A stretch of 64,000 bases of DNA from sequence record NC_070870.1; one strand, written 5' to 3'. The translations under genes were made by a program, and so were the position numbers. Positions 1 to 64,000 of this stretch are shown piece by piece; positions within the stretch are counted from its first letter, which is position 1, and every line of letters starts with the position of its first letter. The notes beneath the pieces were generated by a model. The model had not been told where the DNA came from, did no database searches, and worked only from the letters and a program-made list of their open reading frames with translations. The DNA comes from Escherichia phage phi G17.

Positions 1-2
1 CA

Positions 3-1058
3 AATGGGCAACGTGGTTATCCTAAAGGGATGTTGGATACATTGAACCGTCGTCGATATGACGATGGGCAAGACTATGAATACAACCCAATGCAGGGTAA
101 TCCTAGTCAGTCCATTATGGAACATAAGTTCCCTGAGCTACCACAGTCGGCAATAGTAATGACCCAGATGCAAAACCAGGAAGCAGAATCACTAACTGGT
201 GTTAAAGCATTCTCCGGTGGTGTAACTGGTTCAGCTTATGGAGATGTGGCTGCCGGTATTCGTGGTGCACTTGATGCAGCATCTAAACGTGAGATGGCAA
301 TCCTTCGTCGATTGGCTAAAGGTATGGCAGACATTGGTACTAAGATTTGTGCAATGAATGCTGTGTTCTTATCCGAGAAGGAAGTAGTACGTATTACTAA
401 CGAGCAGTATGTAGAGATTAACCGTGAAGACCTTAAAGGTAACTTCGACATCGAGGTTGATATTAACACTGCTGAAATTGATAACCAGAAATCCCAGGAC
501 TTGGGCTTCATGGTTCAAACGTTAGGTAACACAGTTGACCAAAGTATTACGTTATCTCTCGTAGCTAAGATTGCAGAACTTAAACGTATGCCTGACCTTG
601 CACATGAGTTACGTACTTGGCAACCACAACCAGACCCTATGGAAGAACAACTTAAGCAATTGGCAATTCAGAAAGCACAGCTTGAGAACGAAGAGTTGCA
701 AAGTAAGATTGCACTCAATATGGCTAAGGCTAAAGAGGCTGCTTCTGCTGGTGACCTTAAGGACCTGGATTATCTGGAACAAGAATCTGGTACTAAACAT
801 GCTCGTGATATGGAGAAACAAAAAGCACAATCTCAAGGAAACCAGAACCTTCAGATAACTAAGGCATTGACAACACCTACCAAAGAAGGTGAAACTACCC
901 CCAACATATCTGCTGCTGTTGGATATAACACTTTGACTAATGGGAACTCTCCGCAAGAACGTGACCTAGCTGCTCAGCAAGACCCAGCTTATTCACTTGG
1001 TTCCCAATACTATGACCCTAGTCAAGACCCATCATCGGCTCTTGGCATGAACCTGTAA
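3..1058 (+). CDS. Putative portal protein, C-terminal portion (ORF is open to the window start, 5' end lies outside the window)
   Basis: No in-frame stop between position 3 and 1058; sits upstream of scaffold-like and capsid genes as in N4-like late modules; Q/E-rich C-terminus. Confidence 0.4.
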
Positions 1059-1071
1059 GGCAGACCTTCAC

Positions 1072-1416
1072 ATGAGTAAAGAACTAACAATTGCTGGACT
1101 GGAACATCGACTGGAAGCTGCTAAAGGTGCAGTGGCACATGCAGAAGAAGTACGTAAACTGCTTGAGAACCCACTGTTCCGTAAAGTAATCCTTCGCCAG
1201 TTCTGTGTAGAAGATTGTGCACGTTACGTACAAGAGTCTGGTGACCCACTGCTTGAAGCTAACAACCGTGCAGATGCATTGAACATGGCCCAAGCTGCTG
1301 GTCACTTACGTCGTTGGCTGGACCTCGCCATTCGTATGGGTGAGCGTGAAGCTGATGTTATTCTACAGGTACAAGATGAACTCGATGTAGTTCGTGCTGA
1401 ACCTGAAGACGAATAA
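1072..1416 (+). CDS. Hypothetical head-morphogenesis protein (114 aa)
   Basis: Tightly packed between putative portal and scaffold-like gene on the same strand. Confidence 0.5.
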   Translation: MSKELTIAGLEHRLEAAKGAVAHAEEVRKLLENPLFRKVILRQFCVEDCARYVQESGDPLLEANNRADALNMAQAAGHLRRWLDLAIRMGEREADVILQVQDELDVVRAEPEDE

Positions 1417-1435
1417 TTAACCGGAGATATTCCCT

Positions 1436-2656
1436 ATGACTACGGAAGCTGCAACCACAGCTTCCGACATTCTCGCAATGTCGGATGATGAGATTCTGAA
1501 TATGGAAGCCCCAGCAGTTATTGCTGAGGAAGATACTTCCACTCAGAACAACCCAGAAACCAACGGCGTACAGACTCCTGATGAAGAAGTTGACACTCCT
1601 GCTGTTGAAGACCTACCAACCGAAGAAACCTCCACCGAAACCGAACCAGATGAAGAAGATGCAGCAAATCCTTTAACTTCTGATAAAGTTGATGATACAG
1701 TTGTCGACACAGAAGTTGATAGTAACGGTAAGCCGATTACTAAAGCTGAACCTTCTACTACTGAACCAGGCCAGGAACAGAAAGAAGAAGGCAAACAGTC
1801 TGAAGGTCTGCCTGCTGACTTCAACTATAAAGAAGGTTACGAGAAGTTGATGGCTCCGTTCAAAGCTAACGGCAAAATGATTACTCCCCGTTCACCGGAG
1901 GAGGCCATTAGCCTGATGCAGATGGGTGCTAACTATACTCGCAAGATGCAAGAACTACAGCCTTACCGTAAGGTAATGCTGATGTTACAGAACAACGGTT
2001 TGATGGATGAGGATAAACTTTCTTACCTGATTGACTTGGATAAGAAGAATCCTGAGGCCATTAAAAAGTTGTTGAAAGACTCTGGTACAGACCCTCTGGA
2101 CTTTAACCCAGATGAGGAAATTAACTACCAGGGAGGCAATCACCGTGTTACCGACACCGAAGCAGATTTTGCAACCGAGATTGACGACTTAAAGTCTACT
2201 CAAGAAGGACAAGCTACATTAGGTGTTATCGGCTCGACATGGGATGCTGCCAGTAAAGATGCTCTTTACCAGAATCGTGGCTTACTTCAGACTATTCACG
2301 AACAACGTGAGAATGGTATTTATGACACCATTGCAAATGAAGTGAACCGTCTTCAGATGTTAGGTCAGATTCCGGTTGGTACTCCGTTCATTCAGGCTTA
2401 TAACCACGTTGGTAATCTCCTTGCACAACAAGGGGCATTTAACCAAGTGGCTAAGCCAGAACCGGTACAAGCAGTTAAACCAGTGGTTCAGCCGGTAGTG
2501 CGTGTAGCACAACCTAAGCAGACTCTGGCTAACAGTGAGCAAGCTAAAGCAGCTTCCCCTAGTCGGGCTGCTACACGTAAAGCAACACCTATTGTAAACC
2601 CACTCGCTATGAGTGATGAAGATTTCGCTAAACTCCCAGTACCGGGTAGTCTTTAA
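1436..2656 (+). CDS. Putative scaffolding protein (406 aa, strongly acidic D/E/T-rich N-terminal third)
   Basis: Position immediately upstream of major capsid gene; acidic low-complexity N-terminus. Confidence 0.4.
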   Translation: MTTEAATTASDILAMSDDEILNMEAPAVIAEEDTSTQNNPETNGVQTPDEEVDTPAVEDLPTEETSTETEPDEEDAANPLTSDKVDDTVVDTEVDSNGKPITKAEPSTTEPGQEQKEEGKQSEGLPADFNYKEGYEKLMAPFKANGKMITPRSPEEAISLMQMGANYTRKMQELQPYRKVMLMLQNNGLMDEDKLSYLIDLDKKNPEAIKKLLKDSGTDPLDFNPDEEINYQGGNHRVTDTEADFATEIDDLKSTQEGQATLGVIGSTWDAASKDALYQNRGLLQTIHEQRENGIYDTIANEVNRLQMLGQIPVGTPFIQAYNHVGNLLAQQGAFNQVAKPEPVQAVKPVVQPVVRVAQPKQTLANSEQAKAASPSRAATRKATPIVNPLAMSDEDFAKLPVPGSL

Positions 2657-2672
2657 ACAGGAATAAGATGAT

Positions 2673-3875
2673 ATGTTAAACTATAACGCTCCAATTGACG
2701 GTCAGAAATCTAGTATTGATGGTGCTGGTTCCGACCAGATGAATACCTTTTACTGGCTGAAGAAAGCTATTATTCAGTCTCGTAAAGACCAGTACTTCAT
2801 GCCACTGGCTAACACCATTAACATGCCGAAGAACTACGGTAAGACTGTTAAGGTGTACGAGTACGTTCCACTGCTTGATGATAAGAACATCAACGACCAG
2901 GGTATTGATGCTAATGGTGCTACCATTGTTAATGGTAACCTGTACGGTTCTTCTAAAGACGTTGGTAACATCACCTCTAAACTGCCTCTGCTGACAGAGA
3001 ACGGTGGTCGTGTTAACCGTGTAGGCTTTACCCGTCTGTCCCGTGAAGGTTCTATCCATAAGTTCGGTTTCTTCTACGAATTTACCCAAGAGTCCCTGGA
3101 CTTTGATTCTGATGACCAACTGAAAGAACACCTGTCTCGTGAACTGATGAACGGTGCTGTACAGTTGACTGAAGCTGTTCTCCAGAAAGACCTGTTGGCT
3201 GCTGCCGGTACTGTACTGTATGCAGGTGCTGCTACCTCTGATGCTACCATTACAGGTGAAGGTTCTACCCCGTCTGTAGTTTCTTATAAGAACCTGATGC
3301 GTCTTGACCAGATTCTTACTGAGAACCGTACCCCGACTCAGACTACTATCATCACTGGTTCTAAACTGACTGATACCAAAGTACTTGGTGGTACTCGTGT
3401 AATGTACGTTGGTTCTGAACTGGTTCCAGAACTGAAAGCGATGAAAGACCTGTTCGGTAATAAAGCATTCATCGAAATTCAGCACTATGCTGATGCTGGT
3501 ACTCTGATGAATGGTGAAGTTGGTTGTATCGACAAGTTCCGTATTATCCAGGTTCCTGAGATGCTGCATTGGGCAGGTGCTGGTGCTCAAGCTACTACTA
3601 ACCCGGGTTACCGTTCTTCTATGGTTGGTGGCCAAGAACACTATGACGTGTTCCCGATGCTGGTAGTTGGTGATGACTCCTTCTCTACCATTGGCTTCCA
3701 GACTGATGGTAAGTCTGTTAAGTTCACCATCATGACTAAGATGCCGGGTAAAGAAACTGCTGACCGTAATGACCCGTATGGCGAGACTGGTTTCAGTTCT
3801 ATCAAGTGGTACTACGGTATTCTGGTTAAACGTCCAGAACGTCTGGCTCTGATTAAGACTGTTGCTCCTCTGTAA
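2673..3875 (+). CDS. Major capsid protein (400 aa)
   Basis: ATG at 2673 with AGGA upstream; size and position match N4-type coat protein; followed by GC-rich hairpin; codon bias strong enough to leave a long stop-free antisense frame. Confidence 0.7.
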
Positions 3876-3893
3876 TAGTCCGAAATAAAACAA

Positions 3894-3911
3894 GGGGGAC
3901 TCATGTCCCCC
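3894..3911. terminator. GC-rich hairpin GGGGGAC-tcat-GTCCCCC downstream of capsid gene (terminator or RNA-stabilising hairpin)
   Basis: Perfect 7-bp stem with 4-nt loop; the U-tract is weak on the plus strand and better on the minus strand. Confidence 0.45.
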
Positions 3912-3942
3912 TCTTAACAAAACTAAATGAACCACAGGAAAT

Positions 3943-4584
3943 ATGAACATGAGCATTAACGATAAACCGACCGCTGACGTAGAACTGAACGTACAGGGCA
4001 ACGAAGATACCGTTAACGATATTGCAATGCCTAGCGAACTTGAAGTTCTTAAGCAACGTGCAACGTTGATGAATATTAAGTTCTCTAACAACATCTCCGT
4101 TGAGAAACTCCGTGAGAAGATTGAAGCTGCACAAGCAAGTGATGAACCAGAGGTAGCAGAATCTGCAATTAACCCTTTGGGTGAAAAACAAGAAGCTGGT
4201 GTTAAGAAGATGACCCTGGGCCAGAAGATTCGTGCAGAACAGACTCGACTGATTCGTGTACGTATTCAGAACCTTGACCCTAAGAAGAAAGACCTGCCGG
4301 GTGAGATTATCACCGTAGCTAACGAATATATGGGTACTGTACGTAAGTTTGTTCCATTCGGTGAGGTAACCGACAATGGTTATCATATCCCGTACTGTAT
4401 TTATGAATTCCTTAAAGAGCGTAAGTTCATCAACATTACGACTCGTAAAGGTAAGAATGGCTTACCGGATATCCGTGCAACTGAGGCACGTGAGTTCTCC
4501 ATTGAAGTATTGCCCCCACTGACTGAAGCAGAATTGGCTCAACTGGCTCAAGCACAGATTGCTGCTGGTAGCCTGAACGATTAA
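3943..4584 (+). CDS. Hypothetical virion protein (213 aa)
   Basis: ATG at 3943; in late operon downstream of capsid gene. Confidence 0.5.
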   Translation: MNMSINDKPTADVELNVQGNEDTVNDIAMPSELEVLKQRATLMNIKFSNNISVEKLREKIEAAQASDEPEVAESAINPLGEKQEAGVKKMTLGQKIRAEQTRLIRVRIQNLDPKKKDLPGEIITVANEYMGTVRKFVPFGEVTDNGYHIPYCIYEFLKERKFINITTRKGKNGLPDIRATEAREFSIEVLPPLTEAELAQLAQAQIAAGSLND

Positions 4585-4654
4585 CGTATAAGCTACAGTT
4601 CAACACGGCTCACTGGGGTAACTCCGTGGGCCGTTTCTTTTTGAACCAAGAGGA

Positions 4655-5497
4655 ATGATTATGTCTTGTTCTGCTGAGGTAGAAGCTAACCGACTCCTAG
4701 AAGAGTTGACTAAGGGTGATGACTTTACCCTTCCTGATATTGATATGTCCGGCCCTGAATGGGATATCCCAGGTGGGGATGATTCCCCAATCTTTGGTGC
4801 TATTACCAAAGTAACTAATGAATCCCTTACTACCCGTGAAGTAGGGGGTAGTGGTACGTTCGATGCATTAATGGAATCTGCACACAACCATCTTAAAGCT
4901 GAGTTTAAAGCTAACCGTATTACCGGTGGTGAATATACCAAGGCATATATTGCTATGATGGAATCTTGCATGGGTAATGCTGTTCAGTTCTTACTTGGTC
5001 GTGACCAAGCATACTGGGCTGCTGCTATGGCACAGATTCAGGCAGTTACTGCACGTGTTCAACTGGCAACTTCTAAGGCACAGTTTGTACTGGCTAAGAT
5101 TCAGGCACTGTCTGCTAAGAGTGAATATGCCCTTACTAAGATGAAGATTGCTACCGAGTCTGAAACATACTGTGCTGCATTGTTTAATGCTAATCAGATG
5201 TTACCTCAACAGCTTAAGCTGATTACAGAACAGACCGAAGCACAACGTGCACAGACTCTGGATACCCGTACTGATGGTACTGCCGTTAAAGGTTCTGTAG
5301 GTAAACAGAAAGAGTTGTACACCCAACAGATTACTTCTTACCAACGTGATGCAGAAGTTAAAGCATCTAAGCTGTTTACTGATGCATGGATTACACAGAA
5401 GACTATTGATGAAGGCTTGAACCCACCTAATGGTTTCACTAACGCAAGTATTGATACCATTCTGACCAAGCTGAAGTCTAACAACGGGCTGAACTAA
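4655..5497 (+). CDS. Hypothetical virion protein (280 aa)
   Basis: ORF in late operon. Confidence 0.5.
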
Positions 5498-5498
5498 T

Positions 5499-8141
5499 AT
5501 GGGCTTATTCAGTGGGAAGACCAAAGTATACGTAGCATCCTCTGTCTATAACATGGCAGGGGATATACAGAAACGTCCAAACTATATGAAGACTGTAGTC
5601 ATAGGTAAGATTGTTGCTGATACAGGATTCACTATGGCAGACACTATCTCCGATAGTTATCTGAATGGGCCAGGTATTCGTATGCGACTGTTCTCTAGCT
5701 GGAGTAAGAACCACTATGACTCAGTAGTTGGTATGGCAGGTTCTTCATTAGGTGTACTAGCTAAGATTGACCCTACTGTTATAGAGGGACAAATTACCCC
5801 ACCTGCTGGAGAATCTGTATATGTTCAGGCAGCAGAGATTGGCTTTGCTGACTTTGAACAATGGTGTGACCAGTATCTTTATGAGAATGCCCCTAGTCGA
5901 ATCATGGAACGATTCGACGTAGACATTGACGAAGATACCAATGAAATTACTATGACCTCCTTAGATGGAGGTTCTACTATTACATTCACACCTGCTAACT
6001 TTGAACCAGGTGCTTTGTATCTCTATGCTGATTACACATTCTATAAGTCTCCATCTACCAATCCACCGGTAGTAGGGCCGACTACTGTATATGATAATGA
6101 GGATGACTTACCGTCTACTTTATTGTGGACTACCATTTCAAGTGATACGACTGCTAATACAACCAACCTTACTAAGACTATACAGACTCATTCTGTTTAC
6201 TCTGATGGTAGGCCGGATGAAGACAGTACTGTTACTGAACCAAGTGTGGATAACTGGAACTCCTACGTTAAGGTTTATCGTAGAGGATTCACTGAGAAAC
6301 CTGATGATGTAACTGTAGTTGTATCCGACAGGGTAATGACTCATACAAAGTTTGGTGAGATTCAAACCAGTACTGCTGTAACTACCAATGTTGTTGATTT
6401 AGGTGGGGGTGTTACCCGTACTGACACAATCACTACAACTACAGAGACGCTGGTTCGTAAGTACTCATCCCAGACTACCCGTACTGATACTGAGATGACT
6501 GCTGTTGGTACACCTAAGATGCTTATCTATAAGCAGAACTCTGGTAACGTTGCACTTGATTCACTGTTTGAGACTGAAGCTACCGATAACCGATTCTACC
6601 CATTCATTCCAATCAGGAATGATAAACAATGGGTAGAGAATGACCCAATCTACCCATACTGTAAGAAGGCTCTCTTTAAAGCTACCGGTGGTAAAATCAA
6701 TACAGTAATGACAGAGCTTAAGAAGAACGATGACATAGATGATATTCAGTACATCTATGGTTCATTCGGAGTATCTCTTAATACTCCAGAGGATACTGCT
6801 AAGGAATACATCTACCGTTTCTTTCAGATGGCTACTGAAGCATTTCCACCTGACCCAACCTACCCTACATTGGAAGCAGTGATTGCAGGTTATCAGGCAG
6901 CAAATGATGCAGTTGATGAATATGTAGAATGGTGGAACAGACAGGAAGGTCAGATTGTTGGAACACCTCCACCACTCCCGGAATACCCTGTCATACCTAA
7001 ACGAGAGTTTAGGGTACATAGTAATAAGCAGTACAAGTACGACATGACTATTGGCTGGAACTATGTATCTGAAACTACTCATTCAGGTGAAGCATGGTCT
7101 GGTGCTAAGCAGGGACAACTTCGAGCCAGATATGCAGGAGATATAACTCTTACTCGCAAGAACATACGTACAGGTGCTAACAACAAACTGGAAGTTACTA
7201 CTACGTTTTACTCTATGCAGGAGTACGAGTTACTTTGGCAGGATGGTAATGACACTTACCGTAAACTTAGAGTACTGGGTCTAAATCACAATAACAGGGT
7301 ATACAAAAATAAATCAGTAAGTATTGACGTTGCCGAAGCAATGGGTGATGCAGAAGAGAGTGGTTTCATTATTCCACTGCACACTAACATCTACCGTTCA
7401 ATGTCACTGGTTCGTAGTACCCAATTGTCTACTGCTTGCTCTTACTTAGTGATGAACTCATATAAGAAGGTTAAGCAGAAATGGTATACATCATCAGCCT
7501 TTAAGATTGTGGTTGTTGTAGTTGCTGTTGTTGTATCCGTATTCACTATGGGTGCTGGTGGTGCAGGTATTCTTGGGGCATATGGTGCAGTTGGTGCATC
7601 ACTTGGTTTTGTTGGATTAGCTGCTGTAATAGTGGGTGCTGTAGCAAACGCCATTGCTGCAATGATTCTGGTATCCATCATCACTAAAGTATCCACTTCA
7701 CTGTTTGGTGATAAGCTGGGCTTTATTGTTGCAGCTATTGCTTCAATGGTGGCTATGAACGTTGGTACTGCTATGTCTACTGGAACATCCTTATCCACCT
7801 TAGCTGGTGAAATGATGAATGCCCAAAACATCATGCAGCTTACTAGTTCAGTAGGTAATGGTATTAGTCAGTATATTAATGCATCCACGGCTGCTACTAT
7901 TCAGAAAGCAGAGAGTGTAATGCAGCAGTACAATACTGATATGATGGCAATCAATAAGCAGTATGAAGAAATGTTTGGTACTGCTGGTCAAGGTGTAATT
8001 GACCCTATGCAATTCGTGTCAATGGAGTCGATGGATTCTTTCCTCTCACGTACTCTCATGACTGGTTCAGATATAGCTGACATGTCCCTTAACATGGTTG
8101 GAAGCTACTCTGATATGACTCTTAATACTGACCTCGTTTAA
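5499..8141 (+). CDS. Large virion protein (880 aa) with Thr-rich middle and C-terminal Gly/Ala/Val-rich hydrophobic segments; candidate ejected membrane-inserting protein
   Basis: ATG at 5499 two nt after upstream stop; hydrophobic runs such as VVVVVAVVVSVFTMGAGGAGILGAYGAVGASLGFVGLAAVIVGAV. Confidence 0.55.
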   Translation: MGLFSGKTKVYVASSVYNMAGDIQKRPNYMKTVVIGKIVADTGFTMADTISDSYLNGPGIRMRLFSSWSKNHYDSVVGMAGSSLGVLAKIDPTVIEGQITPPAGESVYVQAAEIGFADFEQWCDQYLYENAPSRIMERFDVDIDEDTNEITMTSLDGGSTITFTPANFEPGALYLYADYTFYKSPSTNPPVVGPTTVYDNEDDLPSTLLWTTISSDTTANTTNLTKTIQTHSVYSDGRPDEDSTVTEPSVDNWNSYVKVYRRGFTEKPDDVTVVVSDRVMTHTKFGEIQTSTAVTTNVVDLGGGVTRTDTITTTTETLVRKYSSQTTRTDTEMTAVGTPKMLIYKQNSGNVALDSLFETEATDNRFYPFIPIRNDKQWVENDPIYPYCKKALFKATGGKINTVMTELKKNDDIDDIQYIYGSFGVSLNTPEDTAKEYIYRFFQMATEAFPPDPTYPTLEAVIAGYQAANDAVDEYVEWWNRQEGQIVGTPPPLPEYPVIPKREFRVHSNKQYKYDMTIGWNYVSETTHSGEAWSGAKQGQLRARYAGDITLTRKNIRTGANNKLEVTTTFYSMQEYELLWQDGNDTYRKLRVLGLNHNNRVYKNKSVSIDVAEAMGDAEESGFIIPLHTNIYRSMSLVRSTQLSTACSYLVMNSYKKVKQKWYTSSAFKIVVVVVAVVVSVFTMGAGGAGILGAYGAVGASLGFVGLAAVIVGAVANAIAAMILVSIITKVSTSLFGDKLGFIVAAIASMVAMNVGTAMSTGTSLSTLAGEMMNAQNIMQLTSSVGNGISQYINASTAATIQKAESVMQQYNTDMMAINKQYEEMFGTAGQGVIDPMQFVSMESMDSFLSRTLMTGSDIADMSLNMVGSYSDMTLNTDLV

Positions 8142-8154
8142 CAGGAGAATCCTC

Positions 8155-8598
8155 ATGGATTTGTCATTCTTAACAGGCAACCAAACCCCACAGCCAGCGG
8201 CTATGTCTTGGATGTCTAATAACAACCAGAACTTTAATACCCCAGCTATGAGCTATAACCCAGGTGCAGCTATTGGTATGGGTGCAGATACAGGAGTAGC
8301 CTCCCCTACTTCTTTCTTGTCTGGTTCAGCTAATCAGTTGGGCATGAACGTACCTACCTTCCAACTAGGACTGGGTGCACTTGGTTCATTAGCTAATATC
8401 TATGGTGGTTTCCAGGCTAACAAGTTAGCCAAAGACCAGCTGAATTTTACTAAGAGTGTTACTAACACTAACCTGAATAATCAGATTAAGTCTTATAACA
8501 CTGCACTGGAAGACCGTGCTCGTAGCCGTGCTACGGCAGAGAACCGTGACCAGACTTCGGCTGATGCGTACATTGCAGCTAATAAACTAACTCGTTAA
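8155..8598 (+). CDS. Hypothetical virion protein (147 aa)
   Basis: ORF in late operon. Confidence 0.5.
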   Translation: MDLSFLTGNQTPQPAAMSWMSNNNQNFNTPAMSYNPGAAIGMGADTGVASPTSFLSGSANQLGMNVPTFQLGLGALGSLANIYGGFQANKLAKDQLNFTKSVTNTNLNNQIKSYNTALEDRARSRATAENRDQTSADAYIAANKLTR

Positions 8599-8610
8599 TA
8601 GGAAACCATC

Positions 8611-10566
8611 ATGAGCCAGATAACATGGAGAAATGTTGATGCACCTAACTTCTCTGGAGTTGGTGACAGCATTCGCACATTTGGCAGCATGATTGGTAAC
8701 GCTACCTCCGGCTTGAGTGATGCACTGGGTAATTTCCAGAACGCTGCCAAGCAGGAGGCCGGCAATGCCGTCATGATGAATGCTATGCAATACCAAGACC
8801 CGAATGAGTACCGTAATGCTTTAGCATCCGGTGCATTGTTTCAGGGGGTTGACCCTTCACTAGTAAACCAGCGTACTCTCCAGAATCTGGATGAACGTGC
8901 AGGTACATTACTGACTCAACAAGGACAGCAGGGAACCAATGACTACAATGCCTATCGCTTTGGTCGTTTACAGGATACTAACTCTGCATTAGATAATGCT
9001 TCCCCTGCTATTCGTTTGCTGTCTGAGGCTTATCAGTCCGGTGACCAGAGCCGTATTAATGCAGCATTGGGACAGACTCGTGAGGCACTGTCTGCTCTCC
9101 CTGCTGACCAGCAACTTGAGATGCTGGGTCGTCTGCAAGGGCAAGGTGGTCAGGCTATTGGTCAGGCACAGAACCGTTTTGATTTGGGTGTTGCTCAACG
9201 TAATGATGCTGATAGTCAGGCAGCTATGGGTGTAATGTCACAGATTACCCGTGGTGCTGAGAACCCTAATGATGCTCGTCTGTTGGCTGAAGCATACAGT
9301 AAGAACCTGTCTCCAGTTGCACAAGCACGTTTGCAGGGATTACTGGCTAGTGCTTACCCGGGTGTATACGGTAACGGTGTTGGTGCTGCTTCTGCACCAG
9401 GTACTGCTGGTACTCGTCAGGGTTCTCCTTATGATGTTACTTACCAGTTTGCTGGTACATCCACTCCTATTACTCAAATGAGTATTGGTGATGTAATCAA
9501 ACACCAGGAAGGTATGAAGACGAACCAAGGTGCTTCACCTGTTGGTGCATTCCAGATTAACCAAGCTACCCTACAAGACTTCGCTCCCAAAGTTCTTGGT
9601 TCAGATTGGCAAAGCCAGCCACTCTCTGCTGAGAACCAGGATAAGATTGGTAAGGCTATCTTCGAACAGCGTAAGAATGGCAACCTTAAAGATACTTGGG
9701 CTGCACTTCCTAATGCTGGTGTTGGTGCTTATAAAGACATGACATGGGAAGAGATTAAACCAATCATTGCACAAGCAGAAGTTGGTGCTAATCCATTGGC
9801 TATGCGGCAGACTGCACAAGGCAACCAAGCCGTATCTACCTTGGCTCAAGGTATGATTGGTACTCGTTCTATGCAGGATAACACCGGCAGTCTTAACACT
9901 GACTTCCTTGGTACAGTCACTGATAATACCCCGGTAGGTGAGATTACTAACCGTCTGTTGGAAGGTGACTTTAAAGGTGCTGACCGTAACTGGGTACTGA
10001 ACCGACTGACTGATATTTCTCAACGTGGGAATATGTCACCAGCTATGGCTGCTGCTGTTATGCAACGTGCACAGACTGGCGTACCGGAGGGTTGGATTAG
10101 TCGTGCCATAGATGGGGTTAACCCATTCATTACTAATGAAGCTGGTAATGGTATGCGTCTTAATGACCGTCAGGTAGAACAGTTAATTGAAGGTGTAAAA
10201 CGAGGTGAACCACTGGAAGGTAGTGTACGTAACCTTGGACGTGCTCAAGCTGCACAGAGCATTCAGGCAGCACAGACTGCTTATGATGCTGCTGTAGCTG
10301 CACTGACTAATACCCAGAACAAGATTAACACTGGACAGAGTGGTCTTACTGCACTGTTACCTGCACGACAGGAAGCTGTTACTAGAGCTGCTGCAATGCT
10401 CCAGGCTGCACAGGCACAAGTACAAGCTGACCCAGCTAACCTGGCTCCAAGAGGTTTCCAGTCACAGTCTAGTGTGGACCGGGCACGAGCTAAGGAAGAT
10501 GAAGAACGTGCTGCACGGTACTTACGTCAGGCACAAGGTTTACCTGAGTATATGCAACCTCGCTAA
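8611..10566 (+). CDS. Virion protein (651 aa), Q/A-rich with coiled-coil-like C-terminus
   Basis: ATG at 8611; lies immediately upstream of the giant polymerase gene; followed by a strong terminator. Confidence 0.55.
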   Translation: MSQITWRNVDAPNFSGVGDSIRTFGSMIGNATSGLSDALGNFQNAAKQEAGNAVMMNAMQYQDPNEYRNALASGALFQGVDPSLVNQRTLQNLDERAGTLLTQQGQQGTNDYNAYRFGRLQDTNSALDNASPAIRLLSEAYQSGDQSRINAALGQTREALSALPADQQLEMLGRLQGQGGQAIGQAQNRFDLGVAQRNDADSQAAMGVMSQITRGAENPNDARLLAEAYSKNLSPVAQARLQGLLASAYPGVYGNGVGAASAPGTAGTRQGSPYDVTYQFAGTSTPITQMSIGDVIKHQEGMKTNQGASPVGAFQINQATLQDFAPKVLGSDWQSQPLSAENQDKIGKAIFEQRKNGNLKDTWAALPNAGVGAYKDMTWEEIKPIIAQAEVGANPLAMRQTAQGNQAVSTLAQGMIGTRSMQDNTGSLNTDFLGTVTDNTPVGEITNRLLEGDFKGADRNWVLNRLTDISQRGNMSPAMAAAVMQRAQTGVPEGWISRAIDGVNPFITNEAGNGMRLNDRQVEQLIEGVKRGEPLEGSVRNLGRAQAAQSIQAAQTAYDAAVAALTNTQNKINTGQSGLTALLPARQEAVTRAAAMLQAAQAQVQADPANLAPRGFQSQSSVDRARAKEDEERAARYLRQAQGLPEYMQPR

Positions 10567-10584
10567 AATACTTCATACTAATAA

Positions 10585-10606
10585 AAGCCCTCCGGGGCTT
10601 TTTTCT
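10585..10606 (+). terminator. Intrinsic terminator AAGCCC-tccg-GGGCTT + TTTTCT
   Basis: Hairpin followed by T-run 19 nt after the stop at 10566. Confidence 0.7.
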
Positions 10607-10669
10607 TACACTGGCTTACTGTAGAGTAGGCTTCCTATATACGATATAAGTTTGAACAGGAAACATGCT

Positions 10670-13600
10670 ATGTCAACATTTGACCGTCTGGCAGGTTTCG
10701 CAGACAGCATCACTAATGCTAAGCAAGTCGATGTCTCTACTGCAACCTCTCAGAAGCAAGCTGCTCAAGGGCAAAGCCCTTTCCAATTAACCCCAGAGAA
10801 TGCTTACAATCTCCAGACTGGACGAGTAGGTAATCTTGGAACTGGTGCATTCGAACCAGGTTCACTTCAGGCTGATTTCACTCAAGCCTCTCCATTAGAA
10901 ATTATTAATAAGTACGGTAATGAGCAAGGTCTACAGATTCTTAATAGCCGAGCTAATGCTGCTGATGTTGTACGTCAGGACTTATCTAAACAGCGTACTA
11001 ACGCAGAAGCATTTGGCGATACTCTTTCTGGTGTTGGTCTTGGTGTTGCTAATACCCTTGGGGGCATTGCTGCTCTTGGCACAGGTCTGGTCAATGATAA
11101 TGCCGGGGCATCCATTGCTTCCGGGATGGATTGGCTGAATGAAGGTGTACGCAATCTCCAGTCTGATGCACTGAACGCTAATCGTAATGTTGTTCAGAAT
11201 CAGAACCAGATTACTGCACAAGAGAACCAGAAACTTTACGAACAAGATATTAAGAATGGGGAGAATGACTTAGTTGCCTCCTTGTCTCGCATTGGTCGTG
11301 ACGCTTTTGATTCTGTTGCTAATACACTTGATAATGGTATGGCTGCTTCCGATGGACTGAGTGAAGGCATTGGTTCCCTCTTTACCGGTGGCCCACTTAT
11401 CCGTGGTGTATCTGCACTTGGTAAAGTAATGGTAGGAGGTGATAAAGCTGTTAAGGGTATTACCTTAGCTGCTGAGTTAGGTTCACGTCCTGCACAGGTT
11501 GCACTGTCTGCCGGTCGTGTTGCTGCACCTGCTGTAGCAATCGGTGGTATGGAAGCTGGTGGTGCATACCAACAGACTGCTTCTGAAATCATGAAGATGT
11601 CCCATCAAGAATTGGCAAGTAAGTCTCCTGTTTACCAACAACATATTGCTGATGGTTTATCTCCTGATGAAGCACGTCGTCAGACTGCATCTGAAACAGG
11701 TATCACTGCTGCTGGCTTAACTGCTCCAGTTGCTGCTGCCACCGGTCCACTGGTATCTCGCTTTGAACTTAACCCACTTAAGGTAGGTTCACTGGCAGGT
11801 GCTGGTTCTAATATGCTGCGTGAAACAGTTGAAGAAGGTATTCAATCCGGCTTCGGACAGTTCGCACAGAACACTGCAATCAAGGAAAATGTTGATGCAT
11901 CCCGTGATACCCTCAAAGGGGTCGGTGAACAAGCAGGTCTGGGTGCACTCTATGGCTTCGGTAGTGCTGGAGTTGCTCAAGCTCCAGGTGCAACTGTTAA
12001 AGCTGCTGGTGCTGCCGTTGCTCCTGCTGTACGTACTACCCTGGCTGGTGCTTCTCTGGTTGGTAATGCATTAGCAAAAGCTGCCTCCCCTATTACTAAC
12101 ATCTTGGTTCAACGTGGCGAAGAAGTTGCTAAGCGTAATGAACAAGCGTCCCCTGTAGCAGATGCTACGGTTAGTGCTGCTGCACAGGAAGCTACTGCTC
12201 AGTCAGAACAAGCACAAGCAACTGTACAGGAAGCAGTAGATGCAATGGACATTACTCCTGAAGAGAAAGCTGCTGCTACTCAATATGCTTCTGACTTAAC
12301 ACAGGCAATGAACTTTGACCCAGTAGAAATAGAACAAGCTAATCCAGCAATCCGTGAAGCTGTTTCTGGTTCCACTAACCGTGTAGAAGCTATTCAGAAG
12401 ATGGCTGACTTGGTTAATACTGCTGAAGACCCTAACGTTCAAATGGAAGCTGCAATCCAGATGTATGACAATATTATGTCCATGGATAGCTTCATTAACC
12501 GTGACCCGGGTGCTCTGGCTAATCTGGAACAAGGTTCTCCTGCTGCTGCAATCGTAGACCAGTTCTCTGGCTTGATGGCTAACGTACAGAATACACCGAA
12601 GGTACTTCGTGCATTCCGTGCTATCCATTCCATGATTCAGGAACAGGCTGAAGCAGGTAAACTGAAAGCTACTGAAGAAGCTAACCAAGCCCAAGCAAAC
12701 AACATTGCTATGGCTGCTGATGTATCTCCAGAAGTGCTGGATGCTGATTCAGTGAACATGGTTCTGAAACACGCTAGCGAAGGTAAGATTACTCTGGGGA
12801 ATCGTCAACGTGCTGCCCTGCAATCGGCTGCTGCTGTCTTACAGGGTGCACGCGAGTTCGACGCTAAAGCAGAAGAACTAGGCTTACGACCTCAAGACAT
12901 TGTTAGTAAACAGATTAAGACCGACGAGTCTCGCTCTAATGAAGGCCAGTACTCTGCGTTGCAACATGCGAAACGCATTCGTTCTGCGTACAACTCTGGT
13001 AACTTCGATTTGGCCTCCGCTTATCTGAACGACTTTATGCAGTTCGCCCAGCACATGCAGAATAAGGTCGGAGCGTTGAATGAGCATCTGGTTTCGGGGA
13101 ATGCGGATAAGAATAAGTCTGTTCACTATCAGGCTCTCTCGCCTTCCCGTGAATGGGTACGTAGTCGTACTGGCCTCGGTGTCAATCCTTACGATACCAA
13201 GTCTGTTAAGTTTGCCCAGCAAGTAGGACTGGAAGCCAAGACCGTAGCTGATATTGCTAACGCACTTGCTACGGCTTACCCGGAGCTTAATGTTTCTCAT
13301 GTGAATGTTACCTCGTTGGATTCACGTCTGGACAAGCCAGCTGCCCAGGTAGTTAAAGAGTTCCGTCAAGGTGGTCTTGATGCCACTCAGTCTCAACAGA
13401 CTAATGAACCAGTGAATCAGGTTGATGAAACTCCTGCACCAGTGCAAGAGACTGCCCCCACTGTACAGCCTAAAGCTGAGCCGGTGGTAGAAAATAAACC
13501 TGCTCCTACTAAGGATACTAGTTCAAAAACAGAAGAAGTCTCTACTACTAAGTCTGAAACAGTGGATGCTACCCTCACTAATGAGGATACCACCCAGGAA

Positions 13601-16600
13601 GTAGCTGAAACTAAAACGGAAATGGAATCAGTGTTCCCTGTCTATAACAATGAAAAAACACCGAACCAGTTCCTGAAAGCATTTACTCTGCCGGAAGAAC
13701 CTAAGTCCCGTACCATTGGTTCTGAATCTCCTTTGACTGATGTTAAGCAAGCACTGTCTTCTGCTGCTCGCTTTGAAGCATTCACTCAAAAAGAAAATAA
13801 CGCTCTCACAGGTGATGTGATGAAACGTTATCAGGACTTGATGGACTTTGGTGAAACACTGAAGACTACTTTGTCTGACCGTCTGGCTAAGTTCCTTGCT
13901 AACAAGAATGTTGGTAAACGTTTTGCAGAAGGTACTGAAGCTAACCGTTGGGTAGGTGGAAAACTGCTGAATATCGTTGAGCAAGATGGTGATACCTTTA
14001 AGTTCAATAACCAGTTGTTAGAGACTGCTGTACTTGCTGGTCTGCAATGGCGACTGACTGCTACGCAGAATGCTGCCGTTAAAGATATGAAAGACGTAGC
14101 TGCTATTACTGGTGTAGAAGCATCTCTGTTACCAGAAGGTATTCTGGCTGAGTTTGAGAATGCTCAGACTCTGGTTGAAGCTACTAACTCACTGGCTCAA
14201 AAGATAGAATCCTATTGGGGTTTGAATCGTAATGCTAATGCACCACTGGGTTATACCAAAGGTATCCCAATGGCAATGGCTACAGAGATTCTGTCTTCCC
14301 TTATTGAGATGGGTGAAGTTAAAGAGTCTATGCTGGATGTGTCTGAAATTGACCCAGCCTCTAATAAGACTGTTGGTCTGTATACCATTGAAAAGCTGGA
14401 TGACAACGATGCTATTAACAAATTCCCTACTGCTATTGAGGAAGCTGTCCTCTTAGAACCAGAAGAGAAAATGTACTTTGGTGATGACATTCCTTCCGTG
14501 GCTCAAACTCAGTTACGTAACCCTGCTGTTAAGAATACCCCTGAACAGAAAGCTGCACTGAAAGCTGAACAGGCTACTGAGTTCCGTGTACACATGCCGA
14601 TGGTTAACTTCTATGAAGCAATGGGCCGTGAAAACATTCTGGAACTGATGGGTGCTGGTACTCTTAACCCTGAGCTACTGAACGTGAATACTGCTAAGTC
14701 ACTGGAAGGTAAAAACCTATCCGTGTCTATGGCATATGATTCTCTGTTCGGTGTTATCAGTCAGGTACGGGAACAAGAAGCAGGACTGGATACTCCTATC
14801 CATTATGGTTACAACATGACCCGTGTCGGTCGTATGCAGATGCTTGGCAAGAATAACCCACAATCCAGTAAACTGGTTCGTGAAGCAATTCTGCCAACCT
14901 TCTCTACTATCGACTTGAGTAATGAAAACAGCCAAACGTTCTCTGACTTCCAGTTAGGTCTGGCTCAGGCATTAGGTATCAAGGTACATAACATGTCCCG
15001 TGAAGCTATGTCTGAAAAGTTGACCAAGGCTCTGGAAGGTAATCTGAAACCTGCTGTTGATATGATGGTTGAGTTTGATAAGTCTGGTCACTTACCTACT
15101 GATGCAGTAGATATTCTGAAGACTTCTCTGGGTGGTGATAAATCCTTCGTAGCTCTCATGGCTCTGATGGAATATGCCCGTTACCTGAACAGTGACGACC
15201 GTGCCAACTTTAATACCCCACTGTACGTTGAAGCTGATGGTGTAACCAACGGCCCAATCAACGCAATGGTATTAATGACTGGTGGTAAGTTCACTCCAGA
15301 CTGGATTAAGAACACTGCTAAAGGTGGTCTTTTCTTTGATAAAGCTGGTAAGACTATGAACGAACATCGTTCACAGGATGACAGTGTTGACTTGTATGAA
15401 GCATCTACCAATGGTCTGCAACAAGCACTGAATGAGTTACGTACTACTTACCGTAACAACGTTCCTGTTATGAACCAGATGAATCATCTCCAGAAGATAA
15501 TGGACCTGTTCATTAAAGACTTTAACCTGAATGAAGACGGTACTCTGGACCTGAAACGTGGTATCGCTAAGAACCCACTCACCATTACCATCTATGGTTC
15601 TGGTGCACGTGGTATTGCTGGCAAGATGGTTAGTGCAATTACTGATACCATCTATGAACGCTTCAGCGACGTTCTGCAAGCACGTGCTGCTGACCCTAGC
15701 ATTTCCCCAGCTATGGCAATGTTTGGTAAGGAGGCTGCGTCTGAGGCCGATGCTCAGGCTATGCTGGATACTTTCCTTACTTCTATGGAAGCACTGACAG
15801 GTAATGTTCCAGTTATGCGTAAGGGTGAATTGTCTATTCAGCAAGCAGAAGGTGCACTGACTGGTAAGTTAGACCCTCAGAAGTTTACTGTATCTGGCAA
15901 TGCTCTGAAGAACTTACAAGAGAACATGCTCCACCTGTTCGTTGAACCAATGCGTACCGGTATCCAGAATACTGTTGGTGAAGGTCTGATGCACTCTACT
16001 GAGAACTTGCAGAAGGCTACCCAGATTCAATCTCTGGTATTGCAGGATATGTTCCAACAAGCAGTACAGGCTAAGCTGGCAGAAAAAGAAAATGACCCAA
16101 CCTGGAAGAAGGGTGATTTCTTAACTCAGAAAGAACTGAATGAAATCCAGGAATCATTATCTCCACTGGCCCCAATGATTGAGACTGGTTCACAGACTTT
16201 CTACATTGCTGGTAGTGAGAATACTGATGTTGCTAACCAAGTACTGGCTACCAACTTAGATGACCGTATGCGTGTGCCAATGAGCATCTATGCTCCTTCA
16301 CAAGCAGGTGTTGCAGGTATTCCATTTATGACCATCGGTACTGGTGATGGCATGATGATGCAGACTCTTTCTACTATGAAAGGTGCTCCGAAGAATACCC
16401 TGAAAATCTTTGATGGTATGAACATTGGTATCAATGACATCACTGATGCAAGTCGTAAAGCAAATGAGGCTGTATACACTTCTTGGCAGGGGAACCCTAT
16501 CAAGAATGTTTACGACTCCTACGCTAAGTTCATGAAGAATGTAGACTTCAGCAAACTGTCTGATGAAACTAAACAGGCTATCGCTAAGTCTGCTCTGGAA

Positions 16601-19600
16601 TATGACCAGCGTGAAGGTGCTACAGATGACCTGTTACGTGTAGGTGCTGAGCAGATTGAACGTAACCTGCGTAACATTGCTCTGGGTGTAGATATTCGCC
16701 ACAAAGTAATGAACCAGGTACAGACCACTGTTGACCAGATGGCTGCTGTAGGTGCTCCTTATGTGAACAACGGTAAAATCTCTCTGGAAGGTCTGACGGT
16801 AGACCAGCAAGTAGCTAAGCTGAACGAACTGTTTGATGCTGAATTAAACAAGCGTCGTGATGCAGTACGTGCTGCTAAAGCAGAACCAGTGAAAGAAGTA
16901 CCGGCAATGGAACAAGTTGGTCGTGTGCTTAAGTCAGGTGTACGTCTGCTGTCCAATACTGCCATTACTAAACTGGCTAAAGAGATGTCCCCAGAACAGC
17001 AAGCAGTATTGAAAGAAGTACAGAACTCCCTTGCTGCTAAAGACTACAAGGTTGTTTATGGTACTCCTGCTCAACTGGATGCTTATGCTATTGAGAAGAA
17101 CATTACTCGCCCAGCACCGGAAGATATTGAAGCTGCTGAAGCAGGTAATGCATACGGCTGGACTAACTTTGATGATAAGACTATCTACTTAGTTACCCCT
17201 TCCTTAGAGACTCTGGTTCATGAATTGGTACATGCTTCTACTTTTGAATCTGTACTGGCTCACTACGAGGGTACTCCTAATGAAGCAGTCCAGAATATTG
17301 AAGACTTGATGAACCAGTTCCGTGCTCTGGATGTTAAGGATGAATCCCCGGCAGTACGTGAAGCATATGCTGATGCACTCAATACCATTAACGGTCACTT
17401 GTCTAATGGTTTCATTGAGCCAGCAATGTCTAAAGCTGCTGCACTGAATGAGTACATGGCATGGGGCTTAACCAACCGTGAACTGATTGGTAAGCAGAAG
17501 AAGACCACTGCACTGAAAGCTATGGTTCAGTCTGTGTATGAAGCAATTAAGCGTCTGGTATTTGGTCGTAAGAAAGCACCTGTTAATGCAGATGATATGT
17601 TCTCTGGCTTACTGTTTAACTCATCTGTAGTTATGCGTGGACAGGCTCCTACTGCTGCTGTATCCAAGGACACTACCTTGTTCCATAGCAAAGCATATGG
17701 TGACAATACTCGTCTGGAAGAGTTAGGGCAGACCTTTGATAAGCTGATTACTAACTACATTGGTTCTGAACCAGTACAGCAAGTAATCCGTAAAGGTAAG
17801 TTTTCTGATGCAGTAGTGAATGCAACTAAAGTAACCCGTGATGTTCAGGCTCATGGCTTTACTATGAATATGCAGGAACAGCGACTGTTCACTAATATTG
17901 TTGCTGCTTTGGCTACTGAAGCTGCTATTAGTCCGGCTGCTCTTTCTCGTGCACAGGAATATTATGCACATGTTACTAAGAATCTGACTGTTGAAGCATT
18001 CATGACAGACCCGGATAGTACTAACCCTGCTGACCGTTATTATGCACAGCAGAAGTTCGATACCATCATGGGTGCTAATAATATTGAGTATGATGCACAG
18101 GGTCGTTCTTCCTTACTGCCTACCTTTGTGGCTCTGGCAATGGTAAGTGAAGATGTACGTAATGTACTGGCTGACATTCCTGTTATGAAAGCAGATAAGC
18201 AATCCGGTAATACCGTTGATGCAATGCTGACTAACATTGGTACTGCTGCAATGGCTAGCCTGAATGCTCGTGTAGCAGGTGACACTAAAGCTACTAACGT
18301 ACAGGAAGGTATGGATGCACTGGCTCAGACAATCATGCAGACTAGTCTTAATGCACAGTCATTCTATGATTCCATTGCTACCCCTAGTGGTAATGCTATC
18401 GACCGTGCTAACCAGTATCTGGTGGACTCTATTGATGTACTGTCCACCCGTGCTTTAGATGGTGCACGTGAGGTTGCAGCTAATACCAAGAATCCGTTGG
18501 TTAAGGGTGCTGCTCATGCTGCTCAACTGGTAGCTGCCATTGCTACAGAGAAGAATGGTGCAATCGTAGCTGAAGGTGTTATGGCTGCAATGAACCAGGG
18601 TAAAGCATGGCAACCTTTCCATGACCTGGTTAATGACTTAACCGGTCGTACTAAGAGCAATGCTTCTGTGTATGATTTAATTAAAGCAGTTCGTGCACAG
18701 GTACAGGCTGACCGTCAACAGTTCCGTGAACATCTGCCTACCACTATCGCATCTAAGTTCAGCCGTAAGCTGACCAATGATGAATGGAAAGCAATGCACA
18801 CTGGTATGGGTAAAACTGATTTGGCTGTTCTGCGTGACACTATGTCTCTGGCTGAAATCCGTGACTTGCTGACTGACCAGAAGATTGTTGACCGTGAAGT
18901 GAATAAGCTGGAAGCAGATTTGCAGAAGCAAGCTGGTCGTAACTGGCCCCTGATTAATCGTAAATCTAAGCAACTGGCTCAGTACATGATTAACGGTACA
19001 GTCGGTAATAACCTGCTGCGTAATGCTACTGCAATCTCCCGTATGCTGGGTGAACGTCAGGCTGCTCGCTCTACCGTAGATGTAGCTCAACTGGATAAAC
19101 TGATTACTCTGTATGCACTGGAAGCAATGAACAAGAAAGACCGTGAGATGTTATCTTCACTGGCTCAATCAGAAGTTGATGGAATGGACTTTGTTACTTC
19201 TTATCTGGTTGGTCAGCGTAAAGATGAAATGGCTAAAGCCAAATCTGATATGCGTGCAACCCTGAACCAGTACAAAGGGCATATCCCTAGCGAGAACAAA
19301 CAGGGTGTTAATCTGATTGTTGCTGAAGATAGTCAGTTTGCTGATTTGATTGAGAAGTCTTATGTACGTCTGGGTACTTATCAGGGTAGCTCTGCTAACC
19401 GTGGTCCGGCACGTAGCTACTACTTCGCACCAGTACAGGCACAGGCTCCATTCTCACAGGGTATCCTACAGAACGTTCGTAATACTGCTGGTGGTGTAGA
19501 CCTCGGCACAGGTTTTACGATGGGTTCAATGGTGGCTGGTCGTATTACTGACAAGCCTTCTGTAGACCGTATTACTAAAGCACTGGCTCGTGGTGAGCGT

Positions 19601-21022
19601 GGTAATGAACCACTGCTGCCTGTATATGATGACAAAGGTAATGTGGTTGCCTATGAGCAATCAATTGACCCTAACATGCTGAAGCACATTGAAGGCGAGA
19701 ATCACCTTGCCCGTGCAATCGGTGTATGGCGTGGTCGTCAGGTTGAAGAAGCTAAGGCACAGCGTTTCAACGATATGCTGATTGAGAACCTGCATAGCAT
19801 GTACGAGAACGACATTAAAATGTCTGCCTCTAATAAGTCCCAGTACGTGAACCTTCTTGGTTCTAAACTGGACCCAGTAACTGCTGATGCGCTTAAGCTG
19901 ATGAACAGTGAAACTCGTCAGAAAGCAGAGAGCCTGTTTGGTGAGGGCGAACTATGGGTACGTCGTGACATGCTGAATGATGCACTAGGTTATCGTGCAG
20001 CTTCAGTTGGTGATGCATGGTCTGGTAACTCTCGTTGGTCCCCGGAAACTCTGGATACCTTCAAGAAAGCTATGCTGGGTGTATTCGGCAACCGTGCTTA
20101 TAAGTACACAATGGGTGGAGAGAACCTGGTTCAGAACTTAGTTAAAGAAGCCAAGACTCTGATTGTAGTTAAGTCAGTAGTCGTACCTGCTGTTAACTTC
20201 TTGGCCAACCTTTACCAGATGGTTGCTCGTGGTGTACCGGTTAAGAACATTGCTAAGAGCATTCCACAGAAAACTGCTGAGATTAACCAGTACCTGAAAT
20301 CTCGTCTGCGTCAGGTGGATGCAGAAGCAGAATTACGTGCAGCTACTAACCCGAACCAGATTCGTAAACTTAAGGCTGAGATTCAGTCCATCTCTGATAG
20401 CCATAAGCGTATGAGTATCTGGCCCCTGTTGGAAGCTGGTGAGTTCTCTTCAATTGCAGATGCTGGTATTGGTCGTGATGACATCCTGATTACTGAGGGT
20501 AAGATTCACGAATACATGGATAAGCTGGCTGATAAGTTGCCCAAGTCTGTACGTACTGCTGGTCGTTATGCACTTATCACTAAGGATACTGCTCTGTTCC
20601 AGGGCATCCAGAAGACGGTTGAGTACTCTGACTTTATTGCTAAAGCAATCATCTACGATGAACTGACCCAGCGTAAAGGTAAGACTCGTGAAGAGGCACT
20701 TGGTCGTGTAACGGAAGAGTTCGTTAACTATGACCGTCTGCCTGGTCGCTTCCGTGGATATATGGAAAGCGTTGGTTTAATGTGGTTCTACAACTTTAAG
20801 ATTCGTTCTGCAAAAGTTGCAGTATCCATGATTCGTAATAACCCAGTACATGCAGCAATGGCTATGTTGGCTCCAACTCCTACCATGTTTGGTAATGTTG
20901 GCTTACCTATTCAGGACAACATCTTCAGCATTGCAGCACAGGGTAACATGGGTTACTCGTGGGGCTTTGGTCAGGGACTTCGTGCTCACAACCTTAACCC
21001 TTGGCTGAACTTAACTAACTAA
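10670..21022 (+). CDS. Virion-encapsidated RNA polymerase (vRNAP, about 3450 aa)
   Basis: Giant ORF; central region carries T7-like motifs: VEADGVTNGPINAM (motif A-like), RGIAKNPLTITIYGSGARG (motif B, R/K...YG), KIFDGMNIG (motif C-like); track start at 10652 is TTG, an ATG at 10670 has AGGA 9 nt upstream. Confidence 0.85.
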   Translation: MSTFDRLAGFADSITNAKQVDVSTATSQKQAAQGQSPFQLTPENAYNLQTGRVGNLGTGAFEPGSLQADFTQASPLEIINKYGNEQGLQILNSRANAADVVRQDLSKQRTNAEAFGDTLSGVGLGVANTLGGIAALGTGLVNDNAGASIASGMDWLNEGVRNLQSDALNANRNVVQNQNQITAQENQKLYEQDIKNGENDLVASLSRIGRDAFDSVANTLDNGMAASDGLSEGIGSLFTGGPLIRGVSALGKVMVGGDKAVKGITLAAELGSRPAQVALSAGRVAAPAVAIGGMEAGGAYQQTASEIMKMSHQELASKSPVYQQHIADGLSPDEARRQTASETGITAAGLTAPVAAATGPLVSRFELNPLKVGSLAGAGSNMLRETVEEGIQSGFGQFAQNTAIKENVDASRDTLKGVGEQAGLGALYGFGSAGVAQAPGATVKAAGAAVAPAVRTTLAGASLVGNALAKAASPITNILVQRGEEVAKRNEQASPVADATVSAAAQEATAQSEQAQATVQEAVDAMDITPEEKAAATQYASDLTQAMNFDPVEIEQANPAIREAVSGSTNRVEAIQKMADLVNTAEDPNVQMEAAIQMYDNIMSMDSFINRDPGALANLEQGSPAAAIVDQFSGLMANVQNTPKVLRAFRAIHSMIQEQAEAGKLKATEEANQAQANNIAMAADVSPEVLDADSVNMVLKHASEGKITLGNRQRAALQSAAAVLQGAREFDAKAEELGLRPQDIVSKQIKTDESRSNEGQYSALQHAKRIRSAYNSGNFDLASAYLNDFMQFAQHMQNKVGALNEHLVSGNADKNKSVHYQALSPSREWVRSRTGLGVNPYDTKSVKFAQQVGLEAKTVADIANALATAYPELNVSHVNVTSLDSRLDKPAAQVVKEFRQGGLDATQSQQTNEPVNQVDETPAPVQETAPTVQPKAEPVVENKPAPTKDTSSKTEEVSTTKSETVDATLTNEDTTQEVAETKTEMESVFPVYNNEKTPNQFLKAFTLPEEPKSRTIGSESPLTDVKQALSSAARFEAFTQKENNALTGDVMKRYQDLMDFGETLKTTLSDRLAKFLANKNVGKRFAEGTEANRWVGGKLLNIVEQDGDTFKFNNQLLETAVLAGLQWRLTATQNAAVKDMKDVAAITGVEASLLPEGILAEFENAQTLVEATNSLAQKIESYWGLNRNANAPLGYTKGIPMAMATEILSSLIEMGEVKESMLDVSEIDPASNKTVGLYTIEKLDDNDAINKFPTAIEEAVLLEPEEKMYFGDDIPSVAQTQLRNPAVKNTPEQKAALKAEQATEFRVHMPMVNFYEAMGRENILELMGAGTLNPELLNVNTAKSLEGKNLSVSMAYDSLFGVISQVREQEAGLDTPIHYGYNMTRVGRMQMLGKNNPQSSKLVREAILPTFSTIDLSNENSQTFSDFQLGLAQALGIKVHNMSREAMSEKLTKALEGNLKPAVDMMVEFDKSGHLPTDAVDILKTSLGGDKSFVALMALMEYARYLNSDDRANFNTPLYVEADGVTNGPINAMVLMTGGKFTPDWIKNTAKGGLFFDKAGKTMNEHRSQDDSVDLYEASTNGLQQALNELRTTYRNNVPVMNQMNHLQKIMDLFIKDFNLNEDGTLDLKRGIAKNPLTITIYGSGARGIAGKMVSAITDTIYERFSDVLQARAADPSISPAMAMFGKEAASEADAQAMLDTFLTSMEALTGNVPVMRKGELSIQQAEGALTGKLDPQKFTVSGNALKNLQENMLHLFVEPMRTGIQNTVGEGLMHSTENLQKATQIQSLVLQDMFQQAVQAKLAEKENDPTWKKGDFLTQKELNEIQESLSPLAPMIETGSQTFYIAGSENTDVANQVLATNLDDRMRVPMSIYAPSQAGVAGIPFMTIGTGDGMMMQTLSTMKGAPKNTLKIFDGMNIGINDITDASRKANEAVYTSWQGNPIKNVYDSYAKFMKNVDFSKLSDETKQAIAKSALEYDQREGATDDLLRVGAEQIERNLRNIALGVDIRHKVMNQVQTTVDQMAAVGAPYVNNGKISLEGLTVDQQVAKLNELFDAELNKRRDAVRAAKAEPVKEVPAMEQVGRVLKSGVRLLSNTAITKLAKEMSPEQQAVLKEVQNSLAAKDYKVVYGTPAQLDAYAIEKNITRPAPEDIEAAEAGNAYGWTNFDDKTIYLVTPSLETLVHELVHASTFESVLAHYEGTPNEAVQNIEDLMNQFRALDVKDESPAVREAYADALNTINGHLSNGFIEPAMSKAAALNEYMAWGLTNRELIGKQKKTTALKAMVQSVYEAIKRLVFGRKKAPVNADDMFSGLLFNSSVVMRGQAPTAAVSKDTTLFHSKAYGDNTRLEELGQTFDKLITNYIGSEPVQQVIRKGKFSDAVVNATKVTRDVQAHGFTMNMQEQRLFTNIVAALATEAAISPAALSRAQEYYAHVTKNLTVEAFMTDPDSTNPADRYYAQQKFDTIMGANNIEYDAQGRSSLLPTFVALAMVSEDVRNVLADIPVMKADKQSGNTVDAMLTNIGTAAMASLNARVAGDTKATNVQEGMDALAQTIMQTSLNAQSFYDSIATPSGNAIDRANQYLVDSIDVLSTRALDGAREVAANTKNPLVKGAAHAAQLVAAIATEKNGAIVAEGVMAAMNQGKAWQPFHDLVNDLTGRTKSNASVYDLIKAVRAQVQADRQQFREHLPTTIASKFSRKLTNDEWKAMHTGMGKTDLAVLRDTMSLAEIRDLLTDQKIVDREVNKLEADLQKQAGRNWPLINRKSKQLAQYMINGTVGNNLLRNATAISRMLGERQAARSTVDVAQLDKLITLYALEAMNKKDREMLSSLAQSEVDGMDFVTSYLVGQRKDEMAKAKSDMRATLNQYKGHIPSENKQGVNLIVAEDSQFADLIEKSYVRLGTYQGSSANRGPARSYYFAPVQAQAPFSQGILQNVRNTAGGVDLGTGFTMGSMVAGRITDKPSVDRITKALARGERGNEPLLPVYDDKGNVVAYEQSIDPNMLKHIEGENHLARAIGVWRGRQVEEAKAQRFNDMLIENLHSMYENDIKMSASNKSQYVNLLGSKLDPVTADALKLMNSETRQKAESLFGEGELWVRRDMLNDALGYRAASVGDAWSGNSRWSPETLDTFKKAMLGVFGNRAYKYTMGGENLVQNLVKEAKTLIVVKSVVVPAVNFLANLYQMVARGVPVKNIAKSIPQKTAEINQYLKSRLRQVDAEAELRAATNPNQIRKLKAEIQSISDSHKRMSIWPLLEAGEFSSIADAGIGRDDILITEGKIHEYMDKLADKLPKSVRTAGRYALITKDTALFQGIQKTVEYSDFIAKAIIYDELTQRKGKTREEALGRVTEEFVNYDRLPGRFRGYMESVGLMWFYNFKIRSAKVAVSMIRNNPVHAAMAMLAPTPTMFGNVGLPIQDNIFSIAAQGNMGYSWGFGQGLRAHNLNPWLNLTN

Positions 21023-21029
21023 ATAAAAA

Positions 21030-21058
21030 AGCCCCTCTAATGAGGGGCTTTGCTTTTT
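21030..21058. terminator. Bidirectional intrinsic terminator AGCCCCTC-taat-GAGGGGCT flanked by A-run and T-run
   Basis: 8-bp GC stem, T-run on plus strand (ttgcttttt) and T-run on minus strand (ttttttattt); sits at the convergence of vRNAP and minus-strand genes. Confidence 0.7.
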
Positions 21059-21072
21059 AAAAGTCTGGGTGT

Positions 21073-21276
21073 TCATCTTTCATTAGGAAGTTTTCCTGTT
21101 TCGATAATACTTCTCAGAGTTTCCTCTGTAGGGAACCACAGAAATGAGAAGTAGAGTTTCTTAGCCACGTAACGAGTTACTCCCAGCTTCTCTGCGATTT
21201 CATCGAATGAATATGTACGGACGGTATTGTTGAGAATGGCTTCACGAACAACAGAGGTAATAGATACTTGTGTCAT
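21073..21276 (-). CDS. Small putative HTH DNA-binding protein (67 aa)
   Basis: ATG at 21276 with AGGAAA upstream; helix-turn-helix-like segment FDEIAEKLGVTRYVAKK. Confidence 0.45.
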   Translation of the reverse strand: MTQVSITSVVREAILNNTVRTYSFDEIAEKLGVTRYVAKKLYFSFLWFPTEETLRSIIETGKLPNER

Positions 21277-21300
21277 AATAGTTTCCTACAGATATGAGAA

Positions 21301-21330
21301 AGCCCTCACTAGGAGGGCTTGTTTTGTTTT
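21301..21330. promoter_or_regulatory. Hairpin AGCCCTC-actag-GAGGGCT followed by GTTTTGTTTT (terminator-like, strand ambiguous)
   Basis: 7-bp stem; lies about 25 nt upstream of minus-strand gene start 21276; shares stem/loop core with hairpin at 43732. Confidence 0.35.
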
Positions 21331-21400
21331 GGCTTCTAGAGCCTTACCACATGTCGGGTAGTTCAGTACCTTTCGGTAAAAACTACCTTACACCTGTTTG

Positions 21401-21793
21401 TTAAATTGTGCAACCACCACCGTCACATGTGTTGTTTTCTGCAAAGGAAGCCAGTGCCTTAGCAGTCTCCTCTTTCTCATGCAGTGCCTGACGTAGCAGG
21501 TAACCTTCTAATTCCCAAATCTTATTGAATGCATTTTCATATGCATAACGACGACCTACCCACTCATCGTAGATAGCTGGGTCAACACAGGCAGATACGC
21601 CTTCAACTTTGAAGCCATTTTCCAGGATGATAGTGCAATAGGTTACTAGGCTCAGATTAGCCAAATCATCTTCCGGGATTGCAGAAGGGTTAGCGAATCC
21701 AGACTTCACTGCATCAGCACCATTGAAATAGTAGACGCTTTTAATTTTAGCTTCGATTGATTCTTTACTTACTGTTGCCATTATTAGCCTCAT
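21401..21793 (-). CDS. Hypothetical protein (130 aa)
   Basis: ORF, minus strand, downstream of terminator 21950..21976. Confidence 0.45.
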   Translation of the reverse strand: MRLIMATVSKESIEAKIKSVYYFNGADAVKSGFANPSAIPEDDLANLSLVTYCTIILENGFKVEGVSACVDPAIYDEWVGRRYAYENAFNKIWELEGYLLRQALHEKEETAKALASFAENNTCDGGGCTI

Positions 21794-21923
21794 AGAGTGG
21801 TTTGAGTTTGTACTTAAACATGACTGCGTTGTTATAGGCTACGCTACCTGCAAACACCAAGGACTTACGTCCTCGGTTATCCGTTACCTCATAGGCATAC
21901 GGGGTTAAGATTAGGTCAATCAT
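21765..21923 (-). CDS. Possible small ORF (about 52 aa from the ATG at 21923; track start 21950 is TTG inside the terminator T-run)
   Basis: Weak: short, overlaps next gene start. Confidence 0.2.
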   Translation of the reverse strand: MIDLILTPYAYEVTDNRGRKSLVFAGSVAYNNAVMFKYKLKPLYEANNGNSK

Positions 21924-21949
21924 CTTGGATGTCCAATTAACAATATTCA

Positions 21950-21976
21950 AATAAAAAAGTCCCTCCGAAGAGGGAC
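21950..21976 (-). terminator. Intrinsic terminator (minus strand) GTCCCTC-ttcg-GAGGGAC + TTTTTTAT
   Basis: Perfect 7-bp stem, UUCG-type loop, 6-T run on minus strand. Confidence 0.7.
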
Positions 21977-22135
21977 TTAGTAGCTTTTAATAGATAGCTG
22001 TATTTGAGCATTATAGTCTGCTCATACTCACACTCTTCTGTCGAAGAATATGTTTACAATATCTAGAGTGCCGGACTGTCTTACCGGCATTGTCTTTAGA
22101 GTGCTAAGCAATCAGGACTATGTTCTCTATTAATG

Positions 22136-22211
22136 GGTGCCCACTACTGGATTTGAACCAGTGACTTTCCGATTATTAGTCGGTTGCTTTCCCCGTCTAA
22201 GCTAAGTGGAC
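22136..22211 (-). tRNA. tRNA gene (minus strand), apparent anticodon AAT (Ile-like?), CCA not fully encoded
   Basis: By-eye cloverleaf: acceptor GTCCACT/AGTGGGC (one G-T pair), D-stem GCTT/AAGC, anticodon stem CCGA/TCGG with loop CTAATAA, T-arm ACTGG-TTCAAAT-CCAGT, discriminator A. Confidence 0.6.
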
Positions 22212-23260
22212 ATAATAGGGTGAGTCATGCCAGGCTCTAACTGGCTCCTTCTTCGCAATCCTTACATACCCCTACATAATTATTGCGTTAAGCTTTTTTG
22301 TTTAAGTTTAAGTGAAGGTGTTCTTGCTGACTCATAATACTTTCAATTCAGAGTAGCACTCACACAGGATTGTGCCTTTGAATACCGGGAAGTATAAACG
22401 AGTGCTACTTTGAATTGGTTCCCCGTTTCTAATACACGGACGGGGACACTCCATGGTCGTTTGATAATCAGGACGACTCACTCCTGACTGAGGTTACGCT
22501 GTTAGGCGACCATCAGATACGCTTCTTCGTTTGCATTTATGTTATTGGTTCGTTTCTAAAAAACCGCATAATCGCTACGAAAACTATCGGGGAGTGCACT
22601 AGCTCTGGGCCACGCTCGTGGACATCGACCTTCCTTCCACAGCTAATCAACTAATACACTCCCCTGTTAGGAAGCTGCCAGGGATTCCACCTGGCTCCAT
22701 CTGTTTTTAAAGTCACTCAGATATCGTCTGGACTTCCCATTGCCGTGGGATGTTGATAGAAATGAGAGGTTCTATCGGGGAGTACACTTACTCGACTGGT
22801 TAAACTATATCTATCCAGCTCCCCAGCAAATGTACTCCCCGATAGTCCATAATAGGAGGGAGGGGACGAATCCTCCCTTTATACCCTATGTTGCATGTAA
22901 GATCTAACAATTCGATGCTGTAGATAGCGATACTATCCGACATTAAACCCAGCCCCTGGGGGCTTGTGTGATTATAATGCTCAACATTGAGCGGTTAGTT
23001 GATAAGGGATCTGAAGCCTTATCCCAAAGATAATAACCTTTGGGATATAGCCTAAGATTCAGAAATGGCCCCTATATGGAGAGGCCATTGATTAACCCGA
23101 ATGTTGCTTTACATTTGCTGTGATAACCAGTTCTTAAAATAGTCTGTCTGACGGATGGGGAGCCACCCCTAGCGTCAGTGCCATACGGCAAAGATTAAGT
23201 TAAGAAAGGTTATGATAGGAGTTCCTATCTCAAAGGATTCTGACAGAACCCTTCACGATA
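22212..23260. other. ORF-free, highly structured region with repeated motif CTATCGGGGAGT(G/A)CACT and multiple long inverted repeats
   Basis: No ORF of 60 aa or more on either strand for about 1.05 kb; 15-bp perfect inverted repeat 22772..22786 / 22831..22845; paralogous copy at 22584..22600 with partner CACTCCCC at 22657..22664; many further stem-loops. Confidence 0.5.
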
Positions 23261-23431
23261 TTAACTACTCTTCTTCAGTGCTTCTACTTCACCATCTTTA
23301 TACCAGGCATATGGTATCAAGACTTTGCAGCCTTCTGAATCAATGTGGAATGCTTTGTTTCCTTCAACGGGTTCTCCACCCAGAAAAGAACTAACCTTTC
23401 CATTGTGCCAGTGAATAGTAAATTTGTTCAT
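23261..23431 (-). CDS. Small hypothetical protein (56 aa from ATG at 23431; track start 23527 is GTG)
   Basis: ATG with GAGG upstream. Confidence 0.35.
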   Translation of the reverse strand: MNKFTIHWHNGKVSSFLGGEPVEGNKAFHIDSEGCKVLIPYAWYKDGEVEALKKSS

Positions 23432-23662
23432 ATTAACCTCGGTTGAACCAATGGACTGGGGAGAGTATTCCAATCCACTGGTTCGGTTGTTGTTATTCTG
23501 GCGGCTTGTCACCACCGTGTTTACCACTGCATTTCCACAGGATAATGACAGTGATGATAAAAGCTATGTATGGAGCCGACACGTCTATAATCCTGACTAG
23601 TAGTAACATCAGGACTATAAACACTACCACACCTAGCAGCAGCTTCTGAGCCACCTACCAGA

Positions 23663-24163
23663 TTAACTACGTTTCAGGCCAGCGAACAGTGAAGGTTTCG
23701 CAGCAGGTTTCTCTGCTGGTTCTTCAACCTTAACTTCTTCCTGCACAGCTTCTTCGTGTGCATCTGGTTCAGTTGTTGCTTCTTCTTCTTCAGCAACTTC
23801 TTCTTCAGGTTCCGGCGTAGAACTCTCGTTCTGACCACCAACTGAGGTCGGGGCATCTACTTTCAGTTCCAGAGGTGCTCCCTCCTTTACCGATTCGGTA
23901 ACAACTTGTTCACCAACCTCAGGTTCTGGGGTTGAGTCAACAGGACGATGTTTGGCTTCTTGTGGATTCTTGCGAGGACGGCGGGTCTTCTTCTCTACCA
24001 CGGGTGGAGTGTCATCATCATGACCGACCTCTTCATTGATGCCAACGGAGGCAGTACCATCTGAATTCACCAGGATACTAATGTCCCCGGCAAGATTAAC
24101 TTGTTCATTTACGTAAGCTTCAATAGCAGCTTCTACTTCGGACTGATTCAGGACGATTTGCAT
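23663..24163 (-). CDS. Hypothetical protein with about 40-aa N-terminal domain and long acidic P/E-rich tail (166 aa)
   Basis: ATG at 24163; C-terminal two thirds are low-complexity E/P/K/V-rich. Confidence 0.5.
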   Translation of the reverse strand: MQIVLNQSEVEAAIEAYVNEQVNLAGDISILVNSDGTASVGINEEVGHDDDTPPVVEKKTRRPRKNPQEAKHRPVDSTPEPEVGEQVVTESVKEGAPLELKVDAPTSVGGQNESSTPEPEEEVAEEEEATTEPDAHEEAVQEEVKVEEPAEKPAAKPSLFAGLKRS

Positions 24164-24164
24164 A

Positions 24165-24719
24165 TTATGCCTTTATTAATTTAATGAGGTTCTGGAAAGC
24201 TGGGAGATTTACACCAGCGTGAATTGCACCGATTGCATCAGCTAAGTGCTCATTCTTATTTAGAAGTTTGCCTTTCTTATCTGTGAGCCAGTTGGCTTCT
24301 GGATAGATGGCATGAGCAGCACGAATCATCGTGTCTTTGGATGCAGTTTTATCTCCGACCAGTGCAAGTTTGTTTTCAATTGGGGATACTTCAAAGATTG
24401 GACAACCCAATGCACGGAATGCACCGATTAATCCTACGCATACGCCATAGGATTTCATACCGTTAGCAGACTGAGAGCCTACTGGTACTTCTACGAATAC
24501 TGCTTTAGCAGACCGTAACCATTCCTCACAACCAAGAAACAAATCATAAGAGGCTTGTATATCTTTGGAGTTGGTTCGAACTTGCTTGTTGTGGTCAACT
24601 TCAGTTTGAACCAGTTTAAGTTCGACTTGCTCGAAGACGCCGGACTCAATGTCCAGCATCCCACGAGCTAATCCCCAATTGCGGAGACTAATGTCTGCAC
24701 CGACAATTGGGATTTTCAT
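24165..24719 (-). CDS. RuvC-like Holliday-junction resolvase (184 aa)
   Basis: N-terminal IVGADISLRNWGLA and C-terminal EHLADAIGAIHAG resemble RuvC catalytic motifs. Confidence 0.55.
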   Translation of the reverse strand: MKIPIVGADISLRNWGLARGMLDIESGVFEQVELKLVQTEVDHNKQVRTNSKDIQASYDLFLGCEEWLRSAKAVFVEVPVGSQSANGMKSYGVCVGLIGAFRALGCPIFEVSPIENKLALVGDKTASKDTMIRAAHAIYPEANWLTDKKGKLLNKNEHLADAIGAIHAGVNLPAFQNLIKLIKA

Positions 24720-25516
24720 TAACGTTTACCGAACAGAGATTTACCACCTGCCGGAGCAGAACTTGTACTAGCACCTGGTTTAGGAGGCAAGCCACCTTTA
24801 CCATTACCACCAGTAGAACCCTTGGTCTTATCGCGGGTTTTACCTTTGTTCTTTTCCAGCCATGCTGCATAGAATACAGCCAGTTCTGGGGTCAGTTCTT
24901 TCTCAGCCTTCTCTGCTTCCTGAGCCTCGACGACTGTGACCAGCAGTTCCGGGTGAAACACTTTCTGAATCTCGTTTACTTCACGAGTTTCACCAGAGTC
25001 AACGTAACCGTTGTCACCCTTAACCTGCTTAGCTTCCAGAACCTTTTCCAGAGCGAAGGTAACAGTCTGACCAACCAGATCAACTGGAACCATGACGGAC
25101 TTGTTGGTTTCTGCTTTTAGGTCAAAGTCATAGACTTTAACAATCTTCTCTTCGAAGTCTGCATCCGGTAGTTCATTACCAGTAGCCATCAACATCATGT
25201 CGTTAATGACAGTGTAACCAGGCAGGAAGTATTCTTTACCGTTCTTCTCATAAGTCGGCTTATTGCCTTTAGCATTACCAGAAGTGAAGTACACCTGAGC
25301 ACGGAACTCACCGGCACTATTGCCAGCAGAACCTTTCAGGTCTTCAATGATTAACTGCATCCAGTCTGCACCAGAGTCTGCTTTACCTACGTAAGCCACT
25401 TTGACAGTACCGGTGTAGATATCAGATTCTTTAGCGCCGAAGCCACCACCACCAAGGGAGTCTTTAGCAGCTTCAACGTTTTGGGTTTTTTCTTTCAAGT
25501 TACCGAACAGTGACAT
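24719..25516 (-). CDS. Putative single-stranded DNA-binding protein (265 aa)
   Basis: Size and position match N4-type SSB; Gly-rich N-terminus and Gly/Pro/Lys-rich C-terminal tail; AGGAAA upstream. Confidence 0.5.
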   Translation of the reverse strand: MSLFGNLKEKTQNVEAAKDSLGGGGFGAKESDIYTGTVKVAYVGKADSGADWMQLIIEDLKGSAGNSAGEFRAQVYFTSGNAKGNKPTYEKNGKEYFLPGYTVINDMMLMATGNELPDADFEEKIVKVYDFDLKAETNKSVMVPVDLVGQTVTFALEKVLEAKQVKGDNGYVDSGETREVNEIQKVFHPELLVTVVEAQEAEKAEKELTPELAVFYAAWLEKNKGKTRDKTKGSTGGNGKGGLPPKPGASTSSAPAGGKSLFGKR

Positions 25517-25557
25517 AATATTTTTTCCTAATAAGTGATTAACAACCAGGCAAACGC

Positions 25558-26310
25558 TTAAGCGTAGTATTCAGCCAGATGGTCTAAAAGTTTTTGAGCG
25601 TCATTATCAATGTACGTCTCGGATTTATCGAACATACCCATCGGTGAACGTAAGCGTTTACCAACAGACTTCTTGGTTGGGCGAGTCTGGAATACATGCT
25701 TATAACCTAAGTCACGCTCTTCTTCAGTAATTTCAAGCATCTTGTTGCCATACTTCTCCAGTTCCTTGATGTCTACACGCTCAGCGTAAACCACTGTAGA
25801 GAAATAAGCCTCAAGGCCATTGTTCTTCAGGGAGCCTTTGACCGGGATGAATGTTTTCATCACACCGGCAGCTTCATCGAGTTCATCTTTGGCATGGGCA
25901 GTAATGATTACTGGCTTACCAAACTTAACGACTTTCTGTTGCAGCAGTACTTTAAAGAACTGTGCAAAGTCTCCCCAGGCTTTCTGGGTATTAGCAGATG
26001 GTAATACATACTGGGATTCCAGCATGTCCATCATGAAGGTAGCAGAGTCGATAATGATGCCATCAACATCGTCTGCCATTTCACCACCTGGAGATGCAAC
26101 ATCGAATGCTTCCCAAATCTGATATGGGTCTTCAATGTTGTAGGTGTTGAACTTATTACGGAAAGGCAGTCGCTTACCTGCTTCTGTATTCAGATACAGC
26201 CAGCGTTCCTGGTTCCTGATATTACGCAGTGATGCTGATTTACCACTCGCTGAGAATCCTGCAATCAGGATTAGCTGAGTGTTCATATCGTTGGAGATTT
26301 CTTCGGACAT
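25558..26310 (-). CDS. P-loop NTPase (250 aa), possibly RecA/Sak4-like
   Basis: Walker A-like LILIAGFSASGKSAS near N-terminus. Confidence 0.45.
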   Translation of the reverse strand: MSEEISNDMNTQLILIAGFSASGKSASLRNIRNQERWLYLNTEAGKRLPFRNKFNTYNIEDPYQIWEAFDVASPGGEMADDVDGIIIDSATFMMDMLESQYVLPSANTQKAWGDFAQFFKVLLQQKVVKFGKPVIITAHAKDELDEAAGVMKTFIPVKGSLKNNGLEAYFSTVVYAERVDIKELEKYGNKMLEITEEERDLGYKHVFQTRPTKKSVGKRLRSPMGMFDKSETYIDNDAQKLLDHLAEYYA

Positions 26311-26366
26311 TATTTTTCCTCGTTTAGTTTAGGAGTCCTTCAAACCAAAGAAAGACTCCTGTTTGC

Positions 26367-28520
26367 TTATTTGCCAGCGAAGCGTTTAGCCACGGTGACC
26401 ATTACGGTTGCATTCAATTCATCATCTGGTAATGGATTAGCCAGTTTCTTATTGAACGAGTAGACGGCTTGCTGTACTTGAGCAAAGTCCCAACCACTGT
26501 CTACTAATGCCAGTGCGTACTTAATCATTTGATTATTACGATTACCGGAGGCAATACGACCAGCGAACCAACGCTCCAGATTGTCTAACGACTGTACTTC
26601 CTTCATCTGGTTCTGGAACTGTTCGTTCTTACTGGTACGAGGAATAAAGTCACGTACATCCAACAGATTCGCATCAAGGTTGTAATGATAGGAACCAGTT
26701 TCACAGGACATCCACTTCTTGGCTCGTTGGTTAGCAGACTCATCCGTTTCGAATGGTAGCCAAGCCATAACGTTATTCATGAACTCTTTGTATTCCACAG
26801 TGTCGAGGTGCAACTCATAGTTCATTGGGATAATCAGACGGAAGCGGTTCTCTTCGTCGGAATGACGCTTAGTGGTATAGGTCATGAACTTATATTCCTT
26901 CATCAGTTCATGGCACGTATGCAGTGGTACTCCACCATCACAGTCAATAACAATCATGTTAAATCCTGGAATCACGTTCTCTTCAGAACGATGTCCATTC
27001 TTCATGTGATGGTTTACCCAGTGCATACCGGGAGCTTGGGTTAATACATGTAGCTGGTCAAACGGTACACGTTCACCAACATAGTCATAAGCAAAGCTAT
27101 CACTATAAGCCACCAGCATCTCATTGGTGTCAGTCTCTTTCAGAGTCTCACCACGGAAGAACTCAATACCTTCATTGAATGTCTTCTTAATAATGATGTG
27201 CTGTTTGTAACCCCATGCTGTAGCAAGAGTCATCATCTCATTACGAGCTGCATTGCCACTCTTATAGAACGGCAGTGACTCCAGTAAGTCAGCATGAGTC
27301 ACTTCTTTGCCTACGGAAGCAATGTACTTAGCCAGCTTAACATAGGCTTTCTCACGATTAAGGATAGTCTGGAAAGCTGCCCCGGATTCTTCTACGAGCA
27401 GGATTGCTTGTTTAAGATGAGCCATCTCAATGAATGAACTCTGGTCAACAAACGCCAGTGCACCTGCCAGCTTAAGAGCTTTGAAGTAACGGTGGGAGAT
27501 TTCAGCTTTACGAATTTCTTCGTGGTCTGCCATAGCTTCTGCTTGTTTCTCACAATCAATTTTGTAAGTAATCAGAGCAATACCCACTGCATCTTCCACA
27601 ATCATCTTAAAGCCAAACAGGTTTGGGTCAGCCAGACTATGAAAGTGGTTAGCCCACTTGCCAAGAGACTGAACGTTATCCTGCTTAATCAGGTTACGGT
27701 AGATTTCTTCCGGGGTCAGCGTTGCATGTGCTCGCTTGTCTAAGTGCCCAATGGCAAACAGACAACGACGTGCATACCCCGTATCAAGGAAGTCATAGAA
27801 CTGGTCTTCAGTCTGACCACCATCCAGCAGCTTACTCGGAGTACCGAATAGCAGCAGGTTAGCGGGAGTCTTACCATCCAGTTCTTCACCACGTACACTT
27901 TCAGCAGTGTTCTTGGTTAACTTCTGTTTTACTTTCCCTTGGTCATACAACTCAAGGAACAGGTTAAGTACTTCAACGTTGGCAATGAGGTTGGAACCAA
28001 TCTCATCAATCTGTAAGTTGATGCCACCACAACCAGCCATAAGCAGTTTGTGACGAAGTTGCTTTACAGCAGGTGCTGTACCAGAGTCGAACGTGAACGG
28101 GAATGCCCCAGCACGCTTATACTCTGCTTCAACTTTATCGAACTCTTCTTGCTGGTCAGTACCCTGACGTGCAGAACGTTCGTTAGCAATCTTCCACAGA
28201 CGGTCATTTGCAATGACGGGCATGGTGTCTTCCATAAAACGTTTACGGAAGCCAGTCATGAATCCGTCTTCAATGATATTTACCGAGTGACCTTTACCGA
28301 AACCAGATGTAGCCAACGCCATAGCGTAGATGTTTACTGGCAGGTCACCACGGTCTTTAGTTACGATGGTTGCACCCATGCAGGATGCCATTTTAGCCAA
28401 GAAGTAGGCCACTTCGACACGGAAAAATCCCCGGTCGTTATTCTGGGTTTTATTGCAGAGCACATCTACGATTTCTTCAATCGCCGGATGGTGCACTACT
28501 CCGGTAAGGTCAATACTCAT
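26367..28520 (-). CDS. Large replication-associated protein, possibly primase (about 717 aa from ATG at 28520; track start 28577 is TTG)
   Basis: ATG at 28520 overlaps upstream stop (ATGA); location between nuclease and SSB block; no catalytic motif confidently recognised. Confidence 0.35.
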   Translation of the reverse strand: MSIDLTGVVHHPAIEEIVDVLCNKTQNNDRGFFRVEVAYFLAKMASCMGATIVTKDRGDLPVNIYAMALATSGFGKGHSVNIIEDGFMTGFRKRFMEDTMPVIANDRLWKIANERSARQGTDQQEEFDKVEAEYKRAGAFPFTFDSGTAPAVKQLRHKLLMAGCGGINLQIDEIGSNLIANVEVLNLFLELYDQGKVKQKLTKNTAESVRGEELDGKTPANLLLFGTPSKLLDGGQTEDQFYDFLDTGYARRCLFAIGHLDKRAHATLTPEEIYRNLIKQDNVQSLGKWANHFHSLADPNLFGFKMIVEDAVGIALITYKIDCEKQAEAMADHEEIRKAEISHRYFKALKLAGALAFVDQSSFIEMAHLKQAILLVEESGAAFQTILNREKAYVKLAKYIASVGKEVTHADLLESLPFYKSGNAARNEMMTLATAWGYKQHIIIKKTFNEGIEFFRGETLKETDTNEMLVAYSDSFAYDYVGERVPFDQLHVLTQAPGMHWVNHHMKNGHRSEENVIPGFNMIVIDCDGGVPLHTCHELMKEYKFMTYTTKRHSDEENRFRLIIPMNYELHLDTVEYKEFMNNVMAWLPFETDESANQRAKKWMSCETGSYHYNLDANLLDVRDFIPRTSKNEQFQNQMKEVQSLDNLERWFAGRIASGNRNNQMIKYALALVDSGWDFAQVQQAVYSFNKKLANPLPDDELNATVMVTVAKRFAGK

Positions 28521-29569
28521 GATGGAAAATATCTCTCTCTTTGTTTGCAAATGGACGCGACAGGGCAATATAAACAACGTTTAACCTGCCCCTCCACGAC
28601 TTTGATAGCACCCTTGCCACCTTTTTCAGCCATGAAGATACGAGCAGATGCCATATCATCAAAGTTTTTGGTACTTCTGGCTCCGGGCATATCTACCTTA
28701 GAAGCATCAGAGAAGTATTTAAACTGTGGCTCTGTTCGCCACAACTCCTCGTCAGTACATTCAGGGATTTCCTCTTCAGGTGCATCCCAGTACTTTTCGA
28801 TTAAGTGAATCTTCTCTTCCACCCAACGTTCAGTCTTCTCAGCAGACAGCAACGGAATATCCTTATGCATAATACGATTAGCAGGATAGTTCGGATTGCT
28901 ATTAGCCATGTGTTTCATGAAGTCGGTGAAGATGTAGTTAATACGGATTACATCCTCGGTAATGATGTCGTTGTGAATCCAACGGTACAAGCTGCCTTGC
29001 ATCTTATGTTCATCATCACGGGAACCAGCAACCCAGGAATAGGTTGAGGTAGACTTGAAGTCTTGTAACAGACCTTCCGTTACGATGTCGAACTTACCAC
29101 CGATGGTCCAACCCTTAACTACCTTGGTTCCACGTTGTTCAATGTAGATTGGGATAAGGTCTGGGTTAGCAGCAAAGTCTGCTTTGGTTGGGTTAATGAC
29201 TACTGCATCAATTACTCGCTGAGGATAACCCAGCTTCTTCAATGCAGTCTTATGACCTAGCTTCCAGGCTTTCTCGATAGAGTCATGTAAGCCAGTTCCC
29301 ATTGATGTGGAGACGAAATCCATAACATCAATAGACTGGTCACTAAAATCTACACGATGTTTCATGACTATTTGCTTAAGTGGTTTAAGCAATGTAGTAG
29401 CAGACAGATACTTAGGATTGTCTACGTAATCATACTCATCATGTAATAGCCATACAGCCAGAGCCAGCGAGACATCATGATTGTTGGTTATCTTCATTAG
29501 TAAGTAATCCTGTAACGATAAATATCTGCCCACCTGATAGATTGGAAATGTAGTTCTCCTGGAAAGCAT
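28517..29569 (-). CDS. PD-(D/E)xK-type nuclease with C-terminal Cys cluster (Cas4/RecB-like exonuclease, 350 aa)
   Basis: GKFDIV...LQDFKST nuclease-like core; C-terminal CLYCPVASIC plus upstream Cys suggests a 4-Cys cluster. Confidence 0.5.
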   Translation of the reverse strand: MLSRRTTFPIYQVGRYLSLQDYLLMKITNNHDVSLALAVWLLHDEYDYVDNPKYLSATTLLKPLKQIVMKHRVDFSDQSIDVMDFVSTSMGTGLHDSIEKAWKLGHKTALKKLGYPQRVIDAVVINPTKADFAANPDLIPIYIEQRGTKVVKGWTIGGKFDIVTEGLLQDFKSTSTYSWVAGSRDDEHKMQGSLYRWIHNDIITEDVIRINYIFTDFMKHMANSNPNYPANRIMHKDIPLLSAEKTERWVEEKIHLIEKYWDAPEEEIPECTDEELWRTEPQFKYFSDASKVDMPGARSTKNFDDMASARIFMAEKGGKGAIKVVEGQVKRCLYCPVASICKQRERYFPS

Positions 29570-29970
29570 GTGTACGTTTTACAATGGTTTATGTACTCAT
29601 ACTCAATCTTCTTCCACTTACACATGAAGGATGGTCTTTCATTACTGTAAACCCAATCGGTACTGGATTCTTCCAACTTATCTATTTCACCACTATCCTT
29701 AGAATCAATATAAGCTTTAACAAGTAGACGATTAGCGTAATGAACTAGCTTCTCACAGTCATAGACTGTAGTGTTTCCAGGTTTACCATTACCCATACGG
29801 GCAGCAGCATTTCGCCATAGAGCCTTAAAGGCACAACCTTCATCGAAGGTCATGCCCAGTGCTTGGATAATATCTTCACACTCTGCTTGGTATGGCTCTT
29901 GCTCTTTCCGTTGGGGATTCTTAATCGGAACTACATAGTAGTTATTAAGACCACCGGAGAGCTTAGTCAT
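29497..29970 (-). CDS. Hypothetical protein (157 aa)
   Basis: ORF; overlaps downstream gene start. Confidence 0.4.
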   Translation of the reverse strand: MTKLSGGLNNYYVVPIKNPQRKEQEPYQAECEDIIQALGMTFDEGCAFKALWRNAAARMGNGKPGNTTVYDCEKLVHYANRLLVKAYIDSKDSGEIDKLEESSTDWVYSNERPSFMCKWKKIEYEYINHCKTYTCFPGELHFQSIRWADIYRYRITY

Positions 29971-30275
29971 TATTCCCCCTTGGGAACCATGTTTGCTTGG
30001 AACTCAGGTTCAGACATCAGGCCCAGGTTGTTGATAGACAGATAAACAATATCTTTCAGGTCAACCGAGGTGTCGAAACGCTGGTCCAGACTAATCTTCA
30101 GAGAGTGATTGGCACGGGCCAAATCTTTATAGGTCACATGAGGTTCGGCAGTGAGCAGCATTGTATTCATGGTAAGCAGGGAACCATCATCAGCTTTAGG
30201 AAGCTGGAAGATTACCTGTGCTGCTACCATCCAATGATATTTTTTGACGACGGTTTCTTTAGTACTTTTAGTCAT
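29970..30275 (-). CDS. Hypothetical protein (101 aa)
   Basis: ORF between DNA polymerase fragment and 157-aa ORF. Confidence 0.4.
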   Translation of the reverse strand: MTKSTKETVVKKYHWMVAAQVIFQLPKADDGSLLTMNTMLLTAEPHVTYKDLARANHSLKISLDQRFDTSVDLKDIVYLSINNLGLMSEPEFQANMVPKGE

Positions 30276-31243
30276 GCGAATGCCTTTTGAATTGTTTGAT
30301 TAACTTCTTCAGGGGTAGCGTGATTTGGAATCTCAATCTCGTTAGCCCACGTTGGGTAGAACAAGGACAGTTCCCCACCCAAACCAACTTCTGGATGAGC
30401 AATATCGGGATGGTCTTGCCAGTTAACGGCTTCAACCAAATGCTTGTTCGTGTACTGCAAGGTATCCATGTTGTCACGAATCATGAAGTACTGAGCATCA
30501 TGAATGTGAATACTAGGACGTATATCTAATCTGAACTCACTGGTTCTGACTTTACGCATAAATTCTGAGCCAGCACGGTTATTCAGTAGACACCAGCTTT
30601 GCCCTAAGGCATTGCCAGCAGTTCTACCTTCAGCCTCTGCTTCATATGGAGTCTTACATGTCCCACGTAAAACCTGAGCCAGTAAAGGAGTACGCACTCT
30701 TAAACCAAATGCAGCAGTTACATAACCAGTCTTAGCAGCCTCGTCTAGCTTAGCCTGAACCCAGGCATCACTAACTGTATACATCTCATGGTATCTGGAC
30801 TCGATTAACTTAGCCTTCTCTTCAGAGAAGCCACAGTTTTTCATCAAGCCCATGTAAGTCCCACCGTAGGTCAGTAGGAAAGTGGGTGCTTTTGACTCAC
30901 TACGTAAAGCCTTATACTTTTTCTGTATAGAGTTGATGCCTTCCACAGAGTCATCAATATCCGGCATTTGTTCACCGAAATAAAATTTAGCTCTGAGCGA
31001 ATGCCCGTCGAACCCGTCAGTATAGACGCGCAATTTATTAGGGTCTTTGGTTGTTAGGGCTGATATACGATCCTCTAAGGACGCAAAATCGAGGCCACAG
31101 AACAACCAACCTCCCTCATAGTTAAAGCATTCTGATACTTGTTCCTGCATGCCATATTTACTAGCCAATTGCATTAACTCGTCATAATCATCCAGGGTTA
31201 CTCTATCTTTTATGCTAACTAATTTATTTAATAAGTCCTGCAT
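30272..31243 (-). CDS. Family-A DNA polymerase, C-terminal (palm/fingers) fragment carrying motifs A, B, C
   Basis: LDFASLEDRISA (motif A, compare DYSQIELR), RSESKAPTFLLTYGGTYMGL (motif B, R..K...YG), IHIHDAQYF (motif C HD); track start 31267 is TTG, ATG at 31243. Confidence 0.65.
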   Translation of the reverse strand: MQDLLNKLVSIKDRVTLDDYDELMQLASKYGMQEQVSECFNYEGGWLFCGLDFASLEDRISALTTKDPNKLRVYTDGFDGHSLRAKFYFGEQMPDIDDSVEGINSIQKKYKALRSESKAPTFLLTYGGTYMGLMKNCGFSEEKAKLIESRYHEMYTVSDAWVQAKLDEAAKTGYVTAAFGLRVRTPLLAQVLRGTCKTPYEAEAEGRTAGNALGQSWCLLNNRAGSEFMRKVRTSEFRLDIRPSIHIHDAQYFMIRDNMDTLQYTNKHLVEAVNWQDHPDIAHPEVGLGGELSLFYPTWANEIEIPNHATPEEVNQTIQKAFA

Positions 31244-31880
31244 TACGAAGTACCTTCTCCTGTTCAACCATGTTATTAGCTAATACATAGGTAATAACTG
31301 CATTCATAACAGTATCTAGATCTCTATCTACTAGGATTTCCACTCTCTTACCTAAATGGGTAATTCTACCTACCCATTTATTTTTCGACTTACTGTAACT
31401 AACATAAGGAGTTGTACTCCAAACCCTTTTGTTAGTTTGTTGGGTACTCCTATTTGCCCATCTACAATTGTCTGGAGAGTAGTCTTTGTAGGCGTCAATC
31501 CTGTCAATACTCAGTCCTATTTCATAGCCGGAAGATAATGCCCAATCTCGGAAATTTTCATATGAATTTTTCCACTCATCACAAACATTTATGCCTTTGG
31601 CCCCATATTTGTAATAAGTGGAACATTTTTCATTATGACAGCGGTCTAGCATACCGTAGTAAACCTTGTATAGAGGCTCTTTTGAACGCCCATCCTTGTA
31701 ATTACGAGGGCATTCTTTGTACAAGCAACCACAGCTTCTTGTATGACCACTTTTTAATTTTTGAATATTGACCACAGTGGTATTACCACAGTCACACAGA
31801 CATACCCAATGCTTTGCATAGTATTTGTCTTTGTGGCTGAATCTCACTACGGTCAATCTATTAAATTTCTTTCCAATCAT
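31224..31880 (-). CDS. HNH homing endonuclease inserted between the two DNA polymerase fragments
   Basis: Cys-rich N-terminal region (WVCLCDCGN...SGHTRSCGC) and LSIDRIDAYKDYSPDNCRWA HNH-type motif; ATG at 31880 overlaps stop of upstream polymerase fragment (ATGA). Confidence 0.65.
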   Translation of the reverse strand: MIGKKFNRLTVVRFSHKDKYYAKHWVCLCDCGNTTVVNIQKLKSGHTRSCGCLYKECPRNYKDGRSKEPLYKVYYGMLDRCHNEKCSTYYKYGAKGINVCDEWKNSYENFRDWALSSGYEIGLSIDRIDAYKDYSPDNCRWANRSTQQTNKRVWSTTPYVSYSKSKNKWVGRITHLGKRVEILVDRDLDTVMNAVITYVLANNMVEQEKVLRNAGLIK

Positions 31881-33694
31881 TTGGCACCACCAATTGTATT
31901 TTTCAGGGACTGGATTAATGTATCCAGCTTGTCCCTGTTTGGCAAGTAACAACTGGGTGGGGCTTCGAAGCATTTCTTAATCTTCTTGGCGTATTTAGAA
32001 CCGGATGGAATTGTTTGTAGATTGGGCTCTGAAGCCGATAGCCTACCGGAGACTGTGCCTCCCAGATTGAGGTTGCCGAACAGATAGTGCCAGCCATCCG
32101 GCCCCGGTTGGGCATTCCTGAAAGCTGGTATAAAACTAGTGATAATCTTATCCACGAGTTTATAGTCGATAAGTGCATTGAGCAGTTCCTTAACATCTTC
32201 ACTCTGCGTATGTGTACGCAGTGCTTTAATAGTGTCACCGTCAGTAGCAGGTTGCTTGCTCTTAGTAAGACCAAGAACCGGTAAGCCAATGTAATCAAAT
32301 AACAGTTTCTGTAACTGTGGACCGGAGTTAGGATTAAACTCTATGTCACAATCAGCCAGTGTTACTTGCTTCTTCTTGAGCTTAGCATTCTTATCGTCTA
32401 CCCATTCCTGACGAAGCGTCAGGGTGAAGTTCTTCATGAGCTTAGACTCACGAATAGTTTTCAGAGCCTGGTTCCTGTCAGTTTCCATCTCTTCAGCTAC
32501 TTGGTTAACGGTTTCCATATTCATGGGCATACCGGTTAACTGCATCTGAATAATGTCTTCACAGGCTGGTTTAAAGATGTTGTTGTAAACATCCAGTTGG
32601 TCATCAGCAATGAGAGTATCCCAGTGCTTCTCGTAGGTGTACCACGTACACAAACCATCAATGAGGTTGTAACGTAACAGTTGCTCATTAGGAATAAGAC
32701 AAATGTCTTTAATATCATCCTGAGCATAGTTACCGGCATACTCCTGAGCCTGGTCTTTCAGACTAAGGTGATTACCAGCACAACTGTTAGTAGCCAAGTA
32801 GGTGATTAACTTAGTACAGTCCCAATTACGCAGCATGATTTCCATGCCATGTAGTAAGCCTTCTGTATCAATCAGGTTATCCATGAATAGCTGATAGATA
32901 AGTATGTACACGTCATAGCTAATGTTGTGATACATCTGCCGTTGAGTGTACTTAATGAAGAACTCACGTAACAGGTTACGAACAATATCGTTCCTGTTAA
33001 TGCGCCCATAGGGTGCTTCAGTAGCCCCCTTAATCGGCTCGTAGTCCACATTAAAGGCTATGCCTTGTGTCTTACTCCAACAGAACGTAATCGTTCCTAT
33101 ACCTGCGTTATAGTGCTTTAAACCGAAGGATTCGATGTCTATAGCCAGAGGCTTATTCATCTCAAGCAACTGGTCTAACCAGGCTTTAATCTTTTCGGGT
33201 GTGTCTGGATAGGCTTCAAACTCAATGATTCCCTGCCCAGGTTCAGCATACTGTCCTCGAATGTGGTTAAGTAATGCATCCATACCCTGAGCAATCTTGG
33301 CTCTCACTACAGGTGGGTCATAAAAGACCTGTCTGTAGTTAGGTGTATAGATAACCTTCTGCTTACCCCATACTGAGTCACAAACATAGCCGAGGTTAGC
33401 CTCTGCTTTAGCTTCTTTAGTCAGTATTTTGAAGTAGTCAGAATCGGTACAGATAATGTACTGAGTCTCTGCGTCATCCAGTACTTGTTGCAGTTCCTGC
33501 TGTATGAACTCTTTAATCTCCCTTGCAGGAGTCTTCTTCTTGCCTGGGGCAGAATGAAGTTCAAGGAAGATGAAATCTTCCATGCTTAGGTCATAAGGCA
33601 GCAGGTAGGTTTTAATCATCTCCTCCCTTCGGATTTGATGACCGAGGATAGCAATAGGATACTTACCCGTATCCTGAGAGGTGATGTAACGCAT
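31877..33694 (-). CDS. Family-A DNA polymerase, N-terminal fragment (3'-5' exonuclease-like plus thumb region, 605 aa)
   Basis: LAIDIESFGL (Exo I DxE-like), Y...D motifs; adjacent to the fragment carrying motifs A-C. Confidence 0.6.
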   Translation of the reverse strand: MRYITSQDTGKYPIAILGHQIRREEMIKTYLLPYDLSMEDFIFLELHSAPGKKKTPAREIKEFIQQELQQVLDDAETQYIICTDSDYFKILTKEAKAEANLGYVCDSVWGKQKVIYTPNYRQVFYDPPVVRAKIAQGMDALLNHIRGQYAEPGQGIIEFEAYPDTPEKIKAWLDQLLEMNKPLAIDIESFGLKHYNAGIGTITFCWSKTQGIAFNVDYEPIKGATEAPYGRINRNDIVRNLLREFFIKYTQRQMYHNISYDVYILIYQLFMDNLIDTEGLLHGMEIMLRNWDCTKLITYLATNSCAGNHLSLKDQAQEYAGNYAQDDIKDICLIPNEQLLRYNLIDGLCTWYTYEKHWDTLIADDQLDVYNNIFKPACEDIIQMQLTGMPMNMETVNQVAEEMETDRNQALKTIRESKLMKNFTLTLRQEWVDDKNAKLKKKQVTLADCDIEFNPNSGPQLQKLLFDYIGLPVLGLTKSKQPATDGDTIKALRTHTQSEDVKELLNALIDYKLVDKIITSFIPAFRNAQPGPDGWHYLFGNLNLGGTVSGRLSASEPNLQTIPSGSKYAKKIKKCFEAPPSCYLPNRDKLDTLIQSLKNTIGGAK

Positions 33695-33703
33695 ATCTTT
33701 ACC

Positions 33704-34234
33704 TTAGAAAATCAGATGAGAAGCTGCATAGTACTCAATGGAAGGTAGAATCTTCTCATACTGTTTGATTGCCATAGCATCACCAGCAAGAGTCCAAGCC
33801 GCTTCACGAGTACGCTGTAGCCCTTTGTACTGACCAGTCTGGTCTTGTGCTACCAGACATTCAGGCAGAGCATCACGTACATCCTGATAGGACATACAAC
33901 CACGAACCAGTCGATATACAGTCTGGTTCACAAGATGTACTTCCATAATCAGACGACTGGAGGCTTTCAGATACTTGTCCATTGCAGGCCATAGTTCTGG
34001 ATTAAGCGTCAATCGTTCACCGTAGGTTGGAGGCCTAGTAGCGTTAGAACGCTGATAGAACTCCCCTTGGTAAAGAAATCCAGCCGATACATCTACACCA
34101 TTGATACGGTCGTTCTTATCAATGATACCGTTTAACACACCATCAAGACGAACCAGTTCTGCTAAGAACAGGTGCTTGACTATCTCACTACTATTGGCAA
34201 CCTGACCAATAGTCGTTGAACCAATCTGAGGCAT
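33704..34234 (-). CDS. Hypothetical protein (176 aa)
   Basis: ORF between helicase and polymerase. Confidence 0.45.
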   Translation of the reverse strand: MPQIGSTTIGQVANSSEIVKHLFLAELVRLDGVLNGIIDKNDRINGVDVSAGFLYQGEFYQRSNATRPPTYGERLTLNPELWPAMDKYLKASSRLIMEVHLVNQTVYRLVRGCMSYQDVRDALPECLVAQDQTGQYKGLQRTREAAWTLAGDAMAIKQYEKILPSIEYYAASHLIF

Positions 34235-34244
34235 ATACCCTCCC

Positions 34245-35555
34245 TTAGAAAGTTAGACCACCATACTTACTAGCAAGATTGCCATAGAACACTACACGCT
34301 TACGAGCACGAGACACAGCGACGTAAAGCAGTCGAGCAACCATATCAGGTTGGCGACAGCTTGAGAGGTCATCTGCATCAATGAATATTGTGTCGTAAGT
34401 AGAGCCTTGTGATTTATGAACAGTACATGCATGAGTAGCACGAAGGTCTGGAATGGTTTCTTTAAGACGGAAATATGGTTCCCAGTTCTTCTCTTTACCT
34501 AACCACTTAACCAAACGATTGAAGTAGTCTGGGTCGGTAGGAATTGGGACTTCACTAACAATACCACCATAACCAAGGTCTAGGGTACTATCACGGACTT
34601 CTAGTTCCAGGTCGCCTGTAACTTTAATCATGCGAGTACTACTATCTTGGTCAATGAGTTTTACGTCTTGTTCGATAGACAGACGGTCTTCCACACCTAA
34701 GCGAACGGCTGAGTTAGAGACTAATTGTTCGCCAATGGAGTATTCTCCCACGTAGCCGTTAGCTTCACGAATGTAGTTATTGTAATTGATAACCTGGTCA
34801 TTGGTGTAAGCAACAATACGGCTATTGGTTGGTTGAGTGAAGTGACTGAGAACCAGTTTCTCCATCTCTTCTCCTTGTACCCAGTCAATAATTCCTGGGA
34901 TACATTTAATAGGCAGGAAGCCTGTCTTACCTTCCACCGTATCACGCAATTGCTGGTGCAACGCTTTGAGTTCCGGTGTATCGGTACGCATCTGTTCAGT
35001 CAGATAGTGTGTTGGGATATTGCCTGCATACACTGGAGACTTATTCTCTTTAACAGGTAGAAGCTGAGAAGCATCACCTACGAATACCAGTTTGCACTGG
35101 TGAGTACCTTCACGAGCATACTTAAGTAACTGACGGTCAATCATGGATGCTTCGTCTACGAAGATGATTTTGTTCTTCTTAATGGCGAACGATTTAGAAG
35201 GTACGACGTTAGCCTCACCAGTCTTAAAGTCATTCTTAACAATCAATCCCTGGAAGGAATGATAGGTAGAGGTTGGACGTCCAGTAGCTTGAGCCAGAAC
35301 TTCAGCAGCCTTGTTCGTGGTCGCAGTCATTACGACTTCATTATACAGAGGCTTGGTTCCCATCAGAGAGCAAGTTTCCATATATGCAGGCATAGTGTCA
35401 TCAATGAGGTGCGACATCAGGAATGTCTTACCAGTTCCCCCAGGGCCACTGATTCCAAATTCTGAGGCATTAGGGTCGAGCAGGAAGTCGAAGAACTCCT
35501 TCGCAACCGCTTCTTGCCCCTGGTTCAATGGGGCTTTGGTAGGTTTGGAAAACAT
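34245..35555 (-). CDS. SF1 RecD/Dda-like DNA helicase (436 aa)
   Basis: Walker A GISGPGGTGKTF; C-terminal TVHKSQGSTYD motif typical of RecD-like helicases; GGAG upstream of ATG. Confidence 0.7.
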   Translation of the reverse strand: MFSKPTKAPLNQGQEAVAKEFFDFLLDPNASEFGISGPGGTGKTFLMSHLIDDTMPAYMETCSLMGTKPLYNEVVMTATTNKAAEVLAQATGRPTSTYHSFQGLIVKNDFKTGEANVVPSKSFAIKKNKIIFVDEASMIDRQLLKYAREGTHQCKLVFVGDASQLLPVKENKSPVYAGNIPTHYLTEQMRTDTPELKALHQQLRDTVEGKTGFLPIKCIPGIIDWVQGEEMEKLVLSHFTQPTNSRIVAYTNDQVINYNNYIREANGYVGEYSIGEQLVSNSAVRLGVEDRLSIEQDVKLIDQDSSTRMIKVTGDLELEVRDSTLDLGYGGIVSEVPIPTDPDYFNRLVKWLGKEKNWEPYFRLKETIPDLRATHACTVHKSQGSTYDTIFIDADDLSSCRQPDMVARLLYVAVSRARKRVVFYGNLASKYGGLTF

Positions 35556-35572
35556 TTAAATCTCCAGTAAAA

Positions 35573-35590
35573 AACCCTCCGTAGAGGGTT
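35573..35590 (-). terminator. Possible terminator hairpin AACCCTC-tacg-GAGGGTT + TTTTTAC (minus strand)
   Basis: 7-bp stem, moderate T-run; overlaps stop of upstream ORF. Confidence 0.4.
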
Positions 35591-36050
35591 AGATGTAAGG
35601 TTTTAAATCTGGGGGAGTGTAATCTTTCCCCTTCATGACTTTCTTATTCTCGTTGAAGATAGGTTCCCCATCTTCGAACTTAGAATAGTTTGAGCGATTG
35701 ACTTCAGCCAATGCTCCCGGGACATTCATCCCAAGGAAAGTACCGACGCCTGTTGCTGTAACAATCTGATCAGCAAGGCTATCAAGGATAGCTAAACGAT
35801 GGCTGTTCGGTGCATATACCTCTTTGTCATCTTTTTTCATTAAATCAGACAGTTTAGTTAATGCTGTAATAGCATTATGAAGAGTATTGTAAGCATCTTC
35901 TGAGTTAGAAACTAACTCGTCGAGCATCTCAACTACTTCTTCCAGATGGCAACCAATCTGGGTACTAATATTCTTACTCGTCGGATTCGATACGGCTTTT
36001 AGAAACCATTGCCGTGTGTTTTCCAGCGTACAAACGGATGAACTTGTCAT
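35589..36050 (-). CDS. Hypothetical protein (153 aa; true start may be the internal ATG at 35927)
   Basis: ORF; overlaps upstream gene. Confidence 0.4.
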   Translation of the reverse strand: MTSSSVCTLENTRQWFLKAVSNPTSKNISTQIGCHLEEVVEMLDELVSNSEDAYNTLHNAITALTKLSDLMKKDDKEVYAPNSHRLAILDSLADQIVTATGVGTFLGMNVPGALAEVNRSNYSKFEDGEPIFNENKKVMKGKDYTPPDLKPYI

Positions 36051-36369
36051 GCTCGCTCTCTTGGTTAAGGTGGCGATTATTATATGCCTCCAGAATCAAG
36101 TCCCTTACATATGAGCGAATCTCATAAGCAGGACCAACTTGCTCTGATAGCCAATCTGCCACATGGGTTGGTAATGGTCGGAGTACATTCTCCATGAACG
36201 TCCGACGTGTGTCGGCTGGTTCAATGTTTAAAGAACGCAACCGTAAGGTCACGGTCGTTGGGTGAACACCCAATGTTTTAGCAATGGTTGCCAGAGACAA
36301 TCCAACAGCATTCATTCGAATGATGTCTTCATCAGTAGCCTTACGGTTTACACGATATACATTACTCAT
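35974..36369 (-). CDS. Putative HTH DNA-binding/regulatory protein (131 aa from ATG at 36369)
   Basis: GAGGAAA upstream of ATG; helix-turn-helix-like LSLATIAKTLGVHPTTV. Confidence 0.45.
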   Translation of the reverse strand: MSNVYRVNRKATDEDIIRMNAVGLSLATIAKTLGVHPTTVTLRLRSLNIEPADTRRTFMENVLRPLPTHVADWLSEQVGPAYEIRSYVRDLILEAYNNRHLNQESEHDKFIRLYAGKHTAMVSKSRIESDE

Positions 36370-36431
36370 AGTACATTTCCTCTTCAAATTTACCCTCACT
36401 TTATTACAAGTGAGGGCATTTGAACAGGCTA

Positions 36432-38477
36432 TTACTTAGCAGCTTTGGTCAGCTTGGTAGCTAACTTAGCTTCTTCTTCAGTCAGACCCATTGCAGTGAA
36501 TGACTTCTTAGCAGCACGCTTGTAGTCTTGCAGAGCATGGCCTTTCTGATAGTCGGAGTACGACGTATCGTTCAGGATGCTACGCAGGTTATCAGCGTGT
36601 TTACCAGACGGTGCTACCTTGGTGGCAGTAGCCGAGCGAGAAACCTTAGCTTTCTTCGCTGGTTCAGTCTTTGGTGCAGGTGTACGGGTACTACGAATAG
36701 CAGCAATAGCATCCACAACATCATTGTTAACACCGAAAGCAGCCCAAGGCTTACGAGCTTTACTTCGCAGTTCCACCAGTAGGTCGGCAACAGGCAACGC
36801 ATCTTCCAGTGTAGTTGCAGCTTTGAACTCTTCAACGAGTTCCCGGATTTGTTCTTTCACAGTAGGAGCCTTCTTAATAACAGGTTTAAGGTCAGTAGCC
36901 TTCACTGGTTCGGAAGCTACAGCTTCATTCAGTGACTCTTCCATATTCAGTGCTTCTTTGTTAGCAACAGTACGGAATTGTTCTACGGAACCAGATGAGA
37001 GATTGGTGTATTTGAGGTTAGTTCCACGATGCCCACCAACCATAACAAGTGTGGTAGGTGAACTATGGTTCCCAACGATGACATCATTGAGTAACTTCTT
37101 GCCTACTTCTGTATTAGACAGATAGATACCATTGTTAACGTTATTACGTTCCTCTTCCGGCAGTTCAGCAATAATGTGATACGCAGCTACACGCATCTTA
37201 TTGGTGTTGTATTCAGGAACAGCAAATACATCTTCTGGTGCTACTTTACCGAGGATAGTTACATCACCGCTGAAGGTGCGGATATAGCTCATGGATGCTA
37301 CATGCAGACCATTGGAGCAGTCCTGACGGCGGTCGGGGTCTACCAGGTCTTCGCGTACCTGTACTTTACAGCCTACCCACTGACGGATGTTGCCTGAGTG
37401 ACAGTCAACATATACACGTTTACCATCTTCCGTACCTTTAGACCGAAGGCGTTTCAGGAACAGGATAGAGCCATCATCAGCAATAGGTAGTTCAGCTGTT
37501 TCCATGAACTTCATCAGGTCTTCCACTGAATGCAGACGGTCTTTAATAACCGGAGCCAGACGCTCAAGGAACCTGGTAAAGCCCTTGTAGTCCTTCAGCT
37601 TGGCAGATTGACGCAAGTGACGTTGCAGGTTCTCAACTCCAGGGATAACCCCATCGTTGGTAACAGCAACAACCACTTCATCTTCCTTCACATCAGTGTG
37701 GAAGTTGGCGTCATCGGTACTAATAGCCCCCAATGCAGTTAGCTTCTCAGAAGCAGCAGCCAGTTTATCCTGGTTCGTAACTTTATCCTCTTCTACGTAA
37801 GGTAGAGGGGTTTCCTCACGATTGGTAAATACAATTTGTACGCCTTTGATGTTCCGGGCTTGTTTAGCAAACTCACCCATTTCATCATCAGATACCCCAC
37901 GAATTGCAATAGGCCATTCCTGTGCAAGAATGTTGTTGGTGTGGTAATAACCCCAACCCAGCACATCGTTAATAAAACGAACCAGTGCAGTATGGTTATG
38001 GTCTTTATCCCAGCCGGTAACCCACATCAGATTGTCGCGTTTGTCACGCCAACCCTCTGATACAGTTACTACTGGTTCATTAGCCTGTACAGCCAGGAAG
38101 GTATCCATAGCGTTAGACACTAATGTCTTAGTGGGACTGCCAAGCTTAATATCTGAAACGATACGGGTAGGAGGAGTACCCGTGCCATCTTCGAAGAACT
38201 CTTTAAGTTTAGCTTTAGCTACTTTAAAGAAGCGGACGAACCCATTAGTGCTCTTCTCTGCTTCCAGATATTCAGTACGCAGATCTACTTCTGGTGCAAT
38301 GTTTACTTCTATCAGGTCTTGGGTAGTTCCCAGACCTTTGATTTGTGCTTCAGATACAATACGAGCAACCCGTGGGTCGCTCTGAGGATATACAACTGTG
38401 GAGCCGTCAGGCTTCCACAATGTGAGGTTACGACTGTCAACTGCCAGTGCGATGATAGAAATCAGCTCGATTTTCAT
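36432..38477 (-). CDS. rIIB: rIIB-like protein (681 aa)
   Basis: Large protein immediately downstream of GHKL-ATPase (rIIA-like) gene; K/A-rich C-terminus; assignment by gene order. Confidence 0.4.
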   Translation of the reverse strand: MKIELISIIALAVDSRNLTLWKPDGSTVVYPQSDPRVARIVSEAQIKGLGTTQDLIEVNIAPEVDLRTEYLEAEKSTNGFVRFFKVAKAKLKEFFEDGTGTPPTRIVSDIKLGSPTKTLVSNAMDTFLAVQANEPVVTVSEGWRDKRDNLMWVTGWDKDHNHTALVRFINDVLGWGYYHTNNILAQEWPIAIRGVSDDEMGEFAKQARNIKGVQIVFTNREETPLPYVEEDKVTNQDKLAAASEKLTALGAISTDDANFHTDVKEDEVVVAVTNDGVIPGVENLQRHLRQSAKLKDYKGFTRFLERLAPVIKDRLHSVEDLMKFMETAELPIADDGSILFLKRLRSKGTEDGKRVYVDCHSGNIRQWVGCKVQVREDLVDPDRRQDCSNGLHVASMSYIRTFSGDVTILGKVAPEDVFAVPEYNTNKMRVAAYHIIAELPEEERNNVNNGIYLSNTEVGKKLLNDVIVGNHSSPTTLVMVGGHRGTNLKYTNLSSGSVEQFRTVANKEALNMEESLNEAVASEPVKATDLKPVIKKAPTVKEQIRELVEEFKAATTLEDALPVADLLVELRSKARKPWAAFGVNNDVVDAIAAIRSTRTPAPKTEPAKKAKVSRSATATKVAPSGKHADNLRSILNDTSYSDYQKGHALQDYKRAAKKSFTAMGLTEEEAKLATKLTKAAK

Positions 38478-38481
38478 CAGA

Positions 38482-41046
38482 TTAGTTACCTTTCAGTTTA
38501 TTTAGACGATTACGGTAGAGGGACTTAAACCCAGGAATATCCTCTGGGTGTTTCTTGAGATACCTGACTAAGCTAGTCAAGTCCAGGTTTTGCAGGATGT
38601 CATCCTGTTTCCAGCTATAACAAAATAAATTTTTGTACTTGCTGAGTATTTCGTAATGTTTATGATTATGTGGGTTAGTCATTGTCATGTATGGCACTAA
38701 GTCTTCCTCTGACTTAATGTACCCCATTTCAATGAGCTTCCTCTCTTTACTCCGATGATTTCTTAGGAAATCATACGCCCATTCATACTCTGGATTAAAA
38801 ATCAGATTTTGTAGTGGTTTGAATGTTAGACCAAGAATATCGAGGATTTCCCAATACTCTCTGTCATCCAATCCTGTGTGCTCAGTAATACCAATACGCT
38901 GTTCAGTGACATACTTCTTGAATCCCTTACTGGTAATAACCGACATCAGTTCACTAAAGCGAACATCGTCAATGTGAATAGCACCACGTCGTTTAGCCTT
39001 GTTAACTTCGATTTGATTGCGACAGACAACAGTCTCTGCTTTCATCTCATCGGACAACTCATACCATTTCCACATGGTTCCAATTTGGGCATTATCTGGT
39101 CTACCAGAACCAACCTGATTGGCTAGTACGTAGTACTTAGGCATCTCCACTTCAACGAATCGAGGTTCTGCATGGTATCTTGGGTCAGCAAATTCACTCT
39201 GAATGTAAGGTTTAGTTTCCCAATCACCATTACTATTTCGTACAGGAGTAGTACCAAGTACAGCATTCAATGAAACCAGGGCATTAGTTTTACCACCTGC
39301 TTTGGTTTTATTTTCAGCTATAGTTTTAGCCCGTTTAGCAGCAGCTATTTTAGCCTGTTCCTTACGGAAGTTAGTTGGCTTGTCCCACTCATTATATTGA
39401 GTAAGGTCAATTACCCGATAACCCATAGCAGTGAACTTAGCTACAGCTTTTTCTGCTTCGCCTTTCTTAGGACTAACCACATGAACAAAAGCTGTACGCT
39501 CCAAGTCACCTCGATTGTATTCAGGGAAGTACGAGAAAGAATCTGCACAGTCAGATAAACGTCTGGTAACTACAACGTTTTTGGTAGTGAATATGCCAAT
39601 ACCTTTATGGCAGTCGTAATCCGTCTTAAAGTAGGTAACAAGATTGCTCTTCTCTAAGCTAACACAGTTACCTTGGTTCATGATGTAGCCAGACCACTTA
39701 ACACCAGATGCTTTTAATTTAGCAAGCTGAGGTAAATGCAAATGACGATACACCAATTCCTGGAAAGGATAGTATGTACCCTCTTCACGCGTTTCCTTAA
39801 GAGCACTCATGGCTTTACCATACAGTTTCTTAAGACCTGCATATTCAGGACGAGCCAGTAATGTTTTATTGGATAGGTTACGCCAATGCTTAATATAATG
39901 CTTACGCTGCTTAGCCCACAAGCTAGAGGACATATAGTGTTGAACAGTTCTGTCTGTAACAGCACGCAGGAAAGATGGATATTCCCAGTAACGAGTAGAA
40001 GATTCGGAGGCATATTCTTCAACCTGCTTAATAGCTTCAGGAATCTTAGCCTTAATCTCTTTCTCCATACGGTCTACTAAATCTACACATAGAGTAGTAA
40101 TACCATCGTCGGTTAACTTCTGGTTAGACAAAGTTTCTCGACTAGGAGCAATAGCTAAGGTATCTGGTGCAGCCTGAACTACTAAAGTGCCAGCACCAAT
40201 GATATTCATGAAGTTGAGGATAAGACCTACAGCCTCTTCACTAGCTGGGCTGGATACTACTGGGTACATTACATTACCGTAGCGAACAAAGATGTTACTG
40301 TTGCCCATATAGTTCTGATACCAGCTATCAGACAAATCATATGAACCAGGTTCGAATGACATACCTAATGTACCCAGAAGAGTGTAGTCACCCTGTGTAA
40401 TACTATTACCTGTTTCAACCCGATTGAGTTTAGGAGTACTAAGTTCAGCCTTAATCTCACCGTTAAATACGATGGATTTAATGTACTGAATAAAGGTATC
40501 TAAATCTCGCTTACCTAACTGGAATTTAACTTCCAGACCGGATTCCTTAGTTGGAATACCAGTAACAATAGGAATAATACCCGGTTTGCCGTCATTCTCA
40601 ATTGCAGCCTTAGCTACGTTATATACCGACATCTTTCCTTGGTTCCATGAAGTAACCTGGAAGCTATCTGTATAAGCGAATGGGGACTTACATCCCAGAC
40701 CAAATCCACCAGTAACACTACTGTTGGACTTCTTGGTAGATGCACCATAGACACCATAAATGGAACCAATGAGTTCATCTGGGATACCGTTACCAAAGTC
40801 ACGGAAGGTAATAAAGTGGTCTGTATCAATGGTAATACGGATAGGAATATCAGTCTTACCTGCTTCAATATGAGCATCCCAACTGTTACAGATAGTCTCA
40901 CGGACTACTGCCAGGGTAGGATTGTTATATAGGGAAGTACTTAATACGTGAAAGAATGCCGGGTCATCAGAGATGCCAAAGGCGATTGCTTCTTTACCAC
41001 CCAGTGTCGCTGAAGTGGCTGATTGATTGGTATCTGCAACTAACAT
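38482..41046 (-). CDS. rIIA: rIIA-like protein with N-terminal GHKL (histidine-kinase-like) ATPase domain (854 aa)
   Basis: N-terminal motifs RETICNSWDA (N-box-like), DFGNGIPDE (DxGxG), GGFGLGCKS (G2 box). Confidence 0.55.
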   Translation of the reverse strand: MLVADTNQSATSATLGGKEAIAFGISDDPAFFHVLSTSLYNNPTLAVVRETICNSWDAHIEAGKTDIPIRITIDTDHFITFRDFGNGIPDELIGSIYGVYGASTKKSNSSVTGGFGLGCKSPFAYTDSFQVTSWNQGKMSVYNVAKAAIENDGKPGIIPIVTGIPTKESGLEVKFQLGKRDLDTFIQYIKSIVFNGEIKAELSTPKLNRVETGNSITQGDYTLLGTLGMSFEPGSYDLSDSWYQNYMGNSNIFVRYGNVMYPVVSSPASEEAVGLILNFMNIIGAGTLVVQAAPDTLAIAPSRETLSNQKLTDDGITTLCVDLVDRMEKEIKAKIPEAIKQVEEYASESSTRYWEYPSFLRAVTDRTVQHYMSSSLWAKQRKHYIKHWRNLSNKTLLARPEYAGLKKLYGKAMSALKETREEGTYYPFQELVYRHLHLPQLAKLKASGVKWSGYIMNQGNCVSLEKSNLVTYFKTDYDCHKGIGIFTTKNVVVTRRLSDCADSFSYFPEYNRGDLERTAFVHVVSPKKGEAEKAVAKFTAMGYRVIDLTQYNEWDKPTNFRKEQAKIAAAKRAKTIAENKTKAGGKTNALVSLNAVLGTTPVRNSNGDWETKPYIQSEFADPRYHAEPRFVEVEMPKYYVLANQVGSGRPDNAQIGTMWKWYELSDEMKAETVVCRNQIEVNKAKRRGAIHIDDVRFSELMSVITSKGFKKYVTEQRIGITEHTGLDDREYWEILDILGLTFKPLQNLIFNPEYEWAYDFLRNHRSKERKLIEMGYIKSEEDLVPYMTMTNPHNHKHYEILSKYKNLFCYSWKQDDILQNLDLTSLVRYLKKHPEDIPGFKSLYRNRLNKLKGN

Positions 41047-41179
41047 TTATTTACTCTCCAGTTTAAATGTTGCTTATAGGAAAAGACTTAATACAACTAC
41101 GGAAATACCTATGGCTGTACCGTATGTACCTAATAATTCATTAAGTAAGTAGGGTAGAGCCATGAAATAGTTGAATACT

Positions 41180-41512
41180 TCAGCCATTGCGTTTACTTGC
41201 CATTGCTTGAAGGACGAATACAGCTATATCACTTGCAGTGTCATCAGTAAGTTCCTCCACTGAATAGTGACTTTCACCATCAAGTTCACCATTTTGCCAT
41301 TCATCCAGCATACGCTGCACTTCAGCTAATCCAGCCTGAATCATTTCCTTGCTTGGTTCCAGCCATAATTTACGTTCCTCTGCCAGTGCAGCAATGCACA
41401 TACACAGTGAAGCGATGTTAGCCGGACAAGCAGCAATATCACCAGTGAGAGCTATCTCACTTAAAGGTTTAGATTCCCCAGTTTGGGCCAGTATAACTTC
41501 AGGATTAATCAC
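41180..41512 (-). CDS. Hypothetical protein (110 aa)
   Basis: ORF. Confidence 0.4.
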   Translation of the reverse strand: MINPEVILAQTGESKPLSEIALTGDIAACPANIASLCMCIAALAEERKLWLEPSKEMIQAGLAEVQRMLDEWQNGELDGESHYSVEELTDDTASDIAVFVLQAMASKRNG

Positions 41513-41720
41513 GTATTTGCTCCAGGTTATGAGTAGGAATAGGGAAGAACGGATAGTCCCCAGTAGGGTCTAAGGTTACGGACACATGATGAATACCAGT
41601 AATCTGGGACATGCTAATAGCAGTGTCGAAATCATCCTGTGTACAGGCGTAAACAACATCACCTTTATTGACTTGTGGGTCCATTACAGGTGTGTCTTTG
41701 ATACGGTATTTAGCAGGCAT
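41505..41720 (-). CDS. Hypothetical protein (71 aa)
   Basis: ORF. Confidence 0.4.
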   Translation of the reverse strand: MPAKYRIKDTPVMDPQVNKGDVVYACTQDDFDTAISMSQITGIHHVSVTLDPTGDYPFFPIPTHNLEQIRD

Positions 41721-41729
41721 ACTATTTCC

Positions 41730-41954
41730 TTATTTTTTATAAATAAAAGGATTTCTGTAATCCCAGGCTCTATTAAGTTTTTCCAGCTTAAACCCTGCAT
41801 AACCTGATTCTTTAGACAGGGTTTCTTCTGCAATATCTACTGCGTTAATCGTGCATAAACGCCCATCTATACAGATGTTTTTGAAACTGCCAGTGGATTC
41901 CCTGTATAGTCCATTGGAATCTTTCTCCAACATAGTTGCATACCAACTTGCCAT
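41730..41954 (-). CDS. Hypothetical protein (74 aa from ATG at 41954; track start 41984 is TTG inside the terminator T-run)
   Basis: AGGAGG upstream of ATG at 41954. Confidence 0.4.
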   Translation of the reverse strand: MASWYATMLEKDSNGLYRESTGSFKNICIDGRLCTINAVDIAEETLSKESGYAGFKLEKLNRAWDYRNPFIYKK

Positions 41955-41980
41955 AAGTCCTCCTGGGGCAGTAATTGAAA

Positions 41981-42008
41981 CCAAAAAAAGACCTCCCGGA
42001 GGAGGTCT
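41981..42008 (-). terminator. Intrinsic terminator (minus strand) AGACCTCC-tccg-GGAGGTCT + TTTTTTT
   Basis: 8-bp stem, 7-T run. Confidence 0.6.
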
Positions 42009-42013
42009 TAGGT

Positions 42014-42253
42014 TTACTTACGATTCCGTCCTACGAAGAATTGTAATAGACGTTCCTCAGCATCATCCTGTTCCTTGGTGGCTACATAGTCGCGTGCATA
42101 GTAATACACACACCATAAGCCAAGAACACATGCAGAGAAACGGGCTACTACGAAGAACATCTCTTCCAGGCTCTGTGCACCATGTAGTGCAAATACAAAT
42201 TCCAGAACCAGGATGATACTTATAATCATTGCTTGGATAGCTAAACGTTTCAT
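42014..42253 (-). CDS. Small membrane protein (79 aa, two predicted TM helices)
   Basis: Hydrophobic segments IQAMIISIILVLEFVFAL and VVARFSACVLGLWCVYYY. Confidence 0.45.
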   Translation of the reverse strand: MKRLAIQAMIISIILVLEFVFALHGAQSLEEMFFVVARFSACVLGLWCVYYYARDYVATKEQDDAEERLLQFFVGRNRK

Positions 42254-43194
42254 TCTGTAATTGTTTCTCCGGGTATTAGTTTCCTAAATTGGATGAAATC
42301 CAGTAAGTTGCCTGAATACAGCTTACCTTCACGATCCATTGAAGTAACACCCTGTTCCCAGGTTAATGGGTTCTGGTTGTTAATGAACTTATCACCGAAC
42401 AGCATAGGAGTTGCCTGGTGTTCAGTAGGGGATGCATGAATAGGTTGGTCTTCAACTAACTTAGCAAACAATCCTAAGTCCTCTTCAATAGTAGAAGGAC
42501 GGCCTTCGAAATTGTTGTAAGAAGCACGAGCACAGCGAGCAGCACTTACTTTAAGAAGTAAGCCATACACTTCTGTAGCACTTGGTTCATCACGAGTAAT
42601 TCGTTGATGTTTGCAATGAGAGTAAGCAGCACTACGGTCAGGAAAGCCGATGTAAGGCAGATGCCACTCACCTTGGGACAGCTTAGATGGAACACTTTCA
42701 TTATGAGCCTTACGCATTGCTTGAGCCAATTCACGAATCTCTGGCTGTGCATCCTTATGGTCACGCAAGCCATAGAAGTTAGCCCAGCTAGTTGAGGTTA
42801 CCACTACACGGATATGTGTGAATGGCTCCAGAATACGGTTAACAATCTGCTTATGTACTTGCCCACGACGTAGTTGTTCAGCATATACAGCAGCAGCAGA
42901 TGCAGCGTTATCCCAGATAAACTTAGCATCCTCAATCTCCATAGGAGTGAGTTCTTCATCTGCTTGCATACCTTTCTGGTTCTTGCCCCAGTGACTTGGC
43001 ATCACTGGTTCATTACGAACCTGTTCAATGAATTTAGAAGTAGGAATAGCACGACTGCTTGAAGCATTACGGTTGAATACACGGTGGGTCATAAACTCAC
43101 TGTGGATGAATCGGGGATAGACCAATTCAAAGGTAGTAATACGAGTACCCGTTGCATGATGAACGGAATCTGCAATGACAGTTGCCTTAATCAT
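42250..43194 (-). CDS. thyX: ThyX-like flavin-dependent thymidylate synthase (314 aa)
   Basis: Segment HSEFMTHRVFNRNASSSRAIP resembles the ThyX RHR...S signature. Confidence 0.5.
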   Translation of the reverse strand: MIKATVIADSVHHATGTRITTFELVYPRFIHSEFMTHRVFNRNASSSRAIPTSKFIEQVRNEPVMPSHWGKNQKGMQADEELTPMEIEDAKFIWDNAASAAAVYAEQLRRGQVHKQIVNRILEPFTHIRVVVTSTSWANFYGLRDHKDAQPEIRELAQAMRKAHNESVPSKLSQGEWHLPYIGFPDRSAAYSHCKHQRITRDEPSATEVYGLLLKVSAARCARASYNNFEGRPSTIEEDLGLFAKLVEDQPIHASPTEHQATPMLFGDKFINNQNPLTWEQGVTSMDREGKLYSGNLLDFIQFRKLIPGETITE

Positions 43195-43637
43195 TAGAAT
43201 GACCTTAGATAGTTGGTAATACCACTACGGTTTTCTGTAATCCTCTTGGCCTGAACATATACCAGCTTAAACTCACTACGGGGTAGTTCCTGTAATACTG
43301 CTATACCTTCAGTAAGAGCCACAGAACACGCTACAGCGGTTTCTTCTTTAAAGGAGTACAAGTCTTCATACATGAGGGCTTCATACTCTTTACGGAGCAT
43401 ACAGAGAGCATCTCTTGCCTTATCACTTACTTCTTGTGAACCAGCAGACATAGCTAAGCTGTATATGATAAAGACTTGTTCGAAAACAAAGTCCAGTAAT
43501 CTATCAGGGGTGTTAGTACCCATGAATAATTTTGTTGTGTAGGAACGAGCTTTACGGTTGAGTACATACTCATCCTCTATGCCTTTCTTATAAAGAACAG
43601 GGTTTCGTTCCCTTTTTCGTAGGAATGGAATACGCAT
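43194..43637 (-). CDS. Hypothetical protein (147 aa)
   Basis: ORF; stop overlaps thyX-like start. Confidence 0.45.
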   Translation of the reverse strand: MRIPFLRKRERNPVLYKKGIEDEYVLNRKARSYTTKLFMGTNTPDRLLDFVFEQVFIIYSLAMSAGSQEVSDKARDALCMLRKEYEALMYEDLYSFKEETAVACSVALTEGIAVLQELPRSEFKLVYVQAKRITENRSGITNYLRSF

Positions 43638-43654
43638 TAGTAAGTCTTTCCTAG

Positions 43655-43685
43655 TAAATAAAAAAGCCCACGGGTTAGGTGGGCT
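43655..43685 (-). terminator. Intrinsic terminator (minus strand) AGCCCAC-ctaaccc-GTGGGCT + TTTTTATTT
   Basis: 7-bp stem and T-run. Confidence 0.55.
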
Positions 43686-43765
43686 TGGGTTAGGAGATGG
43701 ATAAGCAATGAGCTGGAAGTAACTTCCACAAATAGCCCTACTAGAGGGCTATTCAGGTAAGTTAC

Positions 43766-43972
43766 TTATTCAGCTTCTGCTTCAGGCTTAGCTCCAGACA
43801 GTGCTTTAGCTACATTACGACGAACAGAGTCGTAACCTACTTCAGTTCGTAGAAGAGAGCCGTCAACAAAAGCAATATCTGCTTTTCCGTCATCGCTGCA
43901 TTGTACTGTTACTACGTTTGCTGCAACTACTGTAAACTTACGACCATTTGCTTTGGTAGTGAATACTGACAT
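43766..43972 (-). CDS. Hypothetical small protein (68 aa)
   Basis: ORF. Confidence 0.4.
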   Translation of the reverse strand: MSVFTTKANGRKFTVVAANVVTVQCSDDGKADIAFVDGSLLRTEVGYDSVRRNVAKALSGAKPEAEAE

Positions 43973-43981
43973 GTTGTTTCC

Positions 43982-44488
43982 TTATTTACTGCTTCTCGCA
44001 GCTACTGGTTTGTTTTCCTGGTTATTGTACTTGCCTGTGTATGTGGCAGGTTCTTGAACCAGATGAAATAGTACTTGAGCTATCCCGGAACCAGCCGGGA
44101 TATGTAATTTCTTACGCCCGTGATAGACCAGTTCAAGGGTAAGATACCCTTTCCATCCTGGTTCTATTACGGTATTGAACACTGATAGTGCACGTCTTGC
44201 CCATGTAGACTTATCGTGAACGATAGCTACACAGGACGGGGACATGTTGAACTTCTCAATTGCTGAAGCCAATGCGAATTTACCAAGATGGTGTGATATT
44301 TGTTTTCCATCAACGACTTTCACCATTGGAATCAACCCAAATAAGCGATAGAAGGTAATGTCCTGCTTTATGCGTATGTCGTAACCAGCTTCACCCAATC
44401 CATAGCTTACACCATGCTCGGATACCTTATGGTCTGGGACATCCAGCAACTGAGATGAACGATATAGAGAATTACCATTAACAACCAT
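43982..44488 (-). CDS. dcd: dCTP deaminase (dUTPase-fold) family protein (168 aa)
   Basis: STWARRALSVFNTVIEPGWKGYLTLEL and GIAQVLF resemble dCTP deaminase core motifs. Confidence 0.6.
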   Translation of the reverse strand: MVVNGNSLYRSSQLLDVPDHKVSEHGVSYGLGEAGYDIRIKQDITFYRLFGLIPMVKVVDGKQISHHLGKFALASAIEKFNMSPSCVAIVHDKSTWARRALSVFNTVIEPGWKGYLTLELVYHGRKKLHIPAGSGIAQVLFHLVQEPATYTGKYNNQENKPVAARSSK

Positions 44489-45663
44489 TATTTCATTCCT
44501 TTAGGGATATGAACTACCTCCCCAAAAGGTACGGTAGCACTAGGGTTATTCAGAACACACCAGATGATTGGAATATCAAACGGGAGTTCTTCCATTGGGC
44601 GAACGTACATATCAGAGAATATGATTGCAGCGGTTGGCTTATTCTTAATAATCCATTCGCGTACTGGTTCAAGGTTTGTACCACCACGACCAGTAATCTT
44701 AATCTCTTCAAAAGTATCTTCTTCAGTGATGTCTATTTCTTCTTGGATAATATCGTCGAAGGTAATAAGGGACATCTTCTTAGGATTGAACTGGCTCTTA
44801 ACGTAGGCAACCTCTGAGTTAAAACGCAGAGAGTCAGCACTACTGATAGAACCAGATACATCCTCAAAGTATGCTAAATGTCGTAAACGTCCTTCATCAT
44901 CTTCCAGGGATGGTAGATAGATGTCAGTGAAACGACGGTTAGGTCTGGCCCACGTATAGCGTGAGTCATCAATGTCAGTGAAGAAGTCCATAAGGACTTC
45001 CTGCCAAGGAACCACTGGTTTAAGGAATTGGGTAATAACCTCTTCCATATGACCAGCACCTTTACCTGGCATCACTCCACCAGCCATCTTCTGGCTTTGC
45101 ATTGCACGTACTACGTTGTTGACAACAGCACCCTGGGACTGCCCCGAAGAGGGAGCTTTCATGTCGCCAGCAAGACCTGCTCCGGCACCCCCTGACGGCT
45201 GCTGCCTTTTCTGTGGGTTCTTCATCAGGTCATCGTAGATGTCTTCTTCGACCCATCCTTTATATTGAGGGTCTTTGCAAATACCTTCGTCGATACCAGT
45301 GAACTTGTAACCATCTTCCTCTAACTGAAGGTTAATGAAGTGGTCACATGCCTGGTTCCAGACTTCTGGGTCACGGCTTCCACAACGGATGCCATGCAGA
45401 TATGCCACATGCCAGAGTTCGTGCATTAGCACTGTTTCTCTTGCATCAGGACACATCCAGATAAAGAAGTCTGGGTTGAATCGTAGTTCTATCCCATCGG
45501 TACATGCAGTAGGACAATCCTCACGATTCCATGAGAACTTAAGACTACACAGCAATGAACCAAAGAAAGCAGCACTCCTGCCCAAAAATGCCTGTGCTTG
45601 AATACGGTCATACTCACGCATGAGTTGTTCATCACTAAGTGTGTGCTGAGGTATCTGGTTCAT
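44488..45663 (-). CDS. VWA-domain protein with N-terminal HExxH metallopeptidase-like region (391 aa)
   Basis: MHELWHVAYLHG (HExxH); MIDAS-like DVSGSIS; immediately downstream of MoxR-like ATPase. Confidence 0.55.
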   Translation of the reverse strand: MNQIPQHTLSDEQLMREYDRIQAQAFLGRSAAFFGSLLCSLKFSWNREDCPTACTDGIELRFNPDFFIWMCPDARETVLMHELWHVAYLHGIRCGSRDPEVWNQACDHFINLQLEEDGYKFTGIDEGICKDPQYKGWVEEDIYDDLMKNPQKRQQPSGGAGAGLAGDMKAPSSGQSQGAVVNNVVRAMQSQKMAGGVMPGKGAGHMEEVITQFLKPVVPWQEVLMDFFTDIDDSRYTWARPNRRFTDIYLPSLEDDEGRLRHLAYFEDVSGSISSADSLRFNSEVAYVKSQFNPKKMSLITFDDIIQEEIDITEEDTFEEIKITGRGGTNLEPVREWIIKNKPTAAIIFSDMYVRPMEELPFDIPIIWCVLNNPSATVPFGEVVHIPKGMK

Positions 45664-45670
45664 GATGTAA

Positions 45671-46723
45671 TTATCCGTGAATGTAGCGGGAGATATTGGC
45701 AGCAGCCTTACGCCATTCAGGGGTAGCCTGAATTTCTGGTAATGCTTTGCCTACTGTACGGAAGTACAGAATCTTATGGGTGAACGTTTTAAAGCGTTCA
45801 ATGTACTGAAGAACATCAGCGAAGTTATCTTCAGTGGTCTTGTTAGCCAGATGGTTAACGGTAGCCCAACACAGGTTATTATCTTCCGGCAGTGCACAGC
45901 CCATGGGGTCTTTGACTACCTTCTCAATCGTAATCATACGATTGTATACCTGAGTGAACTGTACAAACTCCACAGCTTTACCCGGTGTAACAAATCCACT
46001 GTAGTAAAGGGAATCTTCATCAGGCAGTGCCCCTTCGGGGCAGTTATGTAAGTCCTTGTTAATGAAGTCCCATGTTCTCGGACACGCGAATGTTTTGTTC
46101 TTATGTGCTGGGTCGAAGTCATGCAGGTAGCCTGGGTTAGCATGTAAGAATGCAACCAGACGTTCATCCCACTCATATGGAATCATTACGTCTTCAACAA
46201 AGATGTCGAAGTTAAGTTCCATTTCGAAGTGTACAACACGAGACTGCATTGCAGTACCCAGTGGGTTAACGATGGCACGGTCAGTAGCTTTGTTACCGGC
46301 ACAGACAATCATCACATTGGGGTGAAGTTTCTTCTGACCGGTCATACGGTCAAGAATCAGCTTGTATGCAGCAGCTACTACTTCTTTCTTAGCTGAGTTG
46401 AACTCATCCAGGAACAGGAGCCAGCCATTATAACCTTCAGGGATTTCATCCCCTTCAATAGGGAACAGGTCAGCGAATGGAATAAATTCTGCACGGTCAC
46501 CATTACGGAATGGTAGACCGGACAAGTCTTCAGGAGCAGAAGTAGACAGACGATGGTCAATCAGCTTCATGCCAAATTCCTCTGCAACAGAACGAATGAT
46601 CGCAGACTTACCCATGCCTGGTGATGAAGTCAGAAACGGAACGTTACCTGCTTGCAAGGCACGGATGATAAAGTTACGGGCTTGACGTGTATTACATACG
46701 GTCAAGGAGTCAATGCTCGCCAT
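45671..46723 (-). CDS. MoxR-like AAA+ ATPase (350 aa)
   Basis: Walker A SSPGMGKSAI, Walker B LLFLDEF, sensor-like CAGNKATDRA; AGGAG upstream. Confidence 0.65.
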   Translation of the reverse strand: MASIDSLTVCNTRQARNFIIRALQAGNVPFLTSSPGMGKSAIIRSVAEEFGMKLIDHRLSTSAPEDLSGLPFRNGDRAEFIPFADLFPIEGDEIPEGYNGWLLFLDEFNSAKKEVVAAAYKLILDRMTGQKKLHPNVMIVCAGNKATDRAIVNPLGTAMQSRVVHFEMELNFDIFVEDVMIPYEWDERLVAFLHANPGYLHDFDPAHKNKTFACPRTWDFINKDLHNCPEGALPDEDSLYYSGFVTPGKAVEFVQFTQVYNRMITIEKVVKDPMGCALPEDNNLCWATVNHLANKTTEDNFADVLQYIERFKTFTHKILYFRTVGKALPEIQATPEWRKAAANISRYIHG

Positions 46724-46757
46724 TTACTTACTCTCCTAAAGTTAATGGAATTGCTAA

Positions 46758-47087
46758 TTAAGATTTAACGCAAGGGTATGCTTTGTGGATTGCCACATTA
46801 ATCATGTCAGCAGGATGGTTCAGTTTTTGGATAGTTGCATCCAACAGAATCTCATCTGCTACTTTGTGAAGTACATGCTTAAGCTGGATACCTTCTGGTA
46901 CGCAGTTATCGGTAATATCCACAGCCATGGATACCATACCCATGTAATAACCTTGGCTCGTATAATCAGGTGTATCGTACTTGTAGGCTTTGGCAGCAGC
47001 TTCCAGCAAGGTTGCACGACTAGATGCTTGAGCACCGAATGAAAGAGCTGATAGAACCACTACAGCAACAGCAATTAAAGTTTTCAT
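46758..47087 (-). CDS. Small secreted/periplasmic protein (109 aa) with signal peptide
   Basis: N-terminus MKTLIAVAVVVLSALSFGAQA (AXA cleavage-like). Confidence 0.5.
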   Translation of the reverse strand: MKTLIAVAVVVLSALSFGAQASSRATLLEAAAKAYKYDTPDYTSQGYYMGMVSMAVDITDNCVPEGIQLKHVLHKVADEILLDATIQKLNHPADMINVAIHKAYPCVKS

Positions 47088-47273
47088 TTAGTTACCTTTT
47101 AACTCGTTGAGTTGAAGTACTCCGGTAGGGGTTAATGACCACCCAAGACCGGCATTGAACTGTACTAAGCCCAGCTTCTTAAGAGACTGTGCGGTTTTGT
47201 TATTACGGTTGCTGGTGGCAGAACCACCTTGAACCATGCGAATGAAGATTACTTGGGACTGGGTAAGTTTCAT
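47088..47273 (-). CDS. Hypothetical small protein (61 aa)
   Basis: ORF. Confidence 0.4.
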   Translation of the reverse strand: MKLTQSQVIFIRMVQGGSATSNRNNKTAQSLKKLGLVQFNAGLGWSLTPTGVLQLNELKGN

Positions 47274-47458
47274 TTTTTCTCCGGTACGAACTGCATTACG
47301 CAGTTTTGATTACGAGGGATACTCAATTCACATTCATGCTTGAGGGTTTGCGTTACAGAATTTGGTGTAGGACCAAAGTAGTTATTATTAATAGCTACAA
47401 TTCCTGCACCAATGAACCCACCTAGTACGAATGAGAAGAATGCAATCTCTTTGTACAT
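47270..47458 (-). CDS. Small membrane protein (62 aa, one TM helix)
   Basis: IAFFSFVLGGFIGAGIVAI; GGAG upstream. Confidence 0.45.
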   Translation of the reverse strand: MYKEIAFFSFVLGGFIGAGIVAINNNYFGPTPNSVTQTLKHECELSIPRNQNCVMQFVPEKK

Positions 47459-47482
47459 TTCCTGGCTCCAGTTTGTTTAAGT

Positions 47483-47512
47483 CAAAAAAAGACCTCCTAT
47501 TTCTAGGAGGTC
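47483..47512 (-). terminator. Intrinsic terminator (minus strand) GACCTCCTA-gaaa-TAGGAGGTC + TTTTTTT
   Basis: 9-bp stem, 7-T run. Confidence 0.65.
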
Positions 47513-47561
47513 AAACTTGAGGGTTTCGTGTCAGGGTTTATAACCCCAAATAAGAACTCAA

Positions 47562-48158
47562 TTACAGAGCAGAGTAGGCTAATTGTAGCGTAGTAGATAC
47601 ACCATCTTTGGTAATAGTCAGTTCTGCATCATAAACCCCAGGGCTTGGCTCAGTGCCCCACTTATAACTGATTACCCCGTAACCTAAGGTTGGTTCCAGT
47701 TTAATATCATAGGAAGCTGCTGCTTCCCCTTCCACAGCAAGGGTGATGGTTCCAGTTGAACCAGTAGGCTTAGGTACTACACGGAGGTAGCGTACACCTT
47801 CATATACATCCAAAGTCTCCCCGTCTTGGTACAGGCGGGAAATTTCCTCTGTTTCCGGGTCATAGCGATAAACATCAAACCCAACTGGTACAGGGTCTGA
47901 GCCGGGAACTACTTCATAGATATCCCAGTCGTTAAGGTTGGTCAGGTTGTCCGGGAAGAATGCAGTCTGAGCTACATTTCCACCGTTACGGAAGTAAGCA
48001 ATCTTACGGATACCGTGCCAGATAACATAACTATCCGGGTAGGTAGCATCAGGGTGTTCAAATGAACCGATAGCTACAAAACCATCCTCCATAGAGGGAG
48101 AGGTTGAGTAGTTAATTTTCTTGGTAGATTGTTGAGCAGATACATATACAGTTGGCAT
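47562..48158 (-). CDS. Hypothetical beta-rich protein (198 aa)
   Basis: ORF; part of the terminator-flanked two-gene cassette. Confidence 0.5.
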   Translation of the reverse strand: MPTVYVSAQQSTKKINYSTSPSMEDGFVAIGSFEHPDATYPDSYVIWHGIRKIAYFRNGGNVAQTAFFPDNLTNLNDWDIYEVVPGSDPVPVGFDVYRYDPETEEISRLYQDGETLDVYEGVRYLRVVPKPTGSTGTITLAVEGEAAASYDIKLEPTLGYGVISYKWGTEPSPGVYDAELTITKDGVSTTLQLAYSAL

Positions 48159-48159
48159 C

Positions 48160-49401
48160 TTAGATTTCCTCTTTGTATGACATGCCTAAGTTGGCAGCGA
48201 AGCCCATATTATTGAACTGAAGGTTAATGTTACCACCAACTGGTTGCATATCCACAACGTCGGGTGATGCCAGCATTACTGTAGTTAGGGAGAGGCTATC
48301 AGCCAGTATCTGTACATTTGACAGAGTACAATTCTCATTTGATGAGATTCTGATTGAGTGGTAATACGCACCACTCGCAGAAGATTCAATCATTACTTCT
48401 TGGTCTGTTATTGGTCCCATCAGGATATGTGTACGAGATGCCCCATTAGGACTCATAAACTTAATAACCATAGAACCTGCTTGAGAAAGGGTAGTTGTGA
48501 ACCGGATGGCATTGTACTTACTAGAATCAGTTGCTCCACCCGGATAGGTTAATTCCAGGTATTCATTAGCATCATCATTACCACCGGTATACGTAGCAGT
48601 ACCTGCTGAGTAAGTCCAGGTAGCTTTAGAAGCAGAAGCTGTAGGAGTAGCTGGAGTACCTCCCATAATGCGTTTATAAGCTAGCAGGTCTACTGGAGTA
48701 CCACTGGTTCCAACGTAGTCCTTAAAGCCTCTGTAACCTATCAGGAAGCGTAAATACTTCTGCTCAGGTAATTGCTCAAACTTCAGGGAAAACACACTGG
48801 AGTTCTCTGTATTGGATACAAACTCTGCATCCACAACAGGATGTTCTTTATCAATGATACGACCAATCAGTGGTGTAATTGGTTCATCTGCTTCCACTAT
48901 AAGGTCTGCCTCTTCCAGAGTGAGGTTGGAACCAATGAAGATAGCTGCCCAGCATACCCAGTCATTAGCCTGAGTATAGTAAGCCAACTGGAGAGGCTCA
49001 CCTCCATGCGTTGCACGTAATCCTTGTAAACCTTGGCTCATTTCTTTACGACCTGTAACCATAAGGATGCAGTTCGGATAGGCCATAGTGTAAGGCACAG
49101 TGTATGAGGTCAGTCTGCTCTCGCTGGTATTGAAATCCATTGGACCTGGTTCCAGTGGCTCAGGGCCAGATTGAATCATACGGATAGGATAGTTCATTGC
49201 ATCATCTTGCCCATCTCTGTACAGGAGGTCTTGAACGTGATGGAACATGACATGGTTAAGCGGATTGCCTAAAATATCTTGTCCTTCTTCATGATGGTAT
49301 TCCCCAATAGGTACATACCCATCAAGACCGGCATTCACCTCATAGGGAACTACGGCTATAGCTTTAGGCTTATCTGATTTAAACACTTTACGGTTTGGCA
49401 T
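48160..49401 (-). CDS. Hypothetical protein (413 aa), T/S/G-rich beta-rich C-terminal half
   Basis: ORF with GAGGG upstream; stop abuts next start. Confidence 0.5.
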   Translation of the reverse strand: MPNRKVFKSDKPKAIAVVPYEVNAGLDGYVPIGEYHHEEGQDILGNPLNHVMFHHVQDLLYRDGQDDAMNYPIRMIQSGPEPLEPGPMDFNTSESRLTSYTVPYTMAYPNCILMVTGRKEMSQGLQGLRATHGGEPLQLAYYTQANDWVCWAAIFIGSNLTLEEADLIVEADEPITPLIGRIIDKEHPVVDAEFVSNTENSSVFSLKFEQLPEQKYLRFLIGYRGFKDYVGTSGTPVDLLAYKRIMGGTPATPTASASKATWTYSAGTATYTGGNDDANEYLELTYPGGATDSSKYNAIRFTTTLSQAGSMVIKFMSPNGASRTHILMGPITDQEVMIESSASGAYYHSIRISSNENCTLSNVQILADSLSLTTVMLASPDVVDMQPVGGNINLQFNNMGFAANLGMSYKEEI

Positions 49402-49448
49402 ACTTCGTACCCTCTTTTAGTTGTATATGCACGAGAGAGTATACAGTG

Positions 49449-49485
49449 GAAATAAAAAAGCCCCACACTGTTTAGGTGTGAGGCT
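49449..49485 (-). terminator. Intrinsic terminator (minus strand), 10-bp stem + UUUUUAUU
   Basis: AGCCUCACAC / GUGUGGGGCU stem with one G-U pair. Confidence 0.6.
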
Positions 49486-49489
49486 AGTT

Positions 49490-49672
49490 TCAGCTGTTGA
49501 TGCAGTATATCCAGTAACCTATCCATCCTGCTAATACAAAACAAGCAGCAGAGTAAGCACCATAGTATTGCAATGGTTCCTTCTCTTCGTGTGCTTTAAC
49601 GATTGTTATCAATACAATGCCTGATAAAACTATCAGGATTACCTTAGTAATTACTTCATAAGTAAATGGCAT
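49490..49672 (-). CDS. Small membrane protein (60 aa from ATG at 49672, two TM segments)
   Basis: GGAGG upstream of ATG; hydrophobic ITKVILIVLSGIVLITIV and AACFVLAGWIGYWIY. Confidence 0.45.
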   Translation of the reverse strand: MPFTYEVITKVILIVLSGIVLITIVKAHEEKEPLQYYGAYSAACFVLAGWIGYWIYCINS

Positions 49673-49690
49673 GTTGACTACCTCCAAGCA

Positions 49691-49728
49691 AAAAATAAAA
49701 GGCCCCACTCCCGAAGGAATGAGGCCAG
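49691..49728 (-). terminator. Intrinsic terminator (minus strand), 11-bp stem with UUCG loop + UUUUAUUUUUU
   Basis: GGCCUCAUUCC-uucg-GGAGUGGGGCC. Confidence 0.65.
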
Positions 49729-49859
49729 TTTATTAACACACTTTCACAGTCCAGCCTTTGTAAGCATCTATAAAGGCAATCCAGTCATCTTCTGCCCATA
49801 GTCTAGAACAAACTCCTGGGGCTTTAAATCTATATAAACCTTGTCTATAAGCTTCTTTT

Positions 49860-51077
49860 TTAGCTAAGGGCATAATCGGTCTCCAGAATGTCTTGCCAGA
49901 GGCTGTCATCCAGCTTACCAGCAGAGAACTCTTGTCCCAGTACCTGAGACAGAATGAAGCCTAGCAAGTCACTCTTAGCAATGTCAGACAGAATCTGATT
50001 GTACTGACGACGCAAGTCATTGCCATAGTTAGGATGGCAACGGAAGCAGTCATGTACGGTCATTACAGGGAATGATTTCTTAGGCATGGTATTGAGCATA
50101 GCCATGATTACATCCGTATCAACCAATGCAATTGTTTCTGAATCCAGGTAGTCAAAGATACGAGTAGACAGGAAGCCTGACTTCTCATAGCTAGCCCACA
50201 GTGTGTTAACCATTTCATAGTTATCATCAGAACCAACCATGTAATCACTAGTTCCTTCACAGAGTGACTTAACATAGCTCACCTGGTTCATGTCGAAGTT
50301 ACAACGACGCAGCATCTCACGTACCACCATCCCATCAATAGAGTGGGTGATGTTAGCAGAGAGCATACGAGTCTTCTCTTCAGTACCCTGAACCATACGA
50401 GTGATGTCGAATGGTTTACCTAAGAAGTTAACAGTCTGTACTTCAGGAACCATGACCTTAATGACAGCATGATAGTTGTCAGGCAGTACCCATACGTATC
50501 GGTTAGCATCCGGGTTACCACATTGCAGTAAGAACTTGTTCAATGCCCAAGGCCCACTAGCAACAGTTTCCATTACATTCTCAAAAGTCTTGAGACGGAT
50601 ACCTTCTCCGAATACTTCTTTAGGCTTAGCTTCTGAGCCATAGAACGCAGTCATAACTGCCTGCTTAGTGTCACTACGTTTGATGCGAGATGCTTCGCCA
50701 AGGATATCCAGCATCTTGTGGTAGATAACTGTATAAGCATCACGGCGTAATGGCTTACCATTTTCTCCCATGTAGTTAACTACGTTACACAGTTCGGCAG
50801 CAGAACGATCACCAGTCAGACAGGCTAATAACTGTAAGCCAGATGATGTAGCATCCAGAGCTACGGTATAGCCAATAGGCTTACCTGCTTTCATATCTTT
50901 CCATGCGTTTACACCTGCATAGAACAGTGCAGATTCTTCAGCCTCATCTACCAGATTAAGCAGATTAGCTTCATTCTCATCGAACCAGCTAATACGTTCA
51001 TCCCATGTCTTCTTATCTAAGCCATAGTTGTTAGCAATATCTACTTTCAGGTATTCACGGGCAGTTAACAGTTGCAT
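49860..51077 (-). CDS. T7-like single-subunit RNA polymerase, catalytic (C-terminal) subunit; N4 RNAP II large-subunit-like (405 aa)
   Basis: ALDATSSGLQLLA (motif A, compare DGSCSGIQH), RSDTKQAVMTAFYGS (motif B, compare RSVTKRSVMTLAYGS), VMTVHDCF (motif C). Confidence 0.85.
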   Translation of the reverse strand: MQLLTAREYLKVDIANNYGLDKKTWDERISWFDENEANLLNLVDEAEESALFYAGVNAWKDMKAGKPIGYTVALDATSSGLQLLACLTGDRSAAELCNVVNYMGENGKPLRRDAYTVIYHKMLDILGEASRIKRSDTKQAVMTAFYGSEAKPKEVFGEGIRLKTFENVMETVASGPWALNKFLLQCGNPDANRYVWVLPDNYHAVIKVMVPEVQTVNFLGKPFDITRMVQGTEEKTRMLSANITHSIDGMVVREMLRRCNFDMNQVSYVKSLCEGTSDYMVGSDDNYEMVNTLWASYEKSGFLSTRIFDYLDSETIALVDTDVIMAMLNTMPKKSFPVMTVHDCFRCHPNYGNDLRRQYNQILSDIAKSDLLGFILSQVLGQEFSAGKLDDSLWQDILETDYALS

Positions 51078-51132
51078 TTTATGTTCCTTAGCGTCTTGAG
51101 CCTATTGGCTCGCATAGTGGATTAATAAGTGG

Positions 51133-51951
51133 TTAGTCTTCGTTTACTAATTCTTTATCAGCGAACTCCAGTACAGCTTTGTTGTAACTGGTTCCTTGAT
51201 AGTTGATGTGATAGCCCTGAGCGTAAGTACGCCCACGTTTATCGAATTTGTGACCTAGTGAGAAGTTATTACCCTCTTGGGTCACTAACTCCATTACTTC
51301 CTTAGCAGTACGGCTGTACTTCTCAAAGGCTTTGACACGTTTCTCATAGTCCTGACGGGTTTCACCCTCTTTAGGTTTATCCATGTTAGGACGGGAGTCT
51401 TTTACATAGTTAGCAACGTCCCAGTTAATACAGAGACGTTGGTTGTTCATACGGTTGATGTGGTCAAGACAGACATCCATCTCATGATGGTTCTTCTTGA
51501 GGATGATTGAGCCTTTGGACTCATAGTAACCAGTATCCCGGTTAGTCAGGACAGGCTTAGGTTTACTTACGATAGGCAATGGATACTGGAATGCCTCCAG
51601 TTCCATCTGAACATCTTCACTAATCTCATAGATAACACCGAACTTGTCGATGGTAGGGTCATAGTTGAAGCAGTCATTCTCTGCCATCTTATACAGACAG
51701 TCAGCGATATACTGAGCATCATCTGAGTGACTCATGAGAGAGCCAATCATAGTCTGAATGTCAGCACGTTTATGTAGGGCAATCTGCACCATTGCATCAA
51801 TGAGCAGCTTATAATCAATTTCCAGGTAGGCAGCGAATGCCTTAAAGTCAATTTCTTTGGATTCCTCGAACTCTTTCCTCATGCGAGGCAAAAGTTGATT
51901 CTTATTAAATAGTTTTTCGAGGGTTTTCTGGTGCTCAATGGATGCGTACAT
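51133..51951 (-). CDS. T7-like RNA polymerase N-terminal-half homolog; RNAP II small-subunit-like (272 aa)
   Basis: HKFDKRGRTYAQG resembles the T7 RNAP DWRGRVYA motif; directly upstream of the catalytic subunit. Confidence 0.75.
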   Translation of the reverse strand: MYASIEHQKTLEKLFNKNQLLPRMRKEFEESKEIDFKAFAAYLEIDYKLLIDAMVQIALHKRADIQTMIGSLMSHSDDAQYIADCLYKMAENDCFNYDPTIDKFGVIYEISEDVQMELEAFQYPLPIVSKPKPVLTNRDTGYYESKGSIILKKNHHEMDVCLDHINRMNNQRLCINWDVANYVKDSRPNMDKPKEGETRQDYEKRVKAFEKYSRTAKEVMELVTQEGNNFSLGHKFDKRGRTYAQGYHINYQGTSYNKAVLEFADKELVNED

Positions 51952-52001
51952 AGCTTCTTTCCTTTAATGAGTTAATTACCACAAGGTGCGGAGCACCCTT
52001 C

Positions 52002-52349
52002 TTATGACCAGTAGTTGTAATCGTCACCTAAGTACGGTTTCCATTGTTCAGGGAGCAGTACATTACCGGTGACATTAATGAATTGATGTGGAAGTAGGTC
52101 TTCCGAGATTGCTACTTTGAAATCCCATTGAGGATTCATAGAGGCATAAGCAATAAATCCATTAATGAATTTCTGCACATCCTCTTGGTTCAATAAACCA
52201 TCACGACCTTGCGTAGGAATAGCAAAGCTATTTCCGTATTGACCATAGGCCATACCCCAACGAGCACCATGCTTCTTATAAGCCAGCTTGGCTGAGTCAG
52301 ATGAGTGCTGGCCCATAAAGTTAGATGTGAATACGAATATCTCTTTCAT
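52002..52349 (-). CDS. Hypothetical protein (115 aa)
   Basis: ORF. Confidence 0.45.
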   Translation of the reverse strand: MKEIFVFTSNFMGQHSSDSAKLAYKKHGARWGMAYGQYGNSFAIPTQGRDGLLNQEDVQKFINGFIAYASMNPQWDFKVAISEDLLPHQFINVTGNVLLPEQWKPYLGDDYNYWS

Positions 52350-52353
52350 GTTA

Positions 52354-52674
52354 TTAACCCTTTGGTTTAAGTACTTGGAATGCGAATACAGGACGTTTAC
52401 TACGCCATTGGTTCATAGCTAGTTCACTGGTATGTGAGCCGTCATGTAAGTCGTATATGAATGTAATCATATATTCTGGTTCTTCTGGGAAGTTCTCTGT
52501 AGAGAATGGAAGACCAGCTTCCTTTAATACAGGAACCAGTGGTGATTCAGCTACGCAGTAGATAATGAACTCTTCACTGAATGCTTTACTACTCTGAGAT
52601 ACGTAATCAATATTACGCATCATCTTATCGACATCAGTAAATGTATTATCATGTACTACTACAATGCTATTCAT
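52354..52674 (-). CDS. Hypothetical protein (106 aa)
   Basis: ORF. Confidence 0.45.
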   Translation of the reverse strand: MNSIVVVHDNTFTDVDKMMRNIDYVSQSSKAFSEEFIIYCVAESPLVPVLKEAGLPFSTENFPEEPEYMITFIYDLHDGSHTSELAMNQWRSKRPVFAFQVLKPKG

Positions 52675-52928
52675 ACTTTCTCCAGTGTACTGTAGATTGA
52701 ATCTTTAGTGGGTTTATAGTGCGTATTAAGCCCTATATCTTCTTGCTTACCTTTCTTACTAACCCATATTCCATGGTCAGTTAGTTTAGGTTTATGACTG
52801 AATCCAATTAAGGTTGAACTCTTAGTAAATGTATTTGGAAGCAAAGCAATGTAATTAACCCATAAAGGGACATCGACAGTGCTTCCCATATATTCAACCA
52901 TCTTGTGAGTAGGATAGGTAATAATCAC
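52671..52928 (-). CDS. Hypothetical protein (85 aa)
   Basis: ORF with overlapping stop/start. Confidence 0.4.
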   Translation of the reverse strand: MIITYPTHKMVEYMGSTVDVPLWVNYIALLPNTFTKSSTLIGFSHKPKLTDHGIWVSKKGKQEDIGLNTHYKPTKDSIYSTLEKV

Positions 52929-53146
52929 TTCTGGTATCCTTGTATATAGTTAATACGACGAATACGTTGAGTAGATGCCTTAACAGCCATCTGTTGATTC
53001 TCTTCTTTGTGCTGATTTTCCAGCACCTTAGCCCATTCTTCCTGGTTCCGTTGTTTCTGTAATATACGACTACAACGTTTATGATTGGCAACTCCACGTC
53101 CTTTCTTACAGACTGGGCAAATACCATAATCGCTTGTGTACATCAT
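52925..53146 (-). CDS. Small Cys-containing protein (73 aa), possible zinc-ribbon
   Basis: CPVCKK...HKRC; chosen over overlapping 77-aa frame. Confidence 0.4.
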   Translation of the reverse strand: MMYTSDYGICPVCKKGRGVANHKRCSRILQKQRNQEEWAKVLENQHKEENQQMAVKASTQRIRRINYIQGYQK

Positions 53147-53451
53147 TGGCTTAAAGCCTCCATTAATATTTTACGAATAACGTTAACATCAGATTCAGTA
53201 CCAATTAAACCAACAGGTTTCTTAGTACCATCAGTGACAAAGGATGCAATCCTTTCCATCTCTGCTGTAATTAATTTGTCACCACTAATAAGACGATTAC
53301 GAAGGTAAGCTTCATAAGCTACCTCTACATCTTCTACCGTGGTTCTTTCATTACGAGTGAATGGATTACTTAATGGGAAGGGTAAATGTACCCGTATATT
53401 CCTGTCAGCTACCTTAGCTAGGTGAGGAAGTATACATACTATTTCATTCAA
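53143..53451 (-). CDS. Hypothetical protein (102 aa, TTG start)
   Basis: AGGAG 8 nt upstream of TTG. Confidence 0.4.
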   Translation of the reverse strand: MNEIVCILPHLAKVADRNIRVHLPFPLSNPFTRNERTTVEDVEVAYEAYLRNRLISGDKLITAEMERIASFVTDGTKKPVGLIGTESDVNVIRKILMEALSQ

Positions 53452-53488
53452 GGTTCTTTCTCCTATTTAAATACATATCTAACTATTC

Positions 53489-53527
53489 AAAAATAAAAAA
53501 TAGGAGCCTCCTATTGGAGGACTCCTA
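53489..53527 (-). terminator. Intrinsic terminator (minus strand), bulged double stem + UUUUUUAUUUUU
   Basis: UAGGAG-u-CCUCC-aaua-GGAGG-CUCCUA. Confidence 0.6.
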
Positions 53528-53584
53528 GTTCTACTAATGCACCATAGGTTAACAGTGCACACATAATTAATGTTATAGGCCAAT

Positions 53585-53797
53585 TCATATAAATGGGTAT
53601 AGGTAGTTGACTACACAATAATATACGAACCATAAACCATAGCCTATGCTCAATCCCTTAGTTAATGCAGTAACATAACCAAATATTGCAAAACCTCTGG
53701 CATCATTATTAGTAACAAAGGTTTTAGTGATATTACCAGCTGCATTAGTGAGCCAAACGTTCAGGTATAGTAATACTATAAAGATTATAAAGTACAT
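53585..53797 (-). CDS. Small membrane protein (70 aa)
   Basis: Hydrophobic FIIFIVLLYLNVWL and LSIGYGLWFVYYCVV. Confidence 0.45.
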   Translation of the reverse strand: MYFIIFIVLLYLNVWLTNAAGNITKTFVTNNDARGFAIFGYVTALTKGLSIGYGLWFVYYCVVNYLYPFI

Positions 53798-53799
53798 TA

Positions 53800-53931
53800 T
53801 TAATTTCCTAAGATTGGATGATTGAAGGTAACAATCTTACGTACTGGTTCAGTTGTCTGTTGCTTAGCAGCCAGACGCTCTTTCATCTTTTGTACGTCAG
53901 CTTTGGTTCCCATGATTAATGACTTACGCAT
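53800..53931 (-). CDS. Possible small ORF (43 aa), below the 60-aa ORF track threshold
   Basis: ATG overlaps stop of upstream small ORF (ATGCGTAA); translated by hand. Confidence 0.25.
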   Translation of the reverse strand: MRKSLIMGTKADVQKMKERLAAKQQTTEPVRKIVTFNHPILGN

Positions 53932-54094
53932 GTTTGGTACTCCACATAAAGTTAAAAGGTTTATTGTTACGTACAATTCTTACAGCCATTTGATGACCAT
54001 TGATTTGCACAACACCATAGTGTCGTTTCTGGTCACCAGTGTGATATCTACGATAGATACACTCTTCAATGGCATCCTCAATGTTAGTGAACAT
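53924..54094 (-). CDS. Possible small ORF (56 aa), below the ORF track threshold
   Basis: ATG overlaps upstream stop (ATGA); translated by hand as MFTNIEDAIEECIYRRYHTGDQ... Confidence 0.3.
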   Translation of the reverse strand: MFTNIEDAIEECIYRRYHTGDQKRHYGVVQINGHQMAVRIVRNNKPFNFMWSTKHA

Positions 54095-54336
54095 CACTGG
54101 TTCCTCTTTGCATAGTCTTCTGCTTCTTTAGCCCAGAGTTGCTTACGAACTTCTTTGGCTATGATGGAAGCAAACAGACACTTAACGAATACAACTGGTA
54201 ACTTAACAATGAGGATAGTCTTAGTGACTACCCACTTAACTAATTTCAGTGCAATGAATCTCACTCGGTAAGCCACATAGAAGATGAACAACCATGTAGC
54301 AACAGAGATTAAATAGCCTAATTCGTATACAGACAT
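54094..54336 (-). CDS. Small membrane protein (80 aa)
   Basis: Hydrophobic LISVATWLFIFYVAY. Confidence 0.45.
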   Translation of the reverse strand: MSVYELGYLISVATWLFIFYVAYRVRFIALKLVKWVVTKTILIVKLPVVFVKCLFASIIAKEVRKQLWAKEAEDYAKRNQ

Positions 54337-54439
54337 AGTACATATCCTCTTCTAATATAAATCTATATCTAACTGGTTACTGTTTCAGTACCCTTCGTCT
54401 AAAGATACTCAAAAAGTAGAAATAGCTTATCGCATAGTT

Positions 54440-54469
54440 AAAAATAAAAGGACTACCCGAAGGTAGTCC
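54440..54469 (-). terminator. Intrinsic terminator (minus strand) GGACTACC-ttcg-GGTAGTCC + TTTTATTTTT
   Basis: 8-bp stem, UUCG loop, T-run. Confidence 0.65.
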
Positions 54470-54478
54470 AGTTGTTGA

Positions 54479-54862
54479 TTAGAAAGTCAGTTTACGAGCA
54501 TATTTATTCTCGTCTGCTGGGATGTCAGCAGCCTCTGCTTTCACACGACGAAGTTGAACTTGCAGGTTAATGATACCTTCTTCACCTGGTTCCAGGTTCT
54601 GAGCATATTCGATTAACTGTTCCAGCAAATCGTTCTGTGCACAACGCATAGCACGGAAGTCAGCATTGCTGCTGTTAGTAGGCAGTGCTTCCTGAGTATC
54701 CAGTGGAATACCAGTAGGCAGAGAGATGAACTTCTCTTCTTCAGAGCCTTCGTTAGCAACATAACCAATGTTCAACCAGAACTGAGCCTTAGGCTTAGCA
54801 GCTTTAGTTTCAGTGGTAGCAGCAGCGTTAGATTGACCGAAAGTGAATTTTTGAATAGACAT
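54479..54862 (-). CDS. Hypothetical early protein (127 aa from ATG at 54862; track start 54961 is GTG)
   Basis: GGAGAG upstream of ATG. Confidence 0.45.
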
Positions 54863-54992
54863 TTTGTACTCTCCAGATAAATGATTGTTTGATTTATGGG
54901 TTTGTCTGTCGGTGACTAAACCCAAGAAAAGACTTAAGATTTCAATGATTAGTGGATTCACATGAATCCTTTAGACGCGGAGCGTCTGGTTT

Positions 54993-55286
54993 TTAAGACA
55001 AGCGTTTAAGCAACTCTGCTCTAGCAGATTCGTAGTCAGAACTATTCTGTCTTACTGCATCTTCGAAGCGAGCCAGTAGTTCTTCCTTATCAGGACCAAC
55101 AAGTTCTTCCCATTGCCATACATAACCAGTTAATGGAACAAGTTCTCCTTTCTGGAAGTAAGGATATTGTCCAAGTAGAACAGTAGAATCTTTAGTGAGA
55201 ACTATCGTTTCTCCACTAAGTTCTCCTTCAATAATTGTTCCAACAGGAAGTTCAGAATTGCCTTTGATACAACGGAATTTAGTCAT
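54993..55286 (-). CDS. Hypothetical early protein (97 aa)
   Basis: ORF. Confidence 0.45.
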   Translation of the reverse strand: MTKFRCIKGNSELPVGTIIEGELSGETIVLTKDSTVLLGQYPYFQKGELVPLTGYVWQWEELVGPDKEELLARFEDAVRQNSSDYESARAELLKRLS

Positions 55287-55376
55287 GATTTTCTATCCTT
55301 AAAGTAGATAAATATCTACTTAGACTATCTATCTAATCTTTATAAAAGGAGACTCCGAAGAGCCTCCTATATTGAT

Positions 55377-55700
55377 TTAGTCTTTAGTCAGGATGTCGAT
55401 TACTTTTGAATATTCTGCGTTATAGATACGAGCGTTCTCAGAATCTTTGCAGAATTCTTCGATACTTTTCTTACGCAGAGTTTCGTTCATAGCTGTTTCT
55501 TCAGCTAATTTGTTTACGAATGTATGCATTTCTAATTTAGTACGGATGGCTTGTTTCTCAGCCATAGTAGATACATATGAGTTAAGCATACCAACTGCTT
55601 TAGTAGCTGTGCCGAATGTATCAGCAACAGTAGTAGCAGCAGAGTTAACAGTACCAAGTAAAGTTCCTGCGGTCATACGTACAGTAGCGGTAGTAGTCAT
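55377..55700 (-). CDS. Hypothetical early protein (107 aa)
   Basis: GGAG 8 nt upstream of ATG. Confidence 0.5.
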   Translation of the reverse strand: MTTTATVRMTAGTLLGTVNSAATTVADTFGTATKAVGMLNSYVSTMAEKQAIRTKLEMHTFVNKLAEETAMNETLRKKSIEEFCKDSENARIYNAEYSKVIDILTKD

Positions 55701-55849
55701 GATGATAGCTCCAAGGTTAGATGATAGGACGACATGTCCATAACATGCGGAGCATGTGTAACGTGTAAGGTGGGGTAGGGCAGTGGCTACACGGTCAACA
55801 TACCGGGGGGGATGGTTGAGTGTAAGGGTGTAGCCCCAGCCACACCACT

Positions 55850-55900
55850 ACAGCTATACATAGCTATCAATATTTTGATATGCAAAAATATCATAGCTAT
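55850..55900. promoter_or_regulatory. Candidate operator/promoter element: direct repeats of CATAGCTATC flanking an AT-rich inverted repeat
   Basis: CATAGCTATC-aatattttgatatgcaaaaatat-CATAGCTATC read directly from plus strand; in 205-bp gap between early genes. Confidence 0.35.
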
Positions 55901-55905
55901 CTCAC

Positions 55906-56193
55906 TTATAAGCAGTTAAATAGGAGGTGAGGGGTTTGGTAGCTATCTGTATTCACATGCCACGGGGAGGACATGCTTCCCTCCCACGGGAGTACCTTTC
56001 CTGGTTCAAGTACCCTTACTATAAGTTTCTTACCTGCTATCAGTGCCAAGCCTTGTAACTCATGAAGGGTATCTTCATCGGGGACCAGAACCAGTGTGGC
56101 TTTAGCTAGCTTTAGATCTTGGAAGTCTATCTGTCTTTTTACAGAGTCGGGTCTATACCCTTTAAGAGGAATACGCGTGATAATCATAGTCAT
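55906..56193 (-). CDS. Small early protein, member of the tandem paralog family (95 aa)
   Basis: Shares LVLVPDEDTLHELQGLALIAG core with neighbours. Confidence 0.45.
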   Translation of the reverse strand: MTMIITRIPLKGYRPDSVKRQIDFQDLKLAKATLVLVPDEDTLHELQGLALIAGKKLIVRVLEPGKVLPWEGSMSSPWHVNTDSYQTPHLLFNCL

Positions 56194-56552
56194 ACGCCGT
56201 AGTCTATCTTAACCAATCTGCCTTTGTAGTAGCCAAAGTTCTTGGGAAAGGCATCATATTCGTAGAACTCTCTGGATAACTCACAAGAGTGGTATAGGGA
56301 TTCTAACTCACACCAGAATAACCCCTCATTGTTAACTTTACTGGCTCTAGCCATGACAACCAGTAGGCCAAATCTATTCGAGTAATGGATTGGACATAGA
56401 TGCTTGTCTGGGTAATCTTTCCATTGACCCTCTGTAAGGTTGCTAAGCATACCCTGTACAAAGGTCTTCCATGTCTTGGGGATAGGGAACTTAATAGCAT
56501 ACTTACGTGTTAATAGTACCCATCTGGTTCCACCTGATTTAATCAGTCTCAT
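56190..56552 (-). CDS. Hypothetical early protein (120 aa)
   Basis: ORF. Confidence 0.4.
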   Translation of the reverse strand: MRLIKSGGTRWVLLTRKYAIKFPIPKTWKTFVQGMLSNLTEGQWKDYPDKHLCPIHYSNRFGLLVVMARASKVNNEGLFWCELESLYHSCELSREFYEYDAFPKNFGYYKGRLVKIDYGV

Positions 56553-56756
56553 GGTTTTAGTAACCTCAGTATAAGTTTAAACATTACCAGTTCTATAAGA
56601 TGGTGCTTTGGTGATTATACGGATAGTTCTGAAGGAGTTACCTTCTCTTACCGTACCGGTCGGAAGTACACGGTAACTTTATTCCGGGACATTAAACCCC
56701 AGCGTGGGTTGAATATTTCCTGGGTAGATACCCCTCCTTCAAACATCATGAATAGT

Positions 56757-57071
56757 TTAAGGTTCATACTTCAGTACCTGATTAAGAAGACTATCCATGT
56801 AATAGCAGTATGCCTCGGAGGATTCGTCATTAATAGGAAGACCAATTAAGCCAAAGGTGTATATGCAGAAGTGATTGAGTTCATGAACCAAGGTGATAGG
56901 GTCATTATCTTTTGCATAGATGAGTACCGAACCATTAGGGAGTAGTGAGGTTATACCTTTGCTTCCATCCTCTGGTTCAATGCCTTTAGCCTTCTTATAT
57001 TTCTTAGAGAAGGTAGACCAGTCATGTACTACTTCTAACTGTACTGGATAGGGGGATGTGTTTAGTTTCAT
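56757..57071 (-). CDS. Small early protein, paralog-family member (104 aa)
   Basis: VVHDW...ITLVHELNHF matches family core; the HELNH is more likely the family HE(L/V)xG-type motif than a true metalloprotease HExxH. Confidence 0.45.
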   Translation of the reverse strand: MKLNTSPYPVQLEVVHDWSTFSKKYKKAKGIEPEDGSKGITSLLPNGSVLIYAKDNDPITLVHELNHFCIYTFGLIGLPINDESSEAYCYYMDSLLNQVLKYEP

Positions 57072-57391
57072 TAGATACTCTCGTCGCTAGATAAATATGA
57101 GGTAGAAGGATAAAGGGTAATCAGTCTACCGGTAAGGGTAGTAGCTACCATAGGTTCACAAGTAGATAGGATGTATACACCTTTATTCTTAGGTACTTCG
57201 ACAGGGGTATCTATCTTAATAAAAGTAACTGGTATACCTAACATTAAGCATGTACCAAGGAATTCATCAGCTTCTTGACTAGGTTCATACAGGACTGTAG
57301 TAGTCTTAGCCTTACCGTTGTACCAATCCTGCTTTGTTATGCTGGATAGATAGCAACTATCACTGTAGTTAGCTAAACAATAGAAGTGCAT
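57071..57391 (-). CDS. Small early protein, weak paralog-family member (106 aa)
   Basis: ORF; EPSQEADEFLGTCLMLG weakly matches family core. Confidence 0.4.
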   Translation of the reverse strand: MHFYCLANYSDSCYLSSITKQDWYNGKAKTTTVLYEPSQEADEFLGTCLMLGIPVTFIKIDTPVEVPKNKGVYILSTCEPMVATTLTGRLITLYPSTSYLSSDESI

Positions 57392-57394
57392 AGC

Positions 57395-57709
57395 TTACTT
57401 CCTTACATAGTAGTAACGGTATTCGTCATTCTCATAACGACTATCCCATTGGTATTCATCAGATACCAGCATGTATGGGATAGGATCATTAGCACTGTGG
57501 TTTGTATAGACGGAAGGGGGAACAAGACATACAACCTTACGGTCATTACTTGCCAAGAAGAGTTGACCCCTTACTTCATGGTAATCCTCTAAGGTAGGAA
57601 CCAGGATTACTTGATGTGGGTTACTGTTCATGACCTCTTCTAAAGTGAAGTCAGTTGTGTACATAGACACCCTTTCAGCAAAACTGGGGATGGTCATTAT
57701 AAATTTCAT
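57395..57709 (-). CDS. Small early protein, paralog-family member (104 aa)
   Basis: VILVPTLEDYHEVRGQLFLAS. Confidence 0.45.
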   Translation of the reverse strand: MKFIMTIPSFAERVSMYTTDFTLEEVMNSNPHQVILVPTLEDYHEVRGQLFLASNDRKVVCLVPPSVYTNHSANDPIPYMLVSDEYQWDSRYENDEYRYYYVRK

Positions 57710-58073
57710 GATTGGTTCTCCTTCCTTTAGGAAGAGGTCTGAAGTAAATGGAAAGTGTTTTATTAAAGACGTTATGGTCAGCTATCAATTCCCAACCGTC
57801 TATCTTATAGAAGCGTACACCGGGGAAGAACTCATTGAATCCTATATAGCGGGTAAGGTCATACACCTTTGGTTCAGTAAGTATCTCAGTGTTAAGCTGA
57901 AGGTTGTATAAGAAAAGAGAACCAATAACCTCATGGGACTCTTCGCAGTCAGGTAAGAATACTGATTGCCATGGAGCAATGAACTTACTTACTGCTTCTG
58001 GTTCCCCAAGGTAATAGGGTTCCTGCTTATGAAGTACTCCAGTAATATCAATATCAAAACAGTAGATGCTCAT
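57675..58073 (-). CDS. Small early protein, paralog-family member (132 aa)
   Basis: VFLPDCEESHEVIGSLFLYN; GGAGG upstream of ATG. Confidence 0.45.
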   Translation of the reverse strand: MSIYCFDIDITGVLHKQEPYYLGEPEAVSKFIAPWQSVFLPDCEESHEVIGSLFLYNLQLNTEILTEPKVYDLTRYIGFNEFFPGVRFYKIDGWELIADHNVFNKTLSIYFRPLPKGRRTNHEIYNDHPQFC

Positions 58074-58087
58074 AATTGCATACCTCC

Positions 58088-58125
58088 AGAAAAAGAAATG
58101 GGGTAGAGCCTCTCGACTCTACCCC
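58088..58125 (-). terminator. Intrinsic terminator (minus strand) GGGGTAGAG-8 nt loop-CTCTACCCC + ATTTCTTTTTCT
   Basis: 9-bp stem and T-rich tract directly before the RBS of the next gene. Confidence 0.55.
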
Positions 58126-58161
58126 TTACCGTTTTCAATCACGGGTCAGTTCATCCCCCTA

Positions 58162-58269
58162 GGTACTTATGTACCGTTAGACCAACTGGGTTGGCAAAGG
58201 AGCCGGGGAACCCTGACTGTAGAAGTTATTAACTCTTTACGAGTACCGCCACTGTCTACTAGGCGGTAT
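58162..58269. promoter_or_regulatory. Cluster of three short hairpins in early-region gap (GGTAC-ttat-GTACC, CCAAC-tgg-GTTGG, TACCGCC-12 nt-GGCGGTA); candidate promoter/regulatory hairpins
   Basis: Read directly; 5-7 bp stems with 3-4 nt loops, the architecture reported for single-strand hairpin promoters of N4-type virion RNAP, but no consensus could be verified. Confidence 0.3.
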
Positions 58270-58275
58270 GACTAA

Positions 58276-58593
58276 TCACATCGTCACCGTCATCCGAACG
58301 CTATCGTTGCTTCGTTTGATGGAGACACTATGAGGTAATTTTGTGAAGAACACAAGAGATGAAACAGACTTTTCTAAAGAGTAAGTTTCTTGTGGTTCTA
58401 AGATGGTAACACCGGGACGATTCTCTAATAACATCATTCCAGATAACTCATGGAAAGAATCCCAGTCATGGGTAACAACTATGTCACCCTTCATTAAGCC
58501 AGCCTTGGTGTGGCTTACTTCAAAGTATTTGTCTCCGGAGTCTTGGACTCTCATAAAGATTCTCAAGGGGTACTCCTTGGGGAATAAGGTCAT
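58276..58593 (-). CDS. First minus-strand early gene, paralog-family member (105 aa)
   Basis: IVVTHDWDSFHELSGMMLLEN. Confidence 0.45.
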   Translation of the reverse strand: MTLFPKEYPLRIFMRVQDSGDKYFEVSHTKAGLMKGDIVVTHDWDSFHELSGMMLLENRPGVTILEPQETYSLEKSVSSLVFFTKLPHSVSIKRSNDSVRMTVTM

Positions 58594-58736
58594 CGGAACA
58601 TTACATACTATTTAGTATCATGAACTTTTTCTATATCATGACTAAAGTGTAACTGTGTGGTAGAGTTTCTTCAAGGGGTATCTCACCCCAAGAAAAGAAT
58701 CTTCGTTAATAGACATAACTTTGTAGAGAGATAAGT

Positions 58737-59426
58737 ATGAGTGAACTAACTAAGCAGCAGATTGTTAATGCCTTACCTGCTAACTTCAAGAACAGTGTGA
58801 GCCAAGAGTTGGTAGACACGATTAACAACGTAACCCAGGACCAATTGGTTGCTGAGGCATTTCGTGAAAACTTCATCTCTTACTCTGGTGTCATGAAGGA
58901 AGGCAAGTTTAAGACACAGGACTACATGAATGCAGTTCAGTATGTAACTTACAAACACATGGGCTACTCGAATAAGGAAGCCTACTTCAAGACATTCCCC
59001 AACCGACAAGCAGAACTAGTAGCACGAGGAACCAGTGAGAAAGATATTAGTGCTTACGTATCTGCTTATCACAGAGGTAAGTTAGTTAACCTAATCATGG
59101 AACAAAGTTTGGTTCCAGTGTGGATTGTGAACCAAGACAATTATCAGAAGGCAATCAACGTACAGGTTGAACTAATGAATACGGCTGTTAGTGAGAAGGT
59201 TCGTTGCGATGCAGCTAACTCTATCCTTACTCACTTAGCTAAACCAAAAGATCAGGTAACGAATATCAATCTGGACTTGAGAGAGAACTCCGGGTTGACT
59301 GACCTCAAGGCAACACTTGCTGCATTGGCTGAACAGCAAATTAGTGCAATCAATAGTGGTGTACCTACTAAAGAGATTGCTGGTTCTAAACTCGTACGTG
59401 CAGATGAGGACATTACAGATGTCTGA
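58737..59426 (+). CDS. First gene of plus-strand late block (229 aa), possibly terminase small subunit or packaging accessory
   Basis: GAGAG upstream of ATG; stop overlaps terminase start (ATGTCTGA). Confidence 0.4.
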   Translation: MSELTKQQIVNALPANFKNSVSQELVDTINNVTQDQLVAEAFRENFISYSGVMKEGKFKTQDYMNAVQYVTYKHMGYSNKEAYFKTFPNRQAELVARGTSEKDISAYVSAYHRGKLVNLIMEQSLVPVWIVNQDNYQKAINVQVELMNTAVSEKVRCDAANSILTHLAKPKDQVTNINLDLRENSGLTDLKATLAALAEQQISAINSGVPTKEIAGSKLVRADEDITDV

Positions 59427-61008
59427 GTTAATTAAACAGGAACTAGATGAATGGCTAGACCAGGTGGATTACTCCCACCTTAATTCTTCTAACTATGTTC
59501 CTAGTCAGTTTGCTCTTACCTTTGCCAACTTCATTAAGTTGGTTAATGGCAAAGAGGGCGAATCAAACAAAACACCTCCAGTTCACCTGAAGATGTTGGA
59601 TAAGATGATTAGCCCTAACCAGTATGTAGTTAACCTGTGTTTCCGTGGTGCAGGTAAGACTGCTGTATTCATGGAATACTTTACTCTGTTCCTGGCAGTG
59701 TTTGGTCACTTACCTAGTTTGGGTAAAGTAGAAGGAATGATTTACGTATCCGACTCAATGGACAACGGTGCTAAGTCTGCACGTAAGAACATTGAGTTCC
59801 GTTACAAGAATAGTGAGTTCCTTCAACAGTGGATTCCCGAAGCTACCTTTACGGATAACCTGTTAGAGTTCCGTAATGCAGAAGGACATCGACTGGGTGT
59901 TAAGTTGTTTGGTGCTAAGACAGGTCTTCGTGGTACGAAGATATATGGTAAACGCCCAACACTCTGTGTACTGGATGACTTGATTAGTGATGGTGATGCT
60001 AACTCTAAGACAAGCATGGAAGCTATTAAGGATACTGTCTATAAAGGTGTGAACCATGCCCTTGACCCAACACGTCGTAAAGTAATCTTCAACGGTACTC
60101 CCTTTAATAAGGAAGATATTATCATTGAAGCAGTTGAGTCCGGTGCATGGGATGTAAACGTATGGCCTGTGTGTGAGAAGTTCCCCTGTAGCGAAGAAGA
60201 GTTTCAGGGTGCATGGGATGACCGTTTCTCGTATGACTACATCAAAGCCCAATACGACATGGCAGTTAAGACGGGTAAGTTGGCAGGCTTCTATCAGGAA
60301 CTTATGCTTCGTATTAGTTCTGAAGATGAACGTCTTGTTCAGGATAGTGAGATTAAATGGTATAGCAGGCAGCAACTGTTAAAGATGAAGTCCTGCTACA
60401 ACTATTACATTACAACCGACTTTGCTACTTCGGAGAAACAAACCAGTGACTACAGTGTCATATCAGTTTGGGCTTATAGTTCTAATGGAGATTGGTTCTG
60501 GGTTGATGGTGTGGCTAATCGTCAGCTTATGGATAAAAACTTTGACGACTTGTTCCGTCTGGTTCAAGAATACCAACCACAAAATGTTGGTATTGAAGTC
60601 ACAGGGCAGCAGGGTGGATTCATCTCACTTCTTCAGAAAGAAATGATTAACCGTAATGTCTTCTTTAACTTTGCATCCTCTGAGGGTGGTAAGCCGGGCA
60701 TCCGTCCTGTAACCTCTAAGCTGTCACGCTTTAACCTGGTAGTTCCATGGTTCAAGGTTGGTAAGATGTACTTCCCAGAGGAGTTGAGAGATACAACTAT
60801 TATGGGTCTGTTCATGGGCCAGCTTAAACTAGCTACCATTAATGGAATTAAAGGTAAGGATGACTGTATTGATACTATCTCCATGCTGGGTTATCTCAAT
60901 CCTTGGAAACCACAAGCAGGTATGACTATGGTGGATAACAAGGGTGACCCGATGTGGGATGAGGAAGAAGAAGATAGTGTTAACCCACTACGTTCATACA
61001 TTGTGTGA
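59419..61008 (+). CDS. Terminase large subunit (529 aa from ATG at 59419)
   Basis: P-loop-like CFRGAGKTAV, Walker B-like LCVLDDLISDGD, C-terminal acidic nuclease-like region; size matches N4-type large terminase. Confidence 0.7.
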   Translation: MSELIKQELDEWLDQVDYSHLNSSNYVPSQFALTFANFIKLVNGKEGESNKTPPVHLKMLDKMISPNQYVVNLCFRGAGKTAVFMEYFTLFLAVFGHLPSLGKVEGMIYVSDSMDNGAKSARKNIEFRYKNSEFLQQWIPEATFTDNLLEFRNAEGHRLGVKLFGAKTGLRGTKIYGKRPTLCVLDDLISDGDANSKTSMEAIKDTVYKGVNHALDPTRRKVIFNGTPFNKEDIIIEAVESGAWDVNVWPVCEKFPCSEEEFQGAWDDRFSYDYIKAQYDMAVKTGKLAGFYQELMLRISSEDERLVQDSEIKWYSRQQLLKMKSCYNYYITTDFATSEKQTSDYSVISVWAYSSNGDWFWVDGVANRQLMDKNFDDLFRLVQEYQPQNVGIEVTGQQGGFISLLQKEMINRNVFFNFASSEGGKPGIRPVTSKLSRFNLVVPWFKVGKMYFPEELRDTTIMGLFMGQLKLATINGIKGKDDCIDTISMLGYLNPWKPQAGMTMVDNKGDPMWDEEEEDSVNPLRSYIV

Positions 61009-61014
61009 GGAACC

Positions 61015-61725
61015 ATGCAGAAATTATCGGAAGTATACCGTGGCTTGGCACTGAGTACCTTGAAGGGTACTGGTTCAGTCACAGATGACAGACTAGGTAT
61101 TGAACCAGATAGTAAGCCGGAGATACTGGCAGCTATTAATGAAGGGCTGGTACGACTACATAGTCGTTTCCCTCTTAAGACTAATAGCTGCATTGTGGAG
61201 ATGAAGGAAGGACGCACTGATTATCCTCTTCAATCCAAATATGCTTACTCCAGATTTACTAAGCCTACTCTTGAGATTCAGTATCCCTACATTATGGATG
61301 GGTTCATGAAACCTTTTCAGGATGATGTTATTAAAATCTTAAATGTGTTTGATAACTCTGGGAATCGACGTAGACTGAACGACGATTCAGACCCTCGTGC
61401 TATCTTCACCCCACGACCTGATACTATTCAGTGTATGCGTCCTCGACACTTCGAGGCACTTAACGTAACGTATCAAGCTAAGCACCCAGTGCTTACGGGT
61501 GATGAAGAACAGGAAGTTGACTTAGCTGATACGCTAATGACAGCACTTCATAACTGGGTGGGTTATCGTTACCACACTGGTTTGAATACTCCTGAAGCTA
61601 ACGCTAAAGCAGCAGAGTATCTGCAAACGTATGAAAGCATCTGTGGTGAGGTTGTTGATTACGACCTGGCTAATGGAAGTATTTCAATTACCGAAACTAA
61701 ATTTGAACAACGAGGATGGCGATGA
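61015..61725 (+). CDS. Hypothetical virion/tail protein (236 aa)
   Basis: ORF following terminase. Confidence 0.5.
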   Translation: MQKLSEVYRGLALSTLKGTGSVTDDRLGIEPDSKPEILAAINEGLVRLHSRFPLKTNSCIVEMKEGRTDYPLQSKYAYSRFTKPTLEIQYPYIMDGFMKPFQDDVIKILNVFDNSGNRRRLNDDSDPRAIFTPRPDTIQCMRPRHFEALNVTYQAKHPVLTGDEEQEVDLADTLMTALHNWVGYRYHTGLNTPEANAKAAEYLQTYESICGEVVDYDLANGSISITETKFEQRGWR

Positions 61726-62852
61726 ACGCACATACCCCCTTTGATGCAAATAAGGATTGGACCAATCCTTACTGTCAGAACAGTTCCAATGACCCAATGG
61801 TAGATGCACTACTTGGTAATGCTTACCATGTAGTTCGTACTGTCTACTGTAACTTGGGTAATCTGAAACTTATCTACGATTTCCTGAACCAGTATGGGAT
61901 GGTTCTTGGTGTACAGTCTGAAGCAGAACTTAAGGCTTTAACTACTAAAGCTACCTTTGCTCGTATCTATGATAAGACTCCTGCTGGTGACCGACAGGTT
62001 ACTGATTACTTGTACGTGGAAGGTGACCGTACTGGTATCACTCCCGATGATACTGCTGCTACTGGGTCGTGGATTAAAGTAGCAACATCTAGCCAGGAAG
62101 ATGGTAATAACGGTAATGCATCTACATATGTAGTTTGGGGATACACTGCTACCGGTGGAGAAAATACCATTACAGTCCCAACTGATACGGTAGGTGTAGC
62201 CTTCATAACCGTGAACGGATTTACTCAAACAAATGGCAAGGGTTACAGTTTTAATGCTGAGTCTGGTGTAGTTACTCTAGCCCAATCATTGGAAGCCGGT
62301 GAAGAAGTTCTAATGTTTCTTACTGGAATGCCAGCTGTACCGGACACCCTTAGTATTGATAACTGGCGTGTAGTTAACTGGCTCTATAATCAAGGGGCTG
62401 CTGTTGGTGGTGAGCAGGTTATTAATATCCCATTCGTATTTGCAGACGTATCAGCAGTTTACGTAAACGGTTCACGTTTATACAAAAACCTCAGTAATAT
62501 GTCTTATGAAATTGATGTGCCTAACAGAAGGATTTTCCTAACAGAACCACTGACAGTAAATGACAGGGTTATTCTTACTATTGGTGGTACAGAGGAAACT
62601 ATTCAGGTATCTGACAGGACTTTGCAAGAAGTTGCTCGTGGATTTAACCTGAAGGATTCAGAGGTTATTCTGGATAGTGATCATACAACTTTCCTGAACA
62701 ATAAGAAGGTTGTATATGTTAGCAATCAGCAGAAGTCCTATAAGTTACCGACCCTCCCTCCGAATGTAAGTATTGCTGGTGTAGTTGGTGACCAACTAAC
62801 CTATGTTCCAGGGAACATTACTGTTACTTTGCTCCCTATTACTATCATCTAG
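61716..62852 (+). CDS. Hypothetical tail protein (378 aa)
   Basis: ORF, overlapping start; T/G/V-rich beta-rich composition. Confidence 0.5.
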   Translation: MAMNAHTPFDANKDWTNPYCQNSSNDPMVDALLGNAYHVVRTVYCNLGNLKLIYDFLNQYGMVLGVQSEAELKALTTKATFARIYDKTPAGDRQVTDYLYVEGDRTGITPDDTAATGSWIKVATSSQEDGNNGNASTYVVWGYTATGGENTITVPTDTVGVAFITVNGFTQTNGKGYSFNAESGVVTLAQSLEAGEEVLMFLTGMPAVPDTLSIDNWRVVNWLYNQGAAVGGEQVINIPFVFADVSAVYVNGSRLYKNLSNMSYEIDVPNRRIFLTEPLTVNDRVILTIGGTEETIQVSDRTLQEVARGFNLKDSEVILDSDHTTFLNNKKVVYVSNQQKSYKLPTLPPNVSIAGVVGDQLTYVPGNITVTLLPITII

Positions 62853-62913
62853 TAACTCATCCCCCTTTCAAACAATTGAAGAGGGGTTTACTTAGAAAAA
62901 TAATGAGGTTTTT

Positions 62914-64000
62914 ATGAACGAAATGTTCTCTCAAGGCGGTAAAGGTTCAACTGGAATCTTAACCAATAAACAAGCAATAGCCCGTCACTTTGGGGTTAAA
63001 CAATCTGAGGTTGTTTACTTCTCGGTGGGTGCTCTACTTACTGGTTACAAAGTCATCTATGACAAAGTGACACAGCGTGCTTACTCATTACCTGCTGATA
63101 TTGGTTCAGGTGTTACTGCTGTAAGCCTTAGTCCTGCTGGGGTGTTAGTTCACTCTGCCGGTAATGTGGATCTGGGTGAGTTAGCAGTATCTCGCGAAGA
63201 GTATGTAACCTTACCGGGTTCATTTGATACTGGCGTAACAGTTAATACTAAGAATGAACTGGTTGTCTTTACTGATGGTAAATACCGTTGGGATGGGGCA
63301 TTACCTAAAGAAGTGCCTACTGGCTCAACACCTGCATCAACCGGTGGTGAGGGTGCCGGCAAGTGGCTGAGTGTTGGTGTTGCAGCATTGCGTAGCAATT
63401 TATCATCAACATCTGGCGCTACGTTAATTGGCACTGGTGACGGCTCTACTTTACAGGAGTATGTTGACAATTGCCAATATGTAGAATCCTTTCAATCGGC
63501 AACTGCATTATCATCTGTAAGACCTGAAGTTAAAAAAATTGTTACATTAAGGTATTATGCTTCGTTACCATCTGGTGCTTTTCACACTCATTATTCAGGT
63601 AACACCTTTATCCGTAGTGGAACAGGAACCCCAGGCGAAACAGATGGTGGTAGCTATTTTGTGCTTTCAGATGGGTCTAAGTGGGTTACTTGTTTACCTA
63701 TTCATGTAGACAGATTTGGTGCATGTGGTGGCGTAGCCCCAGTTACATTTGATTCTGGTCCCGCATTCCAGAAAGCTGTAATTGCTGTAGGTAAAAGTGC
63801 GTATTCATCTTCTGGATTGGTTCATATGGACGGTCCGGTATACAATATAAATACTAAGGTGTTATGGCCTTCTAATGTAACTTTTGTGGGTAATCAGACC
63901 ACAATCGTATCCTCATCTTCTAATTATATATTTGAGAGCGGTTACTTTAGTTCAGGGGATCTGGTAACGAACTGGGGTCTTGATGATACTACCTTGGTTG
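62914..64000 (+). CDS. Tail fiber/tailspike-like protein, N-terminal part (ORF open to window end, at least 362 aa)
   Basis: ATG at 62914 with GAGG upstream; translated by hand with no stop to position 64000; G/S/T-rich with repeated VxxxG beta-like segments. Confidence 0.5.
   Translation, partial: MNEMFSQGGKGSTGILTNKQAIARHFGVKQSEVVYFSVGALLTGYKVIYDKVTQRAYSLPADIGSGVTAVSLSPAGVLVHSAGNVDLGELAVSREEYVTLPGSFDTGVTVNTKNELVVFTDGKYRWDGALPKEVPTGSTPASTGGEGAGKWLSVGVAALRSNLSSTSGATLIGTGDGSTLQEYVDNCQYVESFQSATALSSVRPEVKKIVTLRYYASLPSGAFHTHYSGNTFIRSGTGTPGETDGGSYFVLSDGSKWVTCLPIHVDRFGACGGVAPVTFDSGPAFQKAVIAVGKSAYSSSGLVHMDGPVYNINTKVLWPSNVTFVGNQTTIVSSSSNYIFESGYFSSGDLVTNWGLDDTTLV

What the first reader, a model, noticed from the sequence alone, without database searches (positions are those of the whole stretch)
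22212..23260. About 1.05 kb ORF-free, densely structured region with paralogous inverted-repeat elements next to a tRNA
In an otherwise tightly packed genome this stretch has no ORF of 60 aa or more on either strand. It contains a 15-bp perfect inverted repeat (CTATCGGGGAGTACA at 22772..22786 and its reverse complement at 22831..22845, 44-nt spacer) and a second copy of the same motif (CTATCGGGGAGTGCACT at 22584..22600) paired with CACTCCCC at 22657..22664. Many further GC-rich stem-loops follow (for example AGGGAGG-8 nt-CCTCCCT at 22857..22878 and GATAAGG-9 nt-CCTTATC near 23001). The region is flanked by a minus-strand terminator at 21950..21976 and minus-strand genes, so it is probably transcribed. 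It could encode one or more structured non-coding RNAs, degenerate tRNA-like elements, or a replication origin/packaging site. This is the best candidate in the window for an undescribed RNA-based element.
Basis: seen in the sequence. Interest (0 to 1): 0.75.

Follow-up and report, generated by a model that had tools for sequence, protein, structure and literature searches.

The report
Phage tmRNA-like tag module without tRNA domain
The ORF-free stretch is the minus-strand tRNA region of an N4-like coliphage, built from shuffled structured-RNA modules, and its core is an apparently undescribed RNA, found in 266 enterobacterial phage genomes, that keeps the tag-coding half of the ribosome-rescue RNA tmRNA but has no detectable tRNA-like half.

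Summary
In detail: 22213-23260 has no credible gene, the inverted repeats are exactly where stated, and the region folds well beyond chance, better on the minus strand. The window is a G7C-like (Gamaleyavirus) N4-like phage.

On the minus strand the region is a mosaic of RNA modules that relatives carry in different orders. These are long-stem hairpin cassettes, two tRNA-like remnants, and tRNA-Ile.

The core (22588-22420) is a tmRNA-like unit. It has a resume-codon context (AUAAAU|GCA) and a 10-codon tag, ANEEAYLMVA* (E. coli ssrA: ANDENYALAA). The stop codon sits in a hairpin loop, and two H-type pseudoknots follow.

The frame is kept in all family members, with synonymous changes and all three stop codons. 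In a 35-sequence alignment 99.7% of cells pair and 8 of 21 pairs have compensatory changes.

The unit occurs in 266 of 50,697 phage records (N4-like, T1-like, Vi1-like, FelixO1-like, lambdoid), usually beside tRNA genes and almost never annotated.

No conserved tRNA-like domain accompanies it. ARAGORN, Rfam and three explicit covariation tests were all negative.

Best reading: a phage tag template acting in the trans-translation pathway. How it works is not shown. No origin or packaging signal was found.

The parts
22420..22588 (-). tmRNA-like unit: a ~54-nt leader, a 10-codon tag frame, the H5 hairpin and two pseudoknots. This is the conserved mobile core.
   Evidence: 87 homologues in a row-capped IMG/VR sample and 266 phage records. 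Alignments A2 and A3. Sub-threshold Rfam tmRNA hits in every lineage. A family profile aligns to the E. coli ssrA tag in exact register.
22502..22534 (-). Tag reading frame GCA AAC GAA GAA GCG UAU CUG AUG GUC GCC UAA = ANEEAYLMVA*. Resume codon 22534-22532; stop 22504-22502.
   Evidence: Always 10 codons (11 in one case). Synonymous GCC/GCU/GCG, GUN and GAU/GAC/GAA variation. Stop codons UAA/UGA/UAG. The out-of-pattern member SeKF_80 encodes ANDNAFRVAA*. 35 chance pattern matches give tags of random length.
22488..22516 (-). H5-like hairpin with the stop codon in its loop. Outer helix CUGA 22516-22513 pairs with UCAG 22491-22488.
   Evidence: Outer helix 100% paired, with an AU<->GC compensatory pair in 15/35 sequences.
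22455..22487 (-). Pseudoknot PK2. Stem 1: UCAGGA 22487-22482 with UCCUGA 22473-22468. Stem 2: GUCG 22477-22474 with CGAC 22459-22456.
   Evidence: At least six stem-1 variants and four stem-2 variants, all compensatory.
22420..22454 (-). Pseudoknot PK3. Stem 1: AUGGA 22454-22450 with UCCGU 22440-22436. Stem 2: UCCCCG 22446-22441 with CGGGGA 22425-22420.
   Evidence: Compensatory changes in both stems in the non-N4 subfamily and among the N4-like and Vi1-like members (A2).
22589..22664 (-). Hairpin cassette H-A: a 14-16 bp stem (GGGGAGUGUAUUAG/CUAGUGCACUCCCC) enclosing conserved insert 'module B' (22651-22605).
   Evidence: Outer and inner stems covary in the Vi1-like phage Menlow and in kuravirus SU10, where the cassette occurs without the tag unit.
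22772..22845 (-). Hairpin cassette H-B, paralogue of H-A. The 15-bp perfect repeat extends to about 21-26 bp with G.U pairs on the minus strand.
   Evidence: z = -8.1. Homologous cassettes with covarying stems sit directly 5' of the tag unit in relatives.
22672..22745 (-). M4: a tRNA-like remnant with a T-arm-like hairpin CCAGG-UGGAAUC-CCUGG followed by CAGCUUCC.
   Evidence: 93% identical in phage N4 and 98% in relatives. In relatives it is optional and lies downstream of the tag unit, next to tRNA-Cys.
22846..23260 (-). Upstream conserved non-coding block (R5/R4): post-gene hairpins, an invariant UGUUAGAUCUUACAUGCA motif, and the GGGAGG hairpin at 22878-22857.
   Evidence: 91-98% identical in Gamaleyaviruses and partly shared (about 80-87% identity) with kuraviruses SU10 and Bas86. 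Function unknown.
22344..22417 (-). Hairpin cassette I3: an 18-bp stem with a 38-nt insert.
   Evidence: z = -4.1. Counterparts at about 76% identity in relatives.
22213..22339 (-). M1: an oversized tRNA-like element with acceptor-like stem UGAGUCA/UGACUCA and T-arm-like GCCAG-UUAGAGC-CUGGC.
   Evidence: Fold. 97-98% conserved in Gamaleyaviruses. Not called as a tRNA by ARAGORN or Rfam.
22134..22212 (-). tRNA-Ile, anticodon AAU.
   Evidence: ARAGORN and Rfam, 61.6 bits.
21957..21978 (-). Intrinsic terminator that probably ends the tRNA-region transcript.

Best explanation
What is shown. The region is the non-coding tRNA region of a G7C-like N4-like phage, read on the minus strand. It is assembled from exchangeable structured-RNA modules. 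Its core, 22588-22420, derives from the mRNA-like domain of tmRNA. It keeps the resume-codon signal, a 10-codon proteolysis-tag frame whose C-terminus (MVA, AVA or MAA) resembles known ssrA-type degrons, the stop-in-loop hairpin, and two downstream pseudoknots. It has no tRNA-like domain.

What is inferred. The region is co-transcribed with tRNA-Ile. The long-stem cassettes are cut, which releases a stable RNA of about 170 nt. In T1-like phages a sigma-70-type promoter consensus sits so that the RNA would start at the same 5' edge. The frame evolves like a decoded ORF, yet it has no start codon or Shine-Dalgarno sequence. I therefore infer that it acts in the trans-translation pathway as a phage-specified tag template, in effect a 'coding piece'. 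It would need a tRNA-like partner that I could not identify. The proposed benefit is to sustain or redirect ribosome rescue during infection, which would fit its association with phage tRNA genes.
For: Tag frame: 10 codons in all 56 unique coding sequences, with synonymous and conservative variation and three different stop codons. The frame is retained in a divergent member that my search pattern did not select. 35 chance pattern matches give random lengths.

tmRNA likeness: the family profile aligns to the E. coli ssrA tag region resume-to-stop in exact register. Rfam tmRNA models hit the unit at 17-30 bits in every lineage. At 90% of its default threshold ARAGORN recognises the resume consensus and these tags.

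Structure: 99.7% of cells paired versus 23-46% when partners are slid; 8 of 21 pairs carry two-sided changes; all five helices are supported, including both pseudoknot stems.

Distribution: 266 phage records across unrelated families, 114 of 5,426 E. coli genomes (prophages), and one of 100,044 species-representative genomes.

Context: same strand as tRNA genes in about 60% of loci. A promoter consensus lies directly upstream in BUCT541 and L072, and the unit lies downstream of Q/PR'/tR' in a lambdoid prophage.
Against: No tRNA-like domain is conserved with the unit, and trans-translation as currently understood needs one joined to or base-paired with the message.

- ARAGORN at default thresholds finds no tmRNA in 89 contexts. 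Its relaxed calls borrow non-homologous neighbouring T-arms.
- The M4 T-arm is optional and changes position.
- The candidate acceptor pairing in T1-like phages fails the covariation test.
- The hairpin stems lack G3.U70.
- There is no excess complementarity to host tmRNA.
- PK1 could not be demonstrated.

Transcription, processing and decoding are all untested. The family sample was drawn partly with a pattern that fixes codons 1-3 and 7.
Confidence: 0.4

Rival explanations
1. Decoy or competitor. The RNA mimics the message half of tmRNA in order to bind and titrate something that recognises that half (SmpB, ribosomal protein S1, RNase R, or a defence sensor). This would dampen or divert host trans-translation. 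The RNA itself would not be translated.
For: No tRNA-like domain was found. The reciprocal reduction is on record: a CDS-less, tRNA-domain-only tmRNA form from phage DS6A that inhibits host tmRNA (PMC11915505). The resume context and pseudoknots are strongly conserved.
Against: A decoy does not need a fixed 10-codon frame, synonymous-type variation, a hydrophobic degron-like C-terminus, or a stop codon preserved through UAA/UGA/UAG.
Confidence: 0.25
2. Cis-acting leader. The unit is a tmRNA-derived 5' leader of phage tRNA or non-coding operons. It would act on its own transcript, for example by protecting an untranslated transcript from Rho or by guiding processing.
For: It sits at the 5' end of the tRNA operon right after a promoter consensus in T1-like phages and L072. 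In a lambdoid prophage it lies in the late-operon leader.
Against: About 40% of loci have no tRNA nearby. In N4-like phages it is internal to the region. This model does not explain the conserved frame and stop codon.
Confidence: 0.15
3. Decaying remnant. The region holds leftovers of a captured tmRNA gene and of tRNA genes, with no present function.
For: The region is rich in tRNA remnants (M1, M4, pseudo-tRNAs in relatives), and module order is unstable.
Against: Compensatory changes occur in five helices. The unit persists at 71-90% identity across unrelated lytic phages with compact genomes. No frameshift was seen in 56 unique tag sequences.
Confidence: 0.05
4. Replication origin or packaging site, as the first reader suggested as an alternative.
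For: The region is non-coding and rich in repeats.
Against: The conserved features are RNA helices with strand-specific G.U pairs, a reading frame and tRNA-like folds. Modules move between unrelated phages that replicate and package differently.
Confidence: 0.02

Closest known systems
tmRNA (SsrA), standard one-piece form (Rfam RF00023)
   Same: Resume-codon context with AUA at -6 to -4 before a GCA codon. A 10-codon tag beginning AN[DE] and ending in small hydrophobic residues. The stop codon lies in the loop of a hairpin (H5). H-type pseudoknots follow directly.
   Different: No acceptor stem, G3.U70, T-arm, ACCA end or closing helix H2. Only two pseudoknots after the tag, and no demonstrable PK1. 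About 170 nt rather than about 360. Confined to phages and prophages. Scores below the Rfam and ARAGORN thresholds.
Two-piece (circularly permuted) tmRNA of Alpha- and Betaproteobacteria and Cyanobacteria (RF04321, RF01849-51), including phage-borne ones such as Melnitz (PMC9004378)
   Same: The message lies on a separate 'coding piece'. These models give the best partial Rfam hits, and the beta-type consensus around the resume codon is very similar.
   Different: In those RNAs the coding piece starts with the 5' acceptor strand and pairs with an adjacent acceptor piece. No such strand or partner is conserved here. This window's T-arm -> GGGAGUG layout is not shared by relatives.
CDS-less tmRNA-like RNA of mycobacteriophage DS6A (cited in PMC11915505)
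   Same: A phage carries only one half of a tmRNA.
   Different: It is the opposite half: tRNA-like domain only, with no tag frame.
Small stable RNAs co-transcribed with phage tRNA clusters (T4 species 1 and 2 / rnaC, rnaD). From my own knowledge, not tested here.
   Same: Non-tRNA structured RNAs embedded in a phage tRNA gene region and presumably released by tRNA-processing enzymes.
   Different: No sequence relationship was tested, and no tag frame is reported for those RNAs.
Prophage sRNAs at the PR' moron site (AgvB, AsxR; PMC4104026)
   Same: Same neighbourhood in lambdoid prophages. CACAACA motifs flank the cassettes.
   Different: Those are 51-60-nt convergent Hfq-binding sRNAs with their own Rfam models (RF02702, RF02703), and neither model matched in any Rfam scan run here.

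Membership tests
tmRNA (any form) | tRNA-like domain: a 7-bp acceptor stem with G3.U70 and a 3' (A)CCA end that AlaRS can charge | tested here: not met
   No conserved acceptor stem. This window's GGGAGUG/CAGCUUCC pairing is absent in relatives. The T1-like GUGGUG/CACCAC pairing is not compensated. The hairpin stems have G3-C70.
tmRNA (any form) | T-arm adjoining the acceptor stem | tested here: not met
   T-arm-like hairpins exist (M4, the R4 hairpin, cassette inserts), but they are optional, not homologous between lineages, and differently placed.
tmRNA (any form) | Resume codon plus a short tag ORF that ends in hydrophobic residues and a stop, with no start codon or Shine-Dalgarno sequence | tested here: met
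tmRNA (any form) | Stop codon in helix 5, followed by pseudoknots | tested here: met
   H5, PK2 and PK3 all have compensatory changes.
tmRNA (any form) | Pseudoknot PK1 just upstream of the resume codon | tested here: inconclusive
   Each subfamily has a 5-bp complement (CUUUG/CAAAG or UUAUG/CAUAA), but in different registers. No contiguous helix is supported by covariation.
tmRNA (any form) | Reaches the curated detection thresholds (Rfam gathering score; ARAGORN default) | tested here: not met
   26.9 bits against a gathering score of 47 for RF04321. 17-30 bits in other lineages. ARAGORN at default finds none in 89 contexts.
tmRNA (any form) | Alanylation, SmpB binding, and tagging of stalled nascent chains | not testable with these tools
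   Needs biochemistry or proteomics.
Two-piece (permuted) tmRNA | An acceptor piece encoded just upstream of, and base-paired with, the coding piece | tested here: not met
   Only this window has a T-arm upstream. Relatives have it downstream or lack it. In T1-like phages and L072 a promoter consensus directly abuts the unit.
tRNA (for modules M1 and M4) | Cloverleaf with an anticodon arm, detectable by ARAGORN or Rfam | tested here: not met
   Only tRNA-Ile is called. M1 and M4 keep acceptor-like and T-arm-like helices only.

The most novel reading that the evidence does not exclude
A widespread class of phage RNAs supplies a tag template that ribosome rescue uses without a covalently linked or adjacently encoded tRNA-like domain. 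For example, it could combine in trans with host Ala-tmRNA/SmpB or with a phage tRNA-like cassette. Phages would then rewrite the degradation tag added to stalled proteins during infection. This would be a new mode of trans-translation.
Probability: 0.15. Interest if true: 0.95.

Novelty: new variant of a known kind. Interest (0 to 1): 0.78.

Why it matters
tmRNA is defined by having a tRNA half and an mRNA half in one functional RNA. The known variants are standard, permuted, intron-containing and CDS-less. All of them keep the tRNA-like half.

This RNA is the opposite case. It is conserved, mobile, restricted to phages and prophages, and keeps only the decoded half. It shows coding-type constraint across at least five unrelated phage lineages that infect Escherichia, Salmonella, Klebsiella, Serratia and relatives.

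Two outcomes are possible, and both matter:
- If it is decoded, the rules of trans-translation are wider than thought, and phages can edit the proteolysis tag.
- If it is a decoy, it is a new anti-host or anti-defence RNA.

Either way, it gives a concrete explanation for hundreds of unannotated gaps next to phage tRNA genes. Many of the affected phages are therapeutic candidates or members of model collections (BASEL, G7C, N4-like). It can be tested directly with existing genetics, using ssrA, smpB and clpX mutants and epitope-swapped tags.

It also shows that phage tRNA regions are built from exchangeable long-stem cassettes.

Tried and rejected
1. Known RNA families. Rfam at gathering and at E<=10 gives only tRNA-Ile. 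It finds no riboswitch, ribozyme, GOLLD/ROOL, 6S, Y-RNA, AgvB or AsxR.
2. Complete permuted tmRNA in this window (M4 T-arm + CAGCUUCC / GGGAGUG with G3.U70). Rejected as a general feature because the module order is unique to this window and M4 is optional.
3. Hidden one-piece tmRNA in T1-like phages (5' GUGGUG with hairpin + CACCAC). Rejected because three 5' variants are uncompensated and the 5' strand lies inside the promoter spacer.
4. The hairpin cassettes H-A and H-B as the tRNA-like domain. They have no G3.U70, no free 3' end and variable inserts, and the cassette occurs without the tag unit in kuravirus SU10.
5. Pairing with host tmRNA. Duplex energy is no better than for shuffled sequences, z = -0.45.
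6. Small protein genes filling the gap. Only PHROG 37481 matches, and that ORF fails the codon-position and frame tests.
7. A leader peptide in the AUG frame (AUG CAA ACG...). The variation pattern fits the GCA frame instead.
8. A bacterial tmRNA ancestor sharing this module. None was found among 100,044 species-representative genomes.
9. Literature. No paper contains these tag sequences or describes a phage tmRNA-like RNA that lacks the tRNA domain.
10. PK1 in the leader. It is not supported by covariation.

Full report
**1. Context and check of the observation**

The window carries a 3,456-aa virion RNA polymerase ORF (10652-21022, +). Its closest relatives are G7C-like Gamaleyaviruses of the Schitoviridae: ECBP1, Bp4, PhAPEC5/7, PBM-3 and Mimir124.

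The flagged stretch lies between minus-strand genes. It is syntenic with a roughly 1.5-kb unannotated gap in phage N4 that ARAGORN shows to hold four tRNA genes.

Inside 22213-23260 the longest ORF is 55 aa. Only tRNA-Ile (22134-22212, -) reaches any curated RNA threshold.

Folding energies are well below those of dinucleotide shuffles, with z from -2 to -8.1. For the two paralogous hairpins the minus strand is much more stable, because their wobble positions are G.U on that strand and A.C on the other.

**2. The region is a mosaic of RNA modules**

BLAST against relatives splits the region into blocks. Each block is 76-98% conserved, but the blocks appear in different orders and with different insertions. 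In RNA sense (minus strand) the window reads:

- upstream block R5/R4 (23260-22846)
- hairpin cassette H-B (22845-22772)
- T-arm-like module M4 (22745-22672)
- hairpin cassette H-A (22664-22589)
- tmRNA-like unit (22588-22420)
- hairpin cassette I3 (22417-22344)
- tRNA-like M1 (22339-22213)
- tRNA-Ile (22212-22134)
- a 52-nt block shared with N4 (22124-22073)
- a terminator (21978-21957)

In relatives the constant order is R5-R4-hairpin-unit-...-M1-tRNA-Ile. M4 is absent from Mimir124, PhAPEC7 and L054. Elsewhere it lies downstream of the unit, directly before a tRNA-Cys-like gene.

Individual blocks also turn up at 75-93% identity in unrelated phages. These include Vi1-like Ackermannviridae, T1-like siphoviruses, kuraviruses, N4, 9NA and lambdoid prophages. 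The matches are nearly always unannotated and usually lie beside tRNA genes on the same strand.

**3. The core is a tmRNA-like tag module**

On the minus strand the invariant core reads AUAAAU|GCA AAC GAA GAA GCG UAU CUG AUG GUC GCC UAA. That encodes ANEEAYLMVA*, compared with ANDENYALAA in E. coli ssrA.

I retrieved 87 homologues from a row-capped scan of IMG/VR. Across 56 unique coding sequences the frame is always 10 codons, with one case of 11. Specific patterns:

- The last codon uses GCC, GCU and GCG.
- Position 5 uses all four GUN codons.
- Position 3 uses GAU, GAC and GAA.
- The stop codon is UAA, UGA or UAG.

The consensus tag is AN[DE][DEN][VAM][VYF]L[MA][AV]A.

A divergent FelixO1-like member that my search pattern did not select encodes ANDNAFRVAA*. 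It includes a synonymous AAC->AAU change. Thirty-five chance matches to the pattern in bacterial genomes give "tags" of arbitrary length, which is a useful negative control.

A profile of the family aligns to E. coli ssrA only over the tag region. The alignment is in exact register, resume codon on resume codon and stop on stop. Rfam's permuted, alpha and beta tmRNA models hit the unit at 17-30 bits in every lineage, always below their gathering scores. At 90% of its default threshold ARAGORN recognises the resume consensus and reports these tags.

From my own knowledge, AUA at -6 to -4 corresponds to the U85/A86 frame-setting positions of E. coli tmRNA, and C-termini such as LVA and LAA are working ClpXP degrons. 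These two points were not tested here.

**4. Structure**

The stop codon lies in the loop of a hairpin (H5), and two H-type pseudoknots follow.

On a clean 35-sequence alignment of the non-N4 subfamily:

- 99.7% of cells form standard pairs, against 23-46% when partners are slid by 1-3 columns.
- 8 of 21 pairs carry changes on both sides.
- All five helices are supported, including both pseudoknot stems.
- No shuffle out of 500 reaches the observed covariation score.

Across the whole family, PK2 stem 1 occurs as UCAGGA/UCCUGA, UCAGGG/CCCUGA, CGAGGG/CCCUCG, CAAGG/CCUUG, UGAGG/CCUCA and UGAAGG/CCUUCA. PK2 stem 2 occurs as GUCG/CGAC, CCGA/UCGG, CCAG/CUGG and CCAA/UUGG.

A PK1 equivalent in the 54-nt leader could not be shown.

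**5. No tRNA-like domain**

This is the key negative result, and I tested it several ways.

- ARAGORN at default thresholds finds no tmRNA in 89 contexts. Its relaxed calls use a different neighbouring tRNA or pseudo-tRNA T-arm each time.
- Rfam's "permuted" alignment in this window (M4 T-arm, CAGCUUCC, 6-nt linker, GGGAGUG, giving G3.U70) depends on a module order that no relative shares.
- In T1-like phages a hairpin followed by CACCAC is complementary to an upstream GUGGUG. Three natural 5' variants are not compensated, and the 5' strand sits inside a TTGACA-17-TAGATT promoter spacer.
- The hairpin cassettes have G3-C70, no free 3' end and variable inserts. The H-A cassette occurs without the unit in kuravirus SU10.
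- The unit shows no excess complementarity to host tmRNA.
- No bacterial tmRNA shares the module. Among 100,044 species-representative genomes only a Pantoea agglomerans chromosome carries it.

**6. Distribution and context**

The unit occurs in 266 of 50,697 phage records. Hosts are Klebsiella, Salmonella, Escherichia, Serratia, Shigella, Cronobacter, Erwinia, Enterobacter and Aeromonas. It is almost never annotated. Matches to the ORF-free query (22213-23260), nearly all of them falling over this unit, were found in 114 of 5,426 complete E. coli genomes; the one inspected lies in a lambdoid prophage.

In T1-like BUCT541 and in contig L072 a near-consensus sigma-70 promoter sits so that transcription would start at the unit's 5' edge, (GA)UAGUUUUCG. 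In N4-like and Vi1-like phages a long-stem cassette ends at that same edge. In a lambdoid prophage the unit lies downstream of Q, PR' and tR'.

**7. The cassettes and the rest of the region**

The long hairpins have bases CUAUC...GAUAG or CACAAC...GUUGUG. Their stems covary (GGGGAGUAC/GUACUCCCC, AGGUAAGAGC/GCUCUUUCC, AAUGGCAC/GUGCCAUU) and they enclose variable inserts. The inserts include degenerate tRNAs (phage Magnus, L101) and a conserved pseudoknot-like "module B".

M1 and M4 keep only acceptor-like and T-arm-like helices.

The upstream R5/R4 block is shared with kuraviruses, and its function is unknown. The 47-aa ORF inside it (PHROG 37481, PhAPEC7 gp54) does not evolve as a gene.

**8. 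Mechanism**

Shown: a conserved, mobile, structured RNA module that is homologous to the message half of tmRNA, evolves under coding-type constraint, and has no conserved tRNA half.

Inferred: minus-strand co-transcription with tRNA-Ile, release by processing at the cassette bases, and a role in trans-translation.

I favour a role as tag template, or "coding piece" (0.4), because only decoding explains the frame, the stop codon and the degron-like C-terminus. This model needs a tRNA-like partner that I could not find.

The rivals are:

- a non-translated decoy of the message half (0.25), the mirror image of the CDS-less DS6A form cited in PMC11915505
- a cis-acting operon leader (0.15)
- a decaying remnant (0.05)
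- an origin or packaging site (0.02)

**9. Novelty**

Phage tmRNAs are documented, including two-piece ones (PMC9004378) and 79 phage entries in the tmRNA database (PMC11915505). Every catalogued form keeps the tRNA-like domain.

I found no paper with these tags and none describing a tmRNA-like RNA that lacks the tRNA domain. The library does not cover most subscription journals, so prior description cannot be excluded.

I rate it a new variant of a known kind, of high interest to tmRNA and phage-RNA specialists, and directly testable.

Noticed in passing
window 22134-22212 (-): The phage tRNA-Ile has anticodon AAU, which is unusual for bacteria. The same anticodon appears in Gamaleyavirus relatives and in T1-like contigs L031 and L059.
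   Followed up: no
window 21947-22124 (-): A weak STnc100-like Rfam match (28.5 bits against a gathering score of 47) lies over the terminator. The adjacent 52-nt block 22073-22124 is conserved at 81-93% in relatives, including phage N4 itself.
   Followed up: partly
window 22605-22651 (-), inside hairpin H-A: 'Module B' is a conserved 47-nt insert with an inner covarying hairpin and a possible loop-to-3'-tail GG(U/C)C/GGCC pseudoknot. It is 89% identical in Vi1-like phages, occurs alone in kuravirus SU10, and gives a BLAST hit in an Enterococcus phage. Its function is unknown.
   Followed up: partly
window 22846-23260 (-): The non-coding block R5/R4, including the invariant UGUUAGAUCUUACAUGCA and the GGGAGG-AUUCGUCC-CCUCCC hairpin, is shared between Gamaleyaviruses and unrelated kuraviruses SU10 and Bas86. 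The 47-aa ORF annotated there in some genomes (PHROG 37481, PhAPEC7 gp54) looks spurious.
   Followed up: partly
L022 1791-2018 and 1264-1492; L020 2412-3164 (relatives, not this window): Rfam gives near-threshold group I intron matches (49.8 bits against a gathering score of 50) a few kb from the tRNA region in related N4-like contigs.
   Followed up: no
L004, L013, L026, L046 and other T1-like or prophage loci, downstream of the unit: The motif CACAACA is the GcvB R1 target consensus used by the prophage anti-sRNA AgvB (PMC4104026). It recurs at cassette bases and in the CA-rich spacer just before the tRNA genes. This could be a GcvB sponge.
   Followed up: no
L001 1-345; L002 1-646: Relatives PBM-3 and PD205 annotate the giant virion RNA polymerase gene as 'DNA polymerase'.
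   Followed up: no
L001 1913-1988; L074 6572-6646: Relatives carry tRNA-like genes that ARAGORN reports with a 2-nt 'anticodon' (tRNA-???), next to tRNA-Ile or inside tRNA arrays. This window has no counterpart.
   Followed up: no

What the first reader, a model, noticed from the sequence alone, without database searches (positions are those of the whole stretch)
23663..24163. Protein with strongly acidic, proline-rich tail next to SSB and resolvase genes
About two thirds of this 166-aa protein is an E/P/V/K-rich low-complexity tail. Highly acidic phage proteins sometimes act as DNA mimics or as flexible interaction hubs. The position in the replication block suggests a role with SSB or the polymerase.
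Basis: inference. Interest (0 to 1): 0.35.

Follow-up and report, generated by a model that had tools for sequence, protein, structure and literature searches.

The report
Disordered protein copying SSB's tail tip
This small phage gene makes a mostly disordered, acidic protein (the N4 gp47 / Bes2 family) whose last residues copy the docking tip of the phage's own single-stranded-DNA-binding protein, which suggests both dock on the same partner and gives a testable mechanism for a recently reported immune-evasion factor.

Summary
Window 23663-24163 (-) encodes a 166-aa protein with net charge -24, the most acidic of the 82 ORFs of 100 aa or more. It is 100% identical to hypothetical protein gp20 of Escherichia phage phi G17 (Gamaleyavirus, an N4-like phage) and is tightly packed behind the SSB and RuvC-like genes.

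It is the ortholog of N4 gp47. By profile comparison, synteny and architecture it is a distant homolog of Ab09 gp61, "Bes2". A June 2026 preprint showed Bes2 helps a Pseudomonas N4-like phage evade Thoeris and CBASS by an unknown mechanism.

The protein has four parts: a 45-aa folded N-terminal domain, a conserved acidic-then-basic segment, a variable disordered acidic spacer, and an invariant C-terminal tip, KPSLFAGLKRS.

The new point is that this tip copies the tip of the neighbouring N4-type SSB (…GKSLFGKR). In 20 Schitoviridae lineages the two tips change together, for example SLFG/SLFG, SLFS/SLFS, DDPF/DDPF, DLF/DLF and DMFDD/GMFDD. No permutation out of 300,000 matched the observed agreement. 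Some lineages carry 2-5 copies of the motif, and some fuse the module to a RusA resolvase.

Best reading: a flexible adaptor or competitor that docks on whatever reads the SSB tip. That receptor is unresolved. The DNA-mimic idea is not supported.

The parts
23663..24163 (-). Whole ORF: 166 aa plus stop. Ortholog of N4 gp47; identical to phi G17 gp20; distant homolog of Ab09 gp61 (Bes2).
24029..24163 (-). N-terminal folded domain, aa 1-45 (helix 7-21, beta hairpin 28-32/38-42). It is acidic with no K/R. It is the only part that aligns across all Schitoviridae, including Bes2 and the RusA fusions.
   Evidence: AF2 pLDDT 83-91; hhalign 85-99%; no PDB fold match
23939..24019 (-). Conserved acidic-then-basic segment, aa 49-75: DDDTPPVVEKKTRRPRKNPQEAKHRPV. 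The RRPRK run is AT-hook-like. Possible nucleic-acid contact or second linear motif.
   Evidence: 0.93-0.94 identity across 132 homologs for residues 51-70; pLDDT 71-76; basic patches at the same place in CB1, DS-1410Ws-06, LUZ7 and Ab09
23699..23938 (-). Disordered acidic E/P/V/A/T-rich spacer, aa 76-155. Length varies between homologs. It contains one conserved island, GGQNESSTPEP (23807-23839).
   Evidence: pLDDT 40-56; identity 0.33-0.59 and gap fraction up to 0.48
23666..23698 (-). C-terminal tip, aa 156-166: KPSLFAGLKRS. A short linear motif that copies the SSB tip, and also the SSB N-terminal motif SLFGNLK.
   Evidence: identical in 119 of 120 homologs; F160 invariant and S158 nearly invariant in the 18-sequence alignment; co-varies with the SSB tip in 20 phages
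24722..24745 (-). C-terminal tip of the neighbouring N4-type SSB: GKSLFGKR. This is the motif that is copied.
   Evidence: L261 and F262 invariant and S260 nearly invariant in 52 diverse SSBs; SLF lies in the last 12 residues of 113 of 120 SSBs
25490..25516 (-). N-terminal motif of the same SSB: MSLFGNLKE. A third copy of the motif, and the closest in sequence to the gp47 tip SLFAGLK.
   Evidence: short helix at residues 5-10, pLDDT about 74
24719..25516 (-). N4-type SSB (gp45 homolog)
   Evidence: phrog_743, 8.6e-89; AF2 core pLDDT 93-98 with weak OB-fold SSB matches
24165..24719 (-). RuvC-like Holliday-junction resolvase (N4 gp46 homolog; Bes1 counterpart). Closely packed with both SSB and the target, which suggests translational coupling.
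   Evidence: phrog_159, 1.6e-41
25558..26310 (-). Sak4-like / AAA_24 ATPase (N4 gp44 homolog). Candidate reader of the SSB tip, by precedent only.
   Evidence: PF13479, 6.4e-11, and phrog_124, 8.4e-50; HK620 precedent in PMC5928155

Best explanation
The ORF is the Gamaleyavirus ortholog of N4 gp47 and a distant member of the family that includes Ab09 gp61 (Bes2). It is expressed with the SSB and the Holliday-junction resolvase.

Its layout is a small folded N-terminal domain, a basic patch, a long disordered acidic spacer, and a C-terminal short linear motif that copies the tip of the phage's own SSB.

I propose that it works as a flexible adaptor or competitor. The tip docks on the same receptor that reads the SSB tip. 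The N-terminal domain and basic patch supply a second contact, either to DNA or to another copy of itself.

The receptor is most likely phage-encoded and co-evolving. My first candidate is the adjacent Sak4-like ATPase gp44. Alternatives are the SSB core itself or another replisome protein. Either way, the protein would join or modulate the SSB-centred recombination/replication machinery together with the resolvase. In the Pseudomonas relative, loss of the homolog together with the RuvC-like gene makes the phage sensitive to Thoeris and CBASS.

Shown: family membership, the anatomy, motif identity and co-variation, and the RusA fusions. Inferred: that the two tips share a receptor, which receptor it is, and the link to immune evasion in this phage.

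Sub-confidences: member of the gp47/Bes2 family, about 0.9. The tip is a functional motif shared with SSB, about 0.8. The receptor is phage-encoded, about 0.5. The receptor is specifically gp44, about 0.25.
For: (1) Family. BLASTP to N4 gp47 gives E=9e-10 over the N-terminal 78 aa. The window protein and an N4-like gp47 hit the same PHROG, phrog_7641 (1.2e-54 and 8.3e-42). Profile-profile comparison with the Bes2 group gives probability 85-91.5%, P=6e-6 to 8.5e-7. It gives 97.6-99.1% to the N4 gp47 group, and that group matches Bes2 at 94.6-96.2%. Synteny is conserved across more than 10 genera: primase, Sak4-like, SSB, resolvase, then this gene.

(2) Tip conservation. KPSLFAGLKRS is identical in 119 of 120 homologs while the spacer varies.

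(3) Tip sharing. Among 531 window ORFs of 30 aa or more, a terminal LF[AG]x0-2[KR] motif occurs only in this protein, at both ends of SSB, and in one antisense ORF that lies inside a larger gene on the opposite strand, so probably not a gene.

(4) Co-variation in 20 phages, including changes of chemistry. Pairs (SSB / gp47-like): pVa5 GGSLFG* / KQSLFG*; SP-058 PTKSLFAK* / PTKSLFARN*; Ab09/PA26 ASLFS* / GSLFS*; DS-1410Ws-06 KKKSSLFDD* / KKKSSIFDVD*; Tribble GDDPFTM* / EDDPFANFD*; CB1 SDLFL* / LDLFS*; PT15-A5 DDMFDDD* / DDGMFDD*. Mean matched score is 17.0 against 7.5 for mismatched pairs. No permutation out of 300,000 reached the observed value, even with the x-[LIMP]-F columns removed.

(5) Multivalency. 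There are 2-5 copies of the phage-specific motif in the gp47-like tails of EcP1, DS-1410Ws-06, Tribble and CB1.

(6) Gene fusions. The gp47 module is fused to RusA-like resolvases in rhizobial and roseobacter phages.

(7) Not recent gene conversion. The two tips share no extended nucleotide identity (longest shared run CTGTTCG) and their Ser codons differ.

(8) Precedent. In HK620 the last six residues of the SSB are needed for Sak4 to bind SSB-coated ssDNA (PMC5928155). N4 SSB's C-terminal residues are a protein-interaction determinant (PMC4496689).

(9) Charge trend, weak and not corrected for phylogeny. Tip net charge anticorrelates with gp44 net charge (rho -0.52, p 0.018) and with SSB core net charge (rho -0.40, p 0.08).

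(10) Phenotype of the homolog. Ab09 gp61/Bes2 alone rescues the deletion phage from Thoeris I, Thoeris II and CBASS II-A without binding the signal molecules (bioRxiv 10.64898/2026.06.04.730250).
Against: No binding was tested here, and none could be. The only published receptor for an N4 SSB C-terminus is the host RNAP beta' subunit, not a phage protein.

AF2 of full-length SSB does not dock the C-terminal tip on the core: the tail has pLDDT below 50, and only S260-F262 reach 50 or more.

The link to Bes2 rests on a domain of about 45 aa (probability 85-91%). Bes2 sits in a different PHROG, phrog_7564.

In Ab09 the deletion 41,096-42,899, as I reconstructed it, removes both the SSB tip and Bes2. 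The preprint reports that this phage 'generally replicated well'. So the tip is not essential for growth, at least in Litunavirus.

The co-variation test does not model phylogeny. Own-SSB is the single best match for only 6 of 20 gp47 tips, because many lineages share the same SLFG-type tip.
Confidence: 0.6

Rival explanations
1. The shared receptor is the C-terminus of the host RNA polymerase beta' subunit. The protein competes with, or assists, SSB in activating late transcription. It thereby sets the timing or level of late structural proteins, some of which trigger Thoeris and CBASS.
For: [quoted passage not shown] LUZ7 late genes are also transcribed by host RNAP (PMC9163698). In the Bes2 preprint the Thoeris II trigger is a late protein, the side tail fibre with its chaperone, and Bes2 acts without touching the signal molecules.
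Against: Tip chemistry switches from basic (KP8, KKSLFGKK) to acidic (Tribble, GDDPFTM) between phages of the same host genus, Klebsiella. This is hard to reconcile with one highly conserved host site. The Ab09 mutant that lacks both tips still grows well, so late transcription there cannot depend on the tip.
Confidence: 0.2
2. The receptor is the SSB core itself. The terminal SLF motifs mediate SSB-SSB cooperativity, as the N-terminal domain of T4 gp32 does. The protein uses the same motif to sit on, cap or bridge SSB-coated ssDNA.
For: SSB carries the motif at both ends, and the gp47 tip SLFAGLK is closest to the SSB N-terminal SLFGNLK. The SSB N-terminal helix is modelled at pLDDT about 74. 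SSB core net charge trends opposite to tip charge (rho -0.40, p 0.08).
Against: AF2 does not dock the C-terminal tip onto the core. The charge trend is weak and not corrected for phylogeny. The gp32 analogy comes from memory and was not tested.
Confidence: 0.15
3. The tip is a variant of the bacterial beta sliding-clamp binding motif. SSB and this protein both dock on host DnaN.
For: The core S-L-F / D-L-F / D-M-F equals positions 3-5 of the consensus QL[S/D]LF (consensus quoted in PMC11417375). The CB1 SSB tip GQSDLFL reads Q-x-D-L-F. The motif lies at the C-terminus after a disordered linker, as many clamp motifs do. Phage Mu uses the host clamp for late transcription (PMC12867686, listed).
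Against: The first two consensus positions (Q, L) are absent from the window protein (A-K-P-S-L-F) and from most SSB tips. The DDPF tips do not fit the consensus. From memory, N4 gp8 inhibits the host clamp loader. Nothing was tested.
Confidence: 0.07
4. One reading: the acidic tail is a DNA mimic that sequesters DNA-binding proteins such as restriction enzymes, SSB or polymerase.
For: Net charge is -24, with a 41-residue stretch at net -16. All 18 family spacers are net negative.
Against: The acidic region is predicted disordered. It is the least conserved part in sequence and length, and its charge density varies about ten-fold across the family. Selection acts on the N-terminal domain, the basic patch and the basic/hydrophobic tip instead. 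No fold or sequence match to any known mimic was found.
Confidence: 0.05
5. The tip resemblance is coincidental, or reflects a shared non-binding role such as a degradation tag. The protein is merely a spacer-rich ORF of no specific function.
For: The motif is short (3-7 residues). Many lineages share the same SLFG form, so the number of independent changes is limited.
Against: No permutation out of 300,000 reached the observed matched-pair score, even with the core columns removed. There were parallel switches to four different chemistries. The tip is identical in 119 of 120 close homologs beside a variable spacer. The motif is repeated inside several tails. A degradation tag read by a host protease would not differ between two Klebsiella phages.
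Confidence: 0.03

Closest known systems
Bes2 (gp61 of Pseudomonas phage Ab09, Litunavirus). 'Broad evasion of signaling 2', bioRxiv 10.64898/2026.06.04.730250, June 2026.
   Same: Same genomic slot, directly after the RuvC-like gene (Bes1 / N4 gp46-like) downstream of SSB. Same architecture: a small N-terminal domain, then a long low-confidence region. The N-terminal domains align at hhalign probability 85-91.5%. Bes2 also ends in its own SSB's tip (…GGSLFS against …PASLFS).
   Different: Pairwise sequence similarity is undetectable, and the two fall in different PHROGs (phrog_7564 against phrog_7641). The Bes2 spacer is Ala-rich and only mildly acidic. Bes2 lacks the DDTPPVVE-KKTRRPRK segment. 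The immune-evasion phenotype has been shown only for the Pseudomonas protein. The preprint sections I read give no mechanism for Bes2 and do not mention an SSB-like tip.
Coliphage N4 gp47 (YP_950525), uncharacterised
   Same: Ortholog: BLASTP E=9e-10 over residues 1-78, same PHROG, same position after gp46. The N4-like phage SPSP's gp47 ends in KPSLFAGLKR.
   Different: In the N4 reference record the annotated gp47 ends …KKYRKKRLKNQYKPNLLCLQV. A 1-nt difference in an A-run shifts the frame, and the tip KPSLFAGLKR is encoded in the next frame. The N4 N-terminal domain has a longer hairpin (KATRGDDGATA).
C-terminal tips of single-stranded-DNA-binding proteins used as docking peptides. Examples: bacterial SSB DDDIPF; HK620 SSB NDYPPF read by Sak4; and the acidic tails of T7 gp2.5 and gp4, which both bind the T7 polymerase (the T7 case is from memory).
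   Same: A folded core, a disordered linker and a short terminal peptide containing a Phe. A second protein of the same machinery carries a look-alike tail. In HK620 a Sak4-like ATPase is encoded next to the SSB (PMC5928155).
   Different: In this phage the tip is basic/hydrophobic (K-x-S-L-F-x-x-K-R), not acidic. The SSB belongs to the N4 type, with no Pfam family. The look-alike sits on a protein that has no enzymatic domain at all. No partner is known.
T4 sliding-clamp motif shared by gp43, gp33 and gp55, and the bacterial clamp-binding motif QL[S/D]LF
   Same: The principle is the same: several proteins carry one C-terminal hydrophobic peptide and compete for one hub, which couples replication to late transcription. 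The S-L-F core also matches.
   Different: N4-like phages encode no clamp. Consensus positions 1-2 are missing here. The T4 comparison is from memory and was not tested.
Phage DNA-mimic proteins (for example T7 Ocr, ArdA)
   Same: Small and very acidic.
   Different: Those proteins are rigid folds that imitate the phosphate backbone. This protein's acidic part is disordered and poorly conserved.

Membership tests
N4 gp47 / Bes2 family (PHROGs 7641, 18842, 7564) | Sequence or profile similarity of the N-terminal domain | tested here: met
   phrog_7641, 1.2e-54. BLASTP to N4 gp47, 9e-10. hhalign 97.6-99.1% to the N4 group and 85-91.5% to the Bes2 group.
N4 gp47 / Bes2 family (PHROGs 7641, 18842, 7564) | Position directly downstream of the Holliday-junction resolvase gene, in the primase to virion-RNAP interval | tested here: met
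   Window gene order. Same order in N4, KP8, JWDelta, Paxi, Frozen, LUZ7, Ab09 and others.
N4 gp47 / Bes2 family (PHROGs 7641, 18842, 7564) | Small folded N-terminal domain followed by a long low-confidence region | tested here: met
   AF2 pLDDT 83-91 for residues 1-45 and 40-65 beyond residue 80. The preprint describes the same pattern for Bes2.
N4 gp47 / Bes2 family (PHROGs 7641, 18842, 7564) | Protects the phage from Thoeris / CBASS signalling immunity | not testable with these tools
   Shown only for Ab09 gp61 in P. aeruginosa.
SSB-tip look-alike (shared docking peptide) | Motif at the extreme C-terminus after a disordered linker | tested here: met
   KPSLFAGLKRS occupies aa 156-166, preceded by a low-pLDDT spacer.
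SSB-tip look-alike (shared docking peptide) | Resembles the tip of the cognate SSB and changes with it across lineages | tested here: met
   20 phage pairs. Mean matched score 17.0 against 7.5 for mismatched pairs; 0 of 300,000 permutations reached the observed value.
SSB-tip look-alike (shared docking peptide) | Binds the same partner as the SSB tip | not testable with these tools
   No multimer prediction or binding assay was available.
DNA-mimic proteins | Rigid fold displaying acidic residues in a DNA-like pattern | tested here: not met
   The acidic region is predicted disordered. No fold match in PDB or BFVD apart from its own family.
DNA-mimic proteins | Conserved high negative charge density | tested here: inconclusive
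   All 18 spacers are net negative, but the range is -3.5 to -33 per 100 aa.
Bacterial beta-clamp binding motif QL[S/D]LF | Q at position 1 and a hydrophobic residue at position 2, ahead of [S/D]-L-F | tested here: not met
   The window tip is A-K-P-S-L-F. Most SSB tips have K/R/Q/P/T at these positions. Consensus from PMC11417375.
AT-hook | Core R-G-R-P flanked by basic residues | tested here: not met
   The window has K-K-T-R-R-P-R-K, with no G-R-P core. Only DS-1410Ws-06 has GGRPRG. The window segment is therefore AT-hook-like at best.
   No Pfam, NCBIfam, PDB-sequence or PDB-fold match; the PHROG matches are families of unknown function.

The most novel reading that the evidence does not exclude
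gp47/Bes2 proteins are decoys or adaptors built around a copy of the phage's own SSB docking tip, present in several copies in some lineages. The control could also extend to how SSB switches on late genes. This may be how they keep CBASS and Thoeris from being triggered. If so, it would be a form of anti-defence that works by self-mimicry of a short linear motif rather than by binding the immune signal or the immune protein.
Probability: 0.35. Interest if true: 0.8.

Novelty: new member of a known kind. Interest (0 to 1): 0.55.

Why it matters
N4 gp47 has had no function since the N4 genome was annotated. Its Pseudomonas relative Bes2 was recently shown to protect phages from several nucleotide-signalling defence systems "by a novel mode", with no mechanistic lead.

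The tip shared and co-varying with SSB gives such a lead: an 11-residue peptide to mutate, swap between phages or use as bait. It also ties Bes2 to Bes1 (the resolvase) through gene fusions.

It further suggests that N4-type SSBs work as hubs through a terminal SLF peptide, as bacterial SSBs do through DDDIPF. N4-like phages are being used therapeutically, so knowing how they avoid CBASS and Thoeris has practical value.

Tried and rejected
- **Family and structure databases.** Pfam, NCBIfam and PDB sequence searches of the target returned nothing. Foldseek against PDB gave no hit below E=1; against BFVD it found only family members.
- **Single-sequence search.** phmmer against 1.84 billion representatives found only 14 hits, all close family members, plus one proline-rich repeat protein (P0134, 4e-4) that I treated as a composition artefact. 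It did not reach the wider family; profile comparison and synteny were needed.
- **Locus retrieval.** The search for related loci with the SSB alignment failed because no conserved stretch was available. I fetched annotated records one by one instead.
- **SSB structure input.** I redid it with database hits. It did not show the tip docked on the core, so the self-binding model remains undecided.
- **RusA in fusions.** Pfam did not detect RusA in the fusion proteins; PHROGs did.
- **Specificity positions.** I searched gp44 and the SSB core for charge-reversal columns specific to acidic-tip phages. Only 1-2 columns turned up in each, too few to name a receptor.
- **Primary literature.** Choi et al. 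1995 on N4SSB mutants is not held. The statement about the SSB C-terminus therefore rests on the 2015 review.
- **Rejected leads.** A gp47 mentioned in the Bes preprint is a tail-fibre chaperone under Ab09 numbering, not N4 gp47. The antisense ORF 31761-31949, which ends in SLFGK, lies inside a larger gene on the other strand. The alternative-frame K-rich ORF 23674-23856 looks like a frame-shifted reading of the acidic region.
Full report
**What is there**

The window comes from a G7C-like N4-like phage (Gamaleyavirus, Schitoviridae). The 3456-aa ORF at 10652-21022 (+) is the virion RNA polymerase. Megablast of 21000-29000 matches many Gamaleyavirus genomes at 93-95%.

The flagged ORF, 23663-24163 (-), is 100% identical to hypothetical protein gp20 of Escherichia phage phi G17. 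On the minus strand the gene order is:
- primase, 26367-28577
- Sak4-like/AAA_24 ATPase, 25558-26310
- N4-type SSB, 24719-25516
- RuvC-like resolvase, 24165-24719
- the target, 23663-24163
- a 53-aa membrane ORF, 23493-23654

SSB and the resolvase overlap by 1 nt. The resolvase and the target are 1 nt apart. No convincing promoter or terminator lies between them.

**Checking the observation**

There are 39 D/E against 15 K/R, giving net charge -24 and pI 4.3, and 15 prolines. Residues 46-166 are 53% E+P+V+K. It is the most acidic of the 82 ORFs of 100 aa or more in the window.

AlphaFold2 with an 18-sequence alignment folds only residues 1-45 with confidence (pLDDT 83-91; one helix and a hairpin). 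The remainder is low confidence. The gene is clearly real: 721 homologs were found, and the 120 listed align over the full length of the query.

The tail is not uniform. Across 132 homologs the segment DDDTPPVVEKKTRRPRKNPQEAKHRPV is 93-94% conserved. The spacer drops to 33-59% identity, with up to 48% gaps. The last 16 residues are 95-96% conserved. The final KPSLFAGLKRS is identical in 119 of 120 sequences, although total length ranges from 134 to 169 aa.

**Which family**

Pfam, NCBIfam, PDB sequence search and PDB fold search gave nothing. The PHROG match is phrog_7641, of unknown function.

Annotated relatives show the protein is the counterpart of N4 gp47. BLASTP against N4 gp47 gives E=9e-10 over the first 78 residues.

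A full-text search turned up a June 2026 preprint, bioRxiv 10.64898/2026.06.04.730250. In the Pseudomonas N4-like phage Ab09, gp60 (RuvC-like, N4 gp46-like) and gp61 are named Bes1 and Bes2. [quoted passage not shown] Neither binds or cleaves cGAMP or His-ADPR. [quoted passage not shown]

Ab09 ORF61 occupies the same slot as the target, directly after the RuvC-like gene. Profile-profile comparison of the N-terminal domains gives these probabilities:
- window family against the Bes2 group: 85-91.5% (P 6e-6 to 8.5e-7)
- window family against the N4 gp47 group: 97.6-99.1%
- N4 gp47 group against the Bes2 group: 94.6-96.2%

I therefore file the protein in the gp47/Bes2 family. The immune-evasion phenotype is known only for the Pseudomonas member.

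**The new point: the tip is the SSB's tip**

The SSB next door ends in …GGKSLFGKR and begins with MSLFGNLKEK. The target ends in …KPSLFAGLKRS.

Among 531 window ORFs of 30 aa or more, a terminal LF[AG]x0-2[KR] motif occurs only in these two proteins and in one antisense ORF. That antisense ORF lies inside a larger gene on the opposite strand and is probably not a gene.

In 52 diverse N4-type SSBs, L261 and F262 are invariant and S260 is nearly so. 113 of 120 SSBs have SLF within the last 12 residues.

I collected the SSB and the gp47-like protein from 20 phages. They cover Enquatrovirinae, Rothmandenesvirinae, Migulavirinae, Humphriesvirinae, Erskinevirinae, Pontosvirinae, Fuhrmanvirinae, Rhodovirinae and several unassigned genera. 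Three of them were metagenomic contigs that I chose in advance because their SSB tips were unusual.

In every case the gp47-like protein ends in, or close to, the tip of its own SSB. The two change together, even where the chemistry changes:

| Phage | SSB tip | gp47-like tip |
|---|---|---|
| pVa5 | GGSLFG* | KQSLFG* |
| pYD6-A | ATSLFG* | KQSLFG* |
| SP-058 | PTKSLFAK* | PTKSLFARN* |
| Ab09/PA26 | ASLFS* | GSLFS* |
| LUZ7 | SSLFGD* | AGLFGG* |
| DS-1410Ws-06 | KKKSSLFDD* | KKKSSIFDVD* |
| Tribble | GDDPFTM* | EDDPFANFD* |
| CB1 | QSDLFL* | VLDLFS* |
| PT15-A5 | DDMFDDD* | DDGMFDD* |

A BLOSUM62 score over nine positions anchored on the Phe averages 17.0 for cognate pairs and 7.5 for non-cognate pairs. 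None of 300,000 permutations reached the observed sum. The result holds when the x-[LIMP]-F columns are removed.

Two limits apply to this test. It does not model phylogeny. Own-SSB is the single best match for only 6 of 20 gp47 tips, because many lineages share the same SLFG form.

The two tips in the window share no extended nucleotide identity and use different Ser codons, so recent gene conversion is unlikely.

**Further anatomy from relatives**

- Several gp47-like tails carry 2-5 copies of the phage-specific motif: EcP1 has 2, DS-1410Ws-06 has 2, Tribble has 5 and CB1 has 4-5.
- In rhizobial and roseobacter phages the gp47 module is fused to the C-terminus of a RusA-like resolvase. In the RHph_X2_28B protein, residues 3-176 match RusA PHROGs, and residues 127-233 match phrog_18842 and phrog_7641, the window protein's own families. 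BFVD also returns such a fusion.
- The tip is the same SLF type in phages with a RuvC-like resolvase and in phages with a RusA-like one. The resolvase is therefore a functional partner, but probably not the tip's receptor.
- A basic patch follows the N-terminal domain in most lineages.
- All 18 spacers examined are net negative, but charge density ranges from -3.5 to -33 per 100 residues. Moderate acidity is a family trait; strong acidity is not.

**What reads the tip?**

This could not be tested here. The evidence bearing on each candidate is as follows.

- *Sak4-like gp44.* In HK620 the last six residues of the phage SSB are required for the neighbouring Sak4 ATPase to bind SSB-coated ssDNA (PMC5928155). 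N4-like phages encode a Sak4-like/AAA_24 protein directly upstream of SSB.
- *Against a conserved host site.* Two Klebsiella phages, KP8 and Tribble, have tips of opposite charge. This argues against a single conserved host site and for a co-evolving phage receptor, or for a change of target.
- *Charge trends.* Tip charge anticorrelates weakly with gp44 charge (rho -0.52, p 0.018) and with SSB-core charge (rho -0.40, p 0.08). These figures are not corrected for phylogeny.
- *SSB core.* AF2 of full-length SSB gives a confident core and a weakly ordered N-terminal helix, but an undocked C-terminal tail.
- *Beta sliding clamp.* The S-L-F / D-L-F / D-M-F core equals positions 3-5 of the clamp-binding consensus QL[S/D]LF (PMC11417375). 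The first two consensus positions are missing.
- *Essentiality.* Taking the preprint's deletion coordinates (41,096-42,899), the Ab09 mutant SSB loses its SLFS tip and reads out of frame through the remnant of gp61. That phage 'generally replicated well' without immunity. The tip is therefore dispensable for growth in that system. This counts against an essential role in late transcription or replication there.

**Verdict**

The DNA-mimic interpretation is not supported. The 'works with SSB' interpretation is supported in a sharper form.

The protein is a new, divergent member of the gp47/Bes2 family. The receptor, and the connection to immune evasion in this coliphage, are inferences.

I found no description of the shared tip in the papers I could search, but that search is limited to open-access text.

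Noticed in passing
L023:3179-3700 (N4 reference genome NC_008720, gp47) compared with L002:4852-5295: The annotated N4 gp47 ends …EEEKKYRKKRLKNQYKPNLLCLQV*. Relative to the N4-like phage SPSP, the N4 record lacks one A in an A-run (GAAGAAG-AAAAG). The conserved ending …KEVQEEEAKEPVQAKPSLFAGLKR* is encoded in the next frame. This is either a sequencing error or a real frameshift in the laboratory strain. In either case the reference protein hides the SSB-like tip.
   Followed up: partly
window 25490-25516 (-); SSB N-termini: N4-type SSBs carry the same motif at their N-terminus (MSLFGNLKEK here; M-S-x-L-F-G-N-L-K in most of 120 SSBs). The gp47 tip SLFAGLK/SLFANLK is closer to this N-terminal copy than to the C-terminal one.
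   Followed up: partly
window 23493-23654 (-); L018:5257-5460, L019:5324-5479, L020:5156-5341, L013:5285-5458, L015:5485-5664, L012:4729-4956: A small ORF (51-75 aa), strongly hydrophobic and apparently membrane-spanning, follows the gp47-like gene in many Schitoviridae lineages. The one in the window matches phrog_19025, and more weakly a PHROG annotated as a membrane protein. Its function is unknown.
   Followed up: no
gp47-like proteins in L005, L009, L010, L003, L013 and L018: A second recurring internal motif, [DE]-x-[AP]-P-F-[DEN], appears in several lineages: DEAPFETE, DEAPFEGD, AEAPFNPG, EDPPFDPD, NDAPFDID, KEPPFDTD. It resembles the bacterial SSB tip DDDIPF. It is absent from the window protein.
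   Followed up: no
L013:3739-4062 (Tribble) and L015:3790-4125 (CB1): In the two acidic-tip phages, a 'Mu Gam-like' gene is inserted between the SSB and the RuvC-like gene. The Tribble protein contains …NLPFTMEEDP…, which repeats the PFTM of its SSB tip (…GDDPFTM*). The CB1 protein has …KLPFQL….
   Followed up: no
P0047, P0122, P0128 and P0131: Some close homologs have a clearly different N-terminal domain (MQITYSPSEVETIVSNHILD…) joined to an almost unchanged basic patch, spacer and tip. This suggests modular exchange within the gene.
   Followed up: no
window 22134-22212 (-): ARAGORN reports a tRNA-Ile with anticodon AAT. This is an unusual anticodon for bacteria and phages. Related records annotate the gene as tRNA-Ile or tRNA-Xle.
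   Followed up: no
window 21073-21793 (-) compared with L022:182-1169 (Shigella phage Moonfish): The interval between the target and the virion RNAP gene is the 'anti-signalling hot spot' of the Bes preprint. The window has an N4 gp49/Sf6 gp66-family ORF (21401-21793; PF13876, 2.8e-26) and a 67-aa ORF. The close relative Moonfish additionally carries a Tad2-like gene there.
   Followed up: partly
window 1436-2656 (+): A 406-aa ORF contains the most acidic 60-residue stretch in the window (net charge -22). I did not examine it.
   Followed up: no
L017 (Ab09) record positions 41096-42899: The Cas3-generated deletion used in the Bes preprint removes the last 16 codons of the SSB, including its SLFS tip. 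It leaves the SSB reading out of frame through the end of gp61. The 'Δgp57-61' phenotype therefore also reflects a tip-less SSB.
   Followed up: yes

What the first reader, a model, noticed from the sequence alone, without database searches (positions are those of the whole stretch)
30272..33694. Family-A DNA polymerase split into two ORFs by an HNH endonuclease gene
The exonuclease/thumb part (31877..33694) and the palm part carrying motifs A, B and C (30272..31243) are separate reading frames on the same strand, with an HNH endonuclease ORF (31224..31880) between them. The endonuclease ATG overlaps the stop of the upstream fragment (ATGA) and its 3' end overlaps the start of the downstream fragment. 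Either the polymerase functions as two polypeptides or the insertion is an intron/intein-like element removed at the RNA level.
Basis: partly seen in the sequence, partly recalled or inferred. Interest (0 to 1): 0.6.

Follow-up and report, generated by a model that had tools for sequence, protein, structure and literature searches.

The report
Phage DNA polymerase split by mobile endonuclease
In this N4-like coliphage an 843-bp mobile endonuclease cassette cuts the essential DNA polymerase gene in two, just before its catalytic aspartate. The enzyme is most likely made as two separate proteins that reassemble, so this is a further example of a known but rarely documented "genes-in-pieces" arrangement.

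Summary
The window comes from a Gamaleyavirus (G7C-like, N4-like coliphage). Its family-A polymerase, N4 gp39, is continuous in most relatives. Here an 843-bp cassette (31112..31954, minus strand) interrupts it between codons 580 and 581, seven residues before the motif A aspartate.

The cassette encodes three things:
- a 25-aa basic tail plus stop, added to the N fragment;
- a PacI-like HNH endonuclease with an AP2 domain, whose start overlaps that stop (ATGA);
- an SD-like sequence, an ATG and a 44-aa acidic helical leader, added to the C fragment.

It is not a recognisable group I intron and not an intein. Tail and leader are under coding constraint. The same tail–HNH–leader arrangement sits at the same site in at least five metagenomic N4-like lineages whose polymerases are only 55–66% identical. 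In one of them the endonuclease is a pseudogene but the split persists.

Phage ST4 defines the cassette boundaries exactly. A 360-nt tract of foreign exon sequence downstream looks like co-conversion from homing.

Best explanation: two polypeptides that assemble, as in phage Aeh1 NrdA-a/MobE/NrdA-b. This is a new member of a known kind. It is annotated in three GenBank phages, but I found no published analysis.

The parts
31877..33694 (-). polA N fragment, 605 aa. Residues 1-580 are native: 3'-5' exonuclease, thumb, and motifs up to ...KKIKKCFEAPP. A 25-aa tail and a TGA stop follow.
   Evidence: ORF list. Pfam DNA_pol_A at residues 432-582, E 2.7e-18. Gap-free alignment to G7C gp39 residues 1-580. 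dN/dS 0.04 against PGN829.1 and ST4.
31112..31954 (-). The 843-bp mobile cassette: tail plus stop, HNH gene, then start plus leader. It is inserted between polymerase codons 580 (CCC, Pro) and 581 (GGT, Gly). The boundary can be shifted by one base without changing the result.
   Evidence: Removing it restores collinearity with the intact G7C, E20 and ECBP1 genes, 3558 nt each. PGN829.1, U1G and ST4 carry the same cassette with no indels. ST4 has E20-like exon sequence right up to both edges. GC is 0.34-0.40 inside against 0.43-0.46 in the flanks.
31880..31954 (-). C-terminal tail of the N fragment, SCYLPNRDKLDTLIQSLKNTIGGAK. Net charge +2, pI 9.1.
   Evidence: It is absent from intact gp39. 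Homologous tails occur in L009, L014, L010, P0122 and others, such as ARMLLNLEKLRNFIQTLKQTLEGAA and AYWKINQNMLQTFILELKQSLKGA. Seven of 8 tails are basic. The exon frame gives the best cross-lineage translation and has no stops.
31224..31880 (-). Free-standing homing endonuclease gene, 218 aa. It has an N-terminal Cys-rich beta domain, a PacI-like beta-beta-alpha-metal (HNH) core with DR...NCRW...Q..N, and a C-terminal AP2 DNA-binding domain.
31887..31960 (-). Predicted RNA hairpin. The end of exon 1 (CCACC, AGUUGU) pairs with the SD-like region of the endonuclease (ACAAUU, GGUGG). This is a candidate translational brake on the endonuclease.
   Evidence: Fold z-scores are -3.0 for the window, -4.2 for ST4 and about -2 for PGN829.1 and U1G. 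SD-sequestering stems are also predicted in L013 (z -3.9) and L009 (z -1.9), but not clearly in L014 or L011. This is inference only.
31253..31261 (-). SD-like AGGAGAAGG, ending 9 nt before the C-fragment ATG (31243..31241), inside the 3' end of the HNH ORF.
   Evidence: Read from the sequence. An AAGG(T) motif lies at the same distance from the ATG in L009, L010, L011 and L014.
31112..31243 (-). N-terminal leader of the C fragment, MQDLLNKLVSIKDRVTLDDYDELMQLASKYGMQEQVSECFNYEG. Net charge -5, pI 4.2.
   Evidence: It is absent from intact gp39. It is conserved as MQ[DE]LL.KL.S.....SL.[DE]Y..L...A...G....ECF.YE. in polymerases only 55-66% identical. All 7 leaders are acidic. dN/dS 0.07-0.14. AlphaFold predicts helices at residues 2-10, 17-29 and 33-37 with pLDDT 72-86.
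30272..31243 (-). polA C fragment, 323 aa: the leader followed by the palm and fingers with motif A (GLDFASLEDR), motif B (RSESKAPTFLLTYGG) and motif C (IHIHDAQ).
   Evidence: Pfam DNA_pol_A, E 1.3e-15. Alignment to gp39 residues 581-859. AlphaFold pLDDT 90.9. Foldseek matches to KlenTaq and Bst Pol I over 264-283 columns.
30752..31111 (-). Divergent exon-2 tract, codons 581 to about 700. It looks like a co-conversion footprint of homing.
   Evidence: Most 60-nt blocks here are 62-75% identical to G7C and E20, against 90-100% in the exon upstream of the cassette. The tract is shared with PGN829.1 and U1G but not ST4, and is partly present (codons 601-700) in the cassette-less ECBP1.

Best explanation
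A free-standing homing-endonuclease cassette has invaded the essential family-A DNA polymerase gene (N4 gp39 homologue) between codons 580 and 581. The result is a genes-in-pieces polymerase.

Shown by sequence and comparison:
- The cassette is a discrete 843-bp unit that is present or absent among otherwise near-identical Gamaleyavirus genomes.
- It supplies a stop codon after a 25-aa basic tail, an endonuclease gene whose ATG overlaps that stop, and an SD-like sequence plus ATG followed by a 44-aa acidic leader fused to the downstream half.
- Tail and leader are translated sequences under purifying selection.
- They are conserved together with the endonuclease, at the same polymerase site, in distantly related N4-like phages.

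Inferred:
- From one transcript the phage makes a 605-aa N fragment (exonuclease, thumb, primer-template contacts) and a 323-aa C fragment (catalytic motifs A, B and C). These associate non-covalently into an active polymerase.
- The oppositely charged tail and helical leader probably help docking, as shown experimentally for the tails of the MobE-split NrdA of phage Aeh1. I put this sub-claim at about 0.4-0.5.
- The endonuclease cleaves or nicks cassette-free polymerase alleles in mixed infections, and repair copies the cassette in. This would explain the foreign exon tract downstream.
- Endonuclease translation is probably coupled to N-fragment termination and damped by a hairpin that hides its SD-like sequence.
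For: Exact collinearity and an exact 843-nt insertion.

The same cassette is present in three plaque-isolated lytic phages, PGN829.1, U1G and ST4. RefSeq or GenBank annotate two polymerase CDSs there, plus an HNH CDS in the RefSeq records for PGN829.1 and U1G. The gp39 polymerase is a core gene of the family (PMC7650795).

Both polymerase halves are under strong purifying selection: dN/dS is 0.04 for the N fragment and 0.02-0.10 for the C fragment.

Tail and leader:
- dN/dS is 0.07-0.14 for the leader and 0.05 for the tail in the window-ST4 comparison.
- Between the window and L009 the third codon position is the least conserved: 0.60/0.68/0.40 for the tail and 0.66/0.75/0.43 for the leader.
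- Only the exon frame is free of stops and gives high BLOSUM scores: leader 106-111 against 7-55, tail 44 against -4 to 13.

The homologous tail-HNH-leader architecture occurs at the same site in L009, L014, L010, L011 and L013, whose polymerase bodies are 55-66% identical. In L010 the HNH gene has lost its N-terminal part and carries TAG at the conserved Trp, yet both fragment ORFs with tail and leader are intact.

An SD-like sequence and ATG are conserved upstream of the leader. Tails are basic in 7 of 8 lineages and leaders acidic in 7 of 7. [quoted passage not shown] The leader is predicted to be helical at pLDDT 72-86.

Split, active phage enzymes have precedent: Aeh1 NrdA, T4 gp39/gp60, and gene 43A/43B of phages 25 and 44RR (PMC2988022).

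Mobility is supported by the presence/absence polymorphism, by ST4 carrying the cassette in an E20-like gene, by the downstream foreign tract, and by the mosaic in ECBP1.
Against: There is no transcript or protein data, so splicing is excluded only by sequence arguments.

The Rfam negative is weakened by a demonstrated false negative. The same scan missed a real PhAPEC5-type group I intron in L009 and L015, which I recognised by eye.

Amphipathic-helix scores for the tail and leader were not better than shuffles.

Tail conservation may partly reflect RNA-level constraints, since its 3' end encodes the endonuclease SD-like sequence and start and forms part of the hairpin. The window-PGN829.1 tail comparison shows 0 synonymous and 3 non-synonymous changes.

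The endonuclease lacks the canonical first His of HNH (it has DR, as PacI does). Its activity and target site are untested.
Confidence: 0.8

Rival explanations
1. The 843-nt insert is a self-splicing intron (group I or other) carrying a homing endonuclease ORF. The polymerase would be translated from a spliced, continuous mRNA.
For: A different insertion in the same gene of PhAPEC5-type relatives, at PNL|Q about 22 codons upstream, is a group I intron (RF00028, 38 bits, E 8e-7). HNH endonucleases are commonly intron-encoded. Rfam can miss real introns, as it did in L009 and L015. The tail-coding region forms a stable hairpin.
Against: - No RF00028 signal at E <= 10 in the window, or at E <= 5 in PGN829.1.
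- No GAYAUAGUC-type core element in the window cassette or in its homologues in L010, L011, L013 and L014.
- Only 74 and 112 nt lie outside the endonuclease ORF.
- Those stretches are open in the exon frame in every lineage and show a coding pattern of substitution.
- Exon 1 ends in C (or T or A in relatives) and the insert ends in A. Choices that put a U before the 5' splice site and a G at the 3' end either shift the frame or alter the conserved PPGW junction (my reading).
- The start and stop overlaps are conserved.
Confidence: 0.05
2. The polymerase does work as two polypeptides, but the tail and leader are incidental. They would be read-through into cassette sequence and a spacer that merely provides a start codon, with no role in assembly. 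The two halves would associate through the native domain interface alone.
For: [quoted passage not shown] The 3' end of the tail doubles as the endonuclease SD-like sequence and start. Hydrophobic-moment tests were not significant. Tail sequences in L011 and L013 differ considerably from the window tail. Engineered split polymerases can function without added tags (Pfu, PMC3061061, listed; I did not read it in detail).
Against: - The leader is conserved at the protein level across polymerases 55-66% identical, and is predicted to be folded.
- Charge complementarity is consistent across lineages.
- Tail and leader persist after the endonuclease has decayed in L010.
- The split falls between two adjacent elements of the palm, 7 residues before the catalytic Asp, where extra stabilisation is plausible.
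Confidence: 0.3
3. The interrupted gene is a dead polymerase. Replication would depend on a host or helper polymerase, or on a recoding event (read-through or ribosome bypass) that joins the halves.
For: None beyond the interruption itself. Ribosomal bypass of a 50-nt gap is known for T4 gene 60 (bioRxiv 10.1101/2022.08.31.505936, listed).
Against: - Both halves have dN/dS of 0.02-0.10.
- The arrangement is maintained in plaque-purified lytic isolates and in distant lineages.
- Reading through the TGA in frame runs into further stops within a few codons.
- The 843-nt gap is far beyond any known bypass.
Confidence: 0.03

Closest known systems
Aeromonas phage Aeh1 nrdA-a / mobE / nrdA-b, the genes-in-pieces ribonucleotide reductase (Friedrich et al. 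2007; Crona et al. 2011, PMC3045599)
   Same: - An essential, normally continuous enzyme gene is split within its catalytic core by a free-standing HNH-family homing endonuclease gene.
- The endonuclease ORF overlaps the downstream fragment.
[quoted passage not shown]
- The upstream tail is basic and the downstream tail acidic.
- A predicted RNA structure limits endonuclease translation.
   Different: - The host gene is different: a family-A DNA polymerase rather than NrdA.
- The endonuclease lineage is different: a PacI-like nuclease with an AP2 domain rather than MobE.
- The split here is found in many divergent phages with conserved tails, and shows presence/absence polymorphism within one genus. 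Aeh1 was a single case.
- Function and the role of the tails are experimentally shown for Aeh1 and only inferred here.
Split family-B DNA polymerase, gene 43A/43B, of T4-related Aeromonas phages 25 and 44RR (Petrov et al. 2010, as summarised in PMC2988022)
   Same: A replicative phage DNA polymerase is encoded as two cistrons, in one case with a homing endonuclease (seg) gene between them. The two products co-purify and have polymerase activity.
   Different: It is a family-B enzyme, split at a different structural position and by a GIY-YIG-type seg endonuclease or an untranslated spacer. No conserved mobile tails have been described.
Group I introns with HNH endonucleases in phage family-A polymerase genes: the PhAPEC5, PhAPEC7 and Pollock type in the same genus, and from memory SPO1/SP82 I-HmuI and the T7-like phage introns
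   Same: The same gene and neighbourhood, within about 22 codons, in a highly conserved polymerase region. An HNH-family endonuclease is involved. Presence or absence varies among close relatives.
   Different: Those elements have a ribozyme core (RF00028 hit in PhAPEC5; ACGACUAUC...GAUAUAGUCUGCUC in L009 and L015) and leave no junction peptides. The window cassette has no detectable core, and its flanks are coding.
Fractured genes with split inteins and a free-standing endonuclease (Dassa et al. 2009, PMC2677866)
   Same: The gene halves are separated by a free-standing homing endonuclease gene, and junction peptides sit on both halves.
   Different: The junction peptides here total 69 aa and have no Hint-domain blocks. 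There is no conserved Cys or Ser at the start of the tail (A or G in other lineages). There is no HN followed by Cys/Ser/Thr at the leader-extein junction, where the next residue is Gly.

Membership tests
Family A DNA polymerase (Pfam PF00476), N4 gp39 orthologue | The two fragments are collinear, non-overlapping parts of one polymerase with motifs A, B and C and the exonuclease domain. | tested here: met
   Pfam hits on both fragments. Gap-free alignment to G7C gp39 residues 1-580 and 581-859. PDB sequence matches to Taq, Klenow and Bst Pol I. The C-fragment model matches KlenTaq and Bst by Foldseek.
HEG-generated genes-in-pieces with junction tails (Aeh1 nrdA/mobE type) | The gene is continuous in close relatives and interrupted by a free-standing endonuclease gene, not by an intron or intein. 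| tested here: met
   Most of the 71 matching Gamaleyavirus records lack the 843 nt. Exact boundaries come from G7C, E20 and ST4. The intron and intein tests below failed.
HEG-generated genes-in-pieces with junction tails (Aeh1 nrdA/mobE type) | Each piece has its own stop or start signals and carries a unique tail that is absent from unsplit homologues, with opposite charges on the two tails. | tested here: met
   TGA after the 25-aa tail, and an SD-like AGGAGAAGG plus ATG before the 44-aa leader. pI 9.1 against 4.2. Tails are basic in 7 of 8 lineages and leaders acidic in 7 of 7.
HEG-generated genes-in-pieces with junction tails (Aeh1 nrdA/mobE type) | The separately translated fragments assemble into an active enzyme, and the tails are required. 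| not testable with these tools
   This needs expression and biochemistry.
Group I intron | A conserved catalytic core (P3-P9) detectable by covariance model. | tested here: not met
   No RF00028 match at E <= 10 in window 30800-32300, or at E <= 5 in PGN829.1. The positive control PhAPEC5 scored 38 bits. Caveat: the scan also missed the PhAPEC5-type intron in L009 and L015.
Group I intron | U at the end of the 5' exon and G at the intron 3' end, compatible with an in-frame junction that restores the protein. | tested here: not met
   The boundaries defined by ST4 and E20 are ...CCACCC|AGUUG...GAGGGA|GGUUGG. Alternative U/G choices shift the frame or change PPGW (my reading).
Group I intron | Sequence outside the endonuclease ORF evolves as structured RNA, not as protein-coding sequence in the exon frame. 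| tested here: not met
   Third-position variation, low dN/dS, and an exon frame that is stop-free and best scoring.
Intein / split intein | Either an in-frame insertion, or a split Hint domain of at least about 130 aa with Cys/Ser at intein position 1 and His-Asn followed by Cys/Ser/Thr at the C junction. | tested here: not met
   The endonuclease is in another frame, after a stop. Tail plus leader total 69 aa. Tails begin with S, A or G. Leaders end in ..YEG..YEE..QDP or ..YDA, followed by Gly.
HNH (beta-beta-alpha-metal) homing endonuclease | Beta-beta-alpha-metal nuclease fold with conserved catalytic and Zn-binding residues. | tested here: inconclusive
HNH (beta-beta-alpha-metal) homing endonuclease | Behaves as a mobile element: presence/absence polymorphism at one site and co-conversion of flanks. 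| tested here: met
   The cassette is present in the window, PGN829.1, U1G and ST4 and absent from most relatives. There is a foreign exon tract downstream, the cassette sits in an E20-like background in ST4, and ECBP1 is a mosaic.
HNH (beta-beta-alpha-metal) homing endonuclease | Site-specific cleavage or nicking of the cassette-free allele. | not testable with these tools
   This needs purified protein and a G7C-type target DNA.

The most novel reading that the evidence does not exclude
The 843-bp unit may be a self-contained 'split-and-dock' homing cassette. On this reading the endonuclease gene always travels with a basic tail and an acidic three-helix leader, and grafts them onto the two halves of whichever polymerase allele it invades. 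These co-inherited peptides, rather than the native domain interface, would keep the two-piece polymerase together. The element would thus carry its own protein-level antidote. That antidote would have allowed it to spread across distantly related N4-like phage lineages, and could be reused as natural portable docking tags for split proteins.
Probability: 0.35. Interest if true: 0.65.

Novelty: new member of a known kind. Interest (0 to 1): 0.5.

Why it matters
Replicative family-A polymerases are almost always single chains. A naturally two-piece enzyme cut seven residues before the motif A aspartate would show how much fragmentation the palm tolerates.

Only one system (Aeh1 NrdA) has experimental evidence that junction tails derived from a mobile element rescue a split enzyme. 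This locus offers a second case that is much more widely distributed. It has cassette-plus and cassette-minus sister phages (the window, PGN829.1, U1G and ST4 against G7C and E20) that infect E. coli. Homing, co-conversion and the need for the tails are therefore directly testable.

There is also a practical point. Genome annotation and polymerase-based phylogenies of N4-like phages need to recognise at least three different interruptions of this gene.

Tried and rejected
No interaction model exists.

2. I asked whether the last 15 residues of the leader are a duplicated copy of the pre-motif-A segment (KYAKKIKKCFEAPP).
- A PSSM built from 61 intact polymerases gave negative scores, with p about 0.05-0.15 for the window and 0.004-0.01 for P0044 and P0072.
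- HHalign aligned only 11 columns, P = 0.03.
- HMMER and tblastn alignments do regularly extend 10-15 positions into the leader.
- I treat this as suggestive only, not as a finding.

3. Amphipathic-helix (hydrophobic moment) tests on tails and leaders were not better than shuffles.

4. Rfam scans of the homologous cassettes in L009-L013 found nothing. The scan also missed a real intron, so the negative carries limited weight.

5. The sigma-70 promoter and terminator scan of 30000-34000 gave nothing above shuffles on the coding strand between the fragments. N4-type promoters are not covered by that scan.

6. An IMG/VR scan found no window-type split in any of the 80 best loci. A profile search of 1.84 billion representatives returned mostly full-length polymerases among its top 150 and none aligned from the start of the leader. 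The cassette is therefore a minority state.

7. A search for paralogues of this or the other two polymerase-associated endonucleases elsewhere in the window found none.

8. Literature searches for the split in papers on PGN829.1, U1G, ST4 or N4-like diversity found no discussion of it.

Full report
**Observation**

All genes in this region lie on the minus strand. The ORF list and the sequence itself show three ORFs:
- a 605-aa ORF at 31877..33694;
- a 218-aa ORF from ATG 31880 to TAA 31224, whose ATG overlaps the upstream TGA as ATGA;
- a 323-aa ORF from ATG 31243 to 30272, which overlaps the 3' end of the middle ORF by 20 nt.

Pfam DNA_pol_A matches the first ORF at profile positions 11-152 and the third at positions 135-303. 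The middle ORF has no Pfam hit.

**Identity of the phage and exact anatomy**

Megablast places the window in Gamaleyavirus, the G7C-like N4-like coliphages. Most of the 71 matching records align in two pieces that span 3158 nt instead of 4001 nt, so they lack 843 nt. Only PGN829.1, U1G and ST4 align end to end.

Against G7C gp39 (859 aa), N-fragment residues 1-580 align without gaps to gp39 1-580, which ends ...KKIKKCFEAPP. The C fragment aligns from gp39 residue 581 (GW[IL]FCGLDFASLEDR...) to the end. Removing exactly 31112..31954 makes the locus the same length as those of G7C, E20 and ECBP1, 3558 nt each. The break falls seven residues before the motif A aspartate. By sequence alignment to Taq, Klenow and Bst Pol I, this is just upstream of the strand that carries the first catalytic Asp.

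What is left over at the junction is a 25-aa tail on the N fragment (SCYLPNRDKLDTLIQSLKNTIGGAK) and a 44-aa leader on the C fragment (MQDLLNKLVSIKDRVTLDDYDELMQLASKYGMQEQVSECFNYEG). The cassette has lower GC (0.34-0.40) than its flanks (0.43-0.46).

**The cassette is a mobile unit**

The window, PGN829.1, U1G and ST4 carry the cassette with about 92% identity and no indels. ST4 has E20-like polymerase sequence right up to both cassette edges, at 95-98% identity in the adjacent 60-nt blocks. This fixes the boundaries.

In the window, PGN829.1 and U1G, most of the 360 nt downstream of the cassette (codons 581 to about 700) are only 62-75% identical to G7C and E20. The exon upstream of the cassette is 90-100% identical. 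The cassette-free phage ECBP1 carries the window-like version of codons 601-700 but the E20-like version of codons 581-600.

This one-sided foreign tract and the mosaics are what co-conversion during endonuclease-initiated gene conversion would leave. That is an inference. From memory, not checked here, asymmetric co-conversion has been described for nicking HNH endonucleases of the SPO1/SP82 introns.

**The endonuclease**

The 218-aa protein matches PHROG 374 'HNH endonuclease' (E 2e-63). It has only a weak sequence match to the restriction enzyme PacI, over the motif LS[IV]DR.D....YSP.N.R. Its relatives are widespread in phages, 766 records, with the nearest outside these four genomes at 40% identity.

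R127, N138 and C139 are invariant across the family. D126, Q147, N150 and seven cysteines are at least 90% conserved. Within the genus dN/dS is 0.07-0.10, so the gene appears to be maintained. The canonical first histidine of HNH is absent, as in PacI, so I call membership in the HNH superfamily likely but not proven. The window has no paralogue of this gene.

**Intron or intein?**

An E-value-threshold Rfam scan of 30800-32300 found no group I signal at E <= 10. The same was true at E <= 5 for PGN829.1 and for the different insertion in SP5M. As a positive control, the PhAPEC5 insertion at PNL|Q, about 22 codons upstream, gave RF00028 at 38 bits and E 8e-7.

This negative has limited weight. 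The scan also missed insertions in L009 and L015 that I recognised as the same intron family from the shared ACGACUAUC...GAUAUAGUCUGCUC core with compensatory stem changes. The window cassette and its homologues lack that element.

Stronger arguments come from the sequence:
- Only 74 and 112 nt of the cassette lie outside the endonuclease ORF.
- Both stretches are open in the exon frame in every lineage examined.
- The boundaries...CCACCC|AGUUG...GAGGGA|GGUUGG, do not allow a U before the 5' splice site and a G at the 3' end while restoring PPGW (my reading).

An intein is excluded for these reasons:
- The endonuclease is out of frame, behind a stop codon.
- The junction peptides total 69 aa.
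- Tails start with S, A or G.
- The residue after the leader is Gly.

**Tail and leader are real, conserved peptides**

A search with the C fragment returned not only near-identical proteins. It also returned 328-334-aa C fragments, only 55-66% identical, that begin with a recognisably homologous leader. For example, P0014 begins MQELLEKLTSLEVGISLDEYAVLEGLATKCGLLDDLQECFIYEG and P0044 begins MQDLLVEYLENLGTCLSLKEYDQLISKIKTILSKDMFEKLKKCFNYEE. P0019, P0072 and P0093 are further cases.

Their contigs show the same architecture:
- an N fragment ending ...K.IK.CF.AP[PEK] followed by a tail, such as ARMLLNLEKLRNFIQTLKQTLEGAA in L009 and L014, or AYWKINQNMLQTFILELKQSLKGA in L010;
- a homologue of the window's endonuclease at 37-47% identity, usually overlapping both neighbours;
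- then the leader-bearing C fragment.

In L010 the endonuclease has lost its N-terminal 60 residues and has TAG in place of the conserved Trp codon. Even so, the N fragment with its tail and the leader with its C fragment are both intact. In L011 the polymerase is in at least three pieces.

Coding constraint is visible at both evolutionary scales. Within the genus, dN/dS is 0.07-0.14 for the leader and 0.05 for the tail (window against ST4). The window-PGN829.1 tail comparison has 0 synonymous and 3 non-synonymous changes, which is too few to interpret. Between the window and L009, identity by codon position is 0.60/0.68/0.40 for the tail and 0.66/0.75/0.43 for the leader. Only the exon frame is stop-free, and it gives BLOSUM scores of 106-111 for the leader and 44 for the tail, against -4 to 55 in the other frames.

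An SD-like AGGAGAAGG ends 9 nt before the C-fragment ATG. An AAGG(T) motif is found at the same distance in four other lineages.

AlphaFold of the C fragment (pLDDT 90.9) predicts the leader as three helices (residues 2-10, 17-29, 33-37; pLDDT 72-86) that lead into the motif A strand. The body of the model matches KlenTaq and Bst Pol I over 264-283 columns.

**Mechanism**

The closest precedent is phage Aeh1. There the HNH endonuclease gene mobE splits nrdA, and the two products carry a basic (pI 10.4) and an acidic (pI 3.8) tail that are essential for activity (PMC3045599).

Here the tails are basic in 7 of 8 lineages (pI 7.9-10) and the leaders acidic in 7 of 7 (pI 4.1-5.5). The window values are 9.1 and 4.2.

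I therefore propose the following:
- The polymerase is made as a fragment of about 69 kDa and one of about 37 kDa, and the two associate.
- The charged tail and helical leader probably assist.
- The endonuclease spreads the whole unit by homing.

The two-polypeptide part I hold at about 0.8. The docking role of the tails I hold at about 0.4-0.5, for three reasons: I could not model the complex; helix-amphipathicity tests were not significant; and the 3' end of the tail also encodes the endonuclease's SD-like sequence and start, so it is constrained at the RNA level as well.

A predicted hairpin pairs the end of exon 1 (CCACC) with that SD-like sequence (GGUGG). Its z-score is -3.0 in the window, -4.2 in ST4 and about -2 in PGN829.1 and U1G. 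Analogous SD-sequestering stems are predicted in L013 and L009 but not clearly in L014 or L011. This resembles the RNA structure reported to limit MobE translation, but here it is only a prediction.

**What I could not establish**

The C-terminal third of the leader (..QVSECFNYEG) resembles the pre-motif-A segment that the N fragment retains (..KIKKCFEAPP). Alignment programs regularly extend into it. Dedicated tests were weak, however: PSSM p was 0.05-0.15 for the window and HHalign gave P = 0.03 over 11 columns. A duplication origin is therefore a lead, not a result.

The window-type split is a minority state. None of the 80 best IMG/VR loci has it. The top 150 cluster representatives in a 1.84-billion-protein profile search are mostly full-length polymerases, and none aligned from the start of the leader.

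**Comparison and novelty**

Split phage enzymes created by homing endonucleases are known: Aeh1 NrdA, T4 topoisomerase gp39/gp60, and family-B polymerase 43A/43B of phages 25 and 44RR (PMC2988022). This locus is a new member of that kind, in a family-A polymerase.

RefSeq annotates two 'DNA polymerase I' CDSs and an 'HNH endonuclease' in PGN829.1 and U1G. GenBank annotates two polymerase CDSs around a hypothetical protein in ST4. I found no paper in the searchable library that discusses the arrangement.

What it adds to the known cases is comparative evidence that the junction peptides are conserved parts of the mobile cassette across distant lineages. It also offers an experimentally convenient set of cassette-plus and cassette-minus coliphages.

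Noticed in passing
L003 (PhAPEC5), L004 (SP5M), and proteins P0008-P0159: The N4-like family-A polymerase gene is interrupted at three or more different sites within about 55 codons around motif A. One is a group I intron at PNL|Q (PhAPEC5 type). One is the window-type cassette at codon 580/581. One is a NUMOD4+HNH_3 cassette after KLKVY (SP5M type). There may be a fourth element after MPDI (sequences like ELCPE...YFHSEEEIEY). Many metagenomic fragments begin or end at these points.
   Followed up: partly
L004:1783-1920 (minus strand), and P0124, P0125, P0126, P0135, P0148, P0149: The SP5M-type split has its own conserved junction peptides. The N fragment carries a 44-aa tail (MGVIVYSVTIDGVDHHIRDDDTIVYDGKTFTGEEFYNAYTNSLL) that is conserved across divergent lineages. 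The C fragment carries a leader of about 27 aa (MSQFDNLPKSTHDFTGKKIQSVKKVGSS). This suggests that cassettes carrying tails are a recurring theme.
   Followed up: no
L011:1736-5487: One metagenomic N4-like phage encodes the polymerase in at least three pieces: 534 aa, then a 45-aa ORF, then 110 aa, then the window-type HNH gene, then 328 aa. No endonuclease gene lies at the first break.
   Followed up: no
L010:4035-4517: The cassette endonuclease is a pseudogene here. Its N-terminal 60 residues are missing and TAG replaces the conserved Trp codon of NCRW, at position 4284. The split polymerase ORFs with tail and leader remain intact.
   Followed up: yes
L008 (ECBP1), polymerase codons 581-700: The cassette-free phage ECBP1 is a mosaic. 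Codons 581-600 are E20-like (95% identical) and codons 601-700 are window-like (85-93% identical). This is consistent with recombination or cassette loss inside the co-conversion tract.
   Followed up: partly
L047, L052, L055 and L057 (around nt 3540-3660), and P0027, P0033, P0035, P0038, P0046, P0049: A subset of intact N4-like polymerases has an in-frame insertion of about 28 aa between NLQNLPAN and KLIKSCF (for example VAMVISAALLALYPFLAQFTKKGKLSLG). Some C fragments start exactly at this insertion. tblastn aligned the window leader to it, but the profile comparison was weak, P = 0.03.
   Followed up: partly
L009:2966-3640 and L015:3108-3950: Rfam RF00028 did not report these insertions in the scans that covered them (L009: E <= 1 in 40 kb and E <= 10 in a focused 1.75-kb scan; L015 was not scanned). 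They share the ACGACUAUC...GAUAUAGUCUGCUC core, with compensatory stem changes, with the PhAPEC5 intron that Rfam does detect. This is a concrete false negative for L009 that affects any intron-absence claim.
   Followed up: yes
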